The notes beneath the pieces were generated by a model. It made no database searches, had not been told where the DNA came from, and worked only from the letters and a program-made list of their open reading frames with translations. The position numbers and the translations under genes were made by a program. 64,000 bases of DNA from a bacterium. Lineage in GTDB: Bacteria; Patescibacteriota; Minisyncoccia; Phycocordibacterales; Phycocordibacteraceae. This document shows, piece by piece, positions 1-64,000 of this stretch. The stretch covers positions 800,001 through 864,000 of the forward strand of contig JBBCGK010000001.1 of assembly GCA_037200965.1 (NCBI GenBank), read 5' to 3'. Each line of letters starts with the position of its first letter. The first letter of the stretch is position 1.

Positions 1-343
1 ACCTCCATGAGTTTCTCCCGCGCTATCTTCTCGCGCTCCTTTCGGCCCATGCCTTCCATTTTGAGCCCGTATGCGACGTTTTCGAGGGCCGTGAGCCAGG
101 GGAAGAGCGCGTAGTTCTGGAATACCATCGCCGGCTTCTTGAAGTCGCGCGCGATCTCGCCTTCGCGTACCGGAATGAGGCCGAGGATGGCGCGAAGCAG
201 GGTCGATTTGCCCGCGCCCGAAGGCCCCGAGATCGAAACAAAGGAGCCCTTCTTCAAGAAGAATGAGATATTCCTGAGGACATCACCGTGCGCGAGGTCG
301 TCGTGGAAGCCGATGCTGACGTCTTTGAGCGCGAGGGTGTTCA
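1..343 (-). CDS. ABC transporter ATP-binding protein, NitT/TauT-like; C-terminal part lies beyond the window edge
   Basis: Manual minus-strand translation from ATG at 343-341 gives MNTLALKDVSIGF...SGPSGAGKSTLLRAILG (Walker A)...MVFQNYALFPWLTALENV. Absent from the ORF track because it leaves the window. Confidence 0.8.
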
Positions 344-345
344 TA

Positions 346-1095
346 TCATTCGCTGTAGTGTTTGGAGCTTTCGGCGAGAAGCGGAGCCCAGATAAGGCGG
401 TTCAGCATGAAGACGAGGACGAGTATCGCGAGCGTTCCGGCGACCGTCGTCTGGCTTATGCCTTCCGTCCCGGCGGTCTTTATGAACGCGCCGAACCCGG
501 TCGTGTCCGCGATGATCTCGGCACCGATGACCGCCTCCCAGCCGATCGCGATGCCGACGATGGAGCCCGTGAGGATGGCGGGGAAAGAGAGCGGGGCGAG
601 ATAGTAGCAGATGCGGCGCCAGCCGTTCGCGCCGAAGATGGTCGCGGCGTCGTTTAAGTCGGCGTGTACGGTGCGTATCGCGGTCAGGGTCGAGAAGAGG
701 ATCGGCCACACGATCGAACTCACGGCGAACAGTATGATCATCTCGTCCGTGAAGCCGAAGAAGTAGATGAAGATGGGGATGAGCGCGAAGGACGGCACAT
801 TCTGGAGGACGTCGAAGAGGGGAAAGAGGAAGTCACTGAAGCGGCTCCAGCCTACAAGGAGCCCAAGCGCCGCCCCGAGCGCGAGCGCTATGACGTACGC
901 GAGCGCGAGGCGGTACGTGGATCGTACGAGCGCTATGGCAAGCGTTGCCCAGTCTACGTTTGCGAAGTATCCGAAGACGCCGAATCCGATCGCGACGACC
1001 GCTATCGCGCCCACGATCGCCCATGCATGCCGGGCGTGCTTCGTGTGCGCCCGGTGTATGGCTTTCGTTGCCGGGTGCGCGAGGCTTCGTATCAT
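346..1095 (-). CDS. ABC transporter permease (binding-protein-dependent inner membrane component, NitT/TauT/SsuC-like)
   Basis: 249 aa with multiple hydrophobic helices and a permease signature region (IAIGWEAVIGAEII). The ATPase follows immediately downstream on the same strand. Confidence 0.8.
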   Translation of the reverse strand: MIRSLAHPATKAIHRAHTKHARHAWAIVGAIAVVAIGFGVFGYFANVDWATLAIALVRSTYRLALAYVIALALGAALGLLVGWSRFSDFLFPLFDVLQNVPSFALIPIFIYFFGFTDEMIILFAVSSIVWPILFSTLTAIRTVHADLNDAATIFGANGWRRICYYLAPLSFPAILTGSIVGIAIGWEAVIGAEIIADTTGFGAFIKTAGTEGISQTTVAGTLAILVLVFMLNRLIWAPLLAESSKHYSE

Positions 1096-1168
1096 ACCTC
1101 CAGTTTACCGCGCTTAAGGTTGAATTACCGCCCGTTTTCCAGTATCGTCACCGAGTGCGGTATCATAT

Positions 1169-1242
1169 TGCCAGATCGTCTAAAGGTAGGACTCGAGACT
1201 CTGAATCTCGCTATCTAGGTTCGAATCCTAGTCTGGCAGCCA
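1169..1242 (+). tRNA. tRNA-Gln (anticodon CUG)
   Basis: 74-nt cloverleaf folded by hand. Acceptor TGCCAGA/TCTGGCA, D-stem GTCT/GGAC, anticodon stem CGAGA/TCTCG with loop CTCTGAA (U33, CUG, A37), T-arm CTAGG-TTCGAAT-CCTAG, discriminator G, encoded CCA. Confidence 0.8.
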
Positions 1243-1398
1243 ATTTGAACTCTAAGCCTCCAGCCTTCAATATGAATGACGGAAAGCTTCAAACGGTTTT
1301 AAAAGGCGGTGCATCAAGGCAGGACTGAAAAGTCTCTAAAAGAAAACTTTAACGTGCACAACCTCCTCGAAAGAGGACGGAAAAGTAAGGGCAAGGCA

Positions 1399-3291
1399 AT
1401 GAAAATGGATATGAACAAACAAAGCTCAAACAATAAAAAAGTACACCTCACCTCCGCCAATCTCTCCGAGGAGAAGCTGTTTGAGCTACGCCGCATCCTT
1501 CCCGAAGCGTTCAGCGAAAACAAGATTGACTGGGAGAAGCTCCGCACCGTTCTTGGTGACGCAGTAGACGCCCATATCGAGAAGTTCGGCTTTACCTGGG
1601 CAGGAAAAAGCAACGCTATCAAGAATGTTTTGATACCAAGCAAAGCCACACTCAACCCCGCTCCCGACGAGAGCGTGAAGTTCGATGAAAGCGAGAATCT
1701 CTTTATCGAAGGCGACAACCTCGAAGTCTTGAAGCTCTTGCAAAAAGCGTACTTCGAGAAGGTGAAGATGATTTATATAGACCCGCCATACAACACGGGC
1801 GGCGACTTCGTGTATAAGGACAACTTTGCCGCACCGCTCGACAACTATCTCAAGCAGACCGGCCAGAAGAACGGCAACGGCGAGCATCTCACAACCAACA
1901 AGGAGACCAACGGCCGCTTCCACAGCGACTGGCTTTCAATGATGTACCCACGCCTCAAGCTCGCGTGGAATCTTTTGCGTGATGATGGAGTGATATTTGT
2001 TTCGATTGACGATAACGAAGTGCATCATTTGCGAATACTAATGAATGAGATTTTTGGTGAGGAAAACTTCATCACTAATTTTGTTTGGCACTCTAGTACA
2101 GGTGGTGGTATCAGAAGCAAGTTTGCAAACCAGTCTCATCAATACGTTCTATGCTATGCAAAGAGTGTAGAAGACGTTGAGATGTTCTATGCGCCTCTTT
2201 CTGAAGATGCGAAGAAGCAATATAAGAAAGAGGATGAAAAAGGAGTCTATCGGGAGAAGGATTTTGCTTGGAAAAACTCATCGTGGGGAGCAAATCAAAA
2301 ATACTTCATCGAGTGTCCTGATGGTGAAAAAGCGAGACCAAAGGACGGGTATCTTTACCGCTTCATCGAACCAACTTTCAAGGAGAGTCTGGCAAATAAT
2401 ATGGTTGTCTTCAAAGAAGCAAGAAATAGTCCACTGGTAAATGAAAAAGGCGAGCAATCAAAATGGAACATCTATATCAAAAAGTATTTAGGTGATGGGA
2501 CAGGTGCTCCTTCATCAGTCATTCCGCGAGATTTAGTAGGAATCAATAATGAAGGCACTACAGAACTCAATGAACTGTTTGGTTCGAGTTTGTTTGAAAG
2601 CCCGAAGAATGTCCGGCTTTTGACATACCTACTCTCGTTAGCAGATAGCGATGATGGCGACATAATCCTCGATTTCTTTGCTGGCTCTGGTAGCACCTCT
2701 CACGCAGTGATGGCTCTGAACCAAAAGGATGGAATCAATAGAAAGTGGATTGTGGTTCAACTTCCAGAAAAGACTGACACGGATAGTGCCGCGTACAAAG
2801 CTGGATACAAAACCATTGCTGAACTTTCTGTAGAACGCATACGTCGCGCCGCGAAAAAGCTGGATGTCCAAGACGGCTTCAAGGTATTTAGACTGGCAGC
2901 ATCAAACTACCCAGAGAATACTTTTGAGTTCGACCCAGACAAGGCCGAGGAAGAGAACAAGGCGGCCTTCGAGGATTATTTGAAGCAAGCAAAGCGCGCC
3001 AAGCTTATTGACGACCTAGACGAGACGAGCGTCATCTACGAAAACATCGTCAAGGAAGGATTCTCGCTCAACTCCAAGATTCAGGAAGGCGTGCCAGGAA
3101 ACAACAAGGTCTACACCATCACCGACGGCGACCGGCAGTTTTCTATCTGCCTCGACCGTTCGATTGATGACACGACCGTAAAGAACATCACGGAGTGGGC
3201 TAAAGGAGCGACCTTTATCTGCTTCGATAATGCGCTCTCTGACAGCCAGAAAGCAAACCTCGGCCTCCACGTGGAGCTGAAAACGATATAA
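1399..3291 (+). CDS. mod: Type III restriction-modification methyltransferase (Mod, N6-adenine beta-class)
   Basis: DPPY motif (IYIDPPYNTGGDF) precedes the FxGxG SAM motif (LDFFAGSGSTSHAV). About 630 aa, directly upstream of res. ATG at 1399 has an AAGG RBS; the ORF is open from 1309. Confidence 0.85.
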   Translation: MKMDMNKQSSNNKKVHLTSANLSEEKLFELRRILPEAFSENKIDWEKLRTVLGDAVDAHIEKFGFTWAGKSNAIKNVLIPSKATLNPAPDESVKFDESENLFIEGDNLEVLKLLQKAYFEKVKMIYIDPPYNTGGDFVYKDNFAAPLDNYLKQTGQKNGNGEHLTTNKETNGRFHSDWLSMMYPRLKLAWNLLRDDGVIFVSIDDNEVHHLRILMNEIFGEENFITNFVWHSSTGGGIRSKFANQSHQYVLCYAKSVEDVEMFYAPLSEDAKKQYKKEDEKGVYREKDFAWKNSSWGANQKYFIECPDGEKARPKDGYLYRFIEPTFKESLANNMVVFKEARNSPLVNEKGEQSKWNIYIKKYLGDGTGAPSSVIPRDLVGINNEGTTELNELFGSSLFESPKNVRLLTYLLSLADSDDGDIILDFFAGSGSTSHAVMALNQKDGINRKWIVVQLPEKTDTDSAAYKAGYKTIAELSVERIRRAAKKLDVQDGFKVFRLAASNYPENTFEFDPDKAEEENKAAFEDYLKQAKRAKLIDDLDETSVIYENIVKEGFSLNSKIQEGVPGNNKVYTITDGDRQFSICLDRSIDDTTVKNITEWAKGATFICFDNALSDSQKANLGLHVELKTI

Positions 3292-3293
3292 CT

Positions 3294-5924
3294 ATGAAGT
3301 TCAAGTTTGACGCAAACCAAGATTTTCAAATAAACGCAGTCAACGCCATCGTTGGCGTCTTTGAAGGTCAGCCGAAGCGTCAAAGTGTGGTAGTAAATGT
3401 GCCCGCACTTTCCGTTTCCGGCTCATTGCCGCTCCAAACTACATACGGCATCTATCCGAACGAGCTGACGCTTTCCGACGAGGAGGTGTTTGCCAACGTC
3501 TGGAAGATTCAAGAGCAAAACAAAATCGGCAATGGCGGCACGGTTGAGGAGTACGACTTTTCTATCGAGATGGAGACGGGTACGGGTAAGACGTATGTGT
3601 ACCTTCGTACCGTCTTTGAACTCAACAAGCAATACGGATGGAAGAAGTTTATCGTTCTCGTGCCGTCCGTCGCCATCCGCGAGGGCGTCATCAAGACGCT
3701 CCAAATCACCAAAGACCACTTCGCCGAGCTGTACGACAACGTGCCGTACCGCTTCTACGAGTACCAGTCCAAGAACATCTCGCAGGTGAAGCGCTTTGCG
3801 GAATCCAGCAACCTGGAGATTATGGTGATGACGGTAGGTGCGTTCAACAAGGACGCGAACGTGCTCTATGCCGCCCGCGACCAGATGCAGGGCGAGCAGC
3901 CTATCAGCTACATCCAGCGCAGCAACCCCGTCCTCATCCTCGACGAGCCGCAGAATATGGAAGGTGAAGCGACGAAGGAGGCGCTCAAGAACTTCAACGC
4001 GCTTGCACGCCTGCGATACTCCGCGACGCATCGCAATCCGTACAACCTCATGTACCAGCTCACGCCGTTCGATGCGTATCAGCTCGGCCTCGTAAAGAAG
4101 ATTGAGGTGTATTCCGTTACGGATGACGACACCGGCATCTCGCGCCCGTCGCTCAACCTCATCTCCGTTGAATCCGGCAAGGCGCTCAAGGCAAAGTTAG
4201 AGGCCATCGTGAAAGATGCCGACGGCGCATTGAAGCGCAAGAAGCTCACCGTCAAACAGAACGACGACCTCGCGCAGAAGACCGGCAACGACGTATACGC
4301 CGGCTATATCGTGGACGAGCTTGACGCCGATGCGCCAGACCTCGGGCAGATTGGTAGGATTCGCTTTCGCAACAACGTGGAGATTCGCCAGGGTGAAGGC
4401 GTAGCAAACAACAACGAGCAAGTGATGCGCGAGCAGATTGAGCAGACCATCCGCCGCCACTTCGAGAAACGCAACCAGCTCCGCGATATGGGCATCAAGG
4501 TGCTCTCCCTCTTTTTCATAGACAAGGTAGACAACTACGTTCAATCAGACGGGTTTATCCGCTCTGCGTTCATAGCCGAGTTCAATCGCCTCAAGAAAGA
4601 CTATGGCGCTGACGGCATGGACGTGGATACCGTCCACAAGGGATATTTCGCCAAGCGCGGCGAGGAGTATTTGGAGCGAGAGTCCAGCATCGCCGAGAAC
4701 CAGGAAGCATACGAGCTGATTATGAAGGACAAGGAGCGCCTGCTTTCCTTCGATGAGCCGACGGAGTTCATCTTCTCGCACTCCGCACTCAAGGAAGGAT
4801 GGGACAACCCAAACATTTTCAATATCTGCACCCTGCGCGAGACCGTTTCAGTCATCCGCAAGCGCCAGGAGATTGGCCGAGGTATGCGCCTCTGCGTCAA
4901 TCAGGACGGAGAGCGTATTTTCTTGCGCAGCGTCAACCTGCTCTCCGTGATTGCAAACGAGAGCTATACGGAATACGTCTCATCGCTCCAGGGCGAATAC
5001 GAGGAGGACGGTATCTACAAGTCTGCGCCGTTGCCGAACAATGCCAAGCGAAAGACCACGGTGAAGCTCAAGAAAGATTTTGATAAGGACACGGACTTTG
5101 CTGGTATCTGGGAACGCATCTCGAAGAAGACCCGCTATGTCGTGCAGGTTGATAGCGAGCGCGTCATCGAAGCGTCCGCAAAGCAGATTGCGAAGCTCCA
5201 TCTCGCAAAGCCCAAGATGCGCGTCGAGCGCGCGGGCGTGAACATCGCGGCCGAAGGCATCACCGCAAACATCGTAGGCACCCGTGCCGAGGATTTGAGC
5301 CAGACCAAACGCACCATTGACCCTATCGAACTCATCAAAAACGAGACCAAGCTGACGCGCCACACGGTCGCGGAGATTTTGGCGAAAGCGGACAATACCG
5401 ACTCCTTCCTCAAGAATCCCGAACGCTTCTGCTTCGAGGCAACGCGCATCATCAAGGCCGAGCTGGTGAAGGATTACGTTTCCCAGATTCGCTATGAGGT
5501 ACTGCCGGAGCAGTATGACCTCAAGCAGTTCGAGGACATCCCGAGCTACAAGGACGCGACGCACAAGGTGAACAACTCCATCTACGACGCCATCGTGTAT
5601 GACTCCGACGTGGAGAAGAACTTTGCCGTCGCCCTCGATGCCGACGAGCGCGTGAAGCTCTTTATCAAGATGCCCAACTGGTTCAAGGTGAACACGCCTA
5701 TCGGCGGCTACAACCCCGACTGGGCAATCGTTACGGCCAAGCGAGACCTCCAGGGCAATGAGGAGAAGGAGCGCGTGTATTTCGTGATTGAGACGAAGGG
5801 CGACATCTCCAACATGCGCGAGAGCGAAGGACAAAAGATTGCTTCCGCCAAAAAGCACTTTGAAGTCATCGAGGTGAACTACAAGGAGGTCGAGAATTAT
5901 GGACAGTTTGCTGAACAACTATGA
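3294..5924 (+). CDS. res: Type III restriction endonuclease Res subunit (SF2 helicase plus C-terminal PD-(D/E)xK nuclease)
   Basis: Walker A METGTGKTYV, DExx-like ILDEPQN, C-terminal VIETKGD nuclease motif. 876 aa, 3 nt after mod. Confidence 0.85.
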   Translation: MKFKFDANQDFQINAVNAIVGVFEGQPKRQSVVVNVPALSVSGSLPLQTTYGIYPNELTLSDEEVFANVWKIQEQNKIGNGGTVEEYDFSIEMETGTGKTYVYLRTVFELNKQYGWKKFIVLVPSVAIREGVIKTLQITKDHFAELYDNVPYRFYEYQSKNISQVKRFAESSNLEIMVMTVGAFNKDANVLYAARDQMQGEQPISYIQRSNPVLILDEPQNMEGEATKEALKNFNALARLRYSATHRNPYNLMYQLTPFDAYQLGLVKKIEVYSVTDDDTGISRPSLNLISVESGKALKAKLEAIVKDADGALKRKKLTVKQNDDLAQKTGNDVYAGYIVDELDADAPDLGQIGRIRFRNNVEIRQGEGVANNNEQVMREQIEQTIRRHFEKRNQLRDMGIKVLSLFFIDKVDNYVQSDGFIRSAFIAEFNRLKKDYGADGMDVDTVHKGYFAKRGEEYLERESSIAENQEAYELIMKDKERLLSFDEPTEFIFSHSALKEGWDNPNIFNICTLRETVSVIRKRQEIGRGMRLCVNQDGERIFLRSVNLLSVIANESYTEYVSSLQGEYEEDGIYKSAPLPNNAKRKTTVKLKKDFDKDTDFAGIWERISKKTRYVVQVDSERVIEASAKQIAKLHLAKPKMRVERAGVNIAAEGITANIVGTRAEDLSQTKRTIDPIELIKNETKLTRHTVAEILAKADNTDSFLKNPERFCFEATRIIKAELVKDYVSQIRYEVLPEQYDLKQFEDIPSYKDATHKVNNSIYDAIVYDSDVEKNFAVALDADERVKLFIKMPNWFKVNTPIGGYNPDWAIVTAKRDLQGNEEKERVYFVIETKGDISNMRESEGQKIASAKKHFEVIEVNYKEVENYGQFAEQL

Positions 5925-6169
5925 ACTTCTATGGAGTCTTTATCGGGATAGACAGATACGCCTCTCCAAGTATCAACATGTTCGTGGACGAAGTGGCGGC
6001 AAACCGGAAGCTCGACACCGACAAGGTTGCGGCGCTCGCTGATGGCCGCACCTACGTTGGCACGGATGCCGTGAGCAACGGGCTGATTGACGGCATCGGC
6101 AGCATCCCCGAAGCGTCCGACTATCTCACTCAACAGATTGGTGAGCAGGCGTCTGTGTGTTGGTACTAA
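5921..6169 (+). pseudogene. Fragment resembling the C-terminal region of signal peptide peptidase SppA (S49); likely gene remnant
   Basis: 82-aa ORF with ...VDEVAANRKLDTDKVAALADGRTYVGTDAVSNGLIDGIGS..., resembling the SppA C-terminal helix region; no catalytic N-terminal part present. Overlaps the res stop and the DUF2726 start. Confidence 0.4.
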
Positions 6170-6699
6170 AAATTATGAACCTCTACGTCATCGCAGCAAT
6201 CATCATCGCCCTCGTCATCGTACTCGCTATACTCAAGGCGGTTGTTGAAGGCAGTGGTGGAGACAAGGAAAAGTCGAAGTACCGCTACACTCGCAAACAG
6301 TTTTTCCTTACCCGCGCCGAGCACGAGTGCTATGACGCCCTCGTTGCAGCGGTTGGCGATAAGTATTACGTCTTCGCGCAGGTACACCTTCCGACCATTC
6401 TCGATAACAAGGTGAAGGGGCAAGATTGGCGTGCCGCGCTTGCGCACGTCAGCCGCAAGTCCGTTGACTTCGTGCTCTGCGACAAGGCATACATTTCGCC
6501 GAAGCTCGCCATTGAGCTGGACGACAAGAGCCACGAGCGACCCGACCGGCAAGAACGGGACCGAGAAGTTGAGCGTATCTTGAGTGATGCAGGACTACCG
6601 CTTCTTCGACTGGAGAATCGCGGGGCGTTCAATACTGCGGAGCTGCTACAGAGGATTGATGATGCAGTGAAAGGTTTTGGTGAAAAAACCTCCTCCTAG
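6157..6699 (+). CDS. DUF2726-like protein (restriction-endonuclease-like fold, N-terminal TM helix)
   Basis: N-terminal hydrophobic helix then FLTRAEHECYDAL...VDFVLCD core typical of DUF2726. Sits at the edge of the RM island. Confidence 0.5.
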   Translation: MLVLKIMNLYVIAAIIIALVIVLAILKAVVEGSGGDKEKSKYRYTRKQFFLTRAEHECYDALVAAVGDKYYVFAQVHLPTILDNKVKGQDWRAALAHVSRKSVDFVLCDKAYISPKLAIELDDKSHERPDRQERDREVERILSDAGLPLLRLENRGAFNTAELLQRIDDAVKGFGEKTSS

Positions 6700-7100
6700 A
6701 GAGGGCATCCCCCGCCGAAAGGTCGGAAGCAAAAAGGAAACTACCACCACCCAGATTCCATATTTTCGTAGAAAACATTGAAGATGCACGGGGTATACCC
6801 CTCTGATGTACCTCTGCGTGTCTTCTGCTACAGAATAAGCACTAGAAAGCACACAGTGCCGGATAAAGGGAACACTGGTAAAGCAAGGCCAGGCGCGCGA
6901 CAGTGCTCCTGGCCTTGTGCGGCAGTGGGGTGGCTATGCGGCTACTACCGAGAGTAATTGCTGCATCTGCTGGAGAGAAACGGTAGGATATGGGAACATC
7001 CAGCCAGTTGATAGTTCGTAGTTCCTCCCTCCAAGCCAGCCAACTTGAGGCAGGTTCGGTAGTCCGAGGTGCATCAAAATCGTCTGTTACAATTTTCGTA

Positions 7101-7634
7101 ATGAAAACCATCCTTGTCATTCGACATTCTCATTGGGATGGGCAAACAGATACTCTCAGCCTGGAAGGTATAGCTGATTGCGAAGCAAAGAAGACCACTC
7201 TTGGATCTTTTACTACAGTTATTGCCTCTCCCTTCAATCGCACGGTAGAAGCGGCTCGGCTCCTAAGTGGTAATGATCCAGTTGTCGATGACCGAGCATC
7301 TATGCTCGCCTTAACACCGGAAGAGGCTGCCTGGCTGAAGGAGGCTCGCAAGAACTCTCCGCTCGGAGTGGCGGGGGTTATTTTCGGTCGACCAGATTTT
7401 CTAGAACCAGTAAAAGTCGCTGGAGAAAAGTGTCTTTCGCTTATAGAAGAGACGCTCGAAAAGTTACCTCTTGATGGGAGAGCACTTATTGTCTCGCATG
7501 ACGGGACTATGGTTGCAGTCGAGAAGTTACTCAAAAATGAACCGTTTTCTGGTCCGTTAGACCATACCTACGGAAACCTTGAAGGATTTGAGGTTGATGC
7601 TAACCTTAAATTCACTAAGCTCGCCTTCACATGA
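7101..7634 (+). CDS. Histidine phosphatase family protein (phosphoglycerate-mutase-like)
   Basis: N-terminal LVIRHSHW (RHG motif), C-terminal SHDG. Start moved to ATG 7101 inside the ORF open from 6990. Confidence 0.6.
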   Translation: MKTILVIRHSHWDGQTDTLSLEGIADCEAKKTTLGSFTTVIASPFNRTVEAARLLSGNDPVVDDRASMLALTPEEAAWLKEARKNSPLGVAGVIFGRPDFLEPVKVAGEKCLSLIEETLEKLPLDGRALIVSHDGTMVAVEKLLKNEPFSGPLDHTYGNLEGFEVDANLKFTKLAFT

Positions 7635-8608
7635 TCGTCCCTGCAAAAGAACTCCTAGATTTTGCCTACAAGAAATTCTCTGTGGGTGCCTATAACATCC
7701 ACAACCTCGAGCAGTTGATGGGACTCCTCTATGGAAGCCAAAAATCAAACGCGCCCTTTATCGTTCAGGCGTACCCGAGCACCCTCAACTACACGGACGC
7801 TAGCATGCTCGAAGCCCTTTTCCATGAGGCAGACAAGCTTTTTCCTGACCTGATTTTTGCCGTCAGTATTGATCATGGCGATGAAGCTACATGTATGAGA
7901 GCTATTGATTCGGGAGCGTACTCACACGTGATGATAGACGCTTCAATGGAAACCTTTGAGAAGAATATCGAGATTACGAAACGTGTCGTCGATCATGCGC
8001 ATTCTCGCGGCGTATCCGTGGAAGGTATGGTAGGAAAACTCGGTGGTCTGGAAAAGCACATGAAAGTTCTCGACGTATCCGAAGTGCAATTGACCACCGT
8101 TGAACAGGCACGAGAGTTTGCGGAGAGAACTGGCTGCGACAGTCTTGCTGTGTCTATCGGTACACTACATGGTGCTAACAAGGCTCCAGACGGCATACCT
8201 CGAAAGGTAGACCTCGATCGTCTCAAGGAAATAGGTGAAGCGCTCGAAGGTACTCCACTTGTTATGCACGGTTCGTCCTGCCTGCCACAGGAGGAAGTAA
8301 GACGGGTAGACGCCGCAGGAGGAAAGCTTGAACGCGTCGGAGGAATGGATGAAACACAGCAAAGTGAGGTACATAAACTTGGAGTTGCTCAGATAAATGT
8401 AAACAGCGATGGCCTTCTTATCTGGACGCGCTCGATCAGAGAATATCTGAGGGACTATCCAGGCGTGATTGATTTACGTGAGTCGGGCAAGGCTTTTATG
8501 CAGGAGTATGCGAGTTTCATAGCTCACAAGAATGATGTGTTCGGCTCATCCGGCAAACTTGATGCGTTGACAGAACACTACGAAACCCCATGGACATTAA
8601 TGAACTAG
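7631..8608 (+). CDS. Class II ketose-bisphosphate aldolase (fructose/tagatose-bisphosphate aldolase family)
   Basis: GAYNIHNLE, SIDHGDE, VMIDASMETFEKNI, GKLGGLE and HGSS motifs in class II FBA order. Confidence 0.8.
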   Translation: MIVPAKELLDFAYKKFSVGAYNIHNLEQLMGLLYGSQKSNAPFIVQAYPSTLNYTDASMLEALFHEADKLFPDLIFAVSIDHGDEATCMRAIDSGAYSHVMIDASMETFEKNIEITKRVVDHAHSRGVSVEGMVGKLGGLEKHMKVLDVSEVQLTTVEQAREFAERTGCDSLAVSIGTLHGANKAPDGIPRKVDLDRLKEIGEALEGTPLVMHGSSCLPQEEVRRVDAAGGKLERVGGMDETQQSEVHKLGVAQINVNSDGLLIWTRSIREYLRDYPGVIDLRESGKAFMQEYASFIAHKNDVFGSSGKLDALTEHYETPWTLMN

Positions 8609-9348
8609 AAAAAATCGATACGACCGTTATCAGCGACCTAATCGTCTCGCGTCTTCCATTGCCACTGCAAACATCACAAAAAGAGAATTTACTCTCGCCC
8701 AAGCCTCAAGCGTTACAAGACGTCATTGCTGATATCGAAAAGATAGAACATGAATGGAAGCTTGATACTGCTGACGAAGGTCACACTTACGGACGTAAGC
8801 ATGCTGGTGAGACTATTCAACTTTGGTCTGTGCCGCCTAAGAGTGCGCAAGTACTGGAGAATCTCGTTGTACTTACGGGCGCTAAGACCATTCTTGAAAT
8901 AGGAACCTCAGCAGGATACGCTGCGCTTTTCTTAGCTCATGGTGCCAAAGCAAATGGCGGACATGTTTATACGATCGAGCTTCTTAAGGAGAAAGCTGAC
9001 CTTGCTCGGGGTAATTTTGATAAGTCTGGCCTTGATAACATCACGCTTATAGAAGATGAGGCGTCAAAAGTCTTGAGCGCTTGGGATAATGGGAAAATAG
9101 ACTTTGTTTTTCTCGATGCCGATAAGGAAAACTACGGAAAATATTTTGACCAACTTGTACCACTTATGAATATTAGTGGTCTTATCGTAGCTGATAACGT
9201 GAATGACTACGGTCACATGATGGAAGATTATTTGCAGAAGGTAAGTGGTACGCATCTTCCAAAGACGAGAACTGATCACAGGGTTAAGAGCTATTACCTA
9301 GCAATGCTTGAAAATGGGTTGATGGTTACTCAGAAGATATCTGAATAG
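8590..9348 (+). CDS. Class I SAM-dependent O-methyltransferase (family 3, caffeoyl-CoA OMT-like)
   Basis: ILEIGTSAGYAALFLA SAM motif and DFVFLDADKENY motif. Confidence 0.75.
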   Translation: MDINELEKIDTTVISDLIVSRLPLPLQTSQKENLLSPKPQALQDVIADIEKIEHEWKLDTADEGHTYGRKHAGETIQLWSVPPKSAQVLENLVVLTGAKTILEIGTSAGYAALFLAHGAKANGGHVYTIELLKEKADLARGNFDKSGLDNITLIEDEASKVLSAWDNGKIDFVFLDADKENYGKYFDQLVPLMNISGLIVADNVNDYGHMMEDYLQKVSGTHLPKTRTDHRVKSYYLAMLENGLMVTQKISE

Positions 9349-9526
9349 TTTTATTATTGAGAATTATTTTACTTTTCAAGCATCCTGAGAAATTAGGTCC
9401 AGAAGTACATATTTGGACTTCTCAAAAGGTAGTTTGGGCTCATATCTGCGACAGCCGACCTCAGCGAGAGCAGGACTAGCGTTCCAACACCGTCCCAGAC
9501 TCCCGCTCGATAAGCTTACTTTCTTC

Positions 9527-10126
9527 ATGGAGAAAATAGAGCAGCTGCGGGATGAGGTGCACAATCTATATGCCCAAAAACTTCCTGGCCGTGCTGACTG
9601 GGCTGACTGGATCTATGATAAGCATGTCGTTCTTGTTGGCAATGAAGCAAGGAAGATAGCCGAAATGTACGGAGGAAGTCCGGAGCTTGCAGAGGCTGCT
9701 GGACTTTTGCACGATGTGGCCGACGCAGTAATGAAGCGGCAGGATCCGAATCATGAAAAGGAAAGCCTGCGTATTGCACGGGAGATGCTGCAGAAGACCG
9801 GATTTGGCGACAAGGAGATAGCCATAGTGGTAGACGATGCGATCGCGAAGCATAGTTGCCATGGAGAGACTCGGCCCGTCTCTGCAGAGGGGAAGGCAAT
9901 GGCAGCGGGAGACGGTGTCGTTCATCTCACAAGTGATTTTTATAAGATTGCCGAGGCGGGGAAACTTGGTCATAAATCACCACGAGAGGTTGCAGAGTGG
10001 GCCCTGCCAAAACTAGAACGCGATTTCACCAATAAGATTGCCTATGATGATTTAAGGGAGGAGATACGGCCAGATTACGAACAACTTAGGAAACACTTTC
10101 AGGATCTAGCCTCGGCCGGGGTGTAG
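9527..10126 (+). CDS. HD-domain phosphohydrolase
   Basis: H...HD motif (LLHDVAD) with downstream metal-binding histidines. ATG 9527 preferred; the ORF is open from a TTG at 9413. Confidence 0.6.
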   Translation: MEKIEQLRDEVHNLYAQKLPGRADWADWIYDKHVVLVGNEARKIAEMYGGSPELAEAAGLLHDVADAVMKRQDPNHEKESLRIAREMLQKTGFGDKEIAIVVDDAIAKHSCHGETRPVSAEGKAMAAGDGVVHLTSDFYKIAEAGKLGHKSPREVAEWALPKLERDFTNKIAYDDLREEIRPDYEQLRKHFQDLASAGV

Positions 10127-10170
10127 AGGTCCAACTTCGTACCGGACAGCCAGCCGACAGTTTCGCCCGC

Positions 10171-11304
10171 TTGCCATCCTGCACAAGTTCAGATACATAT
10201 GGCACTCCTCCTAACTGAGGAGCGATGCGTCAATTCAACATACTGAAGGATACCGAGGGCTGGTTGTATATGCGCGAGCGGAGCATACGCTTCCTGCATA
10301 TGAGGAACAACGACGAGGTGCGGCATCGGGTCAAGGTGCTGGACTTCTGGAAAACGCACGGGGAGCGTGCGGCCAGGGACGCCTTCAGCGTCTCTCGCCG
10401 CACGCTCTTCCGTTGGCAGGCGAAGCTCGACCGCGCGCACGGGAGACTCGACGCGCTCGATCCCAAGTCGACGGCACCGAAGAATCGGAGGAGACGCATC
10501 GTCCTCCCCGAGGTCGAGACGTTCATCCTGAAGGAGCGCGCGGAGCATCCGAGGCTCGGCAAGGCGAAGCTCGCAGCCCTGCTGCGGGAGGACGGGTACC
10601 GGGTATCCGAATCGTATGTCGGGAGGGTCGTCGCGGACCTCAAGAGGAGAGGGCTGCTGCTCCCGCACAAGCCGCTCTCATACTATGCGCGAAGCGGCAC
10701 GTATCGGGAGAAGCCCGTATCGAAGCGCACGAAGCTGCGCAGGCGGCACAAGCGGGGCATGGAGCTCGACACCGTCGTCCGCTTCATCGACGGCGTGAAG
10801 CGGTACGTCCTGACCGCCATCGATGTCGAGAAGAAGTTCGCCTTCGCCGGCGCGTATACCGTCCACTCCTCCGCGTCCGCCGCCGATTTCCTCGCGCGCG
10901 TCATCGCGGTGTGCCCCTTCGACATCACGGAGCTCCAGACCGACAACGGCCCGGAGTTCGCCAAGAACTTCGAGGCGGGGTGCCGCGCCCTCGGCCTCAC
11001 CCACTTCAATACGTTTCCCCGCAGCCCGAAGATGAACGCGTTCGTCGAGCGGTTCAACCGGACGATCTCGGAGGACTGCATCATGCTCAATCGGCCGCTC
11101 CTGCGGGACGACGTCGCGGCATTCAACCTGAAGCTGGTCGACTGGCTGCTCTGGTACAACGCCCGGCGTCCGCACGAGTCCCTGGGACAGGTGCCGCCGC
11201 TCCGGTATATACTCTCCTCATTAACGGCCGAGGAGTGCCAGAGGTACTGGACGCGTACACATCCTTGACAGAATTTAGACCAGGCTGCATTGTGGCGTCG
11301 GCAA
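10171..11304 (+). mobile_element. IS481-family insertion sequence (boundaries tentative)
   Basis: Single rve/DDE transposase ORF. Imperfect inverted repeats TTGCCATCCTGCACAAG (10171-10187) and reverse complement of CTGCATTGTGGCGTCGGCAA (11285-11304) share TTGCC...CACAA cores. Followed by a sharp GC shift. Confidence 0.35.
10225..11268 (+). CDS. IS481-family DDE transposase (N-terminal HTH plus integrase-core rve domain)
   Basis: TAIDVEKK..., LQTDNGPEF, HFNTFPRSPKMNAFVERFNRTI motifs typical of the IS481/IS3 integrase core; 347 aa. Confidence 0.8.
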   Translation: MRQFNILKDTEGWLYMRERSIRFLHMRNNDEVRHRVKVLDFWKTHGERAARDAFSVSRRTLFRWQAKLDRAHGRLDALDPKSTAPKNRRRRIVLPEVETFILKERAEHPRLGKAKLAALLREDGYRVSESYVGRVVADLKRRGLLLPHKPLSYYARSGTYREKPVSKRTKLRRRHKRGMELDTVVRFIDGVKRYVLTAIDVEKKFAFAGAYTVHSSASAADFLARVIAVCPFDITELQTDNGPEFAKNFEAGCRALGLTHFNTFPRSPKMNAFVERFNRTISEDCIMLNRPLLRDDVAAFNLKLVDWLLWYNARRPHESLGQVPPLRYILSSLTAEECQRYWTRTHP

Positions 11305-11355
11305 GCCCTCTTGAGGCCTGTCCCTTGACAGTCGAAAAGAAAGGAGAAATCGAAT

Positions 11356-11616
11356 GTGAAGGACCCCCCTTGTTACAGGGGTATTGTCAGGAACATTCTT
11401 CCTGGCAACGACCCGTACGCCGTCGTTGAATGCGACGGCGTGCCTGACCTCGTTACCGTTTCTCTGGGCGCACAAAGAGGCGTTTGGGAAGACTCAAGCC
11501 TGCCAGTGGTAGGCTCTGCAGTGATCCTCAGCGACGTTCAGTGCGTTCATGGGAAGTGGCGGGCCTACAACGCCCGGTTGTTCAAACCATCAGATGGAAG
11601 AGGAGTCCATGGCTAA
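11356..11616 (+). CDS. Hypothetical small protein (GTG start, strong AAGGAG RBS)
   Basis: 86-aa ORF with AAGGAG 8 nt upstream of GTG; first gene of the high-GC module. Confidence 0.4.
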   Translation: MKDPPCYRGIVRNILPGNDPYAVVECDGVPDLVTVSLGAQRGVWEDSSLPVVGSAVILSDVQCVHGKWRAYNARLFKPSDGRGVHG

Positions 11617-12262
11617 CAAAGGAGTCATGGGGATTCTTGAAAGTATCGGGGCAGTCGAAGTCGTGAATGACGGAGACCCACCCCCACCACCTTCAAGTTT
11701 CCCACCCACCGCAGCGCCAACACCGGTCCTGCAGCCAAGTGTGGCTGTACCGGCTGCCGGCACGGCCGACCAGGGTATGGTCGGTAAAATCCGTGGGGCT
11801 GTCACCAGCCGCACGCATTCGCCTGGATTTGCGATTTTTCTGGCAAATTTCGAGAAGGCAAAACAAGCCTTCCCGAACGACCCTCGAAATGCCGCAGCCG
11901 CAGCGCTTGTCTTTTCTTCGCAGACCTCGCAAGAGATCGGCGCAGAACTGAGTCGCTCTGTGGCGGCATCTCTGGCCGAAGCCGGATCGCAGATCAATGT
12001 CGACATCGCGCAACAGCGCGAGAGGTTGGCAGGCCAGCTCGATGGCGAAGAAAGCAGTCTCGACGGTGAGATTCACCGATTCGAGGCGGATCTCGCCGCC
12101 ATCCAGAAAAAGCTCGACGATGCGAAAGGCGCGAAAGCGCAGATCGCGAGTCGTCGTGCTGATGGCAGGGCAGCCATCGACTCTCGTCTCGCAACGGCAC
12201 TCGCCAGTCTGGCAGTCGTTCGTGACGAGATCGCAACCATCAAATCAATATTGCCGTCGTAA
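11609..12262 (+). CDS. Hypothetical coiled-coil protein with Pro-rich linker
   Basis: MANKGVMGILESIGAVEV..., PPPPPSSFPP linker, C-terminal heptad-like Ala/Gln/Arg-rich region. GGAG RBS; overlaps the upstream gene by 8 nt. Confidence 0.45.
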   Translation: MANKGVMGILESIGAVEVVNDGDPPPPPSSFPPTAAPTPVLQPSVAVPAAGTADQGMVGKIRGAVTSRTHSPGFAIFLANFEKAKQAFPNDPRNAAAAALVFSSQTSQEIGAELSRSVAASLAEAGSQINVDIAQQRERLAGQLDGEESSLDGEIHRFEADLAAIQKKLDDAKGAKAQIASRRADGRAAIDSRLATALASLAVVRDEIATIKSILPS

Positions 12263-12294
12263 CCCGGCGGCTAGGAGAAAAGGATCAAAGGAAA

Positions 12295-13326
12295 ATGGCT
12301 CAACAGTCGAACATGAATGACTTCTTCGACCAGCTCCCGACTCCCCCACGGGAGAAGGCGATACGCTGGGGGTTCTATGCCGGTGTGAGCTTGCTCGCGC
12401 TTGGCGTGGGACTCAAGATCATGCCTCCTGTCAACAATCTGCTCGACATGATGCTTCATGGCGCGTGGACTCTCGGCGAGATCGGTCTGGTCGGCGCCAG
12501 CATCGCAGTCGGCACAGTGGCTTTTACCAGCCTCTGGCCGTCGTACCGTCGCTTCATGGAAAGTGTCGCGCGGCGCACAACCGTCGCGATCTATGGCGAC
12601 GATCCGATCACGCCGCTCCACATGTGGCTCGCGGAAGTGAGCTCGGATTGCGAACAGATCGAAGCAGCGCAAAGTGAAGTCAGCGGCATCATCGAGGAGA
12701 ACAAGAAGGCCGCCTCTGACAATCTGACGCTGCTTGCGCAATCCGATGCCAGGTTTGCTTTCGCGGTACGGAAGCACGGCGAAGAGAGTGACCAAGCCAG
12801 AAACGCCTCCGCGGAATCTGGTGGCTACAAAGATCGGGCCGAAAATGCAGACCGCATCAACGTCCCGCTCATTGAGCTTTATGAACTGCTTGATGAGATC
12901 GCGAAAGCGAATCGTCATGTCGAGCATGAAGCCAAAATCGCCATCGAGACAGCGGAGCAGGAATGGCGTGCCGCCCTCAAGGCAGAGATTGCCATGGGCG
13001 CGGCGACTCGCACTCTCAACAAGCGCAGTGAGCGGTATGTCAACGCCACCCTGGCGTTCGGCATCATCCGCCAGAAGTACGCCGGCAACTTCGGCAAGCT
13101 TCGTTCGCTGCGTCGCCTATCGGAGCAGGCCATCAATTCGGCGGCTCTGGAAGGAGGTGTCAAACTGCAGGAATCGCTTGCCCGCCTCCGTGCGGAAAGC
13201 AAGTCGCTTCTCGGTCACGCCCCCGCGCTTGCCGTCCCGGATTTCTCCGGAAAGGGCAGGCAGAAGGTTCCGGTTCCAGCTGGTTCCGGGCCCGCGTCCC
13301 TTCGTCTGTTCGACGAAGAGAAGTGA
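12295..13326 (+). CDS. Hypothetical membrane protein (2 N-terminal TM helices plus long coiled-coil)
   Basis: Two hydrophobic helices in residues about 20-80, then an extended charged helical region. Confidence 0.5.
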   Translation: MAQQSNMNDFFDQLPTPPREKAIRWGFYAGVSLLALGVGLKIMPPVNNLLDMMLHGAWTLGEIGLVGASIAVGTVAFTSLWPSYRRFMESVARRTTVAIYGDDPITPLHMWLAEVSSDCEQIEAAQSEVSGIIEENKKAASDNLTLLAQSDARFAFAVRKHGEESDQARNASAESGGYKDRAENADRINVPLIELYELLDEIAKANRHVEHEAKIAIETAEQEWRAALKAEIAMGAATRTLNKRSERYVNATLAFGIIRQKYAGNFGKLRSLRRLSEQAINSAALEGGVKLQESLARLRAESKSLLGHAPALAVPDFSGKGRQKVPVPAGSGPASLRLFDEEK

Positions 13327-13369
13327 AATAACGCGTAACTCAGGAAAACAGTAACCAAGGAGAAAAGAA

Positions 13370-14926
13370 GTGGAACACCAGATTACCCTCAAAGGAAGAA
13401 TCTACCTCGGACTCGGAATCGCTGCGCTAGCGGTAATTCTGATCTGGGTCCTTCAGAACTTCATCCCGACCTCGTGGAAGGATGCAGTCACCGAGACAGT
13501 CGCGCCGGGCGGAAGCCCGACGACGCTTTCCAGTGACGGTTCGGACGTGATCAACGTCTGTGTCGTCACCTGGGGTGGCTACGTGGGTGGCGAGTACTTC
13601 AACGGCGGCTTCAAGCCGTCGGAGCAGTCCCGCTACTACAAGCAATACGGCCTGAAGGTCAAGTTCCAGATCATGGACGAGTTCGTTCCCTCGCGGGATG
13701 CGTGGAAGTCCGACAAGTGTCATCTTCTCTGGGCGACCGTCGACGCCTTCACCACGGAGGCGGCGAACCTCCAGAGAGCGGGGTACGACCCCCGGTTTGT
13801 CTTCCAGGCGGACTGGTCGCGCGGCGGCGATGCTATCGTCGTCGGCCCCGGCATCAATTCGATGCGGGACCTGCGTGGCAGGACGATTGCGGTGGCCTAC
13901 GGGACACCGTCACACACGTTCTTGCTGCGCATGCTCGAATCGGCAAACATGCAGAAAGGAGACGTCACCCTTATCGATACCGGAAGCGCTATCGATGCGG
14001 CCAAGGCGTTCCAGACGCGCAGCGCAGATGCGGCTGTGGTCTGGTCTCCGGATGACGTGGCCAGTGTCAGGGCGATTCCTGGCGCCAAGGTCCTCGTCAG
14101 TTCCAAGCAGGCATCGCACATCATCGCCGATGGCTTCTTCGCGAAGGAGGAATACATCGCGGCACACCGTGAACAACTCCAGCACCTCATCGAAGGCTGG
14201 ATGATCGGTGCCGCCGAGATCAACTCCGATCCCGCGGCGAAGCAGAAGGCTGCAACCATCCTGGCCGACGGTCTCAATCTGTCGGTCGACGATGCTCTGG
14301 CAGCCATCAACAACGTCCGGCTCACCACGTTCGGTGACAACCTGGCGTTCTTCGGCCTCGACAGCAGCTATACCGGCATGACTGGTGAACGGCTCTTCCG
14401 CGACAGCGGCGCGCTGTACCAGAAGAACGGGTACGCAAATCTGGTGCCGAGCGTGCCGGACTGGCGTACGGTCATCGACCTGAGCCTGCTGCGTAACATC
14501 AGCCTGACGGGCCCGGAACATGCGGCCGAAAGCACGGTTCGTTTTGCCGTGCCGACGACCGCAGATGTCAAGGCCAATGCCTTCTCGTCGAAGGCGCTGT
14601 CGGTCCAGTTCTCAATCGGGTCCGCAGTGCTGACTGACGAGGCGAAGGCGAACATCGCGACCAACTTCGTGCCGACGGCACAGTCGTTCGCGAATGCGCG
14701 CATTCGTATCGAAGGCAACACCGACAGCACGGGCAGCCGTGCGATCAATGTCGATCTGTCCCGCCGGCGTGCCCAGGCAGTCGCAGACTACCTGGGCAGC
14801 TTCGGTTTCGATCCCAACCGCTTCATCGTGGCGGGGAACGGGCCGGACAAGCCAGCATGTGGTACGAGCGATGCCGGGTGCCTGGCACAGAATCGTCGTA
14901 CCGACTTCGAGCTGCTGAACAACTAG
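13370..14926 (+). CDS. Membrane-anchored ABC substrate-binding protein (NitT/TauT/SsuA-like) fused to a C-terminal OmpA-like peptidoglycan-binding domain
   Basis: N-terminal TM helix; SBP body (VVTWGGY..., TIAVAYGTPSHTFLL); C-terminal NTDSTGSRAINVDLSRRRAQAVADYLG...RRTDFELL OmpA_C-like motif. GTG start with AAGGAG RBS. Confidence 0.65.
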   Translation: MEHQITLKGRIYLGLGIAALAVILIWVLQNFIPTSWKDAVTETVAPGGSPTTLSSDGSDVINVCVVTWGGYVGGEYFNGGFKPSEQSRYYKQYGLKVKFQIMDEFVPSRDAWKSDKCHLLWATVDAFTTEAANLQRAGYDPRFVFQADWSRGGDAIVVGPGINSMRDLRGRTIAVAYGTPSHTFLLRMLESANMQKGDVTLIDTGSAIDAAKAFQTRSADAAVVWSPDDVASVRAIPGAKVLVSSKQASHIIADGFFAKEEYIAAHREQLQHLIEGWMIGAAEINSDPAAKQKAATILADGLNLSVDDALAAINNVRLTTFGDNLAFFGLDSSYTGMTGERLFRDSGALYQKNGYANLVPSVPDWRTVIDLSLLRNISLTGPEHAAESTVRFAVPTTADVKANAFSSKALSVQFSIGSAVLTDEAKANIATNFVPTAQSFANARIRIEGNTDSTGSRAINVDLSRRRAQAVADYLGSFGFDPNRFIVAGNGPDKPACGTSDAGCLAQNRRTDFELLNN

Positions 14927-15004
14927 ACGCAGCTTGAATAGCTTGAGCCTTGGGGGAGGTGGTCGAGAGATCACCTCCCCTTTCTGTTAGAGGAGACAAA
15001 GGGT

Positions 15005-15811
15005 ATGCAAGAGAGGCTGACGAATTTGTTCGAGTTGCGCGGTAACGCGTCGGCTCGGCAAAATACGTTGCTTGGCATCGTGGGAGTGTCCCTCTGGTTG
15101 TTCTCATGGTGGCTCTTCGCCACCCTCGGGATTCTGCCGCGGCAGATTGCTCCCGGACCGTTTGAGGTCCTCGGGGTGGTACCGGACATGCACTTCCATG
15201 ACATGCTTGTGCGCAATGTCTGGTTTAGCTTCGAGATGAATCTCCTGGCGACCTTCATTGCGATCGTGATCAGTGTACCCATGGGGCTGGCGCTGGGCCT
15301 GCTGCCGTTCTTCCGCGGCATGTCCACGCCATTCTTCGTCGGGCTGCGCTTTCTGCCGCTGCCAGTGGCCACGATCCTGTTCATGGCGTGGCTGGGTATC
15401 GGCTACACCATGAAAACGGCCTTCCTCACGGTGGCCATTGCCGTCTATCTGGTGCCAACCGTGATCCAGCGGGTCGACGAAGTGCGTCAAGTCTATGTCG
15501 ACACGGTGCGGACACTCGGCGCGAATGAATGGCAGCTGGTCCGCTACGTCTATCTTCCCGATGTGTTCTCGCGCGTCTGGGACGATATCGTGATCCTGGT
15601 CGGTCTCTCGTGGACCTACATCAGTTTCATCGAGCTCATCAACAAAGGCGAGGGCGGCATCGGCGCGCTGATCTATTCGGCTCAACGCACCCATAGCATG
15701 GAGAAGTACTATGCACTCCTGCTGATCATTATGTTCGTGGCGTTCATCCAGACAGCCATCTTCAAACTGATCGGCCGGGTGCTCTTCCCCTATAAGCGCA
15801 TCGGAGGCTAG
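15005..15811 (+). CDS. ABC transporter permease (NitT/TauT family)
   Basis: Six predicted TM helices, an EAA-like loop, and translational coupling to the ATPase. Confidence 0.8.
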
Positions 15812-15813
15812 CC

Positions 15814-16617
15814 ATGACTGGTGTGGAATTCGTCAACACCGACCTCCCCGATATCATCGAATTGCGGGGGGTTACCCAGCGCTATGGGCAGAGGACGGTT
15901 CTGGACGGACTCAACCTGCTCATTGAAGACAAACCCGATCAGGGCCAGTTCGTAGTCCTGCTCGGCATCTCCGGCTCCGGCAAGTCAACGATCTTCCGCT
16001 ATCTCAATGGTCTGCAGACGCCGACCAGCGGGGCGGTGCTGATCAAGGGCAAGCCGGTGTCAGAGTATGGTGCGGTCAGTACGGTATTCCAGGACTATTC
16101 GTCCTTGCCGTGGCGGACCGTGCTTCAAAACGTCGAACTTCCGCTCGTCTTCAAAAGCGTGAAGAAGAGGGAACGGCGTGAGCGGGCGCTCGAGATAATC
16201 GCCCGTGTGGGACTTAAGGGTCACGAGCATAAATACGCTCGTACCCCGACGCTCTCCGGCGGCCAGCTGCAGCGGGTCGCTATCGCGAGAAGCTTGATTG
16301 CAAATCCGGAGATCATCCTGATGGATGAACCTTTCGGCGCGCTTGACGGCATCACCCGCTTCGAAATGCAGCAGCTGCTCGCTGATCTGTGGAAGACTTC
16401 GCAGTCGACCATCGTCTTCGTCACGCATGACCAGCAAGAAGCGGTCTTCCTGGGCGACGACATCTATGTGCTGGATCCGCGGATCGGCAAGATCGGTTCG
16501 CGTATCCGTGTGGATCTTCCGCTCGTGCGGGACCTTTCCACCAAACGTGACCCGCGCTTCATGCAGCTGGTCACCGAGGTAGATATGGCTCTGATGGAGA
16601 CCAGTCTGCCGCGCTAA
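15814..16617 (+). CDS. ABC transporter ATP-binding protein
   Basis: Walker [10 protein letters not shown], signature [15 protein letters not shown], Walker [12 protein letters not shown]. Confidence 0.85.
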
Positions 16618-16647
16618 GAATTGTTATTTCTACTGCACCTTCAGAAG

Positions 16648-16676
16648 GCGGAGCCGCAAGCTCCGCTTTTCTTTTT
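16648..16676 (+). terminator. Rho-independent terminator after the ABC operon
   Basis: GCGGAGC-cgcaa-GCTCCGC hairpin followed by TTTTCTTTTT. Confidence 0.5.
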
Positions 16677-16882
16677 ATATTGTTCCCTAACTTTCCTGCA
16701 CACAGCCGAGAGGACCTCGTTCCTTGGAGGCGGGTATTGGGGTTTGGGTCCCTGTCGGGCAGCCAAATCATGCGAGGTTGCTGCGCTCGAGACGCGCTGT
16801 TTTTAGCTAATTCGATTTGCCAAATAAAGTAAGAAAAGGTCTGGGAGCTTTTAGTTCTAACAAGAAATGGTAATCCAAACTC

Positions 16883-17212
16883 TTATACGGACAGGAATTT
16901 TGCTATATTAAATTTCTCATTCTGATTAAGCGCTGAGTCCAGGAAAGTAAAGGCTTCGTTATGCTTTATAATCGCCGCTGCAATTACCTTCTGTAATTCA
17001 TTAAGAATTTCTGCTGGCAAGTGTCCAATCTTACGATATTTTTCTAGAAGCTGCTTTTCGCTTACATATGCTCGTGTAGGATTATAAAACCAGCCACGAT
17101 TATCTGTATATTCTATATAATAACAACCACCAGTACTATCCTTTGTCGTGATTATACGGGACTCGCCAAACTCACTTCGAACCACATCTCCTACCAAAAG
17201 TTCTTTCTTCAT
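16883..17212 (-). CDS. Hypothetical protein in AT-rich (about 36% GC) orphan segment
   Basis: 109-aa ORF; strong compositional contrast with flanking 60% GC DNA. Confidence 0.45.
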   Translation of the reverse strand: MKKELLVGDVVRSEFGESRIITTKDSTGGCYYIEYTDNRGWFYNPTRAYVSEKQLLEKYRKIGHLPAEILNELQKVIAAAIIKHNEAFTFLDSALNQNEKFNIAKFLSV

Positions 17213-17411
17213 ATGATTATCTTGATTAGAATTCTATTCCTTTAAATTCTCTTTGCAATGGCTCTGGATAGTGCACGAGACGCGTCGTTTGGATAGTGTA
17301 AATGGAGTCAATCCGACTAAACGGGGCTTAACCATCCACGGTTCTAACACGAGACGGCCAGTCCGTAACTTCTAAGGCCCGTTCACAGTTAGATGTACTA
17401 TAACCGCAACT

Positions 17412-17669
17412 ATGCCTTTCAAATCAAAATGGGGCTCATACCTTGCCTTGGGCGTAACCGCTCTCCTGCTGTCTCGCGGAATGTTTGCCGCTTTCAACGA
17501 TCCTGAGGGCCCGAATCTGCTTATTGTCGTAGGGATGGCAGCGATCATATATTCCTTATCGCTCACGGTATACGCGTTCGGCTCTCCTGCTGCTGATCTC
17601 AAGAAACTCCTGTCAGCGGTTCTTATTCAAATGCTTCTGGTTATAAGTCTCTATGTTCTGTTGGGCTAG
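17412..17669 (+). CDS. Small hypothetical membrane protein (2-3 TM)
   Basis: 85 aa, almost entirely hydrophobic helices. Confidence 0.4.
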   Translation: MPFKSKWGSYLALGVTALLLSRGMFAAFNDPEGPNLLIVVGMAAIIYSLSLTVYAFGSPAADLKKLLSAVLIQMLLVISLYVLLG

Positions 17670-17746
17670 AGTCCTGACATTGTTCCAAACAGCCGCCTAA
17701 GCCATTTCTCCCGCTTACCATGCAACTTACTTTCGAAAGGTTCGAC

Positions 17747-18181
17747 ATGGCAACCGAGGAAAACGAATACCTGGAGCTTATCGACGACAACCTACGCGTC
17801 ATCCGGGGAACGTTCGTACACTTCTTTTTGAGGAACGGCGAGAAAAAGCGGCTCCGGAAGTTCCTGCGAGGCTCCGCGCTGCTCACTATCAAGGTGAATG
17901 GGGAATTGGCTGGATTCATCGCGTACACCCTTATCAACAACGGGTCAACGGCATACATCGAACGGTTCAACCTGAAAGCGCGGTTTAGAGGACAGGGTTT
18001 CGGAACCCGAACGCTTGAATTCGTGGAAACTAAAGCGAGAGAGTCCGGATGCTCAAGACTGGAGCTCGCCGTGCAAGCCAGCAATCCGGCGCTTCGGTTA
18101 TATAAGAGATTCGGCTTTAAGGAAACCGGATTTTTCCGCGGGGTGTGCTGGTGGATATACAATATGAGAAAGGAGCTTTGA
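17747..18181 (+). CDS. GNAT family N-acetyltransferase
   Basis: RFRGQGFGTRTLEFVE acetyl-CoA-binding motif. ATG 17747 has an AAAGG RBS; the ORF is open from 17720. Confidence 0.7.
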   Translation: MATEENEYLELIDDNLRVIRGTFVHFFLRNGEKKRLRKFLRGSALLTIKVNGELAGFIAYTLINNGSTAYIERFNLKARFRGQGFGTRTLEFVETKARESGCSRLELAVQASNPALRLYKRFGFKETGFFRGVCWWIYNMRKEL

Positions 18182-18271
18182 TCAGGCGATCTCACGCTAT
18201 CAGCACCGGAAAACAAAAACAGTGCAGGTCCGGGCTGGACCTGCACTGCTCTGCACTTGCGCGGAGGATGT

Positions 18272-18736
18272 TTACGGTTTGATCATTTCGTACAGTTCCA
18301 TGACTTGCCGATGGCGTTGCGGCGTGCCGTCGTCAAGCAGCAAGCGCGGACCTCTCCATGGGTCTCCGCCACCGTTGTCGAGTTGGATAGCGTTCATCAG
18401 GCCGACTGGCTCAAAGAGCGGCAACACCAAGATCATGCTGCTGCCTCCGAACGGGCTTCCGACCGTGGCTACCGCCATAGGCTGCCACTCCCTGAGAGGA
18501 AAGGGGAACCACCCGATGGCGGTGATATCCAGAAAATGCCGGGTTTTCCAGCCGTTGACGACCGCCTTCACGTCCAGGTATTTCCCGAGCGGAAGCGCGT
18601 TTTCGACAAGCTCCCGATCCGCCGCGGAAGGGTTGGCATGCATTCGTTTGGTGGCTGCGGCAACGGCCTCGCTATGAGCAGCCATCAATTCGTAGGCCCG
18701 CGGGCCGAACGGGTCGGCCGGATATGAAGTTTTCAT
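18272..18736 (-). CDS. Hypothetical protein (possibly DinB/four-helix-bundle-like)
   Basis: 154-aa ORF with good coding signal; no confident motif. Confidence 0.4.
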   Translation of the reverse strand: MKTSYPADPFGPRAYELMAAHSEAVAAATKRMHANPSAADRELVENALPLGKYLDVKAVVNGWKTRHFLDITAIGWFPFPLREWQPMAVATVGSPFGGSSMILVLPLFEPVGLMNAIQLDNGGGDPWRGPRLLLDDGTPQRHRQVMELYEMIKP

Positions 18737-18961
18737 GGGAACAGTTCCTTCTAGGGTGCCGAACCGCAGGATACCTTATTTTATTGCGTAATCAAATTCT
18801 ACCGAGCCCGCTTATGCACCCGCTAAAGACGCATGACGTACTAAAAGGCTATTTGCCGGATTCGATATCCCGAACGGCACCACTTTAACTTTCCTTTAAG
18901 TCGCCCCTGCTATAAGGGAAGGGCCTCTTAAAGACGCCGTTATCCCTAATCCTCCTGGCAC

Positions 18962-19540
18962 ATGGAATCAAAAACGACTCCGGATTTCCGCAGCATATTC
19001 GAATCCCTCCCCGAAAACTATCTCATCCTGCTGCCCGACACGCCCCATTTCACCATCGTCGCGGTAAGCGACGCGTACGCGAAAGCCACAAAGACGGTGC
19101 GCGAGCAGATTCTGGGGAAGGGCCTGTTTGAGGTTTTTCCGGATAATCCGAACGACCCGAAAGCGACCGGCGTCGCGAACCTCACGGCCTCCCTCAACCG
19201 CGTGCTCGTCAACAGGACGATCGATTTCATGGCGATACAGAAATACGACATTCCGCGCCCGGAACGGGGGCCGGGAGTCTTCGAGGAGCGCTATTGGAGT
19301 CCTGATAATTCCCCCATATGCGGCGAGGACGGCTCCGTCACGTATATCATCCATCACGTCACTGACGTCACGGAGCAGGAAATGCTCCTTCGCATGTACG
19401 GAGGGAGCCAGACCGACGGGAAAGAGGCGGGCGCGGGACATATCACGCAGGTGAAGAGGATGGAAAAGATCATGATCGAGCGCGAGGTGAAAATGTCGGA
19501 ACTCAAGAAAGAGATCGAGGCGCTCAAAGGAAAGCAATGA
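18962..19540 (+). CDS. Stand-alone PAS-domain protein with C-terminal coiled-coil
   Basis: PAS-like fold signature in residues about 10-120; overlaps the downstream kinase start by 4 nt (ATGA). Confidence 0.6.
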   Translation: MESKTTPDFRSIFESLPENYLILLPDTPHFTIVAVSDAYAKATKTVREQILGKGLFEVFPDNPNDPKATGVANLTASLNRVLVNRTIDFMAIQKYDIPRPERGPGVFEERYWSPDNSPICGEDGSVTYIIHHVTDVTEQEMLLRMYGGSQTDGKEAGAGHITQVKRMEKIMIEREVKMSELKKEIEALKGKQ

Positions 19541-21051
19541 CGGGGAACGAGCCGCGGATCGACTACCGCTCCCTCTTCGATCATATGATCGAGGGATGCC
19601 AGATCATCGACCCCGGTTTCCGGTATCTCTACGTGAACGAGGCGGTCGCGCGGCAGGGCAGGCACACGAAGGAAGAGCTCGTGGGGCGCACCATGATGGA
19701 AATGTACCCGGGCATCGAACGGACGGAGATGTTCTCGCATTTGCGAACCTGCATGGAGAGGCATACGCCGCAGCGCCTGGAGAACGAGTTCGTGTTTCCC
19801 GACGGAAACAAAGGATGGTTCGCGCTTCTCATAGAGCCGATACCGGAAGGCGCGTTCATCTTTTCCCTGGACATCACTGAACGCAAGCTCATCGAGCACG
19901 ACCTTGAGGACGCGAAAATAGCGGCCCGGAACATCATTGACGATCTCGCGCAGGAAAAAGAGCGGGCGCAAGGAATCGCGGAAGAACTCGAGAAGTTCAA
20001 GCTGGCGGTCGACGGGGTATCGGAACATATCGTCATCACCGACCCCGAAGGGATCATCCTGTTTGCGAACCCCGCAGCGGAACGCATCACCGGATTTACC
20101 CGAGCGGAAATCCTCGGAAAGAAATCGGGGAGCCGAGAGCTCTGGGGAGGGCTCATGGACACCGACTTCTATCGCACCCTCTGGCAGACGATAAAGGTCG
20201 AGAAGAAGACCTTCTCGGGCGAAATCAAAAACCACCGCAAAAGCGGGGAAGAATACGACGCCCACACGGTCATTTCACCTATTCTCGATGACGAAGGCGG
20301 GGTGGAGTTCTTCGTGGCCATCGAGCGGGACATCACGAAGGAGAAGGAGGTCGACAAAGCGAAGAGCGAATTCGTCTCGCTCGCCTCGCATCAGCTCCGG
20401 ACCCCGCTCACGAGCATCAACTGGTACAGCGAGATGCTCCTTGGGGACGAAGTCGCCAAGACCGCCAGGCGGCAGGATGAGTATCTGGCAAAGATCCATG
20501 CGGGAAGCCAGAGGATGGTCGTGCTCGTCGATGCGCTTCTCGACGTATCCCGCATCGAACTCGGGACGCTCCAGACCGAGCTCAAGCCGGTTTCGGTGAC
20601 CGGGCTTCTCGGGGACGTGATCGGCGAGCAGAAGCCCCAGATAGACGCCAAGCGCATCACGGTCGCCACCGATTTCCCCAAGCAGGTGCCCGTCCTTGAG
20701 ACCGATCCGAGCCGCGTCCGCATGATATTCCAAAACCTCCTTTCGAACGGGATAAAATACACTCCCTCCGGCGGACGGATCAGTATTTCGGTGTCTTTGG
20801 AGGATAGCCGCAATGTGCGGGTCGTCTTCTCCGATACCGGATACGGCATACCAAAAAAAGACCAGGACAAGATATTCACGAAAATGTTCCGCGCGGACAA
20901 TATAAAAACGAAGGGCGAGGACGGAACGGGCCTCGGACTCTATATCGTCAAATCGGTGCTTACGGCCCTTGGCGGTTCGGTCAGGTTCGAGTCCGAAGAA
21001 AACAAGGGAACGACCTTTTATGTCACGCTCCCGCTTGCGGTGCGGCAATGA
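19537..21051 (+). CDS. Sensor histidine kinase (two PAS domains, HisKA, HATPase_c)
   Basis: H-box SLASHQLRTPLTSI; N box LLSNGIKYT; G boxes DTGYGIP and GTGLGL. Confidence 0.85.
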   Translation: MTGNEPRIDYRSLFDHMIEGCQIIDPGFRYLYVNEAVARQGRHTKEELVGRTMMEMYPGIERTEMFSHLRTCMERHTPQRLENEFVFPDGNKGWFALLIEPIPEGAFIFSLDITERKLIEHDLEDAKIAARNIIDDLAQEKERAQGIAEELEKFKLAVDGVSEHIVITDPEGIILFANPAAERITGFTRAEILGKKSGSRELWGGLMDTDFYRTLWQTIKVEKKTFSGEIKNHRKSGEEYDAHTVISPILDDEGGVEFFVAIERDITKEKEVDKAKSEFVSLASHQLRTPLTSINWYSEMLLGDEVAKTARRQDEYLAKIHAGSQRMVVLVDALLDVSRIELGTLQTELKPVSVTGLLGDVIGEQKPQIDAKRITVATDFPKQVPVLETDPSRVRMIFQNLLSNGIKYTPSGGRISISVSLEDSRNVRVVFSDTGYGIPKKDQDKIFTKMFRADNIKTKGEDGTGLGLYIVKSVLTALGGSVRFESEENKGTTFYVTLPLAVRQ

Positions 21052-21112
21052 GCCTGGAAGGCATGCCACCAAGAGCCTAAGAAGGCTGCAGCAAGACCGA
21101 ATAAAAAGAAAA

Positions 21113-21132
21113 GGAGGTCATACAAGACCTCC
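21113..21132 (-). terminator. Hairpin terminator for the minus-strand gene at 21118-21564
   Basis: GGAGGTC-atacaa-GACCTCC. On the minus strand it is followed by TTTTCTTTTTATTC and overlaps that gene's stop codon. Confidence 0.4.
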
Positions 21133-21564
21133 AGTTCGCGTTAACAGCCGATTGATCGCTTCGCCCGCGCGCTCTTCGGCATCCGGATCCTCTTCTTCCA
21201 TCCGTTCGTGCTCGAGCAATGCGAGAAAGCCCCTGAACCCGCCTTCCGGGTCACCGGACGTTATGGCTTCTTTAAGCAGGTCGCCGATGTCCCCAACCGA
21301 TTCTTGTCGTCGTTTTTCGCTTTGTACCGCGAACTCGACAATATCGTCCGGGACCTCTGTTTCGCCGACGAGCTGATAGTTCTGCTCCAGATGCTGGATG
21401 GTTGGAATGAAACCTCCATTCACCTGGTAATACCCGTCAGTGCGAAATGCCGCCACAACCCACTTCTCGGCCCCGTTTTTCATGACGAAGACTTGAATAT
21501 GAACTGCCGGAACATAGAGACACCGACGTCCGGTCGCCGTCTCAATCAAGATTTGCGCACGCAT
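21118..21564 (-). CDS. Hypothetical protein
   Basis: 148-aa ORF with an acidic C-terminal tail and its own terminator. Confidence 0.5.
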   Translation of the reverse strand: MRAQILIETATGRRCLYVPAVHIQVFVMKNGAEKWVVAAFRTDGYYQVNGGFIPTIQHLEQNYQLVGETEVPDDIVEFAVQSEKRRQESVGDIGDLLKEAITSGDPEGGFRGFLALLEHERMEEEDPDAEERAGEAINRLLTRTGGLV

Positions 21565-21677
21565 GATGACGCTCCCACAGTTGCCGCCGATCGGACTGTA
21601 TCATATCTAACCCGCTTTAGGCTACCCTGATCCTATTCAAAGTATTTACCGCTCGAGAATCGTGTTACACTTTTAAT

Positions 21678-21968
21678 ATGAAAACAGCTTTGATCGCGCT
21701 TATAGCGCTCGTTATTATCGGAGGCGGCTATTATTGGTATTCTCACGCAACTACCGCCGAAACATCGTACCCTTCGGATGAAAACGGTGCGCCAGCGCAG
21801 GGCAAGCTCAATATCAATGTCGTGTGCGAAGGAGCGCTCGCATACATGACATTCCCCGACGGGGAAAGCGCACAGAAGTTCGTTGCGGAATGCAAGGCGG
21901 GAGAGCATCCGGAAGTCATCGAGCGCTACAAAGCCGAGATGCATCTCGGGGAAGGGGCGGCGATATAA
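21678..21968 (+). CDS. Small exported/anchored hypothetical protein
   Basis: N-terminal signal/TM helix (MKTALIALIALVIIGGG). Confidence 0.4.
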   Translation: MKTALIALIALVIIGGGYYWYSHATTAETSYPSDENGAPAQGKLNINVVCEGALAYMTFPDGESAQKFVAECKAGEHPEVIERYKAEMHLGEGAAI

Positions 21969-22039
21969 CCCGGTGCTATACATACGCGGCTTCTTGGGGC
22001 TGGCCGGCTAGGGTGCGATAAGCGTCCTGTCCCGGTGTT

Positions 22040-22429
22040 ATGCTTATGACCATGAGCACCGACATGCGGATAAACGTGCTCCTGCTCACGTCGTTCGTCC
22101 TCGCCCTCCTGCTTTTGTTGTGGGGCGGTTTCAAGGAGACCGAGACGATGCAGATCGTGAGTCTCGTGACGACCCTTTCCGTCACGATGGCCGGTTTCGG
22201 CATAGTGGCGTTCCAAATCGGGAAGTCATCGAACGAGCTGCGAAGCGATTTCATCGAGACCAGCACCCTGCTTCTTCTGAGCACGCTTTCCGGCTTCTTC
22301 TATCTCGTCTATCCGGACAAGACGGTCTTTTCCTTCAATTTCGGGGAGGCCAGCATATTCATATTCTTTTGGGCGTTCATCCTGTTTCTCATCATTTTAG
22401 TGGACCGGAGATTCAACCTATTAACCTAA
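22040..22429 (+). CDS. Hypothetical integral membrane protein (4 TM)
   Basis: 129 aa, four hydrophobic helices. Confidence 0.4.
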   Translation: MLMTMSTDMRINVLLLTSFVLALLLLLWGGFKETETMQIVSLVTTLSVTMAGFGIVAFQIGKSSNELRSDFIETSTLLLLSTLSGFFYLVYPDKTVFSFNFGEASIFIFFWAFILFLIILVDRRFNLLT

Positions 22430-22441
22430 TTAGCCCCAGGC

Positions 22442-22873
22442 GTGCCGCCGTATATGAAAATAAAGCCGCTGATACCTGCTCTTCTCATATCGGTTATTGC
22501 GATCGGTGCCGGGGTATACGGATACCGCTCGTCTTTGCCGCGCGTGTGGGAAACGCCCACGCCGGTGACTCCTGGAGCGACGGTATCGATTTGGGGCGAA
22601 GGGTTTAGTCCGGACGATAATACGGTCACGATAGGGCGGACCGCCATTCAAGAGTTGCCGTCTCGTCCCGCGGTATTTGGCGGCAAGGAAAGTCCGGAGT
22701 ATGCGAAAGGGTCTGTTATCAGCTTTACGGTACCGTCGTTGCCGGATGGCACCTATGCTCTTTTTGTGACAACCAGCAAAGGCAAAAGCAATACCGAATG
22801 GATAGTTATCGCGGGCGTCCCGCCGCCATCCGTGCTGCCCGGGCAATCGTCTCCGGAAATCCGCGCGGATTGA
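22442..22873 (+). CDS. Exported IPT/TIG-domain protein
   Basis: Signal peptide then ATVSIWGEGF...TVTIG...ISFTVPSLPDGTYALFVTTSKGKSN Ig-like IPT pattern. Confidence 0.5.
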   Translation: MPPYMKIKPLIPALLISVIAIGAGVYGYRSSLPRVWETPTPVTPGATVSIWGEGFSPDDNTVTIGRTAIQELPSRPAVFGGKESPEYAKGSVISFTVPSLPDGTYALFVTTSKGKSNTEWIVIAGVPPPSVLPGQSSPEIRAD

Positions 22874-23064
22874 CGGGGTCATAGCCGATAGCGCCGCGCT
22901 CGCGCTGGTTATGCCCGTGGTTTTGACGATATAAAACACGGAAGTTGAAAAGACGAGATGAATCGGCCCCTTCCGGTTGTCTTGTCCCGGACATTCTCCT
23001 CCTTGGCGCGCGAGCATCGCGCTGGCGGTTTGAGGGGATATGTGTATCGCGTATACTATCCTGC

Positions 23065-23676
23065 ATGGACGCTGTCAGCAGGGTAAACCGCGCATACTAC
23101 GATGCGCATGCCAAGAAATGGTCGGAGTCCCATAACAATTCTTTTTGGCACGAGGAAGCGTTTCGATCGTTCATGCGCTACCTGCCAGCCGGGGCGTCGG
23201 TGCTCGATATCGGCGCGGCGTCCGGCATTCATGTGCCGCTGTTTCTCGGCATGGGCCGGATGCTCAAATATTTCGGTATCGATATCAGCAGGAATTTCCT
23301 CAAAATCGCCAAGCGGCGCTATCCGCAGATGCGGTTCGCATACGGGGACATTTTAGACGCAGAGACGCTTCCAAAAAAGAAATTCGATGCGTTTTGGGCG
23401 GCTGCGGTGCTTCAGCATATTCCGCTTGCGCAGTGGCCGGAAGCGCTCTCCAATATCGAGCGCCATATGACACGCGGCGCTATCGGCTATCTTACGGTTC
23501 CGGAAGAGCGACCGAGCCCGGCCTCGGAAAAAGATCGGCGCTATTTCGAGCTGTTCGATGATAAGAAATTCCGCGCGGTACTTGTACCGAGGAAATGGCG
23601 GATACTCAAGGCAGGGGCAAGGAAAGGAAAGACCGGAGGGGTGGTATGGCGGTGGTATATCGTGAAGCTGCCGTAG
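23065..23676 (+). CDS. Class I SAM-dependent methyltransferase
   Basis: VLDIGAASGIH motif I. ATG 23065 chosen inside the ORF open from 22945. Confidence 0.7.
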   Translation: MDAVSRVNRAYYDAHAKKWSESHNNSFWHEEAFRSFMRYLPAGASVLDIGAASGIHVPLFLGMGRMLKYFGIDISRNFLKIAKRRYPQMRFAYGDILDAETLPKKKFDAFWAAAVLQHIPLAQWPEALSNIERHMTRGAIGYLTVPEERPSPASEKDRRYFELFDDKKFRAVLVPRKWRILKAGARKGKTGGVVWRWYIVKLP

Positions 23677-23712
23677 CCACACGACTGGTCGGATCCGTAC
23701 TACAATCGTAAC

Positions 23713-24273
23713 GTGATAAAAGTCTTTATCGTTCATGGATTTCAAGGAGCGCCCAATAGCGGGTGGAAGCCGTGGCTTATGGAAGAGTGCGCCAAACAAG
23801 GTATCTACGCCTGCGCGCTTTCGATGCCAAGCCCCGGCAGCCCGGTTCCTTCTGAGTGGGTCGAAGAAATCTCCCGACACGTCGATGCAAACAAAAAGGA
23901 CCCGATATACCTTATCGGACACAGCCTCGGCGCCACCGCTATCCTGCGATATCTTGAAACAACAAAAGCAAAGAATATACAGGGTGCAGTCTTTGTTTCC
24001 GCGCCTGTCTTCAAAAGCACAAAGCGAAAGGTGCAAGCTTTCCTTAAAAAACCTTTCGACTACGAAGCTATCAGAGCAAGGGTGCCGAAGATGGTCGTTA
24101 TCCATGGCGATAACGACAAGAGCGTGTCCGCGGACCAGGGAAAGACTTTGGCCAGGGAATTGGGAGCGAAACTGGTGCTTATCAAGAACGGCGGGCACCT
24201 GAACGGCTCCGCAGGCTGGCACAAGCTCCCGCAGTGCCGGGATGCTTTGCTGGGAATGATAAATGGCGGTTAG
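23713..24273 (+). CDS. RBBP9/YdeN-like alpha/beta serine hydrolase
   Basis: VFIVHGFQG, GHSLGA nucleophile elbow, C-terminal His; about 186 aa, typical of the family. Confidence 0.6.
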   Translation: MIKVFIVHGFQGAPNSGWKPWLMEECAKQGIYACALSMPSPGSPVPSEWVEEISRHVDANKKDPIYLIGHSLGATAILRYLETTKAKNIQGAVFVSAPVFKSTKRKVQAFLKKPFDYEAIRARVPKMVVIHGDNDKSVSADQGKTLARELGAKLVLIKNGGHLNGSAGWHKLPQCRDALLGMINGG

Positions 24274-24282
24274 AGGGCTTTT

Positions 24283-24984
24283 ATGCAAAAGAACATTCTC
24301 ATCACCGGCAGGCCAGGGAGCGGGAAGTCGACGCTCCTGCGGAAACTAATCGGTCGTATTCCGGCAAAGGAAGGGTTTGTCACGAACGAAATCCTTGGCG
24401 AACACGGGCGGCTAGGTTTTGAGGTAGAAACCCGTTCCGGAAGCAAGGCGGTCTTGGCGCACATCAATTTCAACACCCCGCGCAAGGTTTCCAAGTATTT
24501 CGTCGATATCGGCAGCCTCGAGTCGATGCTTCCCGCAGTTTCCGACTTCAAGGACGGCGGTATCCTTTATCTAGACGAGATCGGGCAGATGCAGCTTTTT
24601 TCGGAACGCTTCAAAGATCTGGTCTTGCGGTACCTGGACGCCCGGAATACCTGTATCGCTACCCTTTCCTCTGTATTCGAGGATGGCTTTACAGATGCCA
24701 TCAGGAAGCGGGACGACATAGTCCTGGTCGAGATTTCGGCAGCAAACAGGGAAGAGCAGGAGGTGTTTATAACTCAGCTTCTGAAGAAGATCGAAAAAGC
24801 GAGAAAGTACAGTTCCGAACCCGAGCGGTTCACCCGCACGGAATCGGGAATAGAACTGCACTCGGAGCATGGCACGAGAACGCTGGTTCATACGGAAGGA
24901 AAGTGGCACTGCGATTGCGAATTCTTCAAACGATACGGGATCTGCAGCCATGCTATAGCTGCCGGGGAATTTGCTAGGATGTAG
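24283..24984 (+). CDS. THEP1-like P-loop NTPase fused to a C-terminal SWIM-type zinc finger
   Basis: Walker A ITGRPGSGKSTLL, Walker B ILYLDEIG, C-terminal WHCDCEFFKRYGICSHAIA (CxCx(n)CxH). Confidence 0.6.
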   Translation: MQKNILITGRPGSGKSTLLRKLIGRIPAKEGFVTNEILGEHGRLGFEVETRSGSKAVLAHINFNTPRKVSKYFVDIGSLESMLPAVSDFKDGGILYLDEIGQMQLFSERFKDLVLRYLDARNTCIATLSSVFEDGFTDAIRKRDDIVLVEISAANREEQEVFITQLLKKIEKARKYSSEPERFTRTESGIELHSEHGTRTLVHTEGKWHCDCEFFKRYGICSHAIAAGEFARM

Positions 24985-24986
24985 TC

Positions 24987-25442
24987 ATGGACGCGCTCAA
25001 AAAGTTCTTGAAATCACAACGCCTTTTAGCTCTCGCCGTGCACGGTGAAAATGGACCATGGATAGCTAACGTCTATTTTGGCAGCGACGATGTGAACCGC
25101 CTCTACTTCATAAGTTCCGACACCAACATCCACAGTCTGATGATCCTGAAGGATCCGCGTGTGGCGTTCTCGACGGCATGGTTCGATCCCACAAACCACG
25201 GGGATCGAAAAGGGGTACAAGGGAAGGGTGTCTGCCGTCCGGCGAAAAACGACGAAGAAATCGCTGTGGGCGTCCGGTTGCATAACGAGAATTTCCCTGA
25301 GTTTAAGAAGAAAGTTACGACAGACTGGATCCGCACGAACGCAGGGGGCTCCACGGTCTGGGTGGTCGAGCCGAGCTATATGAAATACTGGGATGATGCG
25401 GTGTATGGAGACGACGAAAGCGAGGAATTCGCTATCGGCTAG
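24987..25442 (+). CDS. Pyridoxamine 5'-phosphate oxidase-like FMN-binding split-barrel protein
   Basis: About 150 aa with a general-stress-protein-26-like pattern; first gene of a tightly packed operon. Confidence 0.55.
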   Translation: MDALKKFLKSQRLLALAVHGENGPWIANVYFGSDDVNRLYFISSDTNIHSLMILKDPRVAFSTAWFDPTNHGDRKGVQGKGVCRPAKNDEEIAVGVRLHNENFPEFKKKVTTDWIRTNAGGSTVWVVEPSYMKYWDDAVYGDDESEEFAIG

Positions 25443-25452
25443 TACATAACGG

Positions 25453-26046
25453 ATGGAAACCGAAATAGAAGCCAAGTTCGCGGACATACATACTGAAACG
25501 CTTCGCGCCAGGCTCAAGGAGATCGGCGCGGTTCTTGAATACCCCGAAACGCTGATGCGGCGCAGGAATTTCGACTATCCCGACGGCCGTCTTAATACGA
25601 TCGGCGGGTGGATCCGCATCCGGGATGAGGGGAACAAAGTCACCTTAAGCTATAAGCAGCTTAACGACCGGACGCTCCACGGAACGAAGGAGGTGTCGGT
25701 GGACGTAAGCGATTTTGACAAGGCCGCGGATTTCCTGACTTCGATCGGGCTCGAGGCGAAATCCTATCAAGAGACGAAACGGGAGAAATGGATGTATCAA
25801 GACATGGAAATCACCATCGATACCTGGCCCTGGATTCCGCCGTTCATGGAGCTTGAAGGATCGAGCGAAGAAGCGCTTAAAGATGCCGCAGCCGCACTTG
25901 GTCTCGACTGGTCCCGCGCCATGCACGGAAGCGTTGAGACGGTATATCAGATGCACTACGATTTCCCCGAATCGGAAATCGATGCGTGGGGAAGCATCAC
26001 GTTCGTCCCGGAGCCGGACTGGCTCCTTACACGGAAGAAGGCATAG
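25453..26046 (+). CDS. CYTH-domain protein (class IV adenylyl cyclase / triphosphate tunnel metalloenzyme)
   Basis: N-terminal EIEAKF signature (ExExK) with downstream acidic/basic tunnel residues. Confidence 0.7.
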   Translation: METEIEAKFADIHTETLRARLKEIGAVLEYPETLMRRRNFDYPDGRLNTIGGWIRIRDEGNKVTLSYKQLNDRTLHGTKEVSVDVSDFDKAADFLTSIGLEAKSYQETKREKWMYQDMEITIDTWPWIPPFMELEGSSEEALKDAAAALGLDWSRAMHGSVETVYQMHYDFPESEIDAWGSITFVPEPDWLLTRKKA

Positions 26047-26062
26047 CGAGCTGATCCCCGTC

Positions 26063-26503
26063 ATGATCTATCTTGAGCGGCCGGAAGATTTCAATCCGAA
26101 ATTCGAGATCGGGAGCTGTTTTCTTAAGCGGGACGGAAAGTTCCTCCTGCTGTTGCGGCAGGATCATAAGCCGGAAGGGAATACCTGGGGCGTCCCGGCA
26201 GGGAAGATAGATGCGGGAGAGACTCCTGCGCAGGCCACAGCGAGAGAAATGGCGGAAGAAACGGGATACTCGGCAGCCCCGAAAGACCTGCGGTTTTTCA
26301 GGACAGGATATTCCCGCTTTCCCGAGTACGACTTTATCTATCACATGTTCTTCTTGAATCTGGCACGTGATCACGAAGTAGTGATTGACCCAGCTTCGCA
26401 CAAGGATTTCAGATGGGTAACCCCTGCGGAAGCGTTTGCGATGCCGCTTATCGGGGATCTCGAGGACTATATCAAGCTGTTTTACGAAGCTGATACACTT
26501 TAA
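26063..26503 (+). CDS. NUDIX hydrolase
   Basis: Nudix box GKIDAGETPAQATAREMAEETG. Confidence 0.75.
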   Translation: MIYLERPEDFNPKFEIGSCFLKRDGKFLLLLRQDHKPEGNTWGVPAGKIDAGETPAQATAREMAEETGYSAAPKDLRFFRTGYSRFPEYDFIYHMFFLNLARDHEVVIDPASHKDFRWVTPAEAFAMPLIGDLEDYIKLFYEADTL

Positions 26504-26505
26504 GG

Positions 26506-27024
26506 ATGCTCGGAGTAAAGCGAGGGACGGTAGTATTGGTTCCGCATAATCCGGAGTGGCCCCCGCTGTTCGATAAAGAGAAAAAACTACTTCTTGAAGC
26601 ATTCGGAGACAGAATAAAAGCCATAGAGCATATCGGAAGCACCGCGATTCCCGGTATGCCCGCAAAGCCGATCATAGATATCAATGTGGCCGTCAAATCG
26701 CTTGATGATATCGGTGATTTCATCCAGATACTTCCCGGGCTTGGATATGAATATATTCCGGAGAGACGTTTTGCTGACCGTCAGTTCTTTCCCAAGGGTC
26801 CGCCGGAATATAGAACCCATCATTTGAATCTCGTGGAAATAACCAGCAAGACCGGATGGATGAATGCTCTTGCATTCCGGAACTATCTGCGGAAGAATTC
26901 TTTAGCTAGGGAAGAATATCGGAAACTGAAGGAATCGTTGGCAGACCAGTATGCTGATAATCGTGAGGAGTATACCGAGCGCAAGAGCGCCTTCGTACAT
27001 GAAATACTGAAGAAAGCCCAGTGA
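26506..27024 (+). CDS. GrpB/UPF0157 family protein (nucleotidyltransferase-fold)
   Basis: VLVPHNPEWP...IEHIGSTAIPGMPAKPIIDINV typical of GrpB. Confidence 0.7.
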   Translation: MLGVKRGTVVLVPHNPEWPPLFDKEKKLLLEAFGDRIKAIEHIGSTAIPGMPAKPIIDINVAVKSLDDIGDFIQILPGLGYEYIPERRFADRQFFPKGPPEYRTHHLNLVEITSKTGWMNALAFRNYLRKNSLAREEYRKLKESLADQYADNREEYTERKSAFVHEILKKAQ

Positions 27025-27096
27025 CCGCTATCGGCAACAAAGTCCGAGTCGATAGAGTTTGTTATACTTCAACCATTAGCGGCTAAAACGATCCTT

Positions 27097-27534
27097 ATGG
27101 CGCGGACGAGCACCTATCTCAATTTCACGAACAAGAGCGAAGAGGCGTTTACTTTCTATAAATCAGTCTTCGGCGGCGAATTCACGGGAGGCATACACCG
27201 GATGGGCGATGTCCCGCCGCAGGAAGGCGTCCCGGCGCTTGCGGAGGCCGATAGGAATCTCGTAATGCATATCGAGCTCTCGATACTCGGCGGGCACGTT
27301 CTCATGGGAACCGATGCACCGGAATCGATGGGCTTCAAGCTCGTCGAGGGCAATAACGTGCACGTCAATCTCGAGCCGGATACGAAAGAAGAAGCCGAGC
27401 GACTTTTCACGGCCCTTTCGGAAGGAGGGAAAGTATCGATGCCGCTCCAAATGATGTTCTGGGGCGCGTACTTCGGGTCGTTCTCCGACAAGTACGGAAT
27501 CAACTGGATGGTGAACTATAGCTCAAAGGATTAG
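27097..27534 (+). CDS. VOC/glyoxalase-fold protein (PhnB-like)
   Basis: About 145 aa with YLNF...AFTFYKSVFGG and a C-terminal WMVN pattern typical of PhnB/3-demethylubiquinone-MT-like VOC proteins. Confidence 0.6.
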   Translation: MARTSTYLNFTNKSEEAFTFYKSVFGGEFTGGIHRMGDVPPQEGVPALAEADRNLVMHIELSILGGHVLMGTDAPESMGFKLVEGNNVHVNLEPDTKEEAERLFTALSEGGKVSMPLQMMFWGAYFGSFSDKYGINWMVNYSSKD

Positions 27535-27538
27535 CCCC

Positions 27539-28285
27539 ATGGCCAAGCCGACAACGAATGAGTTTTTCGATCTCAATAAATTTCCGAAGGAGCCTGGCAT
27601 CGTGTATTTCGCGCTCTCGATGCCGCTTCTGAATAACACTCAGAGCCCGCAGAACTGCTACGGCGCGGACGAGCACCTCATATCCAAGATTCAGGTCTCG
27701 AATGTCGGGGCGCAGGTCGTCTATACCGACAGCTTGTATCTCTACAGCGGCGAGCCCGCGATGGAACTGAAGCTCAAGCATCAGAAGCTTATCGAAGAGC
27801 ACAAGCAGGGATGGCTCAACCTCATCAAGAAGAATATTTATATCGTCCCGAGCGGCTTTACTTTCATGACCTGGAGCCAGCTTCTCCTCGACTGCCCGAA
27901 GTTCTCCTCGTACCTTGTCGAATTCCGCCGCATCTTTGAAAATGATGCGCAGCTCCGCGGGTATGTCACGCTCGATATCCAAGGAACCGGAAGGGAAGTG
28001 AATGAATACAGTATCGGCTACATGCTCGAAGAAATACTGACGGATTACCTGGTCGCCAAGGGCCACATGCGTCTCCAGAACGATTACACCAAGGACAAGG
28101 AGCAGTGGATACTCAACTGCTACCACGGAAAACCCCATCGCTCCCATATCTATCTGCACCAGCGGAATTTCTTTAAGCTCGACAATGCGAAGAACGTATA
28201 CCAGAACGCGTGGTATGACCTGGTGGCCAAAAAGCTCTACGAATTCGACCGGCTCGATATTGATACGTTCGACTTCGGGAAGTGA
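27539..28285 (+). CDS. Candidate cyclodipeptide synthase (CDPS)-family protein, NYH-like variant; function provisional
   Basis: 248 aa. Early Ser in ALSMPLLNN, Y161-x3-E165 (GYMLEE), and NCYH (Y195-H196) resembling AlbC LCYH (Y202-H203). Has a paralog at 41487-42221. Confidence is for the family assignment; the gene call itself is strong. Confidence 0.45.
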   Translation: MAKPTTNEFFDLNKFPKEPGIVYFALSMPLLNNTQSPQNCYGADEHLISKIQVSNVGAQVVYTDSLYLYSGEPAMELKLKHQKLIEEHKQGWLNLIKKNIYIVPSGFTFMTWSQLLLDCPKFSSYLVEFRRIFENDAQLRGYVTLDIQGTGREVNEYSIGYMLEEILTDYLVAKGHMRLQNDYTKDKEQWILNCYHGKPHRSHIYLHQRNFFKLDNAKNVYQNAWYDLVAKKLYEFDRLDIDTFDFGK

Positions 28286-28333
28286 GATACTCACCTCATT
28301 GCCTCTTCATTGGCATTTGATATACTAGCCTCG

Positions 28334-28385
28334 TGCCTGTGGGGCGTCAGCCCTATTTCGGCTAATACATAAGCCGAAGGCAGGC
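28334..28385 (+). ncRNA. Structured intergenic RNA element (closing helix enclosing two hairpins); nature unknown
   Basis: TGCCTG...CAGGCA closing helix around GGGC-gtca-GCCC and TTCGGCT-aatacata-AGCCGAA hairpins. Preceded by a candidate sigma70 promoter TTGCCT-16 nt-TATACT at about 28292-28319. Confidence 0.25.
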
Positions 28386-28386
28386 A

Positions 28387-28421
28387 TAGCAAAAATACCG
28401 ACATCAAGTCGGTATTTTTGC
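28387..28421 (+). terminator. Perfect 15-bp stem-loop, likely bidirectional terminator/attenuator
   Basis: AGCAAAAATACCGAC-atcaa-GTCGGTATTTTTGCT followed by ATTT. Confidence 0.45.
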
Positions 28422-28492
28422 TATTTAGTCCGCCTCCGGATCGACTTTCATCGTGCTGAAGAGTTTCATGTCGCGGTATTTGTTCGTCTCCC

Positions 28493-29341
28493 TTGGATGG
28501 CGCATACTACGAGGGAATGAAAACGAAACCCGACGGGCGCGAACTCAAGGGGTGGCGGCTTACGCTGCACCGCGTCATCTTCGAGTCGGATACGCCCGCC
28601 GGACGTTTCTTCGACACGGCGCTCCTGTGGATCATCGTGCTTTCGGTGCTCGTCGTAGTGCTCGACAGCGTCGAATCGTTCCACGCCCCGTTCGGTGCGT
28701 TCTTCCGTTATGCGGAATGGACGTTCACCATCCTCTTTACTATCGAGTACGTGCTTCGCCTTGTCTCGGTGCGCCGCCCCGCGCTCTATGCTACGAGCTT
28801 CTTCGGCATCATCGACCTCCTGGCGATCGTTCCGGCCTATGCCGCGGTACTTATCCCGGGCTTCCAGGCGGCCATGATTCTCCGCGTATTCCGGCTTTTG
28901 AGGGTCTTCCGGATACTGAAGCTCGCGCGGTTCGTCGTCGAGGGCGATACCCTGATGCAGGCGCTTCGCGCGAGCAAGGAGAAGATCGCCATTTTCATTC
29001 TCTTCGTCGCCTTTTCCGTTATATCGATGGGAAGCCTTATGTATCTCGTCGAAGGCCCCGAGCACGGGTTCACGAATATTCCCACGGGCATCTATTGGGC
29101 CATTGTGACGCTTTCGACCGTGGGCTTCGGCGATATAACGCCCGAGACCCCGCTTGGCCAGGCGATCGCGAGCTTCGTGATGCTTCTTGGCTACGGATTT
29201 ATCGCGGTGCCGACCGGGATCGTAACGTCGGAAATGGCGCGGGCAAAACACGGGGTCAACCGGCACGCGTGCGACGACTGCGGGAACACCGCTAATGATC
29301 CCGATGCGAGGTTCTGCAAGGTCTGCGGCGGAGCCTTATAG
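28493..29341 (+). CDS. Voltage-gated-like potassium channel (6TM, S4 Arg ladder, TVGFGD filter) with C-terminal zinc ribbon
   Basis: S4 RVFRLLRVFRILKLAR, selectivity filter TLSTVGFGDITP, C-terminal CDDCG...CKVCGG. TTG at 28493 or ATG at 28517. Confidence 0.75.
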   Translation: MDGAYYEGMKTKPDGRELKGWRLTLHRVIFESDTPAGRFFDTALLWIIVLSVLVVVLDSVESFHAPFGAFFRYAEWTFTILFTIEYVLRLVSVRRPALYATSFFGIIDLLAIVPAYAAVLIPGFQAAMILRVFRLLRVFRILKLARFVVEGDTLMQALRASKEKIAIFILFVAFSVISMGSLMYLVEGPEHGFTNIPTGIYWAIVTLSTVGFGDITPETPLGQAIASFVMLLGYGFIAVPTGIVTSEMARAKHGVNRHACDDCGNTANDPDARFCKVCGGAL

Positions 29342-29430
29342 CTATCCAAGCGCCCAGGGAGCTTATCCCCACCTGAAAGGAAAAACCGCGCTCGCTATAC
29401 TAAAGGGCATAGCCATAACGACGCATCACT

Positions 29431-30039
29431 ATGAGACTGTACTACTCCCCGGGCGCCTGCTCTCTTTCCCCGCATATCGTCGCCCGCGAAGCGGGGCTTC
29501 CGGTCGAACTTGATAAAGTCGATTTTAACGACGGACGGAAAACCGAGGACGGCTCGACGCTCGGGGAGGTGAACCCGAAGGGATATATCCCCGCACTGCG
29601 GCTCGATGACGGTCCGGTCCTTACCGAAGGAGTGGCGATCGTCCAGTACCTCGCCGATCAGGCGCCCGAAAAGAAGCTCATGCCGGAGCGGGGAACCACG
29701 GACTACTATCGCGCGCTCGAATGGCTTACGTTTATAAGCTCGGAGCTCCACAAGGGCTTCAGCCCCCTCTATAACCCCGCGATCGCGGAAGATGCGAAGA
29801 AAGCGGCAATTGAGAAAATCGGGAAGCGCGTAAGCTACGTGGAAGGAATGCTCGCGGGGAAGCAGTACCTTCTCGGAGACTCCTTCATGATTCCCGATGC
29901 CTATCTCTATACGATTCTGCGCTGGGCAAAGCGCTTCGAGATCGACCTGTCGGTATATCCGAACGTTACGGCGTTCATGGAACGGATGAGGGCGCGCCCG
30001 GGAGTTTCCGCGGCGCTTGCGGAAGAGGGCCTCGAATAA
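29431..30039 (+). CDS. Glutathione S-transferase (beta/GstA-like)
   Basis: N-terminal [15 protein letters not shown] thioredoxin-like domain and a C-terminal helical domain. Confidence 0.8.
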
Positions 30040-30040
30040 C

Positions 30041-30529
30041 ATGCAGAAAATCACCCCCTTTCTCTGGTTTAACGATACGGCGGAAGAGGCCGCGAACTTC
30101 TACGTATCCGTATTCAAGAACTCGAAGCTCGGCCGTATTGCCCGCTATCAGGGGAAGGAAGCGGAGCAAGTCTCGGGACGGCCGGAAGGTTCGGTGATGA
30201 CGGTCGGGTTCGAACTTGACGGTCAGGCGTTCACGGCGCTCAACGGCGGCCCCTTTTTCAAGTTTACGGAAGCGATCTCGTTCGTCGTGAACTGCGAAGG
30301 GCAGGAGGAGGTGGACGAGTTCTGGGACAAGCTCTCGGAAGGCGGGGAGAAGGGCCGGTGCGGATGGCTTAAGGATAAGTTCGGCGTATCCTGGCAGATC
30401 GTTCCTGTGGCGCTTGCGAGGCTCATGAGCGATCCTGATCCGGAGAAGTCAAAGCACGTAACGGCGGCGATGCTCCGGATGACCAAGCTCGACGTAGCGA
30501 CGCTTGAAGCGGCGTACGAAGAGGGATAA
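30041..30529 (+). CDS. VOC/PhnB-like protein
   Basis: [23 protein letters not shown]-terminus typical of PhnB-like VOC proteins; second copy of this fold in the window. Confidence 0.6.
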
Positions 30530-30572
30530 CGCTCCGATTTCCCAAAACCGGTTTTTATGCGATTATCCGCCC

Positions 30573-31403
30573 ATGGCTGAAAAGCGCCTGGAATCCGTCC
30601 ATGTCGTCCCGGGATATACCTTCTTCTATTGGGGGTTTACGCTTCCCAAGAAGGACTACGGTTCGTTTACGAAGCACTTCCGCCTCAAAGCCGGAAGCCT
30701 TACCACCCGCATCAGGCTCCTGATCGCGGGCAAGACATATCCCGCCAGGATCCGGCTTACCCGCATCACGACGAAGAACTCGCCGAACCGGGAAGTGGTG
30801 CAGATCTACTATGAGCGCGATTACGACACGCTGAAAGCGCTTCGGAAGTTCTTCATCTACAGCTACGCCTCCACGATCCGCAAGAGCAAGCCCAAGCTCA
30901 AGGAACTCATGGAGCTTGAACACATGGGCGGCGATTTGTTTAAGGTAGTCGCGCTCTCGAAGCAGGAAACGGACTTCGACGCGATGTTCCGTTTTATGGA
31001 GGAGAAGAACCTGTTCGAATTCTGGAGGGACGCGAAGAAGGGCAAGCGCGAATCTTTCTTTCTCGATTTCGCGCGGCACTGGATACCGGCGAAAGATCTC
31101 AGCAAGTATCGCGAGCGCGTGAACGTGATCTACGTCCTCTACAGTGAAAAGGATAAGCACCTGTATGTCGGCAAGGCGAACCGTTTCGGCGCGCGCCTTA
31201 AGGAAGGGCAGGGGCGTATCGGCCTTAAGAGCTGGGACAAGTTCATGTATTTCGAAATCGATCCTAAGTACGCGCACGCGCTCGAGGAAATCGAGGCGTA
31301 TACGATCAGGGTGCTCGCGTCGCTTTTCGACAACGACGTCAGGATGGCACCGCTCGGGCGGAAGGTGGAGCGGCTGGTGAACCGGCAGCTGAGGAGAAAA
31401 TAG
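30573..31403 (+). CDS. Two-domain protein with C-terminal GIY-YIG-like nuclease motif
   Basis: C-terminal VIYVLYSEKDKHLYVGKANRFGARLKEGQ fits GIY...YIG...R...E. N-terminal 180 aa unassigned. Confidence 0.45.
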   Translation: MAEKRLESVHVVPGYTFFYWGFTLPKKDYGSFTKHFRLKAGSLTTRIRLLIAGKTYPARIRLTRITTKNSPNREVVQIYYERDYDTLKALRKFFIYSYASTIRKSKPKLKELMELEHMGGDLFKVVALSKQETDFDAMFRFMEEKNLFEFWRDAKKGKRESFFLDFARHWIPAKDLSKYRERVNVIYVLYSEKDKHLYVGKANRFGARLKEGQGRIGLKSWDKFMYFEIDPKYAHALEEIEAYTIRVLASLFDNDVRMAPLGRKVERLVNRQLRRK

Positions 31404-31467
31404 GGATTCCGTTGTCCACACGTTTTATCGCTTCTTTATCTGCATTTTAAGAGCGGTTCAATGGCGT

Positions 31468-33468
31468 ATGCATATGGTTCCAAGGAACCATATTGCCGTG
31501 GCCATAACTACTTCGCTAAAGACCGGTTTCCTCCTCCTCGTCCTTGCAGGGTTGCTGGTTGCGGGCACGGCGGCGCACGCGGCTCCGCGCGTCTCTCCGT
31601 ACGGACCGGGCGAAACGCTCGCGCCCGACTGCCTTCCGGGCGAGGCGAACTGCAGCGTGCACGTGTCGACGAGCGATATCGCCGAAGGGGCGAATGCTTA
31701 TTACAGCGACGCGCGCGTGCTCTCGTATCTCGATTCTCTCGACGCCAGCCGGTTCTTTTCGACGACCTCGGCCGAGTACCTCCTTTCGCAGGGCGGCAGC
31801 GCCTCGTTCTCAAATGCGAGCATCACGAATGCCACGACGACGAACCTGTTTGCTTCGAACCTGACGCTTGGCACGCTCACGGGGTTTCTGAGGGCGACTG
31901 CGGGGGTGGTTGCGACGGCGCTCGTGAACCTGGCGTCGGACGTAACGGGCATATTGCCGATCGCAAACGGCGGCACGGGCAATCCGGCGGGCGGAACAAC
32001 GAACGGCGTGGAATATTATGACGGCCTCAAACTTACGAACGGATCGGGCTTCGTCTTCGACGGAAGCCATGTCGGCATCGGAACGACGACGCCGGCGTTT
32101 CCGTTCGTGCTTTCTGGAGCAAATTCCTCGACGACGTACCTTGATCCGAGCATCGGGGTTCCTGTCGTCCCGCAGGCGCTCCTTTCGACTTCGTATTCCG
32201 CCCCGGGCACCACCAATTTCGCAAATCTCTTTGTCGACACGACCGAGCGATACACCACCGCACAGGCGGGCGGCACCAACTACGGCATTTACGACAGCGT
32301 TACGATTCCCGCATCCGCGACGGTCGCCCAGCCTTCCATCGCGGCTCTTGGCGTATTTGCGAACCACCGGGGATCGGCGCCGATGTCGACCCTCTACGGC
32401 GCGAATCTGATTGCACGGTCAAGCGGGAGTGCGACGATAGCGAGCATGAACGGCTTTTTAGGATCGGTGCAGATAGCCGGCGGCACGGGCGCAACGTCGA
32501 CGAACGCGTCGGGCGTGACCGGAATCGTCGCGGTCACGTCTCCTTATAGCCGCATCACGAACGCCCAGGCCCTCTCCGCATCGCTTACGCTCGGCAACGC
32601 GAACGCGTCGTTTACGAACGGCTACGGGCTCAAGATCAACGACCTCATCAATACCGGAAGCATTACGAGCACCTACGGCGTCTATGTCGGGGATATAACC
32701 GCAGGCACGCAGACTAACCGGCCGTACTCCTTCTATGCGTTCGACGCGTCCGCGTACAATTATTTTGCCGGCAATACCGGCATCGGTACCTCAAGCCCGG
32801 CAACGGCGCTTGAAGTCGGCGGCGACGTCACCATCGACGCCATACTGAACTGCAACGGCCTTACCCAGGCGGTCGTCACCGACGCGAACGGGAAGCTGCA
32901 GTGCGGCGCGCTTACCCCTTCTGATAAGCGTCTCAAGACCAACATCGAACCGCTTGACGCGGCTTCCGGCCTTTCGCTTATCGAGAAACTCAGGCCGGTT
33001 TCGTACGACTGGAAAGATCCGCGGGTATACGGCAATTCGCCGCAGCTCCAGTACGGCTTCATCGCGCAGGAGGAGCGGGAGGTTGCGCCGAACCTGGTCG
33101 CCACCACGGCGCCGACCGCGCTTACGCCCGGCGAGACTTACGTATTCAATTATTTCGGCCTCATCGCGCCGATCGTAAAGGCTATTCAGGAACTTGACGC
33201 GCGCATCGTTGCGTTCGGAGAATCGTTTTCCTCGGCCGTGGCAACGTTTGGAGCGGTTACGACGCGCGACATAACGGTCGAGCAGGCGCTCTGCATCGGA
33301 AGCACCTGCGTTACGGAAGACGATCTCAAAGCGATTCTGTCGAATAACCGGATGCAGGCGCCGGCGCCTCCCCCGCCGCCCGCAGAGGAATCGGCCCCGG
33401 ATACCGCTTCGCCGGAAGAAGAAAGCGCGGATACGCCAAAGGACAGCGCGGATATCCCCGTTCCATGA
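31468..33468 (+). CDS. Tail-fibre-like secreted protein with C-terminal peptidase-S74 intramolecular chaperone auto-processing domain
   Basis: Signal/TM, long G/T/S/N/A-rich beta-repeat body, then SDKRLKTNIEPLDAASGLSLIEKLRPVSYDWK...GFIAQEEREVAPNLV, ending in a PPPPP/acidic tail. Confidence 0.65.
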   Translation: MHMVPRNHIAVAITTSLKTGFLLLVLAGLLVAGTAAHAAPRVSPYGPGETLAPDCLPGEANCSVHVSTSDIAEGANAYYSDARVLSYLDSLDASRFFSTTSAEYLLSQGGSASFSNASITNATTTNLFASNLTLGTLTGFLRATAGVVATALVNLASDVTGILPIANGGTGNPAGGTTNGVEYYDGLKLTNGSGFVFDGSHVGIGTTTPAFPFVLSGANSSTTYLDPSIGVPVVPQALLSTSYSAPGTTNFANLFVDTTERYTTAQAGGTNYGIYDSVTIPASATVAQPSIAALGVFANHRGSAPMSTLYGANLIARSSGSATIASMNGFLGSVQIAGGTGATSTNASGVTGIVAVTSPYSRITNAQALSASLTLGNANASFTNGYGLKINDLINTGSITSTYGVYVGDITAGTQTNRPYSFYAFDASAYNYFAGNTGIGTSSPATALEVGGDVTIDAILNCNGLTQAVVTDANGKLQCGALTPSDKRLKTNIEPLDAASGLSLIEKLRPVSYDWKDPRVYGNSPQLQYGFIAQEEREVAPNLVATTAPTALTPGETYVFNYFGLIAPIVKAIQELDARIVAFGESFSSAVATFGAVTTRDITVEQALCIGSTCVTEDDLKAILSNNRMQAPAPPPPPAEESAPDTASPEEESADTPKDSADIPVP

Positions 33469-34235
33469 GCTGCGCAAACGCCATGCGGGCGGTTGCCGGG
33501 ATAGCCATTGTCCTCGTTTTATCTCTCGGCGGCACACCCTTCGCGTTTGCCGCCGCCATCGATACGAGCTATCCGTATGCCTGGAGCGAGAATGTGGGAT
33601 GGATAAACTTCGCGCCTCCTTCCGGGGACGTCGAGGTAACCGATACCGGGCTTACCGGCTATGCCTGGAGCGGGAATGACGGCTGGATAAGCCTGCATCC
33701 GTCGGACGAAACCTACGTGCATAACGACGGCGGGGGCAATCTCTCGGGCTACGCGTGGGGAGAAAACCTCGGCTATATCGACTTCGCCGGCGTTTCGATA
33801 GATGCGGACGGTTTCTTCCACGGATACGCGAGCTCGACCGCCGCCGGACGCATCAGTTTTAACTGCGGGAATACCGGTTCCTGCGCCGCCGCTGACTTTA
33901 AGGTGCGTACGTTCTGGAGCACGGATATGGAGGCTGTCCCGCATTCATCCGGACGCGGGGGTTCCCCGTTTTTTCCGAACGCACCCGTTCTTTCTCCGGA
34001 GCGTTCTTCCGGCGCCGCGCTTACGGCGTATGGCCCGGTGTCCGGTTCGTTAGCCAGTGCGACGCCCCGTTTTGCCGAAGGAGGGACACGGCTCGCGCCG
34101 CAAACGCTCTTCGATATCGGCGTTCTTCCGCTCGTTTCTTCCCCGTCGTTCATCATTCCGGCATTCGCGCTCGGCGGCATCGCGCTCGCGTTTTTCTTTT
34201 TTGCTTTGCGGCGTTCCCGAAAGCGGGAGTCGTAG
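33465..34235 (+). CDS. Repeat-containing surface protein with C-terminal TM anchor and basic tail
   Basis: Three ~38-aa repeats with core GYAW(S/G)xNxGWI(N/S)(F/L); C-terminus hydrophobic then RRSRKRES. Start overlaps the upstream stop (ATGA). Confidence 0.5.
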   Translation: MSCANAMRAVAGIAIVLVLSLGGTPFAFAAAIDTSYPYAWSENVGWINFAPPSGDVEVTDTGLTGYAWSGNDGWISLHPSDETYVHNDGGGNLSGYAWGENLGYIDFAGVSIDADGFFHGYASSTAAGRISFNCGNTGSCAAADFKVRTFWSTDMEAVPHSSGRGGSPFFPNAPVLSPERSSGAALTAYGPVSGSLASATPRFAEGGTRLAPQTLFDIGVLPLVSSPSFIIPAFALGGIALAFFFFALRRSRKRES

Positions 34236-34544
34236 CGCGGGATTTTTCTGCCTCGATTTAAATCGGCGGTATTTCATATCATGGAGCTACGTTAAATTCC
34301 GTGTTGGTCAAAATACGCAAAAAAGCTTGAGGTATCGAGCCCTTTTGCCTGTTTTGAACGCGAATATACAAACACTTGTTTAATTGGCGGGAAAAACGTA
34401 TTTTTCAAGAACCTCTCCGGGAGCAACGGACCTGTTCCGGCTCGTATGTACGGGCTGGAATTTTCGCATTTAAAGGAATACCGCTTTCTCCGGTACGGAA
34501 AGATACCAACACGAATGGTTACTTAACTCAATCTTCTTATCCTT

Positions 34545-35519
34545 ATGAAGCATTGCCCGTATTGCCAGCATTCCGTTCAGCGCTGGGGTCATACCGAGAG
34601 CGGCGCGAGCCGTTTCTTCTGCCCGTCCTGCCGGAGGACGATAACCCGGAGGAAGCGCAAGGACGTGCGCGAGCGGCATTTACGCCATGAGCTCGACTTG
34701 TGGCTCGGGGGCAAGGACAACCTCAGGGAGATCAGTGAGAAGCGGCACGAGACGCGGCAGACGTTTTGGAAGCACATGCGCCCGCTCCTCAGTTTTCCGT
34801 TCGAGCCCGCGATACCCCGCGATCCGGTCCATACGCTCATCCTCGACGCGACGTACATCCACGGGAACGAGCTCTGCGCTTTGGTGGCGATCGACGAGAA
34901 CGACCGCATTTTCTGGCGTTTCGCGCCGCATGAGTCGTATACGGAGTGGTATGAATTCCTGAAGCTCTTTCCGCGGCCCAAAATCCTCGTCATGGACGGG
35001 CAAAAGGGACTCTTTCTCGCCGCAAGAAGCCTGTGGCCGCTGGTTCCGATACAGCGCTGCCAGTTCCACGTCATCGCCTTCTGCACACAATACACCGGCC
35101 GCCGTCCCAAGGACGACGCGTCCCGGTCCGTCCTCGACCTCCTCTATGAGCTCAAATACGCGAAGACTCCCGAGAGCCGCGACCAATGGATACGGCAGTA
35201 CAAGAAATGGGAGAGCAAATACGACCTCTTCCTCTATGCCCGCGGAAACTCCGGCGGGTACCGGTATCCGAAGCTCAGGAGTATCCGCTACGTCATCCGC
35301 AAGGCGCTGCCGAACCTCTTCACCTTCATCGATCACCCCGGGACCCCGAACACCACGAACCTCGTCGAGGGATGGGTGAACGCGGCGGTTGCTGAGGCGA
35401 TACGGCGGCACCGGGGAATCAAGGACTATGAGAAGAAGGTGCTCGTGTCGATCATCCTCACGCATCTCGTGCGCGGGGGCGACGGGAAGGTGAAGAAGTC
35501 TTTTTACGATTCGCTGTAA
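34545..35519 (+). CDS. IS1595-family (ISXO2-like) DDE transposase with N-terminal zinc ribbon
   Basis: CPYC...CPSC zinc ribbon; DDE residues in LILDATY, LVMDGQKG; C-terminal TNLVEGWVNAAVAEAIRRHRG matches the IS1595 NxxEgxW...R motif. Confidence 0.65.
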   Translation: MKHCPYCQHSVQRWGHTESGASRFFCPSCRRTITRRKRKDVRERHLRHELDLWLGGKDNLREISEKRHETRQTFWKHMRPLLSFPFEPAIPRDPVHTLILDATYIHGNELCALVAIDENDRIFWRFAPHESYTEWYEFLKLFPRPKILVMDGQKGLFLAARSLWPLVPIQRCQFHVIAFCTQYTGRRPKDDASRSVLDLLYELKYAKTPESRDQWIRQYKKWESKYDLFLYARGNSGGYRYPKLRSIRYVIRKALPNLFTFIDHPGTPNTTNLVEGWVNAAVAEAIRRHRGIKDYEKKVLVSIILTHLVRGGDGKVKKSFYDSL

Positions 35520-35543
35520 CCGTTTTTTGGTATACTTTGGCGG

Positions 35544-36314
35544 ATGCTCAAAGGACCGCCGCTCGACAAGATATGTCTCGACTTGAAGGGGGTGGATCGG
35601 TCCGGCTATCCTTTTTCGCTCCCTATTTTGGAGAATACGGAAGAAATATTCTTTCCCTCGCAAGTCACGTTCTTTGTGGGCGAGAACGGTACCGGCAAGT
35701 CCACAATTCTCGAGGCGATAGCTGTCATAGCTGGATTCGGGCCGGAAGGGGGAAGCAGGAATATTCATTTCAGCTCCTCCGAGGAACGTTTCCACGATGA
35801 TGCAAGGAAACTCGCCGCGCGCATGCGGCCTTCCTGGAGGAAAAAGCCCGCAGACGGAAACGGGTACTTCTTTCGGGCGGAGAGTTTCTTCAGCTTGGCC
35901 AATCATATCGACACGATCGCCCGTGAAGGCGGACAGGGGCCGGGGGCAGCATATGCGCCGTACGGAGGAAAGTCGCTCCATGAGCAGTCGCACGGCGAGA
36001 GCTTCCTCTCGTTCTTCATTAACCGGATACGTTCAGGCGGGTTTTTCGTCTTTGACGAACCGGAAGCCGCGTTATCTCCGCAGCGCCAGCTTTCGCTCCT
36101 GACAATCATTCACGATCTCTGCGAGGATCCCGATTCGCAATTCGTCATCGCGACTCACTCACCGATCTTGCTTGCGTATCCAGGCGCCACGATTTATTCG
36201 TGCGACAGCGGATCGCTCAGGCAAGTCGGTTATAAGGAAACGAGCCACTACGAGATCACCAGGGAATTTCTGGATAATCCCGAGCGGTATTTCGCGCAAT
36301 TGTTTAAGAAATAA
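35544..36314 (+). CDS. AAA/ABC-like stand-alone ATPase (AAA_21-like)
   Basis: Walker A GENGTGKST, Walker B FVFDEPEAALSP, ATHSP motif. Confidence 0.65.
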   Translation: MLKGPPLDKICLDLKGVDRSGYPFSLPILENTEEIFFPSQVTFFVGENGTGKSTILEAIAVIAGFGPEGGSRNIHFSSSEERFHDDARKLAARMRPSWRKKPADGNGYFFRAESFFSLANHIDTIAREGGQGPGAAYAPYGGKSLHEQSHGESFLSFFINRIRSGGFFVFDEPEAALSPQRQLSLLTIIHDLCEDPDSQFVIATHSPILLAYPGATIYSCDSGSLRQVGYKETSHYEITREFLDNPERYFAQLFKK

Positions 36315-36378
36315 CGAATTCGACTTTTCGGATACCGCATGGCATCCTGCGCTCGGGAAACAGTCCGGGGAGGACGCC

Positions 36379-36801
36379 ATGAAGCTTGCAAAAAGCGTTG
36401 TGGCGGCCTACCACAATGCATTCAATATCAAGTTTGCGCTGCCGTCAGCCGTTTGTAACGGCGCGATCGTGCTTGCGATCAACTGGCCGCATGGATCGAG
36501 CGAAGCCGCGTACGCGGGCCTGTGGCAGGCCTTCGCGTCGTTCTTCTCGACGGGTTTTACGGCGCGCGTCGTCCAGCACTTCTCGCCGATACAATCGCCG
36601 CTACCCGCGTACGCCTTGGGAAGCCTGATTCCCGCGGCGCTTACGTTCGGGATGAGCTTTGCCGCCCATTCCTATAACGGCACTAACGATCCGGTACTAA
36701 GCTCTTTGCCGGCAACGGCGATCAGCCTGGTCACGAGCGTCGGAACGAACTGGCTCACGCGCCGCGGATATCTGCTTCCGGGCAACTATCCGGAATCTTG
36801 A
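36379..36801 (+). CDS. Hypothetical membrane/exported protein
   Basis: 141 aa from ATG 36379 (GGGGAGG RBS). The longer ORF from 36172 overlaps the ATPase and is trimmed. Confidence 0.4.
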   Translation: MKLAKSVVAAYHNAFNIKFALPSAVCNGAIVLAINWPHGSSEAAYAGLWQAFASFFSTGFTARVVQHFSPIQSPLPAYALGSLIPAALTFGMSFAAHSYNGTNDPVLSSLPATAISLVTSVGTNWLTRRGYLLPGNYPES

Positions 36802-36811
36802 AGGTCGATCA

Positions 36812-36837
36812 CCCCGCCGGGCCAAAATCCGGCGGGG
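36812..36837 (+). terminator. GC-rich hairpin terminator
   Basis: CCCCGCCGG-gccaaaat-CCGGCGGGG followed by a T-rich stretch. Confidence 0.45.
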
Positions 36838-36885
36838 CATCAGTATATTTTATGCAGGACAGGTTGTATACGTTAAACTGCCTAA

Positions 36886-37410
36886 ATGGAAACCCCGGAA
36901 GCCATTCGCGAATTCGGTATCAAGCGGGAGAACGAAGAACGCCGGGACGGCGGGTGCGGCGTTGTCTTTGACCCCGCGACCCAGCGATACGCTATCGGCA
37001 AGCGGGATATGGACGGGCTGTTTCTTCTGTTTTCCGGCGGCGTTGCGGACGATGAGGATATGGAACAGGGCGTCCTGCGAGAAGTGAGGGAAGAGAGCGG
37101 CCTTCATGATTTTCTGTACGTGGAGAAGATCGCCGAAGCTTTTACGCACTATCACAACAAAGCCAAGAACGTGAACCGGGTTGCCAAGGCCACCTGCTTT
37201 CTCGTTATTCTGAGGAGTTCCGATCTCATACCGACGCAGCTTGAAGCGCATGAGCAGTTCTCGCTCGCGTGGGTTACGACCGAAGATATCCTTTCGAACT
37301 GGCGGGAGCGCAACCAAGACCAGGGTCTCGATCACTGGGTATGGTTCCTCGAAAAGTCAGTCGCACGCGCGATCGAGCTTGGGTACGACACCTCCCGTTC
37401 CGTTGCGTGA
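36886..37410 (+). CDS. NUDIX hydrolase
   Basis: Nudix box GGVADDEDMEQGVLREVREESGL. Confidence 0.7.
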   Translation: METPEAIREFGIKRENEERRDGGCGVVFDPATQRYAIGKRDMDGLFLLFSGGVADDEDMEQGVLREVREESGLHDFLYVEKIAEAFTHYHNKAKNVNRVAKATCFLVILRSSDLIPTQLEAHEQFSLAWVTTEDILSNWRERNQDQGLDHWVWFLEKSVARAIELGYDTSRSVA

Positions 37411-37527
37411 AGAAAGCCGGTAGTTGCGCGTTATTTCGTTCACCGCCGGTTCACGGCGCGTTTCATACCATACGGGCCGGTGCGGTGTCTCAGTACCGAG
37501 ACGCACCGCATGCGATTAGCAGTCTAA

Positions 37528-38763
37528 TTGCACGAACCTATGCACACCATTGCAGCAAAACTCGGAGCGATGGCGATTGCGCCGTTCATGCTGTTCTCCG
37601 CACACGCGCAGACGCAGCATGCGCCGCCCAAGACGCCCGCGCCCGAACATCCTAAGCCCGAGCTCTCCTGCACGACGCTCGAGCACAATCTTTCCTTCGG
37701 CTCCAGGGACTCGAACACCGACGGGGAAGTGAGCGAACTGCAGGCGTTCCTTCGGGCCGACGGCTATCTGAAGGCCGCCGTCTCGGGGACGTATGGCGCG
37801 GCGACCGCGCGCGCCGTGGCGAGCTTCCAGCGCGACGAGCATATCGCCGCGACCGGCTCCGCGGGTCCTAAGACGCGCGCCGCGATCGAGTCGGCAAGCT
37901 GCGGCGAAGCGTCCGCGGACCTCTCGATCTCCGGGATCGACGCGCCGACCGCCCTTGCGATAGGCGCGGAAGGTACGTGGATCGTGAACGTCGATCAGAA
38001 GGGCGACGGCAATCTCCGCTACTCGGTCAAATGGGGCGACGAGGGCAAGGCGAGGATGATGGCGCTTTCCGCTTCGGAAGAGACCTCTTCTTCCGCGACA
38101 TTCACCCACGCCTATGACAGCGCGGGTACGTACGCGCCCGAGTTCACCGTGACCGACGAGAGCGGCCATACGGCCACCAAAGTCGCGGCTACGGTGACGG
38201 TCGGAAGCGAAGCGGCGGCAGCGCACATCGCGTCGATCGCTCCGAAGTACGGGTATGCGGGAGCAACCGCGACCCTTACGGGCACCGGCTTCCTCGCGGA
38301 TAGCAAGGTGAGCTTCGGCGGCACCGATGCGGAGAACGTCACGGTCATAAGCGACACGTCCGTGACCTTTACCGTCCCGGCGGTCGACCCCGGCACCTAC
38401 GACGTCGCCCTTACGAACGGGAACGGCACGAGCAACGCGGTTTCCTTCAAAGTAATCGCGAAGCCCGCGGCCAAGCTCTCGATCTCGGGAATCGACGCTC
38501 CGGTGAAGCTCTCGGTTGATCAGGAGGGGACGTGGACGGTCCATGCGGATACGAACACGTCCGGCAGCCTCCACTACAGCGTGACATGGGGCGACGAAGG
38601 GGCCATGCGCTCGATGCTTGCGTCGAAGGGTACGGTTCAGACTTCCTCGACCTTCACCCACAGCTACGCGAAGGCGGGGACGTATGCCCCGAAGTTCACG
38701 GTTTCTGACGACAGCGGCAAGAGCGCGTCCGTAAGCGCGACGGTCGTCGTCCGAGCGAAGTAA
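37528..38763 (+). CDS. Secreted peptidoglycan-binding protein with PKD-like and IPT/TIG repeats
   Basis: Signal peptide; PG_binding_1-like GEVSELQAFLRADGY...ARAVASFQRDE; two LSISGIDAP...YSV(K/T)WGDEG repeats; IPT segment ATLTGTGF...VTFTVPAVDPGTYDVALTN. Confidence 0.65.
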   Translation: MHEPMHTIAAKLGAMAIAPFMLFSAHAQTQHAPPKTPAPEHPKPELSCTTLEHNLSFGSRDSNTDGEVSELQAFLRADGYLKAAVSGTYGAATARAVASFQRDEHIAATGSAGPKTRAAIESASCGEASADLSISGIDAPTALAIGAEGTWIVNVDQKGDGNLRYSVKWGDEGKARMMALSASEETSSSATFTHAYDSAGTYAPEFTVTDESGHTATKVAATVTVGSEAAAAHIASIAPKYGYAGATATLTGTGFLADSKVSFGGTDAENVTVISDTSVTFTVPAVDPGTYDVALTNGNGTSNAVSFKVIAKPAAKLSISGIDAPVKLSVDQEGTWTVHADTNTSGSLHYSVTWGDEGAMRSMLASKGTVQTSSTFTHSYAKAGTYAPKFTVSDDSGKSASVSATVVVRAK

Positions 38764-38782
38764 GTTCTTAGTGTTCTTTAAA

Positions 38783-38823
38783 GCGGAAACCCCGCGCGGC
38801 CCCTGGCCGCGCGGGGTTTCCGC
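38783..38823 (+). terminator. Perfect 19-bp GC-rich hairpin (3-nt loop), likely factor-independent terminator
   Basis: GCGGAAACCCCGCGCGGCC-cct-GGCCGCGCGGGGTTTCCGC immediately after the stop at 38763. Confidence 0.45.
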
Positions 38824-38855
38824 TGCGCATAAAGGCCATAGAGTAGAATGGCGGG

Positions 38856-39218
38856 ATGGACAGCTTTGCATTTGGCGACAGCCCGGCAATGGCCGATGAA
38901 CTCCTCGGTCTCGTACTAAGCGGCAAGAAGACCGCTACGGCCTGGGCTGCAAGCCAGGGAATCAAAGGGACGGAAGTAGGAAAGCGCGAAGTTATTAAGG
39001 ATGGCGCGGGAAGAGAGCGCGTGATTATTGAAACCACGGAGATCGTACCCCGTCCATTCTCTGAGGTCGACGCGAGCTTCGCGCGCGATGAAGGCGAAGG
39101 TGACCTGTCCCTCGCGTATTGGCGGCAGGCGCACAAGAGATACTTCACCCGCGAAGGCACGTATGCGGATGATATGGAGGTGTATTGCCAGCGTTTCCGC
39201 ATCGTGGAGGTTTTGTAG
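38856..39218 (+). CDS. ASCH-domain protein
   Basis: 120 aa with a PUA-like ASCH pattern (ELLGLVLSGKKTATAW...). Confidence 0.55.
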   Translation: MDSFAFGDSPAMADELLGLVLSGKKTATAWAASQGIKGTEVGKREVIKDGAGRERVIIETTEIVPRPFSEVDASFARDEGEGDLSLAYWRQAHKRYFTREGTYADDMEVYCQRFRIVEVL

Positions 39219-39238
39219 GGGAAGGTTATACTTATCCC

Positions 39239-39646
39239 ATGGCCGAGGCATTCAACCATCAGGCGCTTGGTTTGAGCAAAGACCGCCCGCTGGTCTATAC
39301 GGCGATGTCCAAGCATCTTTTCTATTACCGCATGTTCATTTCGAAATATGTTCTCGAGAACGGTGCCGTCCCGCTCAATCCTTTCATGGTGTTCGATTAT
39401 TTTTTGCTTGATGCCGTCGACCGCGACCTTGTCCGGGAGGGGAATAACAATCTCGTAAAAAGATGCGACGAGTTTTGGGTCTTTGGGGCCGTGAGCAACG
39501 GCGTTCTCGCGGAAATCAAGATCGCCCGCGCGAAAGGGAAACCCGTCAAGTATTTCAAGATAGAAAAGCCGCACAAAATCGTGCCGGTCGAGAAAGAACA
39601 GGTAGAACTCGAAGCGGATATAGAAGCATTCAGGTCAGAATTGTAG
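39239..39646 (+). CDS. Hypothetical protein
   Basis: 135 aa from ATG 39239; good coding signal but no motif. Confidence 0.4.
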   Translation: MAEAFNHQALGLSKDRPLVYTAMSKHLFYYRMFISKYVLENGAVPLNPFMVFDYFLLDAVDRDLVREGNNNLVKRCDEFWVFGAVSNGVLAEIKIARAKGKPVKYFKIEKPHKIVPVEKEQVELEADIEAFRSEL

Positions 39647-39653
39647 CCGCGCC

Positions 39654-40067
39654 ATGGGTACCATTACTTTCACGGTCTCCCTCAAAGAGGTACGACCATC
39701 GGATCTCTCCGGATTTTTCGTCGGCTGGCAGACTCCGCCTTCACCGGAAAAGTTCCTGCGGTTGCTGACCAACAGCGAATACCGGGTACTGGCGCTCGAC
39801 GGCGAGAAAGTCGTCGGTTTCATCACCGCCATAACGGACAAGACACTTGCCGCATACATCCCGTTTCTCGAAGTACTGCCTGAATATCAAGGCAGAGGAA
39901 TAGGGCAGAAACTCGTAAAACAAATGCTCGATCTTCTAAGCGAGTATTACATGGTTGATCTGCTCTGTGATGCGGAACTCCAGCCTTTTTACGAGAAGCT
40001 CGGCATGAAAAAGACGGCAGGGATGATGGTACGGAATTATGCAAAACAGAGCGGCTTGGATATATAA
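39654..40067 (+). CDS. GNAT family N-acetyltransferase
   Basis: EYQGRGIGQKLVKQM acetyl-CoA motif. Confidence 0.7.
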   Translation: MGTITFTVSLKEVRPSDLSGFFVGWQTPPSPEKFLRLLTNSEYRVLALDGEKVVGFITAITDKTLAAYIPFLEVLPEYQGRGIGQKLVKQMLDLLSEYYMVDLLCDAELQPFYEKLGMKKTAGMMVRNYAKQSGLDI

Positions 40068-40095
40068 AACCCGAGAAGATCCGTCTTCCTGTCCT

Positions 40096-40527
40096 TTATA
40101 GGGCCGCTTTAATTGTGCCAGCAATCTCAACCAACTCTTCGTCAGGACTTTTAGCGCGGCTTCCGGGACGATACAGGAAGACCCGCGGATCGTACCGATG
40201 AATACCCGCATCACCTTCTGTGCGGGGAACGACGTGAAGATGGAAATGAGGAACCGCCTGGCCGCCCATTTCTCCGTGATTCCATGCAAAGTTAAACCCC
40301 TTCGCGTCAAAGACTTTTTCCAGTGCCGTCTGCAGCTTATTCCTAAGATCCTCGATTGCCAGCTGTTCGTATGAAGTCAGCTCCCCATAATATTCAACGT
40401 GGCGTTTGGGAGAAACGAGGAGATGGCCGGGAGTAATCGGCAGGTTCGTCGGAAAAGCAAATGCGAGTTCGTTTTCAACCACGATCTGTTTCTGGATTTC
40501 GGGATTTTCACAAAATACGCAGCTCAT
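40096..40527 (-). CDS. HIT family hydrolase
   Basis: Histidine triad HFHLHVVPR plus an N-terminal C-x-x-C. Confidence 0.75.
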   Translation of the reverse strand: MSCVFCENPEIQKQIVVENELAFAFPTNLPITPGHLLVSPKRHVEYYGELTSYEQLAIEDLRNKLQTALEKVFDAKGFNFAWNHGEMGGQAVPHFHLHVVPRTEGDAGIHRYDPRVFLYRPGSRAKSPDEELVEIAGTIKAAL

Positions 40528-40611
40528 GCAGGGAGTATACAGTAAACGATCCCGACGCTCTGCTCCGGATTATGTATCTGCAGCGGCTGTCTTGGTATAA
40601 AATGTCCTTCT

Positions 40612-41286
40612 ATGCAGTTGTCGGAATTGCAGGGAAATCTATATCGAGATACGTATCTTTTCGATCCGGTATCGTACGGAAGGATATTCGCATTCGTGGA
40701 TTTCGCGAATGTCCGGCACTGGGCAAAGAGTTTTTGGCCTATAGAGAACAGGCTCTTCCTCCAAAAGGAGATTGATATCAGCAAGGTGGGGAAAGTCATA
40801 GACACTGTTAAGCCAAGCAGAAAGTTCTTCTACTATGGATACCACCGGGAACATCCCGAGCTCTCTGCACAGCATGAATTAAATAAGAAGCATCGGAAAT
40901 CGTGGTACCGTATAGCTAAAGCACAGGACTGCGGGTTCTCCACACGCCAGAAAGAGATAAAGGAGATCAACGATTTCGACGAGGACGGAAAATTCGTCGG
41001 CGTGCGTAGGAAGTGCAATTTCGATATCGAGATGGCTATGGACATGCTGCGACATGTCGAGCAATACGATACGGTATTCCTACGGTCCGGCGACAGCGAC
41101 TTCCATAAGCTTCTTCTCTATCTGAAGGAAAAGAAAAAGAAGCAGGTCATTACGGTTTGCGCACGGGACTTCGTAAGCAAGGAGGTGGATGAGTGTTCTG
41201 ATCTTTTCATTCCCGCAGATCCATTCAAGGATATTCTCGAGTATGTAAAAGACACCTCCCCCGGCTTGCGCCAGGGGAGGGCATAA
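40612..41286 (+). CDS. NYN-domain (LabA-like PIN) protein
   Basis: FAFVDFANV N-terminal Asp and LRSGDSDFHKLL central Asp cluster typical of NYN/LabA. Confidence 0.6.
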   Translation: MQLSELQGNLYRDTYLFDPVSYGRIFAFVDFANVRHWAKSFWPIENRLFLQKEIDISKVGKVIDTVKPSRKFFYYGYHREHPELSAQHELNKKHRKSWYRIAKAQDCGFSTRQKEIKEINDFDEDGKFVGVRRKCNFDIEMAMDMLRHVEQYDTVFLRSGDSDFHKLLLYLKEKKKKQVITVCARDFVSKEVDECSDLFIPADPFKDILEYVKDTSPGLRQGRA

Positions 41287-41486
41287 ATACGATCCTAATT
41301 ACCTCTAGGTAAGGATAGCTTGCGCTATAGGCAACAGTATACACTGATAGCAGTGTATAGGCAACTTTTCCACATGCCGCACCACGGCAAAGAACAAGGC
41401 TAAAAACAGGAACTGCAGACCGTTCACCGTTTCTTTAATGTCGCTTTACGACGTCAGAGTAAAGCAGGTCGTAGTAAGATAATTCT

Positions 41487-42221
41487 ATGTCCGAGCAGAC
41501 ATATTTCGATATCAACAAATTCCCCAAGGATTGGGGGATCATCGTGTTTCCGATCTCGATGAGCCGGATCGGAAACGCGCAGTCGCCGCAGGCCTGCATC
41601 GACGCGATGCGTTTTTTCCTGGATAAGATGACGGCGAACAGGGTAGGGGCGAATTTTATCTATTCCGAAGGCCTCTATATGAACTTCGAGCGCGACGCGT
41701 TCGAGACCAAGAACCGGTTCGCGAATACCGCGGTATCGCATATGGGCGGCGTGAGGAATCTCTTTCTCAAGAGCAGCAGGGAGCTGCAGATCGATTCCGC
41801 GCTGTCCTTCGAATCCTGGTTCCAGATGTATCTCTCGTACAAGGATTTTTTCAGCGCGTTCAAGAGCGTGCGAAAACTCTATGAGGACGACGCGGACTTC
41901 CGGAACTACGTCGCTTCGGACGCGAAGGCGGCAGGCAAGGAACTCACGGAAGAGCAGCTGAGTTTCTATCTCGAGGAACATACGTTTGCCTACCTTCTTA
42001 TGAACCGCCAGCTCCGGCTGCGCAATGATTTCGTGAACGACCGGGAACAATGGGTTCTTCTGGCATATCCCGGCATGCCGCTCCTCGGGCAGGTTTATCT
42101 GGTACAAAAAGATCCGCTCGGCATTAACGATGATTCGAACCCGTATAAGGGACAGTACAATCTCGAGAAGAAAGTGTTCATTCCATACCTCAAGGTCGAT
42201 CTGGAGAATCCGAATCTATAG
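41487..42221 (+). CDS. Candidate CDPS-family protein, XYP-like variant; paralog of 27539-28285
   Basis: 244 aa with the same N-terminus (F/YFD(L/I)NKFPK..., SM...N.QSP), (F/Y)xLEE, and LLAYP at the position of the Tyr-Pro pair of XYP CDPSs. About 30% identity to the upstream paralog. Confidence 0.45.
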   Translation: MSEQTYFDINKFPKDWGIIVFPISMSRIGNAQSPQACIDAMRFFLDKMTANRVGANFIYSEGLYMNFERDAFETKNRFANTAVSHMGGVRNLFLKSSRELQIDSALSFESWFQMYLSYKDFFSAFKSVRKLYEDDADFRNYVASDAKAAGKELTEEQLSFYLEEHTFAYLLMNRQLRLRNDFVNDREQWVLLAYPGMPLLGQVYLVQKDPLGINDDSNPYKGQYNLEKKVFIPYLKVDLENPNL

Positions 42222-42296
42222 CATCTCCCCTCTTAATCCTTTCTACACCCACCCCGTGGAAATGTATAAGCATTATCAGCCTAACCATCCGGAGAA

Positions 42297-42488
42297 ATGG
42301 CACGGTACGGAAAGAAAGCGCAGAGCAAGAAGCGCGCGATGCACGAGATGAAGCGCGGGAAACTGAAGTCGGGAAAAAGCGGCAAGAAAGTCACGAGCCG
42401 TAAGCAGGCGATAGCCATAGGACTTTCCGAAGCCCGGAAAGCGGGCGGCAAGGTGCCGCGCAAACGGGCCCGGAAATCAGGGAAGTAG
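42297..42488 (+). CDS. Small Lys/Arg-rich protein
   Basis: 63 aa, highly basic; widely conserved small-protein type. Confidence 0.45.
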   Translation: MARYGKKAQSKKRAMHEMKRGKLKSGKSGKKVTSRKQAIAIGLSEARKAGGKVPRKRARKSGK

Positions 42489-42521
42489 AAGGGCGGCCCA
42501 GCCCGGGGTATACTGCTTGGC

Positions 42522-43103
42522 ATGAAACCAACAATCGTCGTGCCAATCGCAGTCCTAGGAGTCCTTATCGTCATCGGAGCCGCCGCCCTTATCTTCATCC
42601 CTGCGGCCCACGCTCCGGTGCCCGAAGCCGCAACGACAACGTCCGCTGCGGGAACAGCTACTTCGACTCCTCTTCCTGCCGCGCAGGCTCCCGCTCCGAT
42701 GGTGCCGCTTAAGGCTACGAATGTAAGCAACGAGACGGTCTGGCGCGAGTTTACGGGACTAGGCTGGACGCTTCCGTTCTCTTTCCAGCCCTCATGGGCG
42801 GTCGCGGCCGACAAAAACCAGAACAGCATGGTGACGCAGGTAAGGCTCGCCGCAAGCGATACCAGCATTCTCATCAGCAAGAACCAACGCATCGGCATGC
42901 CTTCGAAGGTCGCGTTCTCGACCTCGACGCGCTCCATTGCCGGACAGAACGTAACGGTGACGCGCTTCGACAACCCGAATCCGAAGTACGCGTACTACCT
43001 GTACTTCGACGTTCCGGTCGGCACCGACACGTATTATTTCTCCCTCGACAGCGCGACGACTTCGATGAAGGTCGCGAACGACTTCATCAGTCTTATCAAA
43101 TAA
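42522..43103 (+). CDS. Secreted hypothetical protein
   Basis: Signal/TM helix then a mixed beta-rich domain. Confidence 0.45.
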   Translation: MKPTIVVPIAVLGVLIVIGAAALIFIPAAHAPVPEAATTTSAAGTATSTPLPAAQAPAPMVPLKATNVSNETVWREFTGLGWTLPFSFQPSWAVAADKNQNSMVTQVRLAASDTSILISKNQRIGMPSKVAFSTSTRSIAGQNVTVTRFDNPNPKYAYYLYFDVPVGTDTYYFSLDSATTSMKVANDFISLIK

Positions 43104-43104
43104 G

Positions 43105-43338
43105 ATGGCTACGGAAGAATTCAAGGTAAGCGGGGAGGAACTCATCAGGAAAGTGAAGGAGCTTATCAAAGCCGGGAACGCCAGGCGCATTATCATCAAG
43201 AACGAGAAGGGAAAGACGGTGATCGAGATTCCCCTTACGGTCGGCGCCGTCGGCGCGCTCATAGCTCCCGCGCTCGCGGCCGTGGGTGCTATCGCAGCCC
43301 TTGTCACCAAATGCACGATCGTCGTTGAACGGCGGTAA
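43105..43338 (+). CDS. DUF4342-like small protein
   Basis: EEL(I)RKVKELIKAGNARRIIIKNEKGKTVIEIPLTVGAVGAL pattern. Confidence 0.5.
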   Translation: MATEEFKVSGEELIRKVKELIKAGNARRIIIKNEKGKTVIEIPLTVGAVGALIAPALAAVGAIAALVTKCTIVVERR

Positions 43339-43347
43339 ACAAAGCGG

Positions 43348-43935
43348 TTGATGAAGAGAATCGCGTACATCATTCCGGGGTACGGCGAATCTCACACAAG
43401 GCAACGCGGGTATGATGCTCTCGCCGAGATGTTCAAGGCGAAGGGAATTGTGCCCGTACATATAGAAATCGATTGGCACGGGAAGAAGCCATCCCGGTTC
43501 GGCGAATACGCCAAACAATTTCTGCAGCAGTACGAAAAGCCGCGGCAGACCGAAACATACATACTTGGCTTCTCGTTCGGGGCGATTATCGCGCTTATAA
43601 GCGCGAAGCAGGCGAAACCGACGAATCTTATCTTATGCTCGCCTTCTCCCTTTTTCACGGAAGATATGAAAACCTTCAAGCCCGCTTTGCGTAAATGGTG
43701 GAAAGAAAACTTCGTCGAAAGCGACTATTCATTCGACGCAATTGCCCCGATGATACGACAGAAGACCTATGTGATAGTGGGTGATAAGGAGGACGTCGAA
43801 TGCGGGAAGCGGGCGAGAGCTGCCAAGCGAAACATCAGGAACAGCCAGCTCGTAACTGCCAAAGGGGCGAAACACAATATAAGCCAGAAAGAGTACCTGG
43901 CAGCGGTTTGGAAGGTCGTCTCAAAACTGCGATGA
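43348..43935 (+). CDS. Alpha/beta hydrolase-fold protein
   Basis: GFSFGA nucleophile-elbow-like motif; 195 aa. Confidence 0.5.
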   Translation: MMKRIAYIIPGYGESHTRQRGYDALAEMFKAKGIVPVHIEIDWHGKKPSRFGEYAKQFLQQYEKPRQTETYILGFSFGAIIALISAKQAKPTNLILCSPSPFFTEDMKTFKPALRKWWKENFVESDYSFDAIAPMIRQKTYVIVGDKEDVECGKRARAAKRNIRNSQLVTAKGAKHNISQKEYLAAVWKVVSKLR

Positions 43936-44297
43936 AAACCTACAAAGCCATCTCGCTCAAGCAGCCGTTCGCGAACTGGGTCGCGGAAGGGAAGAAAACG
44001 ATCGAGACGAGGAAGTGGAATACGAAATACCGGGGCGACCTGGTAATTTGTTCTTCAAAAAAGCCCGCTATCGATCCGGCGGGCTATGCGCTTTGCCTCG
44101 TCGAGCTCTACGACACGTGGCCGATGCGCAAGGAAGACGAGACGGGCGCCTGCTGCAAGCTCTACGACGGCGCATACGCCTGGCTCATCCGGAATGTCCG
44201 GCCCATACATCCGCCGGTGCCCGTAAAAGGGCAGCTGAGTATCTTCGACTTCGAGCTTCCCCTGGGGTATGATGGAGTAAATAAAAACCCGGTTTAG
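43932..44297 (+). CDS. ASCH-domain protein
   Basis: KAISLKQPFANWVAEGKKTIETR N-terminus typical of ASCH; ATGA overlap with the upstream gene. Confidence 0.5.
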   Translation: MKTYKAISLKQPFANWVAEGKKTIETRKWNTKYRGDLVICSSKKPAIDPAGYALCLVELYDTWPMRKEDETGACCKLYDGAYAWLIRNVRPIHPPVPVKGQLSIFDFELPLGYDGVNKNPV

Positions 44298-44299
44298 CT

Positions 44300-44656
44300 A
44301 TGCCGTCTCTCAGAACTCCCGAAGTAGTCGCCAAATATCTTGCGCATCGGGAAAGCCGCAAAGGCAGTGATTCGTGCGAGCTATGCGAGAAGCTCGCGAC
44401 CAAAGAGTTTACCTATTGGAAAGTTGTTGAAAACGACTTCCCTTACGGACAGATCGCCAAGACGCACCATATGCTCGTGCCGCTCAGGCATACGACAGAA
44501 GACGGTCTCACCGACAGCGAGCTGGCGGAACAGAAGCTTATCAAACGCGGATTCGTGAACGAGGGATACGACTGGATCATCGAAGCGACGCACAAGAACA
44601 GGTCGATCCCGTCGCATTTCCATCTGCACCTTATCGTCCAGAAAGAATCCGCATGA
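44300..44656 (+). CDS. HIT-like protein
   Basis: C-terminal HFHLHLIV histidine triad and an N-terminal CELCE. Confidence 0.55.
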   Translation: MPSLRTPEVVAKYLAHRESRKGSDSCELCEKLATKEFTYWKVVENDFPYGQIAKTHHMLVPLRHTTEDGLTDSELAEQKLIKRGFVNEGYDWIIEATHKNRSIPSHFHLHLIVQKESA

Positions 44657-45270
44657 CCAAGCCGAAAGCCGTAATCTATGACAACGACGGCATGCTTATG
44701 CACGGAGGCCGTTTCAGCGAACAGTATTCAAGAGAGTTCGGCGTTGATCTCGCCGTGATGTCCCGATTTTTCGAGACCTCCTTCAAGCTATGTCTCATAG
44801 GGAAAGCGGATTTAAGGGAAGAACTAGCAAAGGTACTTGAGGACTGGGAATGGAAAGGAACGGCCGATGAACTTATGCGTTACTGGTTTTCTATCGGCGA
44901 TACGCTATACGAAGATACGCATGCGTCTGTCGGCAAACTCAAGGAACAAGGCGTGGTCGTATGTCTTGCGACGAACCAGGAGAAGTATCGACTTCAATAT
45001 CTAACGAAGAAGTTTTCATACGATTCGCTATTTGACGAAATATTCTCCTCATCCGAACTCGGAGCGCTTAAGCATAGCGAGGAAGGACTGGAGAAGATAT
45101 CCCGGAAACTAAAGGAGGCGCATTCCATCGCCGACAGGGGCGAGGTTATGTACTGGGATGACCGGGAAAGCCAAATCAAGAACCTTGGTGAGGGAGGGTT
45201 CAATGCGCAGCTTTATACAGACTATCCCGCTTTCAGAAAGACGCTGGAAGAATACGGGCTTCGATTGTAG
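44653..45270 (+). CDS. HAD-superfamily hydrolase
   Basis: Motif I VIYDNDGML (DxDG). Confidence 0.7.
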   Translation: MTKPKAVIYDNDGMLMHGGRFSEQYSREFGVDLAVMSRFFETSFKLCLIGKADLREELAKVLEDWEWKGTADELMRYWFSIGDTLYEDTHASVGKLKEQGVVVCLATNQEKYRLQYLTKKFSYDSLFDEIFSSSELGALKHSEEGLEKISRKLKEAHSIADRGEVMYWDDRESQIKNLGEGGFNAQLYTDYPAFRKTLEEYGLRL

Positions 45271-45303
45271 TCCACCGTTTTCATTTCTTGCTACAATACC
45301 CGT

Positions 45304-46689
45304 ATGGAAGACATCAAGGAGAAGTGCGGCGTCTTCGGGGTCTATGGCAGAGGACTCGAGGCCGCACGCCTTACCTTCTTCGGCCTCTTCGCGCTTCAGC
45401 ACCGCGGACAGGAAAGTTCGGGAATAACGGTTTCCGGCGGCGAGCGCCTCTTCTCGCACAAGGGCATGGGGCTCGTGATGCAGGTATTCGCGGAGAAGGA
45501 TATCGAGAATCTTGCGGGGCATGCGGCCATAGGCCATAACCGGTATTCGACGACGGGCGGGTCGCTTCCGGAGCATATCCAGCCGTTCGTGGTGCGCTCG
45601 GGTACGCTCGCACTCGCGCATAACGGCAACCTTCCGTCGACGAAGGCGCTTGAGGAGTTCCTCGCGAGCCGCGGAAAGAATGCCGCGGGCTTTTCCGATT
45701 CGAAGCTCATCATCGAGGCGATATCGGTATATATGGACGACGGGCTTTCCGTCGAGGATGCGATAGCGAAGACGTATCCCTTGATGACGGGCGCTTTTTC
45801 GATTGTTATCCTTACGCCCGACAAGTTGATCGCGCTTCGGGACAGCTACGGCATCCGCCCGCTCTCGCTTGCCCGCCTCAACGGCGGGTTTCTCGTCGCG
45901 TCGGAAACGTGCGCTTTTAATCCGATGGGCGCGGTCTTCGAGCGCGACGTGCGCCCGGGGGAAATGCTGGTGATAAGCGAAGCGGGGCTTATGAGCCGCC
46001 AGCTTGCGGAAGGGAAGGAACAGCTCGACGCGTTCGAATTCGTCTACTTCTCCCGCACCGACAGCGTGCTTATGGGCCGGTCGGTATACGAAGCGCGGCG
46101 GCGCTTCGGTGAAATACTCGCGCGAGAGGCGGACATCGAGGTCGATATCGTCGTGCCCATCCCCGAAACGGGAATTCCGGTCGCCGCGGGTTATGCCGCC
46201 GCGGCAGGCATCACGTATGAGCCCGCGCTCGCTAAAAGCCGCTATATCCAGCGCACGTTCATCGCGCCCGACCAGCATCTGCGCGAGCAGGGCGTGAAGA
46301 TGAAGCTGTCGGCGGTCGCTGATGCGATCAGGGGGAAGCGTGTCGCGATCGCCGACGACTCCATCGTGCGCGGCACGACCTCGAAGCAAATCGTCGCGAT
46401 GCTTTTTGAGGCCGGGGCGAAGGAGGTGCACTTCCTCGTCTCGTCGCCCCCGGTCCGTTTCCCTGATTTCTATGGCATCGATACCCCCAGGCAGGACAAG
46501 CTTCTCGCGGCGAACCATTCGATAGAGGAGATGCGGGAGTATCTTGGCGCGACGTCGCTCCATTTCCTCTCGGTCGGAGGGCTTATCGAAGGCATCGGTC
46601 TCCCGCGGGAAAGTCTCTGCCTCTCCTGCTTTACGGGCGAGTATCCCATAGACCTCGGGGAGAGAGCGGGCGAAGTGTCGTATCGGTAA
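45304..46689 (+). CDS. purF: Amidophosphoribosyltransferase (glutamine PRPP amidotransferase)
   Basis: N-terminal M-CGVFGVYG (Ntn Cys), Gn-AT domain, PRTase motif VAIADDSIVRGTT. Confidence 0.9.
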   Translation: MEDIKEKCGVFGVYGRGLEAARLTFFGLFALQHRGQESSGITVSGGERLFSHKGMGLVMQVFAEKDIENLAGHAAIGHNRYSTTGGSLPEHIQPFVVRSGTLALAHNGNLPSTKALEEFLASRGKNAAGFSDSKLIIEAISVYMDDGLSVEDAIAKTYPLMTGAFSIVILTPDKLIALRDSYGIRPLSLARLNGGFLVASETCAFNPMGAVFERDVRPGEMLVISEAGLMSRQLAEGKEQLDAFEFVYFSRTDSVLMGRSVYEARRRFGEILAREADIEVDIVVPIPETGIPVAAGYAAAAGITYEPALAKSRYIQRTFIAPDQHLREQGVKMKLSAVADAIRGKRVAIADDSIVRGTTSKQIVAMLFEAGAKEVHFLVSSPPVRFPDFYGIDTPRQDKLLAANHSIEEMREYLGATSLHFLSVGGLIEGIGLPRESLCLSCFTGEYPIDLGERAGEVSYR

Positions 46690-46700
46690 AGCCTGAAAGG

Positions 46701-47819
46701 TTGTATCCTGTACGCATGGCTGGCGCGAAGAAATCTCAAGGCGTAACCAAGACGCGGGCAATCTCTATTTTGGGAGGCGTGCTGTGCCTCGTGCTGATCT
46801 ATATCCTCGGCTTCAGCAATTTCCACGGGGTCGAATACAACAAGGCGGACGCGGAAGGGAGGCATGCGACGACGACCGCGGCAACGCCCAAGGCGCCCGC
46901 ATTGCCGCCTCTCGATAAGGCCGCATATGATAAGAAACTCCTTTCGCTCGCCAACCGTCCCGTACTTGCAACCACGACCGCGAGCACCACGACCAACTAT
47001 CTTTGGCCCGTGACGGCCGCGTACCCGAATCCGGGAGCGATTCTGCCGTTTAAGCGCATCGTCGCCTATTACGGCAACTTCTATTCGAAAGGCATGGGCG
47101 TGCTTGGCGAGTATCCGCTTGACCAGGTCGCGGCGAAGCTCCGGGCCGCGGTCGCCGAGTGGCAGGTGGCTGATCCGGCGACTCCCGTCGTGCCCGCGAT
47201 CGACTATATCGCCATTACGGCACAGGCAAGTCCCGGCGCGGACGGCAAATACCGCTTCCGGATGCCCGACAGCCAGATACAGATCGCGCTCGACCTCGCA
47301 AGCCAGGTGAACGGCATCGTATTCCTCGATCTTCAGGTGGGCCTGAGTTCGCTTCCGGTCGAGCTGCCGCTCATCGAGAAATACCTCAAGATGCCGCAAG
47401 TGCATCTCGCGCTCGATCCGGAGTTCGCGATGCATAACGGCGCGAAGCCCGGCACGGTCGTCGGCACCATGAGCGCGAGCGATATCAACTATGCCGCGGA
47501 CTATCTCGCGAAGCTCGTGCGCGAGAACAATCTTCCGCCCAAGGTCCTCGTTATCCATCGCTTCACGCACGACATGGTGACCGGATACAAGTCCATCAAG
47601 CCTTTGCCTGAGGTGCAGATGGTGATGGATATGGACGGATGGGGCTCCCCGGCAAAGAAGATCGGCACGTATACGCGCGTCATCGCTCCGGAGCCCGTCC
47701 AGTTCACCGGATTCAAAATTTTCTATAAGAACGACCTGAAACCGCCCTCGACCCGCATCATGACGCCTGCGGAACTCCTGAAGCTTTCTCCGCAGCCGTC
47801 GTACATCCAATACCAGTAA
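46701..47819 (+). CDS. Membrane-anchored hypothetical protein
   Basis: N-terminal TM helix, 372 aa; no confident motif. Confidence 0.5.
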   Translation: MYPVRMAGAKKSQGVTKTRAISILGGVLCLVLIYILGFSNFHGVEYNKADAEGRHATTTAATPKAPALPPLDKAAYDKKLLSLANRPVLATTTASTTTNYLWPVTAAYPNPGAILPFKRIVAYYGNFYSKGMGVLGEYPLDQVAAKLRAAVAEWQVADPATPVVPAIDYIAITAQASPGADGKYRFRMPDSQIQIALDLASQVNGIVFLDLQVGLSSLPVELPLIEKYLKMPQVHLALDPEFAMHNGAKPGTVVGTMSASDINYAADYLAKLVRENNLPPKVLVIHRFTHDMVTGYKSIKPLPEVQMVMDMDGWGSPAKKIGTYTRVIAPEPVQFTGFKIFYKNDLKPPSTRIMTPAELLKLSPQPSYIQYQ

Positions 47820-47889
47820 GTTTCTGGATACGAGGAAAGAACCCTCCACAACTTGCCCAATAAGAAAGCTCCGTCCATACTAAATATGC

Positions 47890-48354
47890 ATGGAAAGTCG
47901 GCAATCGGTTACCGTCCTTAGCTTCGCACTGAACGGGATTCGCGAGCGGATTAAGGCGTGGAAGAACAACGGCGGAGAACCGGACTCGCTTGAATGGAAA
48001 ATCGTTAATGCAAGCCTTGCCACGACAGATCTCGGTTCGGTTATCGGTTCGGTACTTCCTTGTATTTCCATCGCTCTTATCCGGGTCACTGGAAATATCG
48101 CACCGCATAAACACCTGCTTTCCAACTCCGCGGGAGTGTTGCTCGGCGAGGCCGAAGGTTTCAGTTTTCCGCCCGATCCTATTGAAACCTTGCTTGATGA
48201 CGGCTGGCACTCAGTGCATGTGGGGGATCTGTTGGTTCTTACGGCGGGCAGCCCTCATGGGTTCCGAGGCGTCTTGTCTGCGCCTCTGTTCGCGCTTTTT
48301 CTCGATAGTCCGCCGATCGACGATGCTACCGATCATATTTTAGTGGAGATATGA
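47890..48354 (+). CDS. Cupin-like protein
   Basis: Two His-containing motifs (IAPHKH...HGF) spaced as in cupins. Confidence 0.4.
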   Translation: MESRQSVTVLSFALNGIRERIKAWKNNGGEPDSLEWKIVNASLATTDLGSVIGSVLPCISIALIRVTGNIAPHKHLLSNSAGVLLGEAEGFSFPPDPIETLLDDGWHSVHVGDLLVLTAGSPHGFRGVLSAPLFALFLDSPPIDDATDHILVEI

Positions 48355-49076
48355 GCAATGATACATTCCCACTTGCGTATCAATCAGAGGAAGCAAACCG
48401 CTATTTTGAATTCGAAAAGCAACAGCATCCGGCGGATACGTTTATAGCGGATGCGCTGCGCGGTATTGGTATTCACGGTCACAAGATACTCGATTACGGA
48501 TGCGGTTCCGGTCTTATGGTACCGCCGCTACTTAAACTCGGAGCTTCGCAAGTGATCGGGTGCGACCCGAGTGCAGCCATGATACGCGAGGCAAACCGCC
48601 GATTTGCCGGTGCTTCTGCCATGTCCGCTATGACTCGTTTCGATCTTCTCACGGGATTGCCACTACCATACCCGAGTTCAAGTTTCGACGGCGTGCTGCT
48701 CCGTTTCGTACTTCATTACATACCCGATACCCAATCCGCTTTCAGGGAGTTTGCCCGGATATTGAAGCCGAACGGATGGGTGGTGGCCGTTTCGAGCGAT
48801 GTGTCCCTAAAGCCTGGGAGGGAGTACCTCGCAAATACAATGATGCCGCTTATCTTTCAGGATATGTTGACGGTACGGACGCTGATAAAGCAGGGAAAAG
48901 AAATCACCGAGAGCGCCGGGAATGCGGGGCTCGAAATCGAACGGTACGAGCGTATTTCCGACGCGACTCTCGCCTCGGTCGATACGACGTACGAACATGC
49001 GCGCGAAATTGAGCAATTCAGCACCGGCTTGCTGGTCGCACGAAAACCATTGGATAAGCGCAAACCTACGGTCTAG
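48351..49076 (+). CDS. Class I SAM-dependent methyltransferase
   Basis: ILDYGCGSGL motif I and LKPNGWVV motif. Confidence 0.7.
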   Translation: MSNDTFPLAYQSEEANRYFEFEKQQHPADTFIADALRGIGIHGHKILDYGCGSGLMVPPLLKLGASQVIGCDPSAAMIREANRRFAGASAMSAMTRFDLLTGLPLPYPSSSFDGVLLRFVLHYIPDTQSAFREFARILKPNGWVVAVSSDVSLKPGREYLANTMMPLIFQDMLTVRTLIKQGKEITESAGNAGLEIERYERISDATLASVDTTYEHAREIEQFSTGLLVARKPLDKRKPTV

Positions 49077-49096
49077 CCAGAGAGTCGCTATCTGCT

Positions 49097-49819
49097 ATGC
49101 TTCGGGCCATGGCTGCCCGCAAACGTCCCGGTACCATAAGCTTTCTCCTCGCGGTTCTTGCGGCGGGCGTTACGCTCACCGGCGTCTATTTCGCCCTCGC
49201 TCCGGCTATCGTCCCGAACCCGGATCTTCGCGCGACCGTGATACCGACGGGCGTGCTCGCAAGAACCAACAGCGACCGCGCCGCAAACGGCCTTCCGGCG
49301 CTCCGGGGAAACTATCTGCTTGATAAAGCGGCGCAGATGAAGGCCGACGACATGGCGGAGCGCGGCTATTTCGCGCACATAAGCCCCGACGGGCAGAGCC
49401 CGCTCTACTGGCTCGACAAGGTCGGATACCAATACCTGAACGTGGGCGAGAACCTGGGGCGTAACTATCCGGACGCGCGGGCGCTTGAAACCGGCTGGAT
49501 GAATTCTCCGGAGCACCGGGAGAACGTGCTCCGGCCCGAATTCACCGAAGCGGGCGTCGGGACCGCAAGCGGCATGTACAAAGGGGAAATGACGACATTC
49601 GCCGTCGAGATATTCGCGACGCCGCTTCCTTCCGCCAAGGGAAACTCTTCGGGTAGCGGTACTGAAGTTGTTCCCATTCCCGACCTTATTTCGTCCAAGC
49701 CGCTCGCCTCGACAAGCGACGAAGACGCGCTCTACCGTGCGACGCTCGGCGCGCTCATCCTCGATCTCAAGCGCCAGATAGCGGAATTGGTCGCGCGCCT
49801 TGCGCTTAAGCCGGGCTAG
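49097..49819 (+). CDS. CAP/SCP-domain secreted protein (YkwD-like)
   Basis: Signal/TM; RANSDRAANGLPALRGNYLLDKAAQMKADDMAERGYFAH...NPDARALETGWMNSPEHRENVL. Confidence 0.65.
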   Translation: MLRAMAARKRPGTISFLLAVLAAGVTLTGVYFALAPAIVPNPDLRATVIPTGVLARTNSDRAANGLPALRGNYLLDKAAQMKADDMAERGYFAHISPDGQSPLYWLDKVGYQYLNVGENLGRNYPDARALETGWMNSPEHRENVLRPEFTEAGVGTASGMYKGEMTTFAVEIFATPLPSAKGNSSGSGTEVVPIPDLISSKPLASTSDEDALYRATLGALILDLKRQIAELVARLALKPG

Positions 49820-49838
49820 GCCTGCTATTATTGCCGGT

Positions 49839-50099
49839 ATGAATCCCGACGTAGCCGAGGAAGGTATCGAGCACTTGGAGCGGATCGAAACGGAACTCGA
49901 GGAAATAAGGAAGCGCACGGGCGGCACGACCCGCGCGTTCGTAAACGGATTGTTTCAGGGCGGCGGGGCGATCATCGGCGGCGTTCTCGCGATACTCCTC
50001 ATCGGCGCTATCCTCGCGTTTCTCGGGCTCATTCCGGGTCTGGGGGATGTCGCCGCATACATCCATTCCGCGGTCGAAGAGCTGCGTTACGCGCGATGA
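49839..50099 (+). CDS. Small membrane protein
   Basis: 86 aa, Gly-rich TM segment. Confidence 0.35.
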   Translation: MNPDVAEEGIEHLERIETELEEIRKRTGGTTRAFVNGLFQGGGAIIGGVLAILLIGAILAFLGLIPGLGDVAAYIHSAVEELRYAR

Positions 50100-50371
50100 C
50101 GGCAGGGAAGCGAATCGTTCGCGCTTCGCGCCATCACGTCTATATCCTCGAGTGCGCCGACGGGACGCTCTACACAGGAAGCACGAGCGACCTTGTCCGA
50201 AGGCTTCGGGAGCATAATCACGCCAAATCAGGGGCGCATTATACGAAGATCAGGAGGCCTGTCGTGCTCCGTTATGCCGAATCCGCAAAGACGCTCGGGG
50301 AGGCAAGAAGCCGGGAAGCCGCTCTTAAGCGCCTTACGAGGCAGGAGAAGCTCGCGCTTATCGGGAAATAA
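50096..50371 (+). CDS. GIY-YIG nuclease family small protein (UPF0213-like)
   Basis: HVYILECADGTLYTGSTSDLVRRLREHN, a textbook GIY-YIG core. Confidence 0.75.
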   Translation: MTAGKRIVRASRHHVYILECADGTLYTGSTSDLVRRLREHNHAKSGAHYTKIRRPVVLRYAESAKTLGEARSREAALKRLTRQEKLALIGK

Positions 50372-50383
50372 GTCCGGGTACAT

Positions 50384-51219
50384 TCAAGAAGTAATTGCAC
50401 CACCTCCGAAGAGTGCTAATGGTGTCTTGTACCCGAACCGCTTTCTCGGCCGCTCGTTCAGAGCCAGCTCAATCTCCCGTATCCGTGCCTCCGATACTGT
50501 TGCGAAGTCCGTGCCTTTGGGCAGGTACCATCGTATCAAGCCATTGACGTTCTCATTCGCCCCACGCTCCGATGATGTGTATGGGTGAGCGAAATACACC
50601 TGTACGCTTCTGCCGTCTTGCGGGGTATCTTCTCAATCGCCACGTACCCGCTCTTGCGCTCAAGCAGGGTGACCAAGGCAACCGATGATGCACGCGAGAC
50701 GATGAGGTCGCCCTCCCAGTCGCCAAGACGACTTCGGCGATCCACTGCCTTCGGACGTGCCTCGATCGAGCGTTTGTGTGGGTTCGGGAGACGCTGATGC
50801 TTCCTGAAGCCCTTCCGGTGCCTCGTTTTGTGGCGGCGTTTGAGAAGCGAGCGCAGGTCCTCGCCACCATTCTTCCATTCATCGTATACAAACTGGTATA
50901 TCGTCTCGTGCGACACGCCGCCCACGGTGCCAGCGACTTGTTCGGGCGACCACCCACGCCTCAAGCCAGCGGCAATCTTTTCTCGAAGACCGGCAGTTCG
51001 TATGCGCCCCTGTGTCTCGTGTCGTTTCGACTGTGCTCTCGCCTCCGCAAGCCGGGGCGTATATCGCCGCACTAACGCGGGCATGTTCTTGTTCACCTCG
51101 CGCGACACTGAGGACGGAGACCGTCCAAGGCTCTGGGCGATGGCCCGAATTGACCGCTTCTCCCAGAGTCCTTGCTGTATTTGCTCACGCTCTTCAATAC
51201 CGAAATGCCTGTGTGCCAT
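50384..51219 (-). pseudogene. IS30-family transposase, decayed (frameshift plus internal deletion)
   Basis: N-terminal HTH and DWEGDLI (first catalytic D) in ORF 50536-51219. C-terminal HPY..ERG.NEN.NGL (catalytic E region) in ORF 50384-50599 in another frame. The central DNG.EF segment is missing. Confidence 0.7.
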
Positions 51220-51282
51220 GCCGCTAGATTAGCGGAAGTGTTGCGTTTACTTGTTGAACTCAGGCGGTGCTAAAATTGCGCA

Positions 51283-52092
51283 ATGCGCAATTTCTGCTTT
51301 ACCGACTCCAGCGGGATATTGAGAAGCGATCGTTTCTTCGGAACCGGTCTTTTGGTGGTAAAGAACGTAGGGGACTTGGGCGACAAGCTCTATAAGAACA
51401 GCCAGCCGGCGAAGGCTCTCGCCAAGGAAGGAAAAAACCGACAGATCGAGCAGCTGCTTGCCGCCGGGAACAAAGACGAGGTCATACGGATGCTGCGGGG
51501 CAATTATCGTTTCGAGATGAAATTCGACAATGTCGGGAACCCTGCCCTGGCCCCGTATTACGACGGCATGGTTGACATCTTCTTTTCCGATTCCGACAAC
51601 CGCTTCTCCGCGATGGTCGTTGACCGCCAGAACCCCCGTTTTGACCACGGCGGCATGGAAGACTCGTGGGAAACCTATACGAAATACATCGCCATGCTGG
51701 TGGTGCGGGAAATGAGTCACATGCCGGACGACGAAATCTGCCTCGTTGTCGACGAGATAACCAAGCCCCGCACGAAGGCCTTGTCTTTGGAGGATGCTAT
51801 TTTGAGCAAAATTAGGGAAGAGACCGCGACCGTCGAGGGCCTCGATTTCGACAAGGTATTCGGTGCGCTTACCATCGAGTCGCATTCGAATCTCCCCATG
51901 CAGCTGTGCGATGTTCTTATGGGAGCCGTCATGTACGAGTACAAGAAGAAAAACGGTTTGAACAGTGTTCGGACAGAGGCGAGGAAAGAGCCGCTCGTGC
52001 GAAAAATACGCGCCGCGCTCGGCGAGCCGACCTTGGCGAAGGAATTCACCGCCAACTCAACGGCATACTTCAACGTTTTCGAGTGCGTATAG
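51283..52092 (+). CDS. DUF3800-like hypothetical protein
   Basis: N-terminal FCFTDSSG resembles the DUF3800 DESG motif; 269 aa. Confidence 0.35.
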   Translation: MRNFCFTDSSGILRSDRFFGTGLLVVKNVGDLGDKLYKNSQPAKALAKEGKNRQIEQLLAAGNKDEVIRMLRGNYRFEMKFDNVGNPALAPYYDGMVDIFFSDSDNRFSAMVVDRQNPRFDHGGMEDSWETYTKYIAMLVVREMSHMPDDEICLVVDEITKPRTKALSLEDAILSKIREETATVEGLDFDKVFGALTIESHSNLPMQLCDVLMGAVMYEYKKKNGLNSVRTEARKEPLVRKIRAALGEPTLAKEFTANSTAYFNVFECV

Positions 52093-52307
52093 GAAAAAAG
52101 GAAAACGGCCCGCACGAGGCGGACCGCTTCCCTTCATGGGTCATCGACAAGAAACCGACACCCACTACTTTTGCCAGTCTATACCAGGCCGCGTGACGGG
52201 TCAATGAATATGAAGATTATACGGCCTACCTAAGCCATGCACTTTTCCCCTGCATGCATCGGTTTCCGAACGAAAAAGCAAAAAATACGGGTTGCTTGAC
52301 ATGACTG

Positions 52308-52357
52308 CCACATGGGAGTACGCTTGCCGTAATTACGGCAAGCGTACTCCCATGTGG
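52308..52357 (+). repeat. Perfect 50-bp palindrome (25-bp arms, no spacer)
   Basis: CCACATGGGAGTACGCTTGCCGTAA|TTACGGCAAGCGTACTCCCATGTGG equals its reverse complement. TTGACA lies at 52296-52301 upstream and TATAAT at 52369-52374 downstream. Confidence 0.9.
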
Positions 52358-52428
52358 CTTATATGTGTTATAATACATCTCTGCCGCCCGAGTTCCGAGA
52401 TGCCTTGCCGAGTTGGTATACTGACAGC

Positions 52429-53145
52429 ATGCAAGACCAACCACATTTCGGCATCGTTATCGCGATCTGCGCGGGCATCGCCGCGCTCGCCGTCCTCTTT
52501 TACGTCTGGAATGCGGGACAACCGGAAAACCCTCTCATTCCGCCACTTTCCCCTGAAGCTACGTCGACGGACGGCGTAGCTAGTACCACTTCCGAAGTCC
52601 CCGTGTATGCGCCGGAACCCGCCGCCGACCCGGTGCATGCATACGGAAGCGTGACGATCTCGCTCGGGCAGGTCGCCCGTTTCGCCGACCTCTACATCAG
52701 TCCGCTTTCGATCGAAGAGGACAGCCGCTGTCCCAAAGGGGTACAGTGCATTCAGGCGGGAACGGTACGGGTACAGCTTGAGATCGGAAGCGGACTTGGC
52801 AAGAGCACTCAAGTCACAAAGCTTGGGGATTCCGTTACTACCGAAGCCGAAACTATCACGTTCGTTGCGGCGAATCCCGAGCCTGTCGCGGGCATTACGG
52901 TCGCCCCTGCCGACTACCGCTTTACGTTCACGGTCACGAAGCGCCCGCCTGCCGCCGCGGGCGGCCCGTGCTTTGTCGGCGGTTGCTCGTCGCAGATCTG
53001 CAGCGACGAACCGGGCGCGATCTCCACGTGCGAATACCGCGACGCGTACGCCTGCTATAAGACGGCACGCTGCGAGCGGCAGCCGGGAGGCCAGTGCGGA
53101 TGGACGCAGACGCCGGAACTCGCCGCGTGCCTTGCGTCGTCATAG
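52429..53145 (+). CDS. Cys-rich exported hypothetical protein
   Basis: N-terminal TM/signal, C-terminal CFVGGCSSQICSDE...CEYRDAYACYKTARCERQPGGQCGW. Confidence 0.5.
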   Translation: MQDQPHFGIVIAICAGIAALAVLFYVWNAGQPENPLIPPLSPEATSTDGVASTTSEVPVYAPEPAADPVHAYGSVTISLGQVARFADLYISPLSIEEDSRCPKGVQCIQAGTVRVQLEIGSGLGKSTQVTKLGDSVTTEAETITFVAANPEPVAGITVAPADYRFTFTVTKRPPAAAGGPCFVGGCSSQICSDEPGAISTCEYRDAYACYKTARCERQPGGQCGWTQTPELAACLASS

Positions 53146-53164
53146 CCCGAGCCAAGGTATTCCA

Positions 53165-53683
53165 ATGAGCACTAACATTGTATGGGTTGACGAAAATGAT
53201 GCCGTTCTTGGGGAAACCACAAGGGAAAAGGCCCATGCCGAAGGCCTCCTGCACCGTATCGCGGTCACCTATCTTGTAAATGCTGAAGGGGAGATCCTGG
53301 TGAATGAACGGGCTGACGATGGGCGTTTCGACCATTCATCAGCGGGTCATGTCGATGCGGGCGAAAGCTATGTTGAGACGGCCCGCAGAGAGCTGAAAGA
53401 GGAACTCGGAATTGACGGTATTGATATAAAGGAGATCGGCGGTTCCATATCTCAAGATTTGATAAACGATCCGGGTCAGCCGTTCATGAACGCCCGGCAT
53501 ATATTCAAAGTATTTCTCGGAGTCCTGCTCCGGCCGGATTTGATCCGGATTGATCCTGATGAAGTAAAAAGCGTATTTTGGGCTGATCCGAATAAAGTTA
53601 TGGAAGATATGCGTAGTAATCCTTCAAGATATGCCGGAGGCTTTAAGAGCTCCCTGCCCGTATACCTGGATTCTCAAGGATAA
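53165..53683 (+). CDS. NUDIX hydrolase
   Basis: Nudix box GHVDAGESYVETARRELKEELGI. Confidence 0.7.
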   Translation: MSTNIVWVDENDAVLGETTREKAHAEGLLHRIAVTYLVNAEGEILVNERADDGRFDHSSAGHVDAGESYVETARRELKEELGIDGIDIKEIGGSISQDLINDPGQPFMNARHIFKVFLGVLLRPDLIRIDPDEVKSVFWADPNKVMEDMRSNPSRYAGGFKSSLPVYLDSQG

Positions 53684-53687
53684 ACAC

Positions 53688-54158
53688 ATGAAAGAAAAGA
53701 AATTCATTCCGAGAAAGGGCCAAACGGACTTTACGAACATCCGCTATACGCCGGTTATCAATTGCGCCGTCCGCTATAAAGGCAGGATACTGCTCGTGAA
53801 GCGGGGTGCCGGAATGCGGTTGTATCCCGGGTATTGGAACGGGGTATCGGGGTTTCTCGATGACAAGAAGGAGCTTAAGGATAAGGTGCGCGAAGAACTC
53901 CGGGAGGAGCTTGGCCTTACGAAGAAGCAGATTGTTTCCATGAAGCTCGGCACGCTCCTGTATCAGGATGCTCCGAAGTATAAGAAGACGTGGCTCGTGC
54001 TCCCGGTATTGGTGGCTATAAATACTGACAAGGTGCGGCTTGACTGGGAGGGGGAAGAATACGGCTGGTTCAAGCCTTCCGGGATCAAGAAGCTCAGGCT
54101 TCTGCCGGGATTTAAGGAAACGCTTGAGAGCGCCCGTAAAGCCAGATACATCGTATAA
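53688..54158 (+). CDS. NUDIX hydrolase (tandem paralog)
   Basis: Nudix box GFLDDKKELKDKVREELREELGL; 4 nt after the previous NUDIX. Confidence 0.7.
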   Translation: MKEKKFIPRKGQTDFTNIRYTPVINCAVRYKGRILLVKRGAGMRLYPGYWNGVSGFLDDKKELKDKVREELREELGLTKKQIVSMKLGTLLYQDAPKYKKTWLVLPVLVAINTDKVRLDWEGEEYGWFKPSGIKKLRLLPGFKETLESARKARYIV

Positions 54159-54234
54159 ATGAAGGACGATATCCTGGAAAAGTGCAGGAGATTACGCGCG
54201 GCCTATGTAGAAGGCGGTCTTGGCCAGACCATAA

Positions 54235-54894
54235 ATGCCGGAGGATACACATCCGCAATTTGATGTCCCCGAGATAAGGCTTGCGTACTTTACGCTTCCC
54301 ATGGCGCTCAACTATCAGCGTGATAGTTATAAGTTATGGGAAGCTGCGCTAAAGACGCATGAAGATGCGCAGACCAGTTTCGTTTTTAATCTTTCGGAGG
54401 TATCCAAACGATCGGAAGAAGAGCTCAGAAAAGCTCTTGTAGCCCACAAGCTTGCCTTGCAGCCGAATAAGCATATCCGGACTTGGAGGACGATCACAGA
54501 TACTGTTAATCGCGAATGGGGTTCGTTTGAAGCCCTCATGCAAGCCTCAGGCGGTGATTTTCTTACGCTTAGGCACCTGGTTCAAGTCGCTCATAAACAG
54601 GGGTTTCCGTACCTCTCCGGTCCCAAAATCTTTAACTACTGGTCCTTTATTTTGAGTACTTACGGCGGCATACGTCTTAAAAATCGGCAACATATCAGTA
54701 TCGCCCCAGACACGCATATCACTCAATGCTCAATTCGATTGGGAGTTATTTCTCCTGAAGAAGCGGAGACACTATCAAAAGAAGTGATTTCTGAAAGATG
54801 GCATGATTTGCTTTCTGGAAGTGATATCGACGCTATCGACATGCATCCCCCTCTTTGGTTTTGGAGTAGAAACGGCTTCATATACCGTTTATAG
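54235..54894 (+). CDS. Hypothetical protein (possibly HhH DNA-glycosylase-like)
   Basis: 219 aa; weak resemblance to an HhH-GPD-type helix-hairpin-helix region. Confidence 0.35.
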   Translation: MPEDTHPQFDVPEIRLAYFTLPMALNYQRDSYKLWEAALKTHEDAQTSFVFNLSEVSKRSEEELRKALVAHKLALQPNKHIRTWRTITDTVNREWGSFEALMQASGGDFLTLRHLVQVAHKQGFPYLSGPKIFNYWSFILSTYGGIRLKNRQHISIAPDTHITQCSIRLGVISPEEAETLSKEVISERWHDLLSGSDIDAIDMHPPLWFWSRNGFIYRL

Positions 54895-54917
54895 CCCTGA
54901 TGCTATAGTTTTTATAT

Positions 54918-55556
54918 ATGAACATCACGAAACTCGGGCACGCGTGCCTGGTAGTCGAAGAGAGCGGGGTGCGGGTCCTCGTCGATCCCGGAAGCTTCAC
55001 GACGGAACAAAACGAACTTTCCGGACTCGATGCGGTCGTGATAACGCACGAGCATCAGGATCATCTTAATATCGCGTCGCTCAAGAAAGTCATAGACAAT
55101 AATCCCGATATAGTCATCATCGCGAACGCTTCGATCGGTGCTGTGCTCGAGAAAGAAGGAATTGCCTATGCCAGGGTAGGCGACGGAGAAAAGATCGAAG
55201 TGAAAGGGCTGGCTATCACCGGTTCCGGCAAGGATCATGCGACCATCTGCGACGGCTTCGGCCTTGTCGAGAATACCGGCTATTTCATCGGCAGCCGCTT
55301 CTTCTATCCGGGCGATGCGTTTCATAATCCGGGCATACCGGTCGGGGTGCTCGCGCTTCCGGTCGCGGGCCCGTGGATGAAAATCAGCGAAGCGGTCGAC
55401 TATGTGAAAGCGGTACGCCCCGAAGTCTGCTTTCCGGTACATGACGGCATGTATAAGTCCGGCTTTAACATCGCCGATCGTATCGGCGAAGCACTCGTTA
55501 CGCCTCTTGGCATCGATTATGTGCCGATGAAGGACGGCGAGAACAGGGAATTCTGA
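54918..55556 (+). CDS. MBL-fold metallo-hydrolase
   Basis: VVITHEHQDHL (HxHxDH) motif. Confidence 0.75.
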   Translation: MNITKLGHACLVVEESGVRVLVDPGSFTTEQNELSGLDAVVITHEHQDHLNIASLKKVIDNNPDIVIIANASIGAVLEKEGIAYARVGDGEKIEVKGLAITGSGKDHATICDGFGLVENTGYFIGSRFFYPGDAFHNPGIPVGVLALPVAGPWMKISEAVDYVKAVRPEVCFPVHDGMYKSGFNIADRIGEALVTPLGIDYVPMKDGENREF

Positions 55557-56257
55557 TGAAAGCAGCCGTACACCGGGCTGACAGCAGGGGTGGCGCGGAT
55601 CACGGCTGGCTCAAGACCCGTCACAGCTTCAGTTTCGCGAACTGGCACGATCCGGAGCGCGACGGTTTCGGCGCGCTCCGGGTGTTGAACGACGATGTCA
55701 TCGCGCCCCACCAGGGCTTCGGTGCCCATCCGCACCGGGATTTCGAGATCGTTACGATTGTCACGCGCGGCGCGGTTACGCACGAGGACGGCCTCGGCAC
55801 GCGCGCGAAAGTCGCCGCGGGAGAGGTGCAGGTGATGAGCGCGGGAACCGGCGTCGTGCACTCCGAAAAGAACGAGGAAGACGAACCGCTCGAGCTTTTC
55901 CAGCTTTGGATCGTTCCTAAGGAGCGGGGAGTCGCCCCGCGCTATGACCGGAAGAGGTTTGACGAAGCCAGCCGGAAGAACGCGCTCCAGCTTCTGGTCT
56001 CCGACACCGGGGAAGACGGCTCGCTCATGATCCGTCAGGATGCGCGGATATATCTGGCCGACCTTGCCGCGGGAGCGGAAATTCCGTATCAGCTGCCACC
56101 CGGGCGCGGGGCGTATGTATTCGTAGTCGAAGGCGAAGTGAAAATCGGAGAAGTCCTGCTCAAGCGCCGCGACGCCCTTGCCGTTTCGGATAGTTCCTCC
56201 TTCTCCATAACGCCTGTCACGGCCGCAAACATCCTTGTCATCGACGTGCCGGTATGA
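55556..56257 (+). CDS. Pirin family protein
   Basis: HGWLKTRHSFSFANW...GFGAHPHRDFEIVT pirin N-terminal cupin motifs. Confidence 0.8.
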   Translation: MKAAVHRADSRGGADHGWLKTRHSFSFANWHDPERDGFGALRVLNDDVIAPHQGFGAHPHRDFEIVTIVTRGAVTHEDGLGTRAKVAAGEVQVMSAGTGVVHSEKNEEDEPLELFQLWIVPKERGVAPRYDRKRFDEASRKNALQLLVSDTGEDGSLMIRQDARIYLADLAAGAEIPYQLPPGRGAYVFVVEGEVKIGEVLLKRRDALAVSDSSSFSITPVTAANILVIDVPV

Positions 56258-57504
56258 ACGGCGCGCATGACGTGATCGTCGTCGGGGGCGGAGCGTCGGG
56301 GATGATGGCCGCCGCGGTCGCGGCAAGGCGCGGCAAGCGCGTGCTTCTTCTCGAGAAGAACGCGCGGCTCGGGGAGAAGCTTTCGATATCGGGCGGCGGC
56401 CGCTGCAATATCACGAACGCGGAGTTCGATACGCGCGCGTTTCTTGCCCGCTACGGCGCCGCCGCGGATTTTCTCCATTCCGCCTTCGCGCAGTTTGGCG
56501 TGCAGGACACTTTTGATTTTTTCGAGGACCTCGGTCTTCCGCTCAAAGTCGAGGCCGGGAAGCGCGCGTTTCCGGCAAGCGAGCGCGCCACGGACGTCGT
56601 GCGCGCGCTCATCGAAGCGCTTCGCGCGGGCAGGGCCGAGGTTCGCACGGGCACGGCCGTCGGGCAGATCATCGCGAAGGACGGACGTATCGAAACGATT
56701 ATTGCGGGAGGGACAGAGTATCGCGCGGCTTCCTATGTTTTCTCGACCGGCGGCGTCTCGCATCCGGAGACCGGTTCGACGGGCGACGGTTTCGGATGGC
56801 TCCGGGAACTCGGGCATGCCGTAGCGGAGCCGACGCCGACCATCGTCCCTTTGGCCACCAAAGAAACGTGGGGGCGGGAGCTTTCCGGCGTCTCGATCGA
56901 CGGCGTGAAAATCGCGTTCGAGCGCGAGGCGTTCCCGGGAGAAAAGCCCAAGCGCTTCTCAAGGGAAGGAAGGGTGCTTTTCACGCATTTCGGCATCTCG
57001 GGTCCGACCGTGCTTAACGCGGCGGGGAAAGTGGCGGATCTTCTCCATGAGGGCGCGGTATCCGCGAGGATCGATCTCTATCCGGCGCTCGATGCCGGGC
57101 ATCTCGACCGGGAGATCACGGGCAGATTCGACGCGAACAAGAACAAATCGGCGCGAAACGCGCTCAAGGAATTCCTTCCGCCGGGCACCCCGCAGGTATT
57201 TTTGAAGCTTGCGGGCCTTGACCCGGAAAAGAAGGCGCACAGCGTGACGCGGGACGAGCGCCGGGCGCTCGCAAATCTCCTTAAATCCCTTCCGCTTACC
57301 ATCGCCGGGCTCATGGGATTCGAACGCGCCGTGGTCGCCGACGGCGGCGTTCCGCTTGTCGAAATCGATATGCGTACCATGCGTTCGAAGAAGACCGGGA
57401 ACCTTTTCGTCACCGGCGATCTTTTGAATATTGAGAGGCCTTCAGGCGGCTATTCGCTCCAGCTGTGCTGGACCACCGGGTACGTGGCGGGGAGCGCGGT
57501 ATAA
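56254..57504 (+). CDS. HI0933/BaiN-like FAD-dependent oxidoreductase
   Basis: DVIVVGGGASGMMAAAVAARRGKRVLLLEKN...ISGGGRCNITN. Confidence 0.8.
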   Translation: MNGAHDVIVVGGGASGMMAAAVAARRGKRVLLLEKNARLGEKLSISGGGRCNITNAEFDTRAFLARYGAAADFLHSAFAQFGVQDTFDFFEDLGLPLKVEAGKRAFPASERATDVVRALIEALRAGRAEVRTGTAVGQIIAKDGRIETIIAGGTEYRAASYVFSTGGVSHPETGSTGDGFGWLRELGHAVAEPTPTIVPLATKETWGRELSGVSIDGVKIAFEREAFPGEKPKRFSREGRVLFTHFGISGPTVLNAAGKVADLLHEGAVSARIDLYPALDAGHLDREITGRFDANKNKSARNALKEFLPPGTPQVFLKLAGLDPEKKAHSVTRDERRALANLLKSLPLTIAGLMGFERAVVADGGVPLVEIDMRTMRSKKTGNLFVTGDLLNIERPSGGYSLQLCWTTGYVAGSAV

Positions 57505-57511
57505 TCGGTCT

Positions 57512-58114
57512 ATGAAAAGGACCTGTATCGTGCTGTTTCTTCCTGCTCTGTTTGTTGTCGCAGCCGTCTCAAGCCCGCTTGCCGCCTCGGCCCACGTATT
57601 CAAGGAGGACGGGGCGATCGGAGCGCTCATGTATACCGACCTCGGCCATACGCCCCCCGCGGGCGTGCCGGTGAAATTCTTCCTCCAGTTCCGGGATTCG
57701 CAGGTACCGCTCCAGCTGCAGCACGATTACGAATTCACCATATCCTTTACGGATTCGGATAACGCTTCGAGCACGGTGCCGTCCGACGATTTCCGCTACG
57801 TCGCCGCAACCGAACTCGACTTCTATCATACGTTCCCCGGAAAAGGAGAATACACGCTGACCGTCTCGGGCGCGCCGCTTGCCGAAGGGCTTGCCCCTTT
57901 CACGCTTCGCTACGATCTTCCCGTTGCGGAGGCGGGGGAAGCCGTAGCGGATGATTCCCACGAAGGCATGGATAGCATGCACCACGACCACAGCCTGTTT
58001 GGCGAGCATGCCGTACACTTCATCCTCTTCGGGGGCGTTATCGTCCTCGTCGTATTCCTCATCGCCCGCGATCTGTGGCGCAGGCGGCGGGAGCCCGGAA
58101 AGCATACGGACTAG
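57512..58114 (+). CDS. Exported protein with C-terminal TM anchor and His-rich segment
   Basis: Signal peptide, DSHEGMDSMHHDHSLFGEH, C-terminal TM plus RRRRE tail. Confidence 0.45.
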   Translation: MKRTCIVLFLPALFVVAAVSSPLAASAHVFKEDGAIGALMYTDLGHTPPAGVPVKFFLQFRDSQVPLQLQHDYEFTISFTDSDNASSTVPSDDFRYVAATELDFYHTFPGKGEYTLTVSGAPLAEGLAPFTLRYDLPVAEAGEAVADDSHEGMDSMHHDHSLFGEHAVHFILFGGVIVLVVFLIARDLWRRRREPGKHTD

Positions 58115-58123
58115 AATGTTAGA

Positions 58124-59875
58124 GTGAAACCCATGCAGCTGTTTGCCAAAAAAGAAAAGCCTGTACATACGAGTTTCGGCCCGCCATATGCCGTGCTCAA
58201 TCTCTCCAAAGTCGGTCTGCGGTATTTCCGTTTCATGATCAAGTCGTCTCACGCTTCGAGGGATCGGCTCGTGCAGAAGTTCATAGACCATCCGAACGTC
58301 GGCTGGATATTCTCTGCGGAGGGCTGGTTCAATCTCGCCGTGGGCGTTTGGGCAAAGGACAATGCGGAAATCAACGATATCAGTTCCTCGATTCGCGCAA
58401 CGTTGAATCCGGGCGACGAGATTGTGTACCAATCCGAGCTCACGAGCCTCTACGGCTTCGGGAACCGGCCAGTCGCGGGAGAGGTCCGCGCGATGGCCAT
58501 AGTCGATGCCGTTTATACTCCGGTCGATCTCGACCATCTTACATTTGATTATCTTAAACTTGTCGCGCTCGACAGTTCGCTCCCGGAACGTGATGCCGCA
58601 GAAATCCTTGGAATAACGGAGGAAGCACTAACGCGGTTGCGAAGTGAGCTCGAGGCCGCGGGTGTCATAGTCGGGTACCAGGACCGGCTCAACTACACGG
58701 GTACGTATTACAAAGTATTCATCGATACGCTCCGTGCCAAGACGCCCGATGCGGTCCAGAAGCTTACCGATCGGCTCTGGGGAGATATGCGGTGCATTTA
58801 CATAGAACGCGCCAACGGAAAATACGATTTCGAATTCGAACTTGTGCTTGAGCACAAGGCGGCTATATGGGAATATGTCAGGGATTTTCCGGAGCACAAA
58901 ATAGCGGTCCTGACGAAGAACTTGTATACCAATCTCTACCCGCTCAATAAAATCGCGAACTTGCGGGAGATTAAGGATTCGATTCTCGCGCAAAGTGGAA
59001 GCGTTATCGATCTGCGCAACTCGAAACTCTGGTATCTGAATCCGAGAGGCGCGAACGCATATCTGAACATATATGAAAACAGGAACTATTTCGAGGCGAT
59101 GGAAAAGAGCGAACTCGATCTGTTCAGCGATATAACCGCTCATATCCGGGAGAAAAGCGGTGCGGAAAGCTACAGCCTCATAGACATCGGCAGCGGGGAC
59201 GGGCTCAAGGCAAGAATTTTCATAGAAAAGCTCGGAGAAGAAAAGATAAAAGCCTATTATCCGGTCGATATACAACCGATCGAACTTGCGGCCGCCCTTA
59301 AGTCGCATGCGGCCGGCGCATACGCGAAACATCCGGTGCTTCTGGATATCGAAAATCTATCGGCACGGTTTCCCTTAAAGCTTCACCCCGGCGAAGGACA
59401 GATAACCATTTTCCTTGGCGGCACATATGGAAACTTCAAGAACGAACGGATCAACGCGTATCTGAAACCGCTATTGCGCGATCCGTCTGCCGTGGTGCTC
59501 GTTTCGATGCCGATTGTGTCCGGGAAAACCGATGCCGATATGATCGAACTCTATTCGGGGAAACAGATGGAAGATATGGCCTTTGGTCCTCTGCTCCAGA
59601 TAGGCTTCGCGCTTGGCGACTTCGAGGCGAATCCGGCGCATCCCGATCTGCGCATACAGCCGGTCGTCGAGGATTCCAGGCTTGTTACCACATTTACCCT
59701 TAAAAACGATAAGATAATTCTTGGAAAGCGTTTTGATAAAGGGACTGTTTTCAAGATGACCACTTCGTGGAAGCCGACGCTTGAGGAAGTTCGTGCCGCG
59801 CTCGAACGTGATTTTGTTATCGAGAAGATGTTCCACAACAGCGAGATGTCCATTTCCATTATTAGGGCAAAATGA
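58124..59875 (+). CDS. Fusion protein: RAM-like domain + Lrp/AsnC (HTH+RAM) + EgtD-like SAM methyltransferase (Methyltransf_33)
   Basis: HTH LKLVALDSSLPERDAAEILGITEEALTRL; RAM YYKVFIDTLRAK...YDFEFELVLE; C-terminal LIDIGSGDGLKARIF...YYPVDIQPIEL...ITIFLGGTYGNFKNE matching EgtD G-x-G-x-G, YxPiDIS and FLGSTIGNF motifs. GTG 58124 or ATG 58133. Confidence 0.6.
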   Translation: MKPMQLFAKKEKPVHTSFGPPYAVLNLSKVGLRYFRFMIKSSHASRDRLVQKFIDHPNVGWIFSAEGWFNLAVGVWAKDNAEINDISSSIRATLNPGDEIVYQSELTSLYGFGNRPVAGEVRAMAIVDAVYTPVDLDHLTFDYLKLVALDSSLPERDAAEILGITEEALTRLRSELEAAGVIVGYQDRLNYTGTYYKVFIDTLRAKTPDAVQKLTDRLWGDMRCIYIERANGKYDFEFELVLEHKAAIWEYVRDFPEHKIAVLTKNLYTNLYPLNKIANLREIKDSILAQSGSVIDLRNSKLWYLNPRGANAYLNIYENRNYFEAMEKSELDLFSDITAHIREKSGAESYSLIDIGSGDGLKARIFIEKLGEEKIKAYYPVDIQPIELAAALKSHAAGAYAKHPVLLDIENLSARFPLKLHPGEGQITIFLGGTYGNFKNERINAYLKPLLRDPSAVVLVSMPIVSGKTDADMIELYSGKQMEDMAFGPLLQIGFALGDFEANPAHPDLRIQPVVEDSRLVTTFTLKNDKIILGKRFDKGTVFKMTTSWKPTLEEVRAALERDFVIEKMFHNSEMSISIIRAK

Positions 59876-60993
59876 GCAATTCAGCAGTACACGACCACAT
59901 CATCATCGGCGCCGGAATAGCCGGACTCTCGGCCGCGTACCACTTCGCCAAAGACGGCCATTCCGTCGTCGTGCTCGAGGCGACTGACGGCAAGAGCGGC
60001 GCGAGCTTCGCCTCGACCGCGGAAATGAATCATGATCCGGACGCGAAGTGGGAGAAGGTCGTGGAGCGGTTCGGCATTGAAGGCGCGCGGGAAGTCTGGG
60101 AACTGTCCGACTTCGCCATGGAGAAGCTCGCGGATTTCGCGCACCGCCCCGGAGAAGAGCATTTCGGCACCGAGCGGCTTCCCGCGCACCTGTTCTCGTA
60201 CAAAGACGGAGACGCGGGCATGCTTCGCGGCAAGTACGAGTTTTATAAGAGCATCGGCGCGAACGCAGAATTTACGGAAAACGGAAGCGCCCTCCATGAA
60301 AGCTTCAAAGCCGTCCTTACGATCAGGGACGAAGGCGCAACTAACAATCAGATGATACTCAAGGAACTCGCGCACGGCATGCGGGAATTGGGAGGAGAAA
60401 TCCACCATCACCGCCGCGCAGTCCGTATCGAAGAAAGCGCAGACGCCGTGCGTGTTGAGACCGAAAGCGGCGAACTTGTTTCCGGAAGAAGCGTACTTAT
60501 CGCCACGGGCGACGGCCGCGGGCTCGTACCCAAGGATCTTCTCATAGGGCGCATCCGCACGTTCGTCATCGCCTATGAAAAGCATGGTATGCGGGATATT
60601 TTCCGCGACTCGCTCATGTGGGATACCGACGAGCCGTTCCACTATGTCCGTCCCTTCGACCACACGCGGTTATGGGTGGGCGGGGAAGATGCGGATGAAA
60701 GCGCATACGACCCGAAAGACGAAAAAGAAAAGTATGCCGCGCTCGAGGACTATTCCAAAAACGTTCTGCATGTCGACGATGCATACAAACGGGACGGGCA
60801 GTGGAGCGGCGTCTTCTTCCCGAGCGATCGCGGCCTTCCGTATATCGGCGAGGTGCCGGGCAGCCGGATACGGCTGAGCCTCGGCTTCGGGGGCTCCGGC
60901 ATCCTCACGAGCTTCATCTCCGGCTATCTGCATGCCGCATGGCTTCGGGGCGAACTCCCCGAATACCGGCGGCTGTTTGCGGTGGGGTGGTAA
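59872..60993 (+). CDS. FAD-dependent oxidoreductase (DAO / sarcosine-oxidase-like)
   Basis: N-terminal HIIIGAGIAGLSAAYHFAKDGHSVVVLEA dinucleotide-binding motif; 373 aa; ATGA overlap with the upstream gene. Confidence 0.75.
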   Translation: MSNSAVHDHIIIGAGIAGLSAAYHFAKDGHSVVVLEATDGKSGASFASTAEMNHDPDAKWEKVVERFGIEGAREVWELSDFAMEKLADFAHRPGEEHFGTERLPAHLFSYKDGDAGMLRGKYEFYKSIGANAEFTENGSALHESFKAVLTIRDEGATNNQMILKELAHGMRELGGEIHHHRRAVRIEESADAVRVETESGELVSGRSVLIATGDGRGLVPKDLLIGRIRTFVIAYEKHGMRDIFRDSLMWDTDEPFHYVRPFDHTRLWVGGEDADESAYDPKDEKEKYAALEDYSKNVLHVDDAYKRDGQWSGVFFPSDRGLPYIGEVPGSRIRLSLGFGGSGILTSFISGYLHAAWLRGELPEYRRLFAVGW

Positions 60994-61036
60994 TACGGGA
61001 AAACTTCCCGGGCACGGCGTGCCCGGGAAGTCAGCG

Positions 61037-61570
61037 CTATACGTCGCGCACCTTGCGGACGATAGGTATGCGGACGCGAAGCATGCTTTCGCCTCGATTG
61101 CCGTATTTCACCCGAAACCCCTGCACGCCGTCGGTAAAGGTCTTGGCGTAGATGCCCATCGCGTTGAAGTTGAGCGTATACGCCCATACGACCAGGGTGA
61201 CGTGGCTCTCGATGCGCGTGTTCGTTTCTTGCGTCCACGCGATCACTTCGCGCAGACTTGCTTCGGTAAGCTTCGGGCCGAGCTTTTGGCCTTGGAACCG
61301 AGGGTCGATGCCGATCTGCTCGAGCTCGACGGCGGGTTCGGCCCGATGAAAACCGCCATGCGTTTGCCATCCCGCGTATCCGGCAACTTCGCCGTCGATT
61401 TCGATGACGAAATACTGATACAGCGGGAAGGACTTGAACCAACACGTCGCCCATTGGAGAGCGCCATCCGGCAAGTCCCGGTCGCCAAGGAATACGCCCG
61501 CATTGATCGCCGCTATACGTGGCAAGTCTTTTTCTTCGGCCCTGCGGACCGTTGCCTGTTGTTCACTCAC
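61037..61570 (-). CDS. GNAT family N-acetyltransferase
   Basis: IDPRFQGQKLGPKLTEASL acetyl-CoA motif. Confidence 0.7.
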   Translation of the reverse strand: MSEQQATVRRAEEKDLPRIAAINAGVFLGDRDLPDGALQWATCWFKSFPLYQYFVIEIDGEVAGYAGWQTHGGFHRAEPAVELEQIGIDPRFQGQKLGPKLTEASLREVIAWTQETNTRIESHVTLVVWAYTLNFNAMGIYAKTFTDGVQGFRVKYGNRGESMLRVRIPIVRKVRDV

Positions 61571-61632
61571 GCTCTCTGCTCCTATAAGGTTCGCCCCATC
61601 ACTGAGAACTTGTTTCCCGTATGCGAAGTTGC

Positions 61633-62337
61633 TTATCCAATCCCTAATGCTTTCAAAAATCCCTTGAGCGGCGGACCCTCGATCGGTCGGAACGCCCCGG
61701 ACGGGAGGCTCCCGAGTGCGATGTTCATCACCTTGGTGCGTTTGAGTTCGACCGTGTCGTTATGGAGCATCGAGACCATCCGGCGTATCTGGTGCTTCTT
61801 GCCTTCGGTGAGGGTGACGGCGAAGGCCTTTTCGCCAAGCAGCTTCACCTTTGCGGGCTTGGTCACATAGCCGTCTTCGAGTTCGACGCCTTTCTCCATG
61901 TGCTCCTTAAAGCTGGGCCGCAGCTTGTCGCGCGTCTTCACGACATATTCTTTCTCGTGGTCGTGATCGGGATTCAGCAGCCGATCGGTCACGCGCCCGT
62001 CGTTCGTGAGGATGATGAGGCCGTGCGAAGCCTTATCAAGACGGCCCACGGGGAAGACATCCGCAAGCTCGGGGAAGCTGCTCAAGGCGCCTTTTATGTC
62101 TTCTTCGTCTTCTTCCTGCGGCGAGTGGGTAATGACGCCCTTGGGCTTATGGTACGCGAAATATTTGTATTCCTTGGGCTTGTGGCCCGAGCGGAGTTCT
62201 ACTTTGTCGCCCTCCTCCACCTTGTCGCCAAGCACGGCGATGCGGTCGTTGAGGAGCACCTTCTTGGCTTCGATAAGCTCGTCGGCACCGCGCCTTGTCG
62301 CGTGGCCCTGGCGGGCGAGGTATTTATTGATGCGCAT
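61633..62337 (-). CDS. Pseudouridine synthase (RsuA/RluB family) with N-terminal S4 domain
   Basis: MRINKYLARQGHATRRGADELI S4 domain; catalytic GRLDKASHGLIILTNDG. Confidence 0.8.
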   Translation of the reverse strand: MRINKYLARQGHATRRGADELIEAKKVLLNDRIAVLGDKVEEGDKVELRSGHKPKEYKYFAYHKPKGVITHSPQEEDEEDIKGALSSFPELADVFPVGRLDKASHGLIILTNDGRVTDRLLNPDHDHEKEYVVKTRDKLRPSFKEHMEKGVELEDGYVTKPAKVKLLGEKAFAVTLTEGKKHQIRRMVSMLHNDTVELKRTKVMNIALGSLPSGAFRPIEGPPLKGFLKALGIG

Positions 62338-62439
62338 CGGGTATTCGGACGCGCTTTCTTTTTTCGGTGGCGGTTTTATCCCTTGACTATACCATGACTC
62401 TAATGGTATATCTAGCGCGGGTTGTTTCAGGAGTCAGAT

Positions 62440-62703
62440 ATGTCTAAGACGCTGAATGAGCATATGGATGAAGTCTTTCCACATGCTGGTGGCTTTGACC
62501 ACCTCCAAAACTACATCACACGATGGGCGCAGACGCTTCCGGAAAATGGACGAGGCGGTGAAGGGAAGTTCCCGCCCGCCGCGGCCGAAAAAATCGACCA
62601 AGTCTTCGCTCTTCTTGAGGGCGACGAACTTGCTCGGGCTCTGCTCGCCCACTACCTCAAATTCGCCCAACTGAATGCCCCTGCTTATCTTTTTCTGTGC
62701 TAA
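62440..62703 (+). CDS. Hypothetical small protein
   Basis: 88 aa from ATG 62440 with AGGAG RBS. Confidence 0.35.
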   Translation: MSKTLNEHMDEVFPHAGGFDHLQNYITRWAQTLPENGRGGEGKFPPAAAEKIDQVFALLEGDELARALLAHYLKFAQLNAPAYLFLC

Positions 62704-62721
62704 CGCGCCAGAGAACAAGGC

Positions 62722-62756
62722 CGACCCTGATTAATACTCAGGGTCGTTTTGTTTTG
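62722..62756 (+). terminator. Rho-independent terminator
   Basis: CGACCCTGA-ttaatac-TCAGGGTCG followed by TTTTGTTTTG. Confidence 0.55.
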
Positions 62757-62801
62757 CCCATACTCGCGAAATGCTCGTCCGACTGATAAGGTAACCGAAT
62801 C

Positions 62802-64000
62802 ATGGCGCGCGAAGAAACCGTCGTCCGGTTCGAAGACGTTTCGTTTGAATACGGGCACAACAAGCCGATCCTCGAGGAGGTGAATTTCGGCGTGCGCACG
62901 GGTATGAAGGTCGCGGTAATGGGCCAGAACGGCGCGGGGAAGACGACGCTCTTCGAACTTATCGCGGGCACCAAGTCGCCCGAGAGCGGACGCGTGCTCC
63001 TTTCTTCCGGCGCCACCATCGCCACCGCGAAGCAGGTGATACCGCGCGGGGACCTTGATCTTAGCGTCCGCGCCTTTTTCGAGAAGTGCTTCCCGAAGAA
63101 GGTATACGACATCGACCCCAAGATTGAGACCGTACTTGATGCCGTAGGCCTCAAGGCGCCGCTTGACCGCACTCTTCGCACGTTTTCCGGCGGCCAGCAG
63201 GCGAGACTCCTCCTTGCTTACGCGCTTATCCAAAGCCCCGACATCCTCCTTCTTGACGAGCCCACGAACAATCTCGACGCGGGCGGAATCAGGCACCTGA
63301 CGGAGTTCCTCACCGGATACCCGAAGACCGTGGTCGTGATCTCGCACGACGCGGAGTTCCTCAACGCCTTCACCGAAGGCGTCCTCTATCTCGACGCGTA
63401 CACGCGGAAGGTCGAGCAGTATTTCGGAAACTATAACGACGTACAGCGGGACATCGAGGCCCGCATCGAGCGCGAGAACCGCAAGAACGCGCTGCTCGCC
63501 AAGGAAATACAGGCGAACAAGGACAAGGCGAACTTCTTCGCGCAGAAAGGAGGCAAGATGCGGCTTGTCGCGAAGAAGATGCGGAACCTCGTCGAGGAGA
63601 TGGAGGAAGAGAAAGTCGATGTGCGAAAGGAAGACAAGACTATCCGGCCCTTCACCATTCCCGCCCAGCAGGGTCTTACCGGGGAGATTCTCAACATCAG
63701 TTCCTTCATGCGCACGAAGAATCATAAGGCGGTGAAGCACAAGGCGCGGGTGATTCTCTCCCGCGGCCAGCATCTTCTCGTTAAAGCCCCGAACGGGTAC
63801 GGGAAGACGACGCTTCTTGAAGCGATCGCGTCGGGGAAGGCGGAAGGAGCGAATGTGCAGGAAGGAGTGAAGATCGGCTATTATCGGCAGGATTTCTCGA
63901 CGCTCAATTTCGAACACACCGCATACGAGTCGCTTATGAAAGGAATGGGCCAGCCGGATGAGCAGAAGCTCCGGGCCGTCGCCGCAGGCTTTCTCATTAC
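62802..64000 (+). CDS. ABC-F family ATPase (Uup/EttA-like); C-terminus beyond the window
   Basis: Manual plus-strand translation: Walker A GQNGAGKTT; signature FSGGQQARLLLA; Walker B ILLLDEPTNNLD; coiled-coil linker; second Walker A APNGYGKTT. The track shows only an antisense artefact here. Confidence 0.8.
   Translation, partial: MAREETVVRFEDVSFEYGHNKPILEEVNFGVRTGMKVAVMGQNGAGKTTLFELIAGTKSPESGRVLLSSGATIATAKQVIPRGDLDLSVRAFFEKCFPKKVYDIDPKIETVLDAVGLKAPLDRTLRTFSGGQQARLLLAYALIQSPDILLLDEPTNNLDAGGIRHLTEFLTGYPKTVVVISHDAEFLNAFTEGVLYLDAYTRKVEQYFGNYNDVQRDIEARIERENRKNALLAKEIQANKDKANFFAQKGGKMRLVAKKMRNLVEEMEEEKVDVRKEDKTIRPFTIPAQQGLTGEILNISSFMRTKNHKAVKHKARVILSRGQHLLVKAPNGYGKTTLLEAIASGKAEGANVQEGVKIGYYRQDFSTLNFEHTAYESLMKGMGQPDEQKLRAVAAGFLI

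Follow-up and report, generated by a model that had tools for sequence, protein, structure and literature searches.

Gene content of the locus

The analysed window comprised 64,000 nucleotides of a patescibacterial contig (JBBCGK010000001.1 of assembly GCA_037200965.1, positions 800,001 to 864,000). It held a co-directional gene string on the forward strand. An HI0933-like flavoprotein of the aminoacetone-oxidase family (56254..57504, +) was identified with PF03486 at E 4e-74 and TIGR00275 at 394 bits. It was followed by a gene for a 194-aa protein with a signal peptide, a His-rich composition and a C-terminal transmembrane segment (57530..58114, +; gene call in locus L064), which stops 9 nt ahead of the GTG at 58124. 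This GTG opens an ORF for a fusion protein of 583 aa (58124..59875, +), or 580 aa if translation starts at the ATG at 58133. The next gene (59872..60993, +) starts with ATG and encodes a 373-aa FAD oxidoreductase of the DAO family, matching PF01266 over its full length with E 2e-43. Based on the ORF positions, the two genes overlap by ATGA at 59872-59875. A preliminary description of this DNA had placed both ORFs and the overlap at these positions, which was confirmed.

The same gene order was present in three independent assemblies of the organism. There, the fusion gene was called from the ATG at 58133, giving an identical 580-aa product (P0001) in all three. The GC content of the fusion gene was 0.51, compared to 0.59-0.63 in the flanking genes, which is a hint of an insertion into an already existing gene string. 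Scanning this region for promoters and terminators produced no more matches than shuffled sequence did. The DAO gene is probably co-transcribed with the fusion gene in this species.

A homology search yielded 122 homologues of the fusion protein, which were mostly full length and showed 37-100% identity among the matches listed. Nearly all named members belonged to the Patescibacteria (CPR). The search for the same architecture, which the preliminary description had proposed, thus recovered a full-length, conserved fusion. Because of this, a frameshift or assembly artefact was rejected: three assemblies agree and more than 120 homologues exist, mostly of full length. Public records name the family either 'L-histidine N(alpha)-methyltransferase' or 'Lrp family transcriptional regulator', and several members were labelled as Lrp-family regulators by JGI. 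Neither name is justified. Literature searches combining EgtD, Lrp and Patescibacteria, or using PF10017, Methyltransf_33 and EgtD-like, returned nothing relevant, and the PF10017 matches were Plasmodium gene identifiers. The fusion family is conserved and uncharacterised.

Lrp/AsnC-derived N-terminal module

The fusion protein comprised a RAM1-HTH-RAM2 module followed by an EgtD-fold methyltransferase, as determined by profile searches, DSSP topology and structure searches. The AF2 model of the protein had a pLDDT of 86.8; the inter-domain geometry is that of this one model, with a pTM of 0.72. RAM1 (residues 17-111, 58172..58456, +) showed a ferredoxin-like DSSP topology with no HTH ahead of it and aligned with the first of the two RAM domains in tandem Lrp/AsnC proteins. 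Conservation within the protein was highest here, with a mean pairwise column identity of 0.54 and the invariant residues S28, G31, R33, Y34, P57, G67, W68, N80, E82, S104, E105 and L109. A degenerate AsnC-type helix-turn-helix followed at residues 135-181 (58526..58666, +), recognised by a profile match to AsnC/Lrp PDB chains at E 4e-6. This was the least conserved segment. Column identity in the recognition helix fell to 0.21, and the HTH region carried a net charge of -3.6 on average, compared with +3 in the HTH of E. coli Lrp. RAM2 (residues 182-269, 58667..58930, +) kept the G-x-Y-D hairpin motif as NGKYD at residues 231-235, and its GKYD fell on GDYD of PH1519/FL11 in the profile alignment. 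The module was connected to the methyltransferase by a conserved linker (residues 270-300, 58931..59023, +). It includes NLYTNLYPLNK, which is nearly invariant though of low pLDDT (AF2, below 50 at residues 275-278); T269, N270, L271, P273 and K276 were conserved in this region.

The relationship to Lrp was visible only by profile and structure searches. The family profile matched the AsnC/Lrp PDB chains 8q90, 2dbb and 1ri7 across HTH and RAM2 with E 4e-6 to 4e-5. In the Pfam scan of the window protein, PF01037, PF13404 and PF13412 were absent, and its sole HTH matches were weak and below cut-offs (HTH_Crp_2, E 0.006; LrpA, E 0.003). Among 29 family members, PF10017 was detected in 29, PF01037 in two (E <= 0.01) and an AsnC-type HTH in none. 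Two members, P0048 and P0077, retain the first HTH, detected as an extra HTH_24 at E 1e-11. The domain order given in the preliminary description therefore stood by profile and structure comparison, whereas the Pfam scan that it had suggested gave PF10017 alone, without PF01037 or PF13412. The N-terminal module is a RAM-HTH-RAM unit derived from Lrp/AsnC. Labelling the protein as a regulator is doubtful because the HTH is degenerate.

EgtD-like methyltransferase domain

Residues 301-583 (59024..59872, +) form a SAM-dependent methyltransferase domain of the EgtD fold (Methyltransf_33). PF10017 matched residues 303-463 of the window protein (profile positions 20-178 of 304) with E 6e-16 and a score of 58.7 bits (gathering cut-off 23). 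The complete two-domain EgtD fold was present, with a Rossmann domain and a substrate-binding domain, in agreement with the full EgtD-like methyltransferase recognised earlier from the translation.

Residues were mapped onto EgtD by hhalign and by MAFFT with 20 bridging stand-alone relatives, and both alignments agreed. The hhalign probability of the fusion domain against EgtD was 44.7%. Motif I (GxGxG; D354, G356, G358 and G360) and the equivalents of K92 (K362) and D113 (D382) were invariant or nearly so. In EgtD, the carboxylate of the substrate is contacted by Tyr56, Tyr206 and Ser284 and the alpha-amino group by Asn166, while Thr213 and Glu282 form the imidazole side (PMC8593015). The equivalents of the first group were kept: Y322 (Y56), Y477 (Y206) and N437 (N166) were invariant and S548 (S284) was at least 90% conserved. 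N437 lies in a GGTYGN motif conserved in the family. The imidazole side was lost. The position of E282 held T546, with T in nine members, I in two, and L, S, Y and M; the position of T213 held D484, with D, N, E and other residues in the family. Stand-alone relatives mostly carried a small or aliphatic residue at position 282 (A, G, I), and the fusion family mostly T. An engineered EgtD variant, M252V/E282A, binds tryptophan (title of PDB 4pip). The residue check thus had a divided outcome: residues binding the amino-acid backbone were kept and those reading the imidazole were lost.

Ergothioneine synthesis was rejected, as had been done in the preliminary description. In addition to the lost imidazole residues, the domain scored 43.9 bits with the EgtD equivalog TIGR03438, below its cut-off of 290.9, and partner genes of the EgtB, EgtC or EgtE kind were not found: the FGE-sulfatase, DinB_2 and GATase families were absent from the 20 largest other window ORFs and from the 84 immediate neighbours of homologues, which stem from 55 loci.

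Downstream oxidoreductase and gene neighbourhood

The AF2 model of the DAO protein had a pLDDT of 92.8. Its best Foldseek match was glycine oxidase (TM 0.83, 19% identity). The structural distance from the DAO protein was much the same for glycine oxidase, D-arginine dehydrogenase, MTOX, MSOX and DMGDH. Scores were far under the NCBIfam cut-offs for sarcosine, N-methyltryptophan and pipecolate oxidases (TIGR01377, 26.5 against 479.65; NF008425, 36.2 against 257; NF050086, 56.7 against 600). Of the proposed glycine/sarcosine-oxidase-like identity, membership of the DAO family stood and the assignment to a subfamily of N-methyl-amino-acid oxidases did not. ThiO, considered as an alternative subfamily at the outset, was not recovered either: its TIGR02352 score was 53.9 bits (cut-off 250.8), and F315, nearly invariant among the orthologues, aligned with R302, the residue with which glycine oxidase binds the carboxylate. 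The nearest relatives outside the CPR were DAO-Rieske fusions and oxidoreductases of about 400 aa from Flavobacterium, with about 28% identity.

For the neighbourhood analysis, 58 fusion loci were retrieved from genome and metagenome collections and searched by tblastn with all window neighbours and by all-vs-all ORF clustering. None of the 55 remaining unique loci yielded a DAO homologue; downstream sequence of at least 1.2 kb was available for 32 of the 58 loci retrieved. P0002, the nearest homologue of the fusion protein, was encoded on a contig without a DAO gene and with an HI0933-like gene immediately upstream of the fusion gene. Conversely, the closest DAO orthologue (68% identity, locus L020) stood in a syntenic block with the order HI0933-like gene, membrane protein, DAO and pseudouridine synthase, with no fusion gene. 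The window's 194-aa protein was 43% identical to the L020 ORF sitting immediately before DAO. The remaining DAO orthologues adjoined DUF2177, DUF1295, photolyase or Msr genes. Thus, the DAO gene adjoins the fusion gene in this species only, is not a conserved partner and is probably not part of the fusion system.

A universal operon partner was not found, as the 84 immediate neighbours matched 76 different Pfam families. The sole real recurrent neighbour was a heterogeneous class I methyltransferase in nine loci, and these upstream methyltransferases shared 24-27% identity with each other. Upstream neighbours were divergently transcribed in 9 of 46 cases, with no recurrent target gene. The largest ORF clusters besides the fusion gene consisted of antisense ORFs within it and were discarded as artefacts.

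Proposed function of the fusion protein

With moderate confidence, we propose that a tandem Lrp/AsnC regulator lacking its first HTH was fused to a catalytically active, SAM-dependent N-alpha-methyltransferase of the EgtD fold that acts on a substrate other than histidine and uses the RAM domains as a ligand module. An ancestral tandem regulator would have lost its first HTH, and the resulting RAM1-HTH-RAM2 unit would have been joined to the methyltransferase. The most likely substrate of the enzyme is a free amino acid other than histidine, or an alpha-amino-acid moiety that closely resembles one, with methylation at the alpha-amino group. RAM1 and RAM2 probably pack into a single intramolecular alpha+beta barrel resembling NirDL, which would bind a ligand and serve as an allosteric module, or serve in oligomerisation, and probably not as a sequence-specific DNA binder. 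The replacement of Y39 of EgtD by L305, the hhalign probability of 44.7% and the fact that Patescibacteria are not known to synthesise amino-acid betaines count against this proposal; the retained HTH fold and the extra HTH of some members count against the loss of DNA binding.

The latter features fit a one-component transcription factor or 'trigger enzyme', in which the EgtD-like domain would sense SAM/SAH or an amino acid, possibly still turning its ligand over, and the Lrp-like module would relay the signal to DNA through its HTH after dimerisation of the chains. Genuine tandem Lrp/AsnC regulators are clear homologues of the N-terminal module, the HTH fold is kept, P0048 and P0077 carry the additional HTH_24, and JGI labels point the same way. 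We nevertheless regard this role as unlikely. The recognition helix is the most variable part and the HTH is negatively charged; the Pfam AsnC-type HTH models, which match none of the 29 members, match stand-alone tandem relatives with E 1e-19 to 1e-27. Most members hold one HTH per pseudo-dimer, catalytic and substrate residues that a pure sensor does not need are invariant, and the few divergent upstream genes include no recurring target. A similarly low probability is given to a protein with two sites, in which the closed RAM1-RAM2 barrel would be a small-molecule site as in siroheme decarboxylase and the product would be novel and N-methylated. Such a protein might methylate an amino acid and signal its level to DNA via the residual HTH, or the ligand bound or processed in the barrel might be handed to the EgtD-like active site. 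Its product could be an amino-acid betaine or similar N-methylated metabolite, of a kind not known from Patescibacteria. The fusion may then have arisen by joining a regulator of DPANN archaea to a methyltransferase of bacterial origin.

The alpha-amino-acid moiety could instead be part of a macromolecule, for instance a peptide, the N-terminus of a protein or a tRNA with an aminoacyl- or acp-type group, with the Lrp-like module for docking. This is quite improbable. Neighbouring translation genes are expected by chance because patescibacterial genomes are rich in them, and the recurrent upstream methyltransferases are too dissimilar to each other to argue for it. All four residues clamping the carboxylate and amino groups are kept, which fits a free amino acid, and all Methyltransf_33 enzymes so far characterised are known to work on free amino acids. 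Very improbable is the pairing put forward in the preliminary description, a self-regulated module of N-methylation by the fusion protein and oxidative demethylation by the DAO protein. The co-directional ATGA overlap in three assemblies speaks for it, as does the fold that DAO proteins share with sarcosine, N-methyltryptophan and dimethylglycine oxidases. However, 4-nt overlaps are frequent in the window, where a crude gene map shows them in 7 of 42 pairs of genes on the same strand, and the lower GC content of the fusion gene hints at an insertion. The other 55 loci, including that of P0002, lack a DAO homologue, L020 has the membrane protein and DAO without the fusion gene, and further orthologues lie in other contexts. 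The DAO protein is also far under the cut-offs for N-methyl-amino-acid oxidases, and among solved structures it comes closest to glycine oxidase, with which it shares 17-19% identity but not the carboxylate-binding arginine. The coupling was therefore not borne out. The two genes are neighbours by chance at this locus, and the pairing should not be propagated.

Because the tiny genomes of Patescibacteria encode very little biosynthesis, a conserved enzyme of 580 residues is a useful lead into their small-molecule metabolism. Under the favoured reading of a non-histidine N-alpha-methyltransferase, it might yield a modified amino acid or a solute of the betaine type.

Comparison with known systems

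The oxidoreductase has the DAO fold and the FAD-binding GxGxxG in common with ThiO, MSOX, MTOX and D-arginine dehydrogenase (TM 0.71-0.84), at an identity of 15-20% to each. The methyltransferase domain is 17-19% identical to EgtD (PDB 4uy5, 4pim). In addition to the imidazole positions, Y39 of EgtD is changed to L305 and M252 to T/S, neither of which is assigned to the imidazole side, and EgtD is without the 280-residue Lrp-derived module at the N-terminus of the fusion protein.

The closest sequence relatives of fusion residues ~12-250 were tandem Lrp/AsnC proteins of DPANN archaea (315-335 aa; E 1e-27 to 1e-16), for example Woesearchaeota NQU78794.1 and Nanoarchaeota MFC1696997.1. They are organised as HTH-RAM-HTH-RAM, give two strong HTH_24/HTH_AsnC matches and carry no enzyme domain. 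The window protein shares the RAM-HTH-RAM order with them, but it is without the first HTH, its other HTH is degenerate and a methyltransferase is fused. This kinship may suggest inter-domain exchange among co-occurring ultra-small organisms.

Siroheme decarboxylase is an AsnC-derived tandem module acting as an enzyme, with its ligand bound within the barrel (PMC4835899). NirDL/AhbA-AhbB (PDB 4ch7, 4czc) shares 11-13% identity with the N-terminal module. NirDL has both HTHs and no methyltransferase, whereas the sequence relatives of the fusion module are regulators and not decarboxylases. A tetrapyrrole role, considered from the NirDL match, was set aside because of these regulator relatives; neither the scanned ORFs of the window nor the neighbours of homologues showed a tetrapyrrole context. 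If the proposed enzymatic role holds, the fusion family would join siroheme decarboxylase as a second case in which an enzyme has co-opted a tandem Lrp/AsnC module.

Gene layout and domain architecture

Two plus-strand ORFs were found exactly as first described, the fusion gene at 58124..59875 (GTG start, 583 aa) and the DAO gene at 59872..60993 (ATG start, 373 aa). The stop codon of the fusion gene overlaps the DAO start at 59872-59875 (...aaATGAgc...). The fusion-gene start is ambiguous. GTG 58124 lies 9 nt past an upstream stop codon, and an alternative in-frame ATG at 58133 yields a 580-aa product, the form called publicly in three independent assemblies (P0001, 100% identical). The first ~17 residues of the protein were unconserved and showed low pLDDT. 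The order HI0933-like flavoprotein, 194-aa membrane protein, fusion gene and DAO was common to all three assemblies of this organism. In the longest, a GNAT gene and a pseudouridine synthase gene followed, both on the minus strand. An assembly or frameshift artefact behind the long ORF or its adjacency to DAO was rejected, since the three assemblies agree and more than 120 full-length homologues exist.

A Pfam scan of the 583-aa protein returned Methyltransf_33 (PF10017, residues 303-463, E 6e-16) as the sole family. PF01037 and PF13412 were absent and HTH matches remained below threshold, so that the Lrp-like part required more sensitive methods. A profile of the 29-member family matched the AsnC/Lrp chains 8q90, 2dbb and 1ri7 in the PDB at E 4e-6 to 4e-5, covering the HTH and one RAM unit (profile positions 124-247). 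A confident AlphaFold2 model from the same family alignment (pLDDT 86.8, pTM 0.72) comprised RAM1 (residues 17-111), a three-helix HTH (138-178) and RAM2 (182-269), then a linker that is flexible though conserved, and finally a large alpha/beta domain (278-583). Foldseek searches against the PDB ranked EgtD first (E 8e-19, TM 0.81 normalised to EgtD, about 330 columns), followed by the tandem-Lrp enzyme NirDL (E 4e-11, 267 columns). Because profile, model and Foldseek revealed the Lrp-like part, the RAM/HTH/RAM/EgtD-like order of the preliminary description is correct, except that the first RAM is a complete domain and not a half domain.

Active site of the methyltransferase domain

The M. smegmatis EgtD sequence, checked against literature residue numbering and PDB fragments in HMMER output, served as reference. 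Alignments by hhalign and, independently, by MAFFT L-INS-i with 20 bridging stand-alone relatives gave an identical residue map. Invariant in the family were G356/G358 (EgtD G86/G88), D382 (D113), G432/T434 (G161/T163), N437 (N166), Y322 (Y56), Y477 (Y206) and Y313 (F47, aromatic character kept). K362 (K92) and F487 (F216) were conserved in 15/15 and S548 (S284) in 14/15 sequences of the C-terminal alignment. In EgtD, Tyr56, Tyr206 and Ser284 make up the binding site for the carboxylate of histidine, Asn166 binds its alpha-amino group, and Thr213, via a water molecule, and Glu282 face the imidazole (PMC8593015). The backbone-binding residues were thus kept, whereas the imidazole-side positions were replaced: E282 corresponds to T546 (variable, mostly T) and T213 to D484 (D/N and others). 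Further unconserved positions were T522 (M252; T/S and others) and L305 (Y39; L/V/M). The EgtD variant M252V/E282A binds tryptophan in PDB entry 4pip. From these alignments, we infer a working N-alpha-methyltransferase for a non-histidine alpha-amino acid or an identical moiety. The NCBIfam EgtD model TIGR03438 scored 43.9 bits against a cut-off of 290.9, which, with the changed E282 and T213 positions, upholds the earlier view that this is not an ergothioneine locus. The NCBI name 'L-histidine N(alpha)-methyltransferase' exceeds the evidence.

Role of the Lrp-like module

Mean pairwise column identity was 0.54 for RAM1, 0.48 for the methyltransferase, 0.44 for RAM2, 0.39 for the HTH region and 0.21 for the recognition helix. 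The HTH region carried a mean net charge of -3.6 (range -8 to +3), and none of the 29 family members reached E 0.01 with Pfam AsnC-type HTH models. This conservation pattern argues against a DNA-binding regulator. Residual or dimer-dependent DNA binding is possible, and with it an unlikely alternative in which the protein is mainly a transcription factor or trigger enzyme. RAM2 retained the G-x-Y-D hairpin (NGKYD), aligned to GDYD of the amino-acid-binding regulator PH1519/FL11; in RAM1, which is densely populated with invariant residues, the corresponding motif reads GWFN. In siroheme decarboxylase, an AsnC-derived tandem module is an enzyme with its ligand inside the barrel of two ferredoxin-like domains (PMC4835899). 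On this precedent, an allosteric, ligand-binding or scaffolding role is favoured for the module.

Genomic context offered a second alternative, in which the enzyme would methylate an alpha-amino-acid moiety on a macromolecule with the Lrp-like module docking. The only recurrent neighbour of the fusion gene was a class I SAM methyltransferase (Methyltransf_25/11/31). ORF clustering placed it at 9 loci, and 7 of the 84 scanned neighbour ORFs were of this kind; copies include L007:5172-5846, L018:5331-5930, L043:1289-2089, L047:5124-5924, L048:3124-3777, L050:40-702 and L058:90-707. It lay directly upstream on the same strand, except on L058 (opposite strand), and pairwise identity among the copies was only 24-27%. 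In one sub-clade, whose fusion proteins share 51-52% identity with that of the window, the order was archease (L046:3660-4067, L047:3970-4377), class I methyltransferase, fusion gene and RtcB (L043:4001-5464; also L046-L049). Archease and RtcB form an RNA-ligase pair. In another sub-clade (L010, L042, L045), the fusion gene lay between MetRS and TatD. These two sub-clades hint only weakly at an RNA- or translation-linked role, as genes of this type make up much of any patescibacterial genome. On balance, the best explanation, slightly more likely than not, is an N-alpha-methyltransferase that is regulated by its RAM domains, acts on an amino acid other than histidine and carries a vestigial HTH.

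The adjacent oxidase

The product of the DAO gene belongs over its full length to the DAO family of flavoenzymes (PF01266, E 2e-43; AlphaFold2 pLDDT 92.8). It fell below the cut-off of every NCBIfam model: AmaA pipecolate oxidase (56.7 bits, cut-off 600), ThiO glycine oxidase (53.9, cut-off 250.8), N-methyltryptophan oxidase MTOX (36.2, cut-off 257) and monomeric sarcosine oxidase soxA_mon (26.5, cut-off 479.65). The structural model was about equally similar to several enzymes at 15-20% identity, among them glycine oxidase (TM 0.83), D-arginine dehydrogenase, MTOX, proline dehydrogenase, DMGDH and MSOX. When HMMER aligns the protein to B. subtilis glycine oxidase, F315 falls on the carboxylate-binding R302, and this position is nearly invariant across the orthologue group. 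About 43 orthologues were found (41-68% identity), the few named ones from Patescibacteria; beyond them, identity drops to about 28%, with DAO-Rieske fusions and Flavobacterium oxidoreductases. The window's own DAO was not returned at 100% identity (best 68%) though the gene is called in assembly L064, which probably reflects how word-index searching or clustering is limited.

No homologue of this DAO (E <= 1e-4) occurred at any of the 58 fusion-gene loci, of which 55 were unique and 32 extended at least 1.2 kb downstream. The 84 immediate neighbours of the fusion gene matched 76 different Pfam families, DAO not being among the recurrent ones. In P0002, the nearest fusion homologue (76% identity), a pilin-like gene comes next. 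The DAO orthologue closest to that of the window (68% identity) is part of a syntenic block (L020:2938-7832 and window 56254-62337; HI0933-like 75%, membrane protein 43%, pseudouridine synthase 86% identity). There, DAO directly follows the membrane protein without the fusion gene between them, and the GNAT gene is also missing, with a Ferric_reduct-like membrane protein instead. The DAO neighbour common to both is the His-rich membrane protein, not the methyltransferase. Orthologues at L022:6001-8837 and L023:4784-7535 (49-53% identity) adjoin DUF2177, DUF1295/steroid-dehydrogenase-like, NmrA, photolyase and MsrA/B genes. This resembles a (photo-)oxidative-stress neighbourhood, hinting at a different oxidase role.

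Overlaps of 4 nt were routine in the window, occurring in 7 of 42 same-strand pairs of a crude gene map, including pirin/HI0933-like. GC and GC3 of the fusion gene were 0.511 and 0.61, those of its neighbours (55556-58114, 59872-62337) 0.58-0.63 and 0.71-0.76. The lower GC mildly supports insertion into a pre-existing gene string and is compatible with a relatively recent event, although it is within the overall range of the window (16th percentile). Fusion gene and DAO are probably co-transcribed in this species. The loci, neighbours and orthologue contexts examined gave no supporting evidence for a functional module, and the methylation/demethylation coupling proposed in the preliminary description was not borne out; its fusion, sensor-like module and non-ergothioneine role stand.

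Distribution and history of the fusion family

The protein search yielded 122 homologues, most of 565-600 aa; those listed aligned with at least 95% of the window protein at 37-76% identity. Named organisms were Paceibacterota, Kaiserbacteria, Moranbacteria and Parcubacteria, and genome contigs added Uhrbacteria, Peregrinibacteria and Peribacteria. A few contigs carry the labels Saccharibacteria, Bacillota, Micrarchaeota and Pseudobdellovibrionaceae, and these may be mis-binned. The family is compact, since only about six full-length fusion clusters (at 50% identity) emerged when 1.84 billion cluster representatives were searched exhaustively with the profile.

Two outer shells surrounded it. 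One held Methyltransf_33 proteins that stand alone (about 300-330 aa), Magasanikbacteria being one source. The other comprised Lrp/AsnC proteins of 315-335 aa in the tandem order HTH-RAM-HTH-RAM, each giving two strong matches to HTH_24/HTH_AsnC (E 1e-19 to 1e-27); their residues ~55-300 matched profile positions 12-250. Named examples (P0273/P0386, P0284) from the DPANN archaea Woesearchaeota and Nanoarchaeota were the closest relatives of the N-terminal module. In two fusion proteins, P0048 (648 aa) and P0077 (633 aa), a further HTH_24 (E 1e-11 and 4e-6, respectively) lies at the N-terminus and completes the order HTH-RAM-HTH-RAM-methyltransferase, probably the ancestral architecture. In the simplest history, a full tandem Lrp module was fused to the methyltransferase, and most lineages, this one among them, later lost the first HTH. 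One fusion-gene copy (L012) was located on an 82-kb contig binned as Micrarchaeota; together with the DPANN relatives, it could reflect inter-domain transfer or mis-binning. Read with genetic code 11, the Peregrinibacteria and Moraniibacteriota copies (L011:7989-9701, L016:8001-9306) are interrupted, each giving at least two ORFs; pseudogene decay, frameshifts from sequencing or recoding may explain this.

Elsewhere, the window contained a type III restriction-modification pair (1309-5924; N6_N4_Mtase, then ResIII helicase and RE_endonuc), and on L019 a similar pair precedes the fusion gene by about 3.5 kb. An rve-family transposase (10225-11268) and a 666-aa protein with a tail-fibre-like Peptidase_S74 endosialidase-chaperone domain (31468-33468) suggest mobile or phage-derived DNA.

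Comparison with known systems

No description of the family was found in the literature searched, and public records name it inconsistently. The C-terminal half of the protein belongs to the Methyltransf_33 superfamily, yet it failed the tests for EgtD proper on TIGR03438 score, imidazole-side residues and EgtB/EgtC/EgtE neighbourhood (none among the 84 immediate neighbours); its predicted mechanism is EgtD-like, as in the aromatic-amino-acid betaine synthase relatives of EgtD. Lrp/AsnC regulators are homologues of the N-terminal half, which does not match their sequence signatures; in structure, it resembles the enzyme-co-opted tandem module of NirDL.
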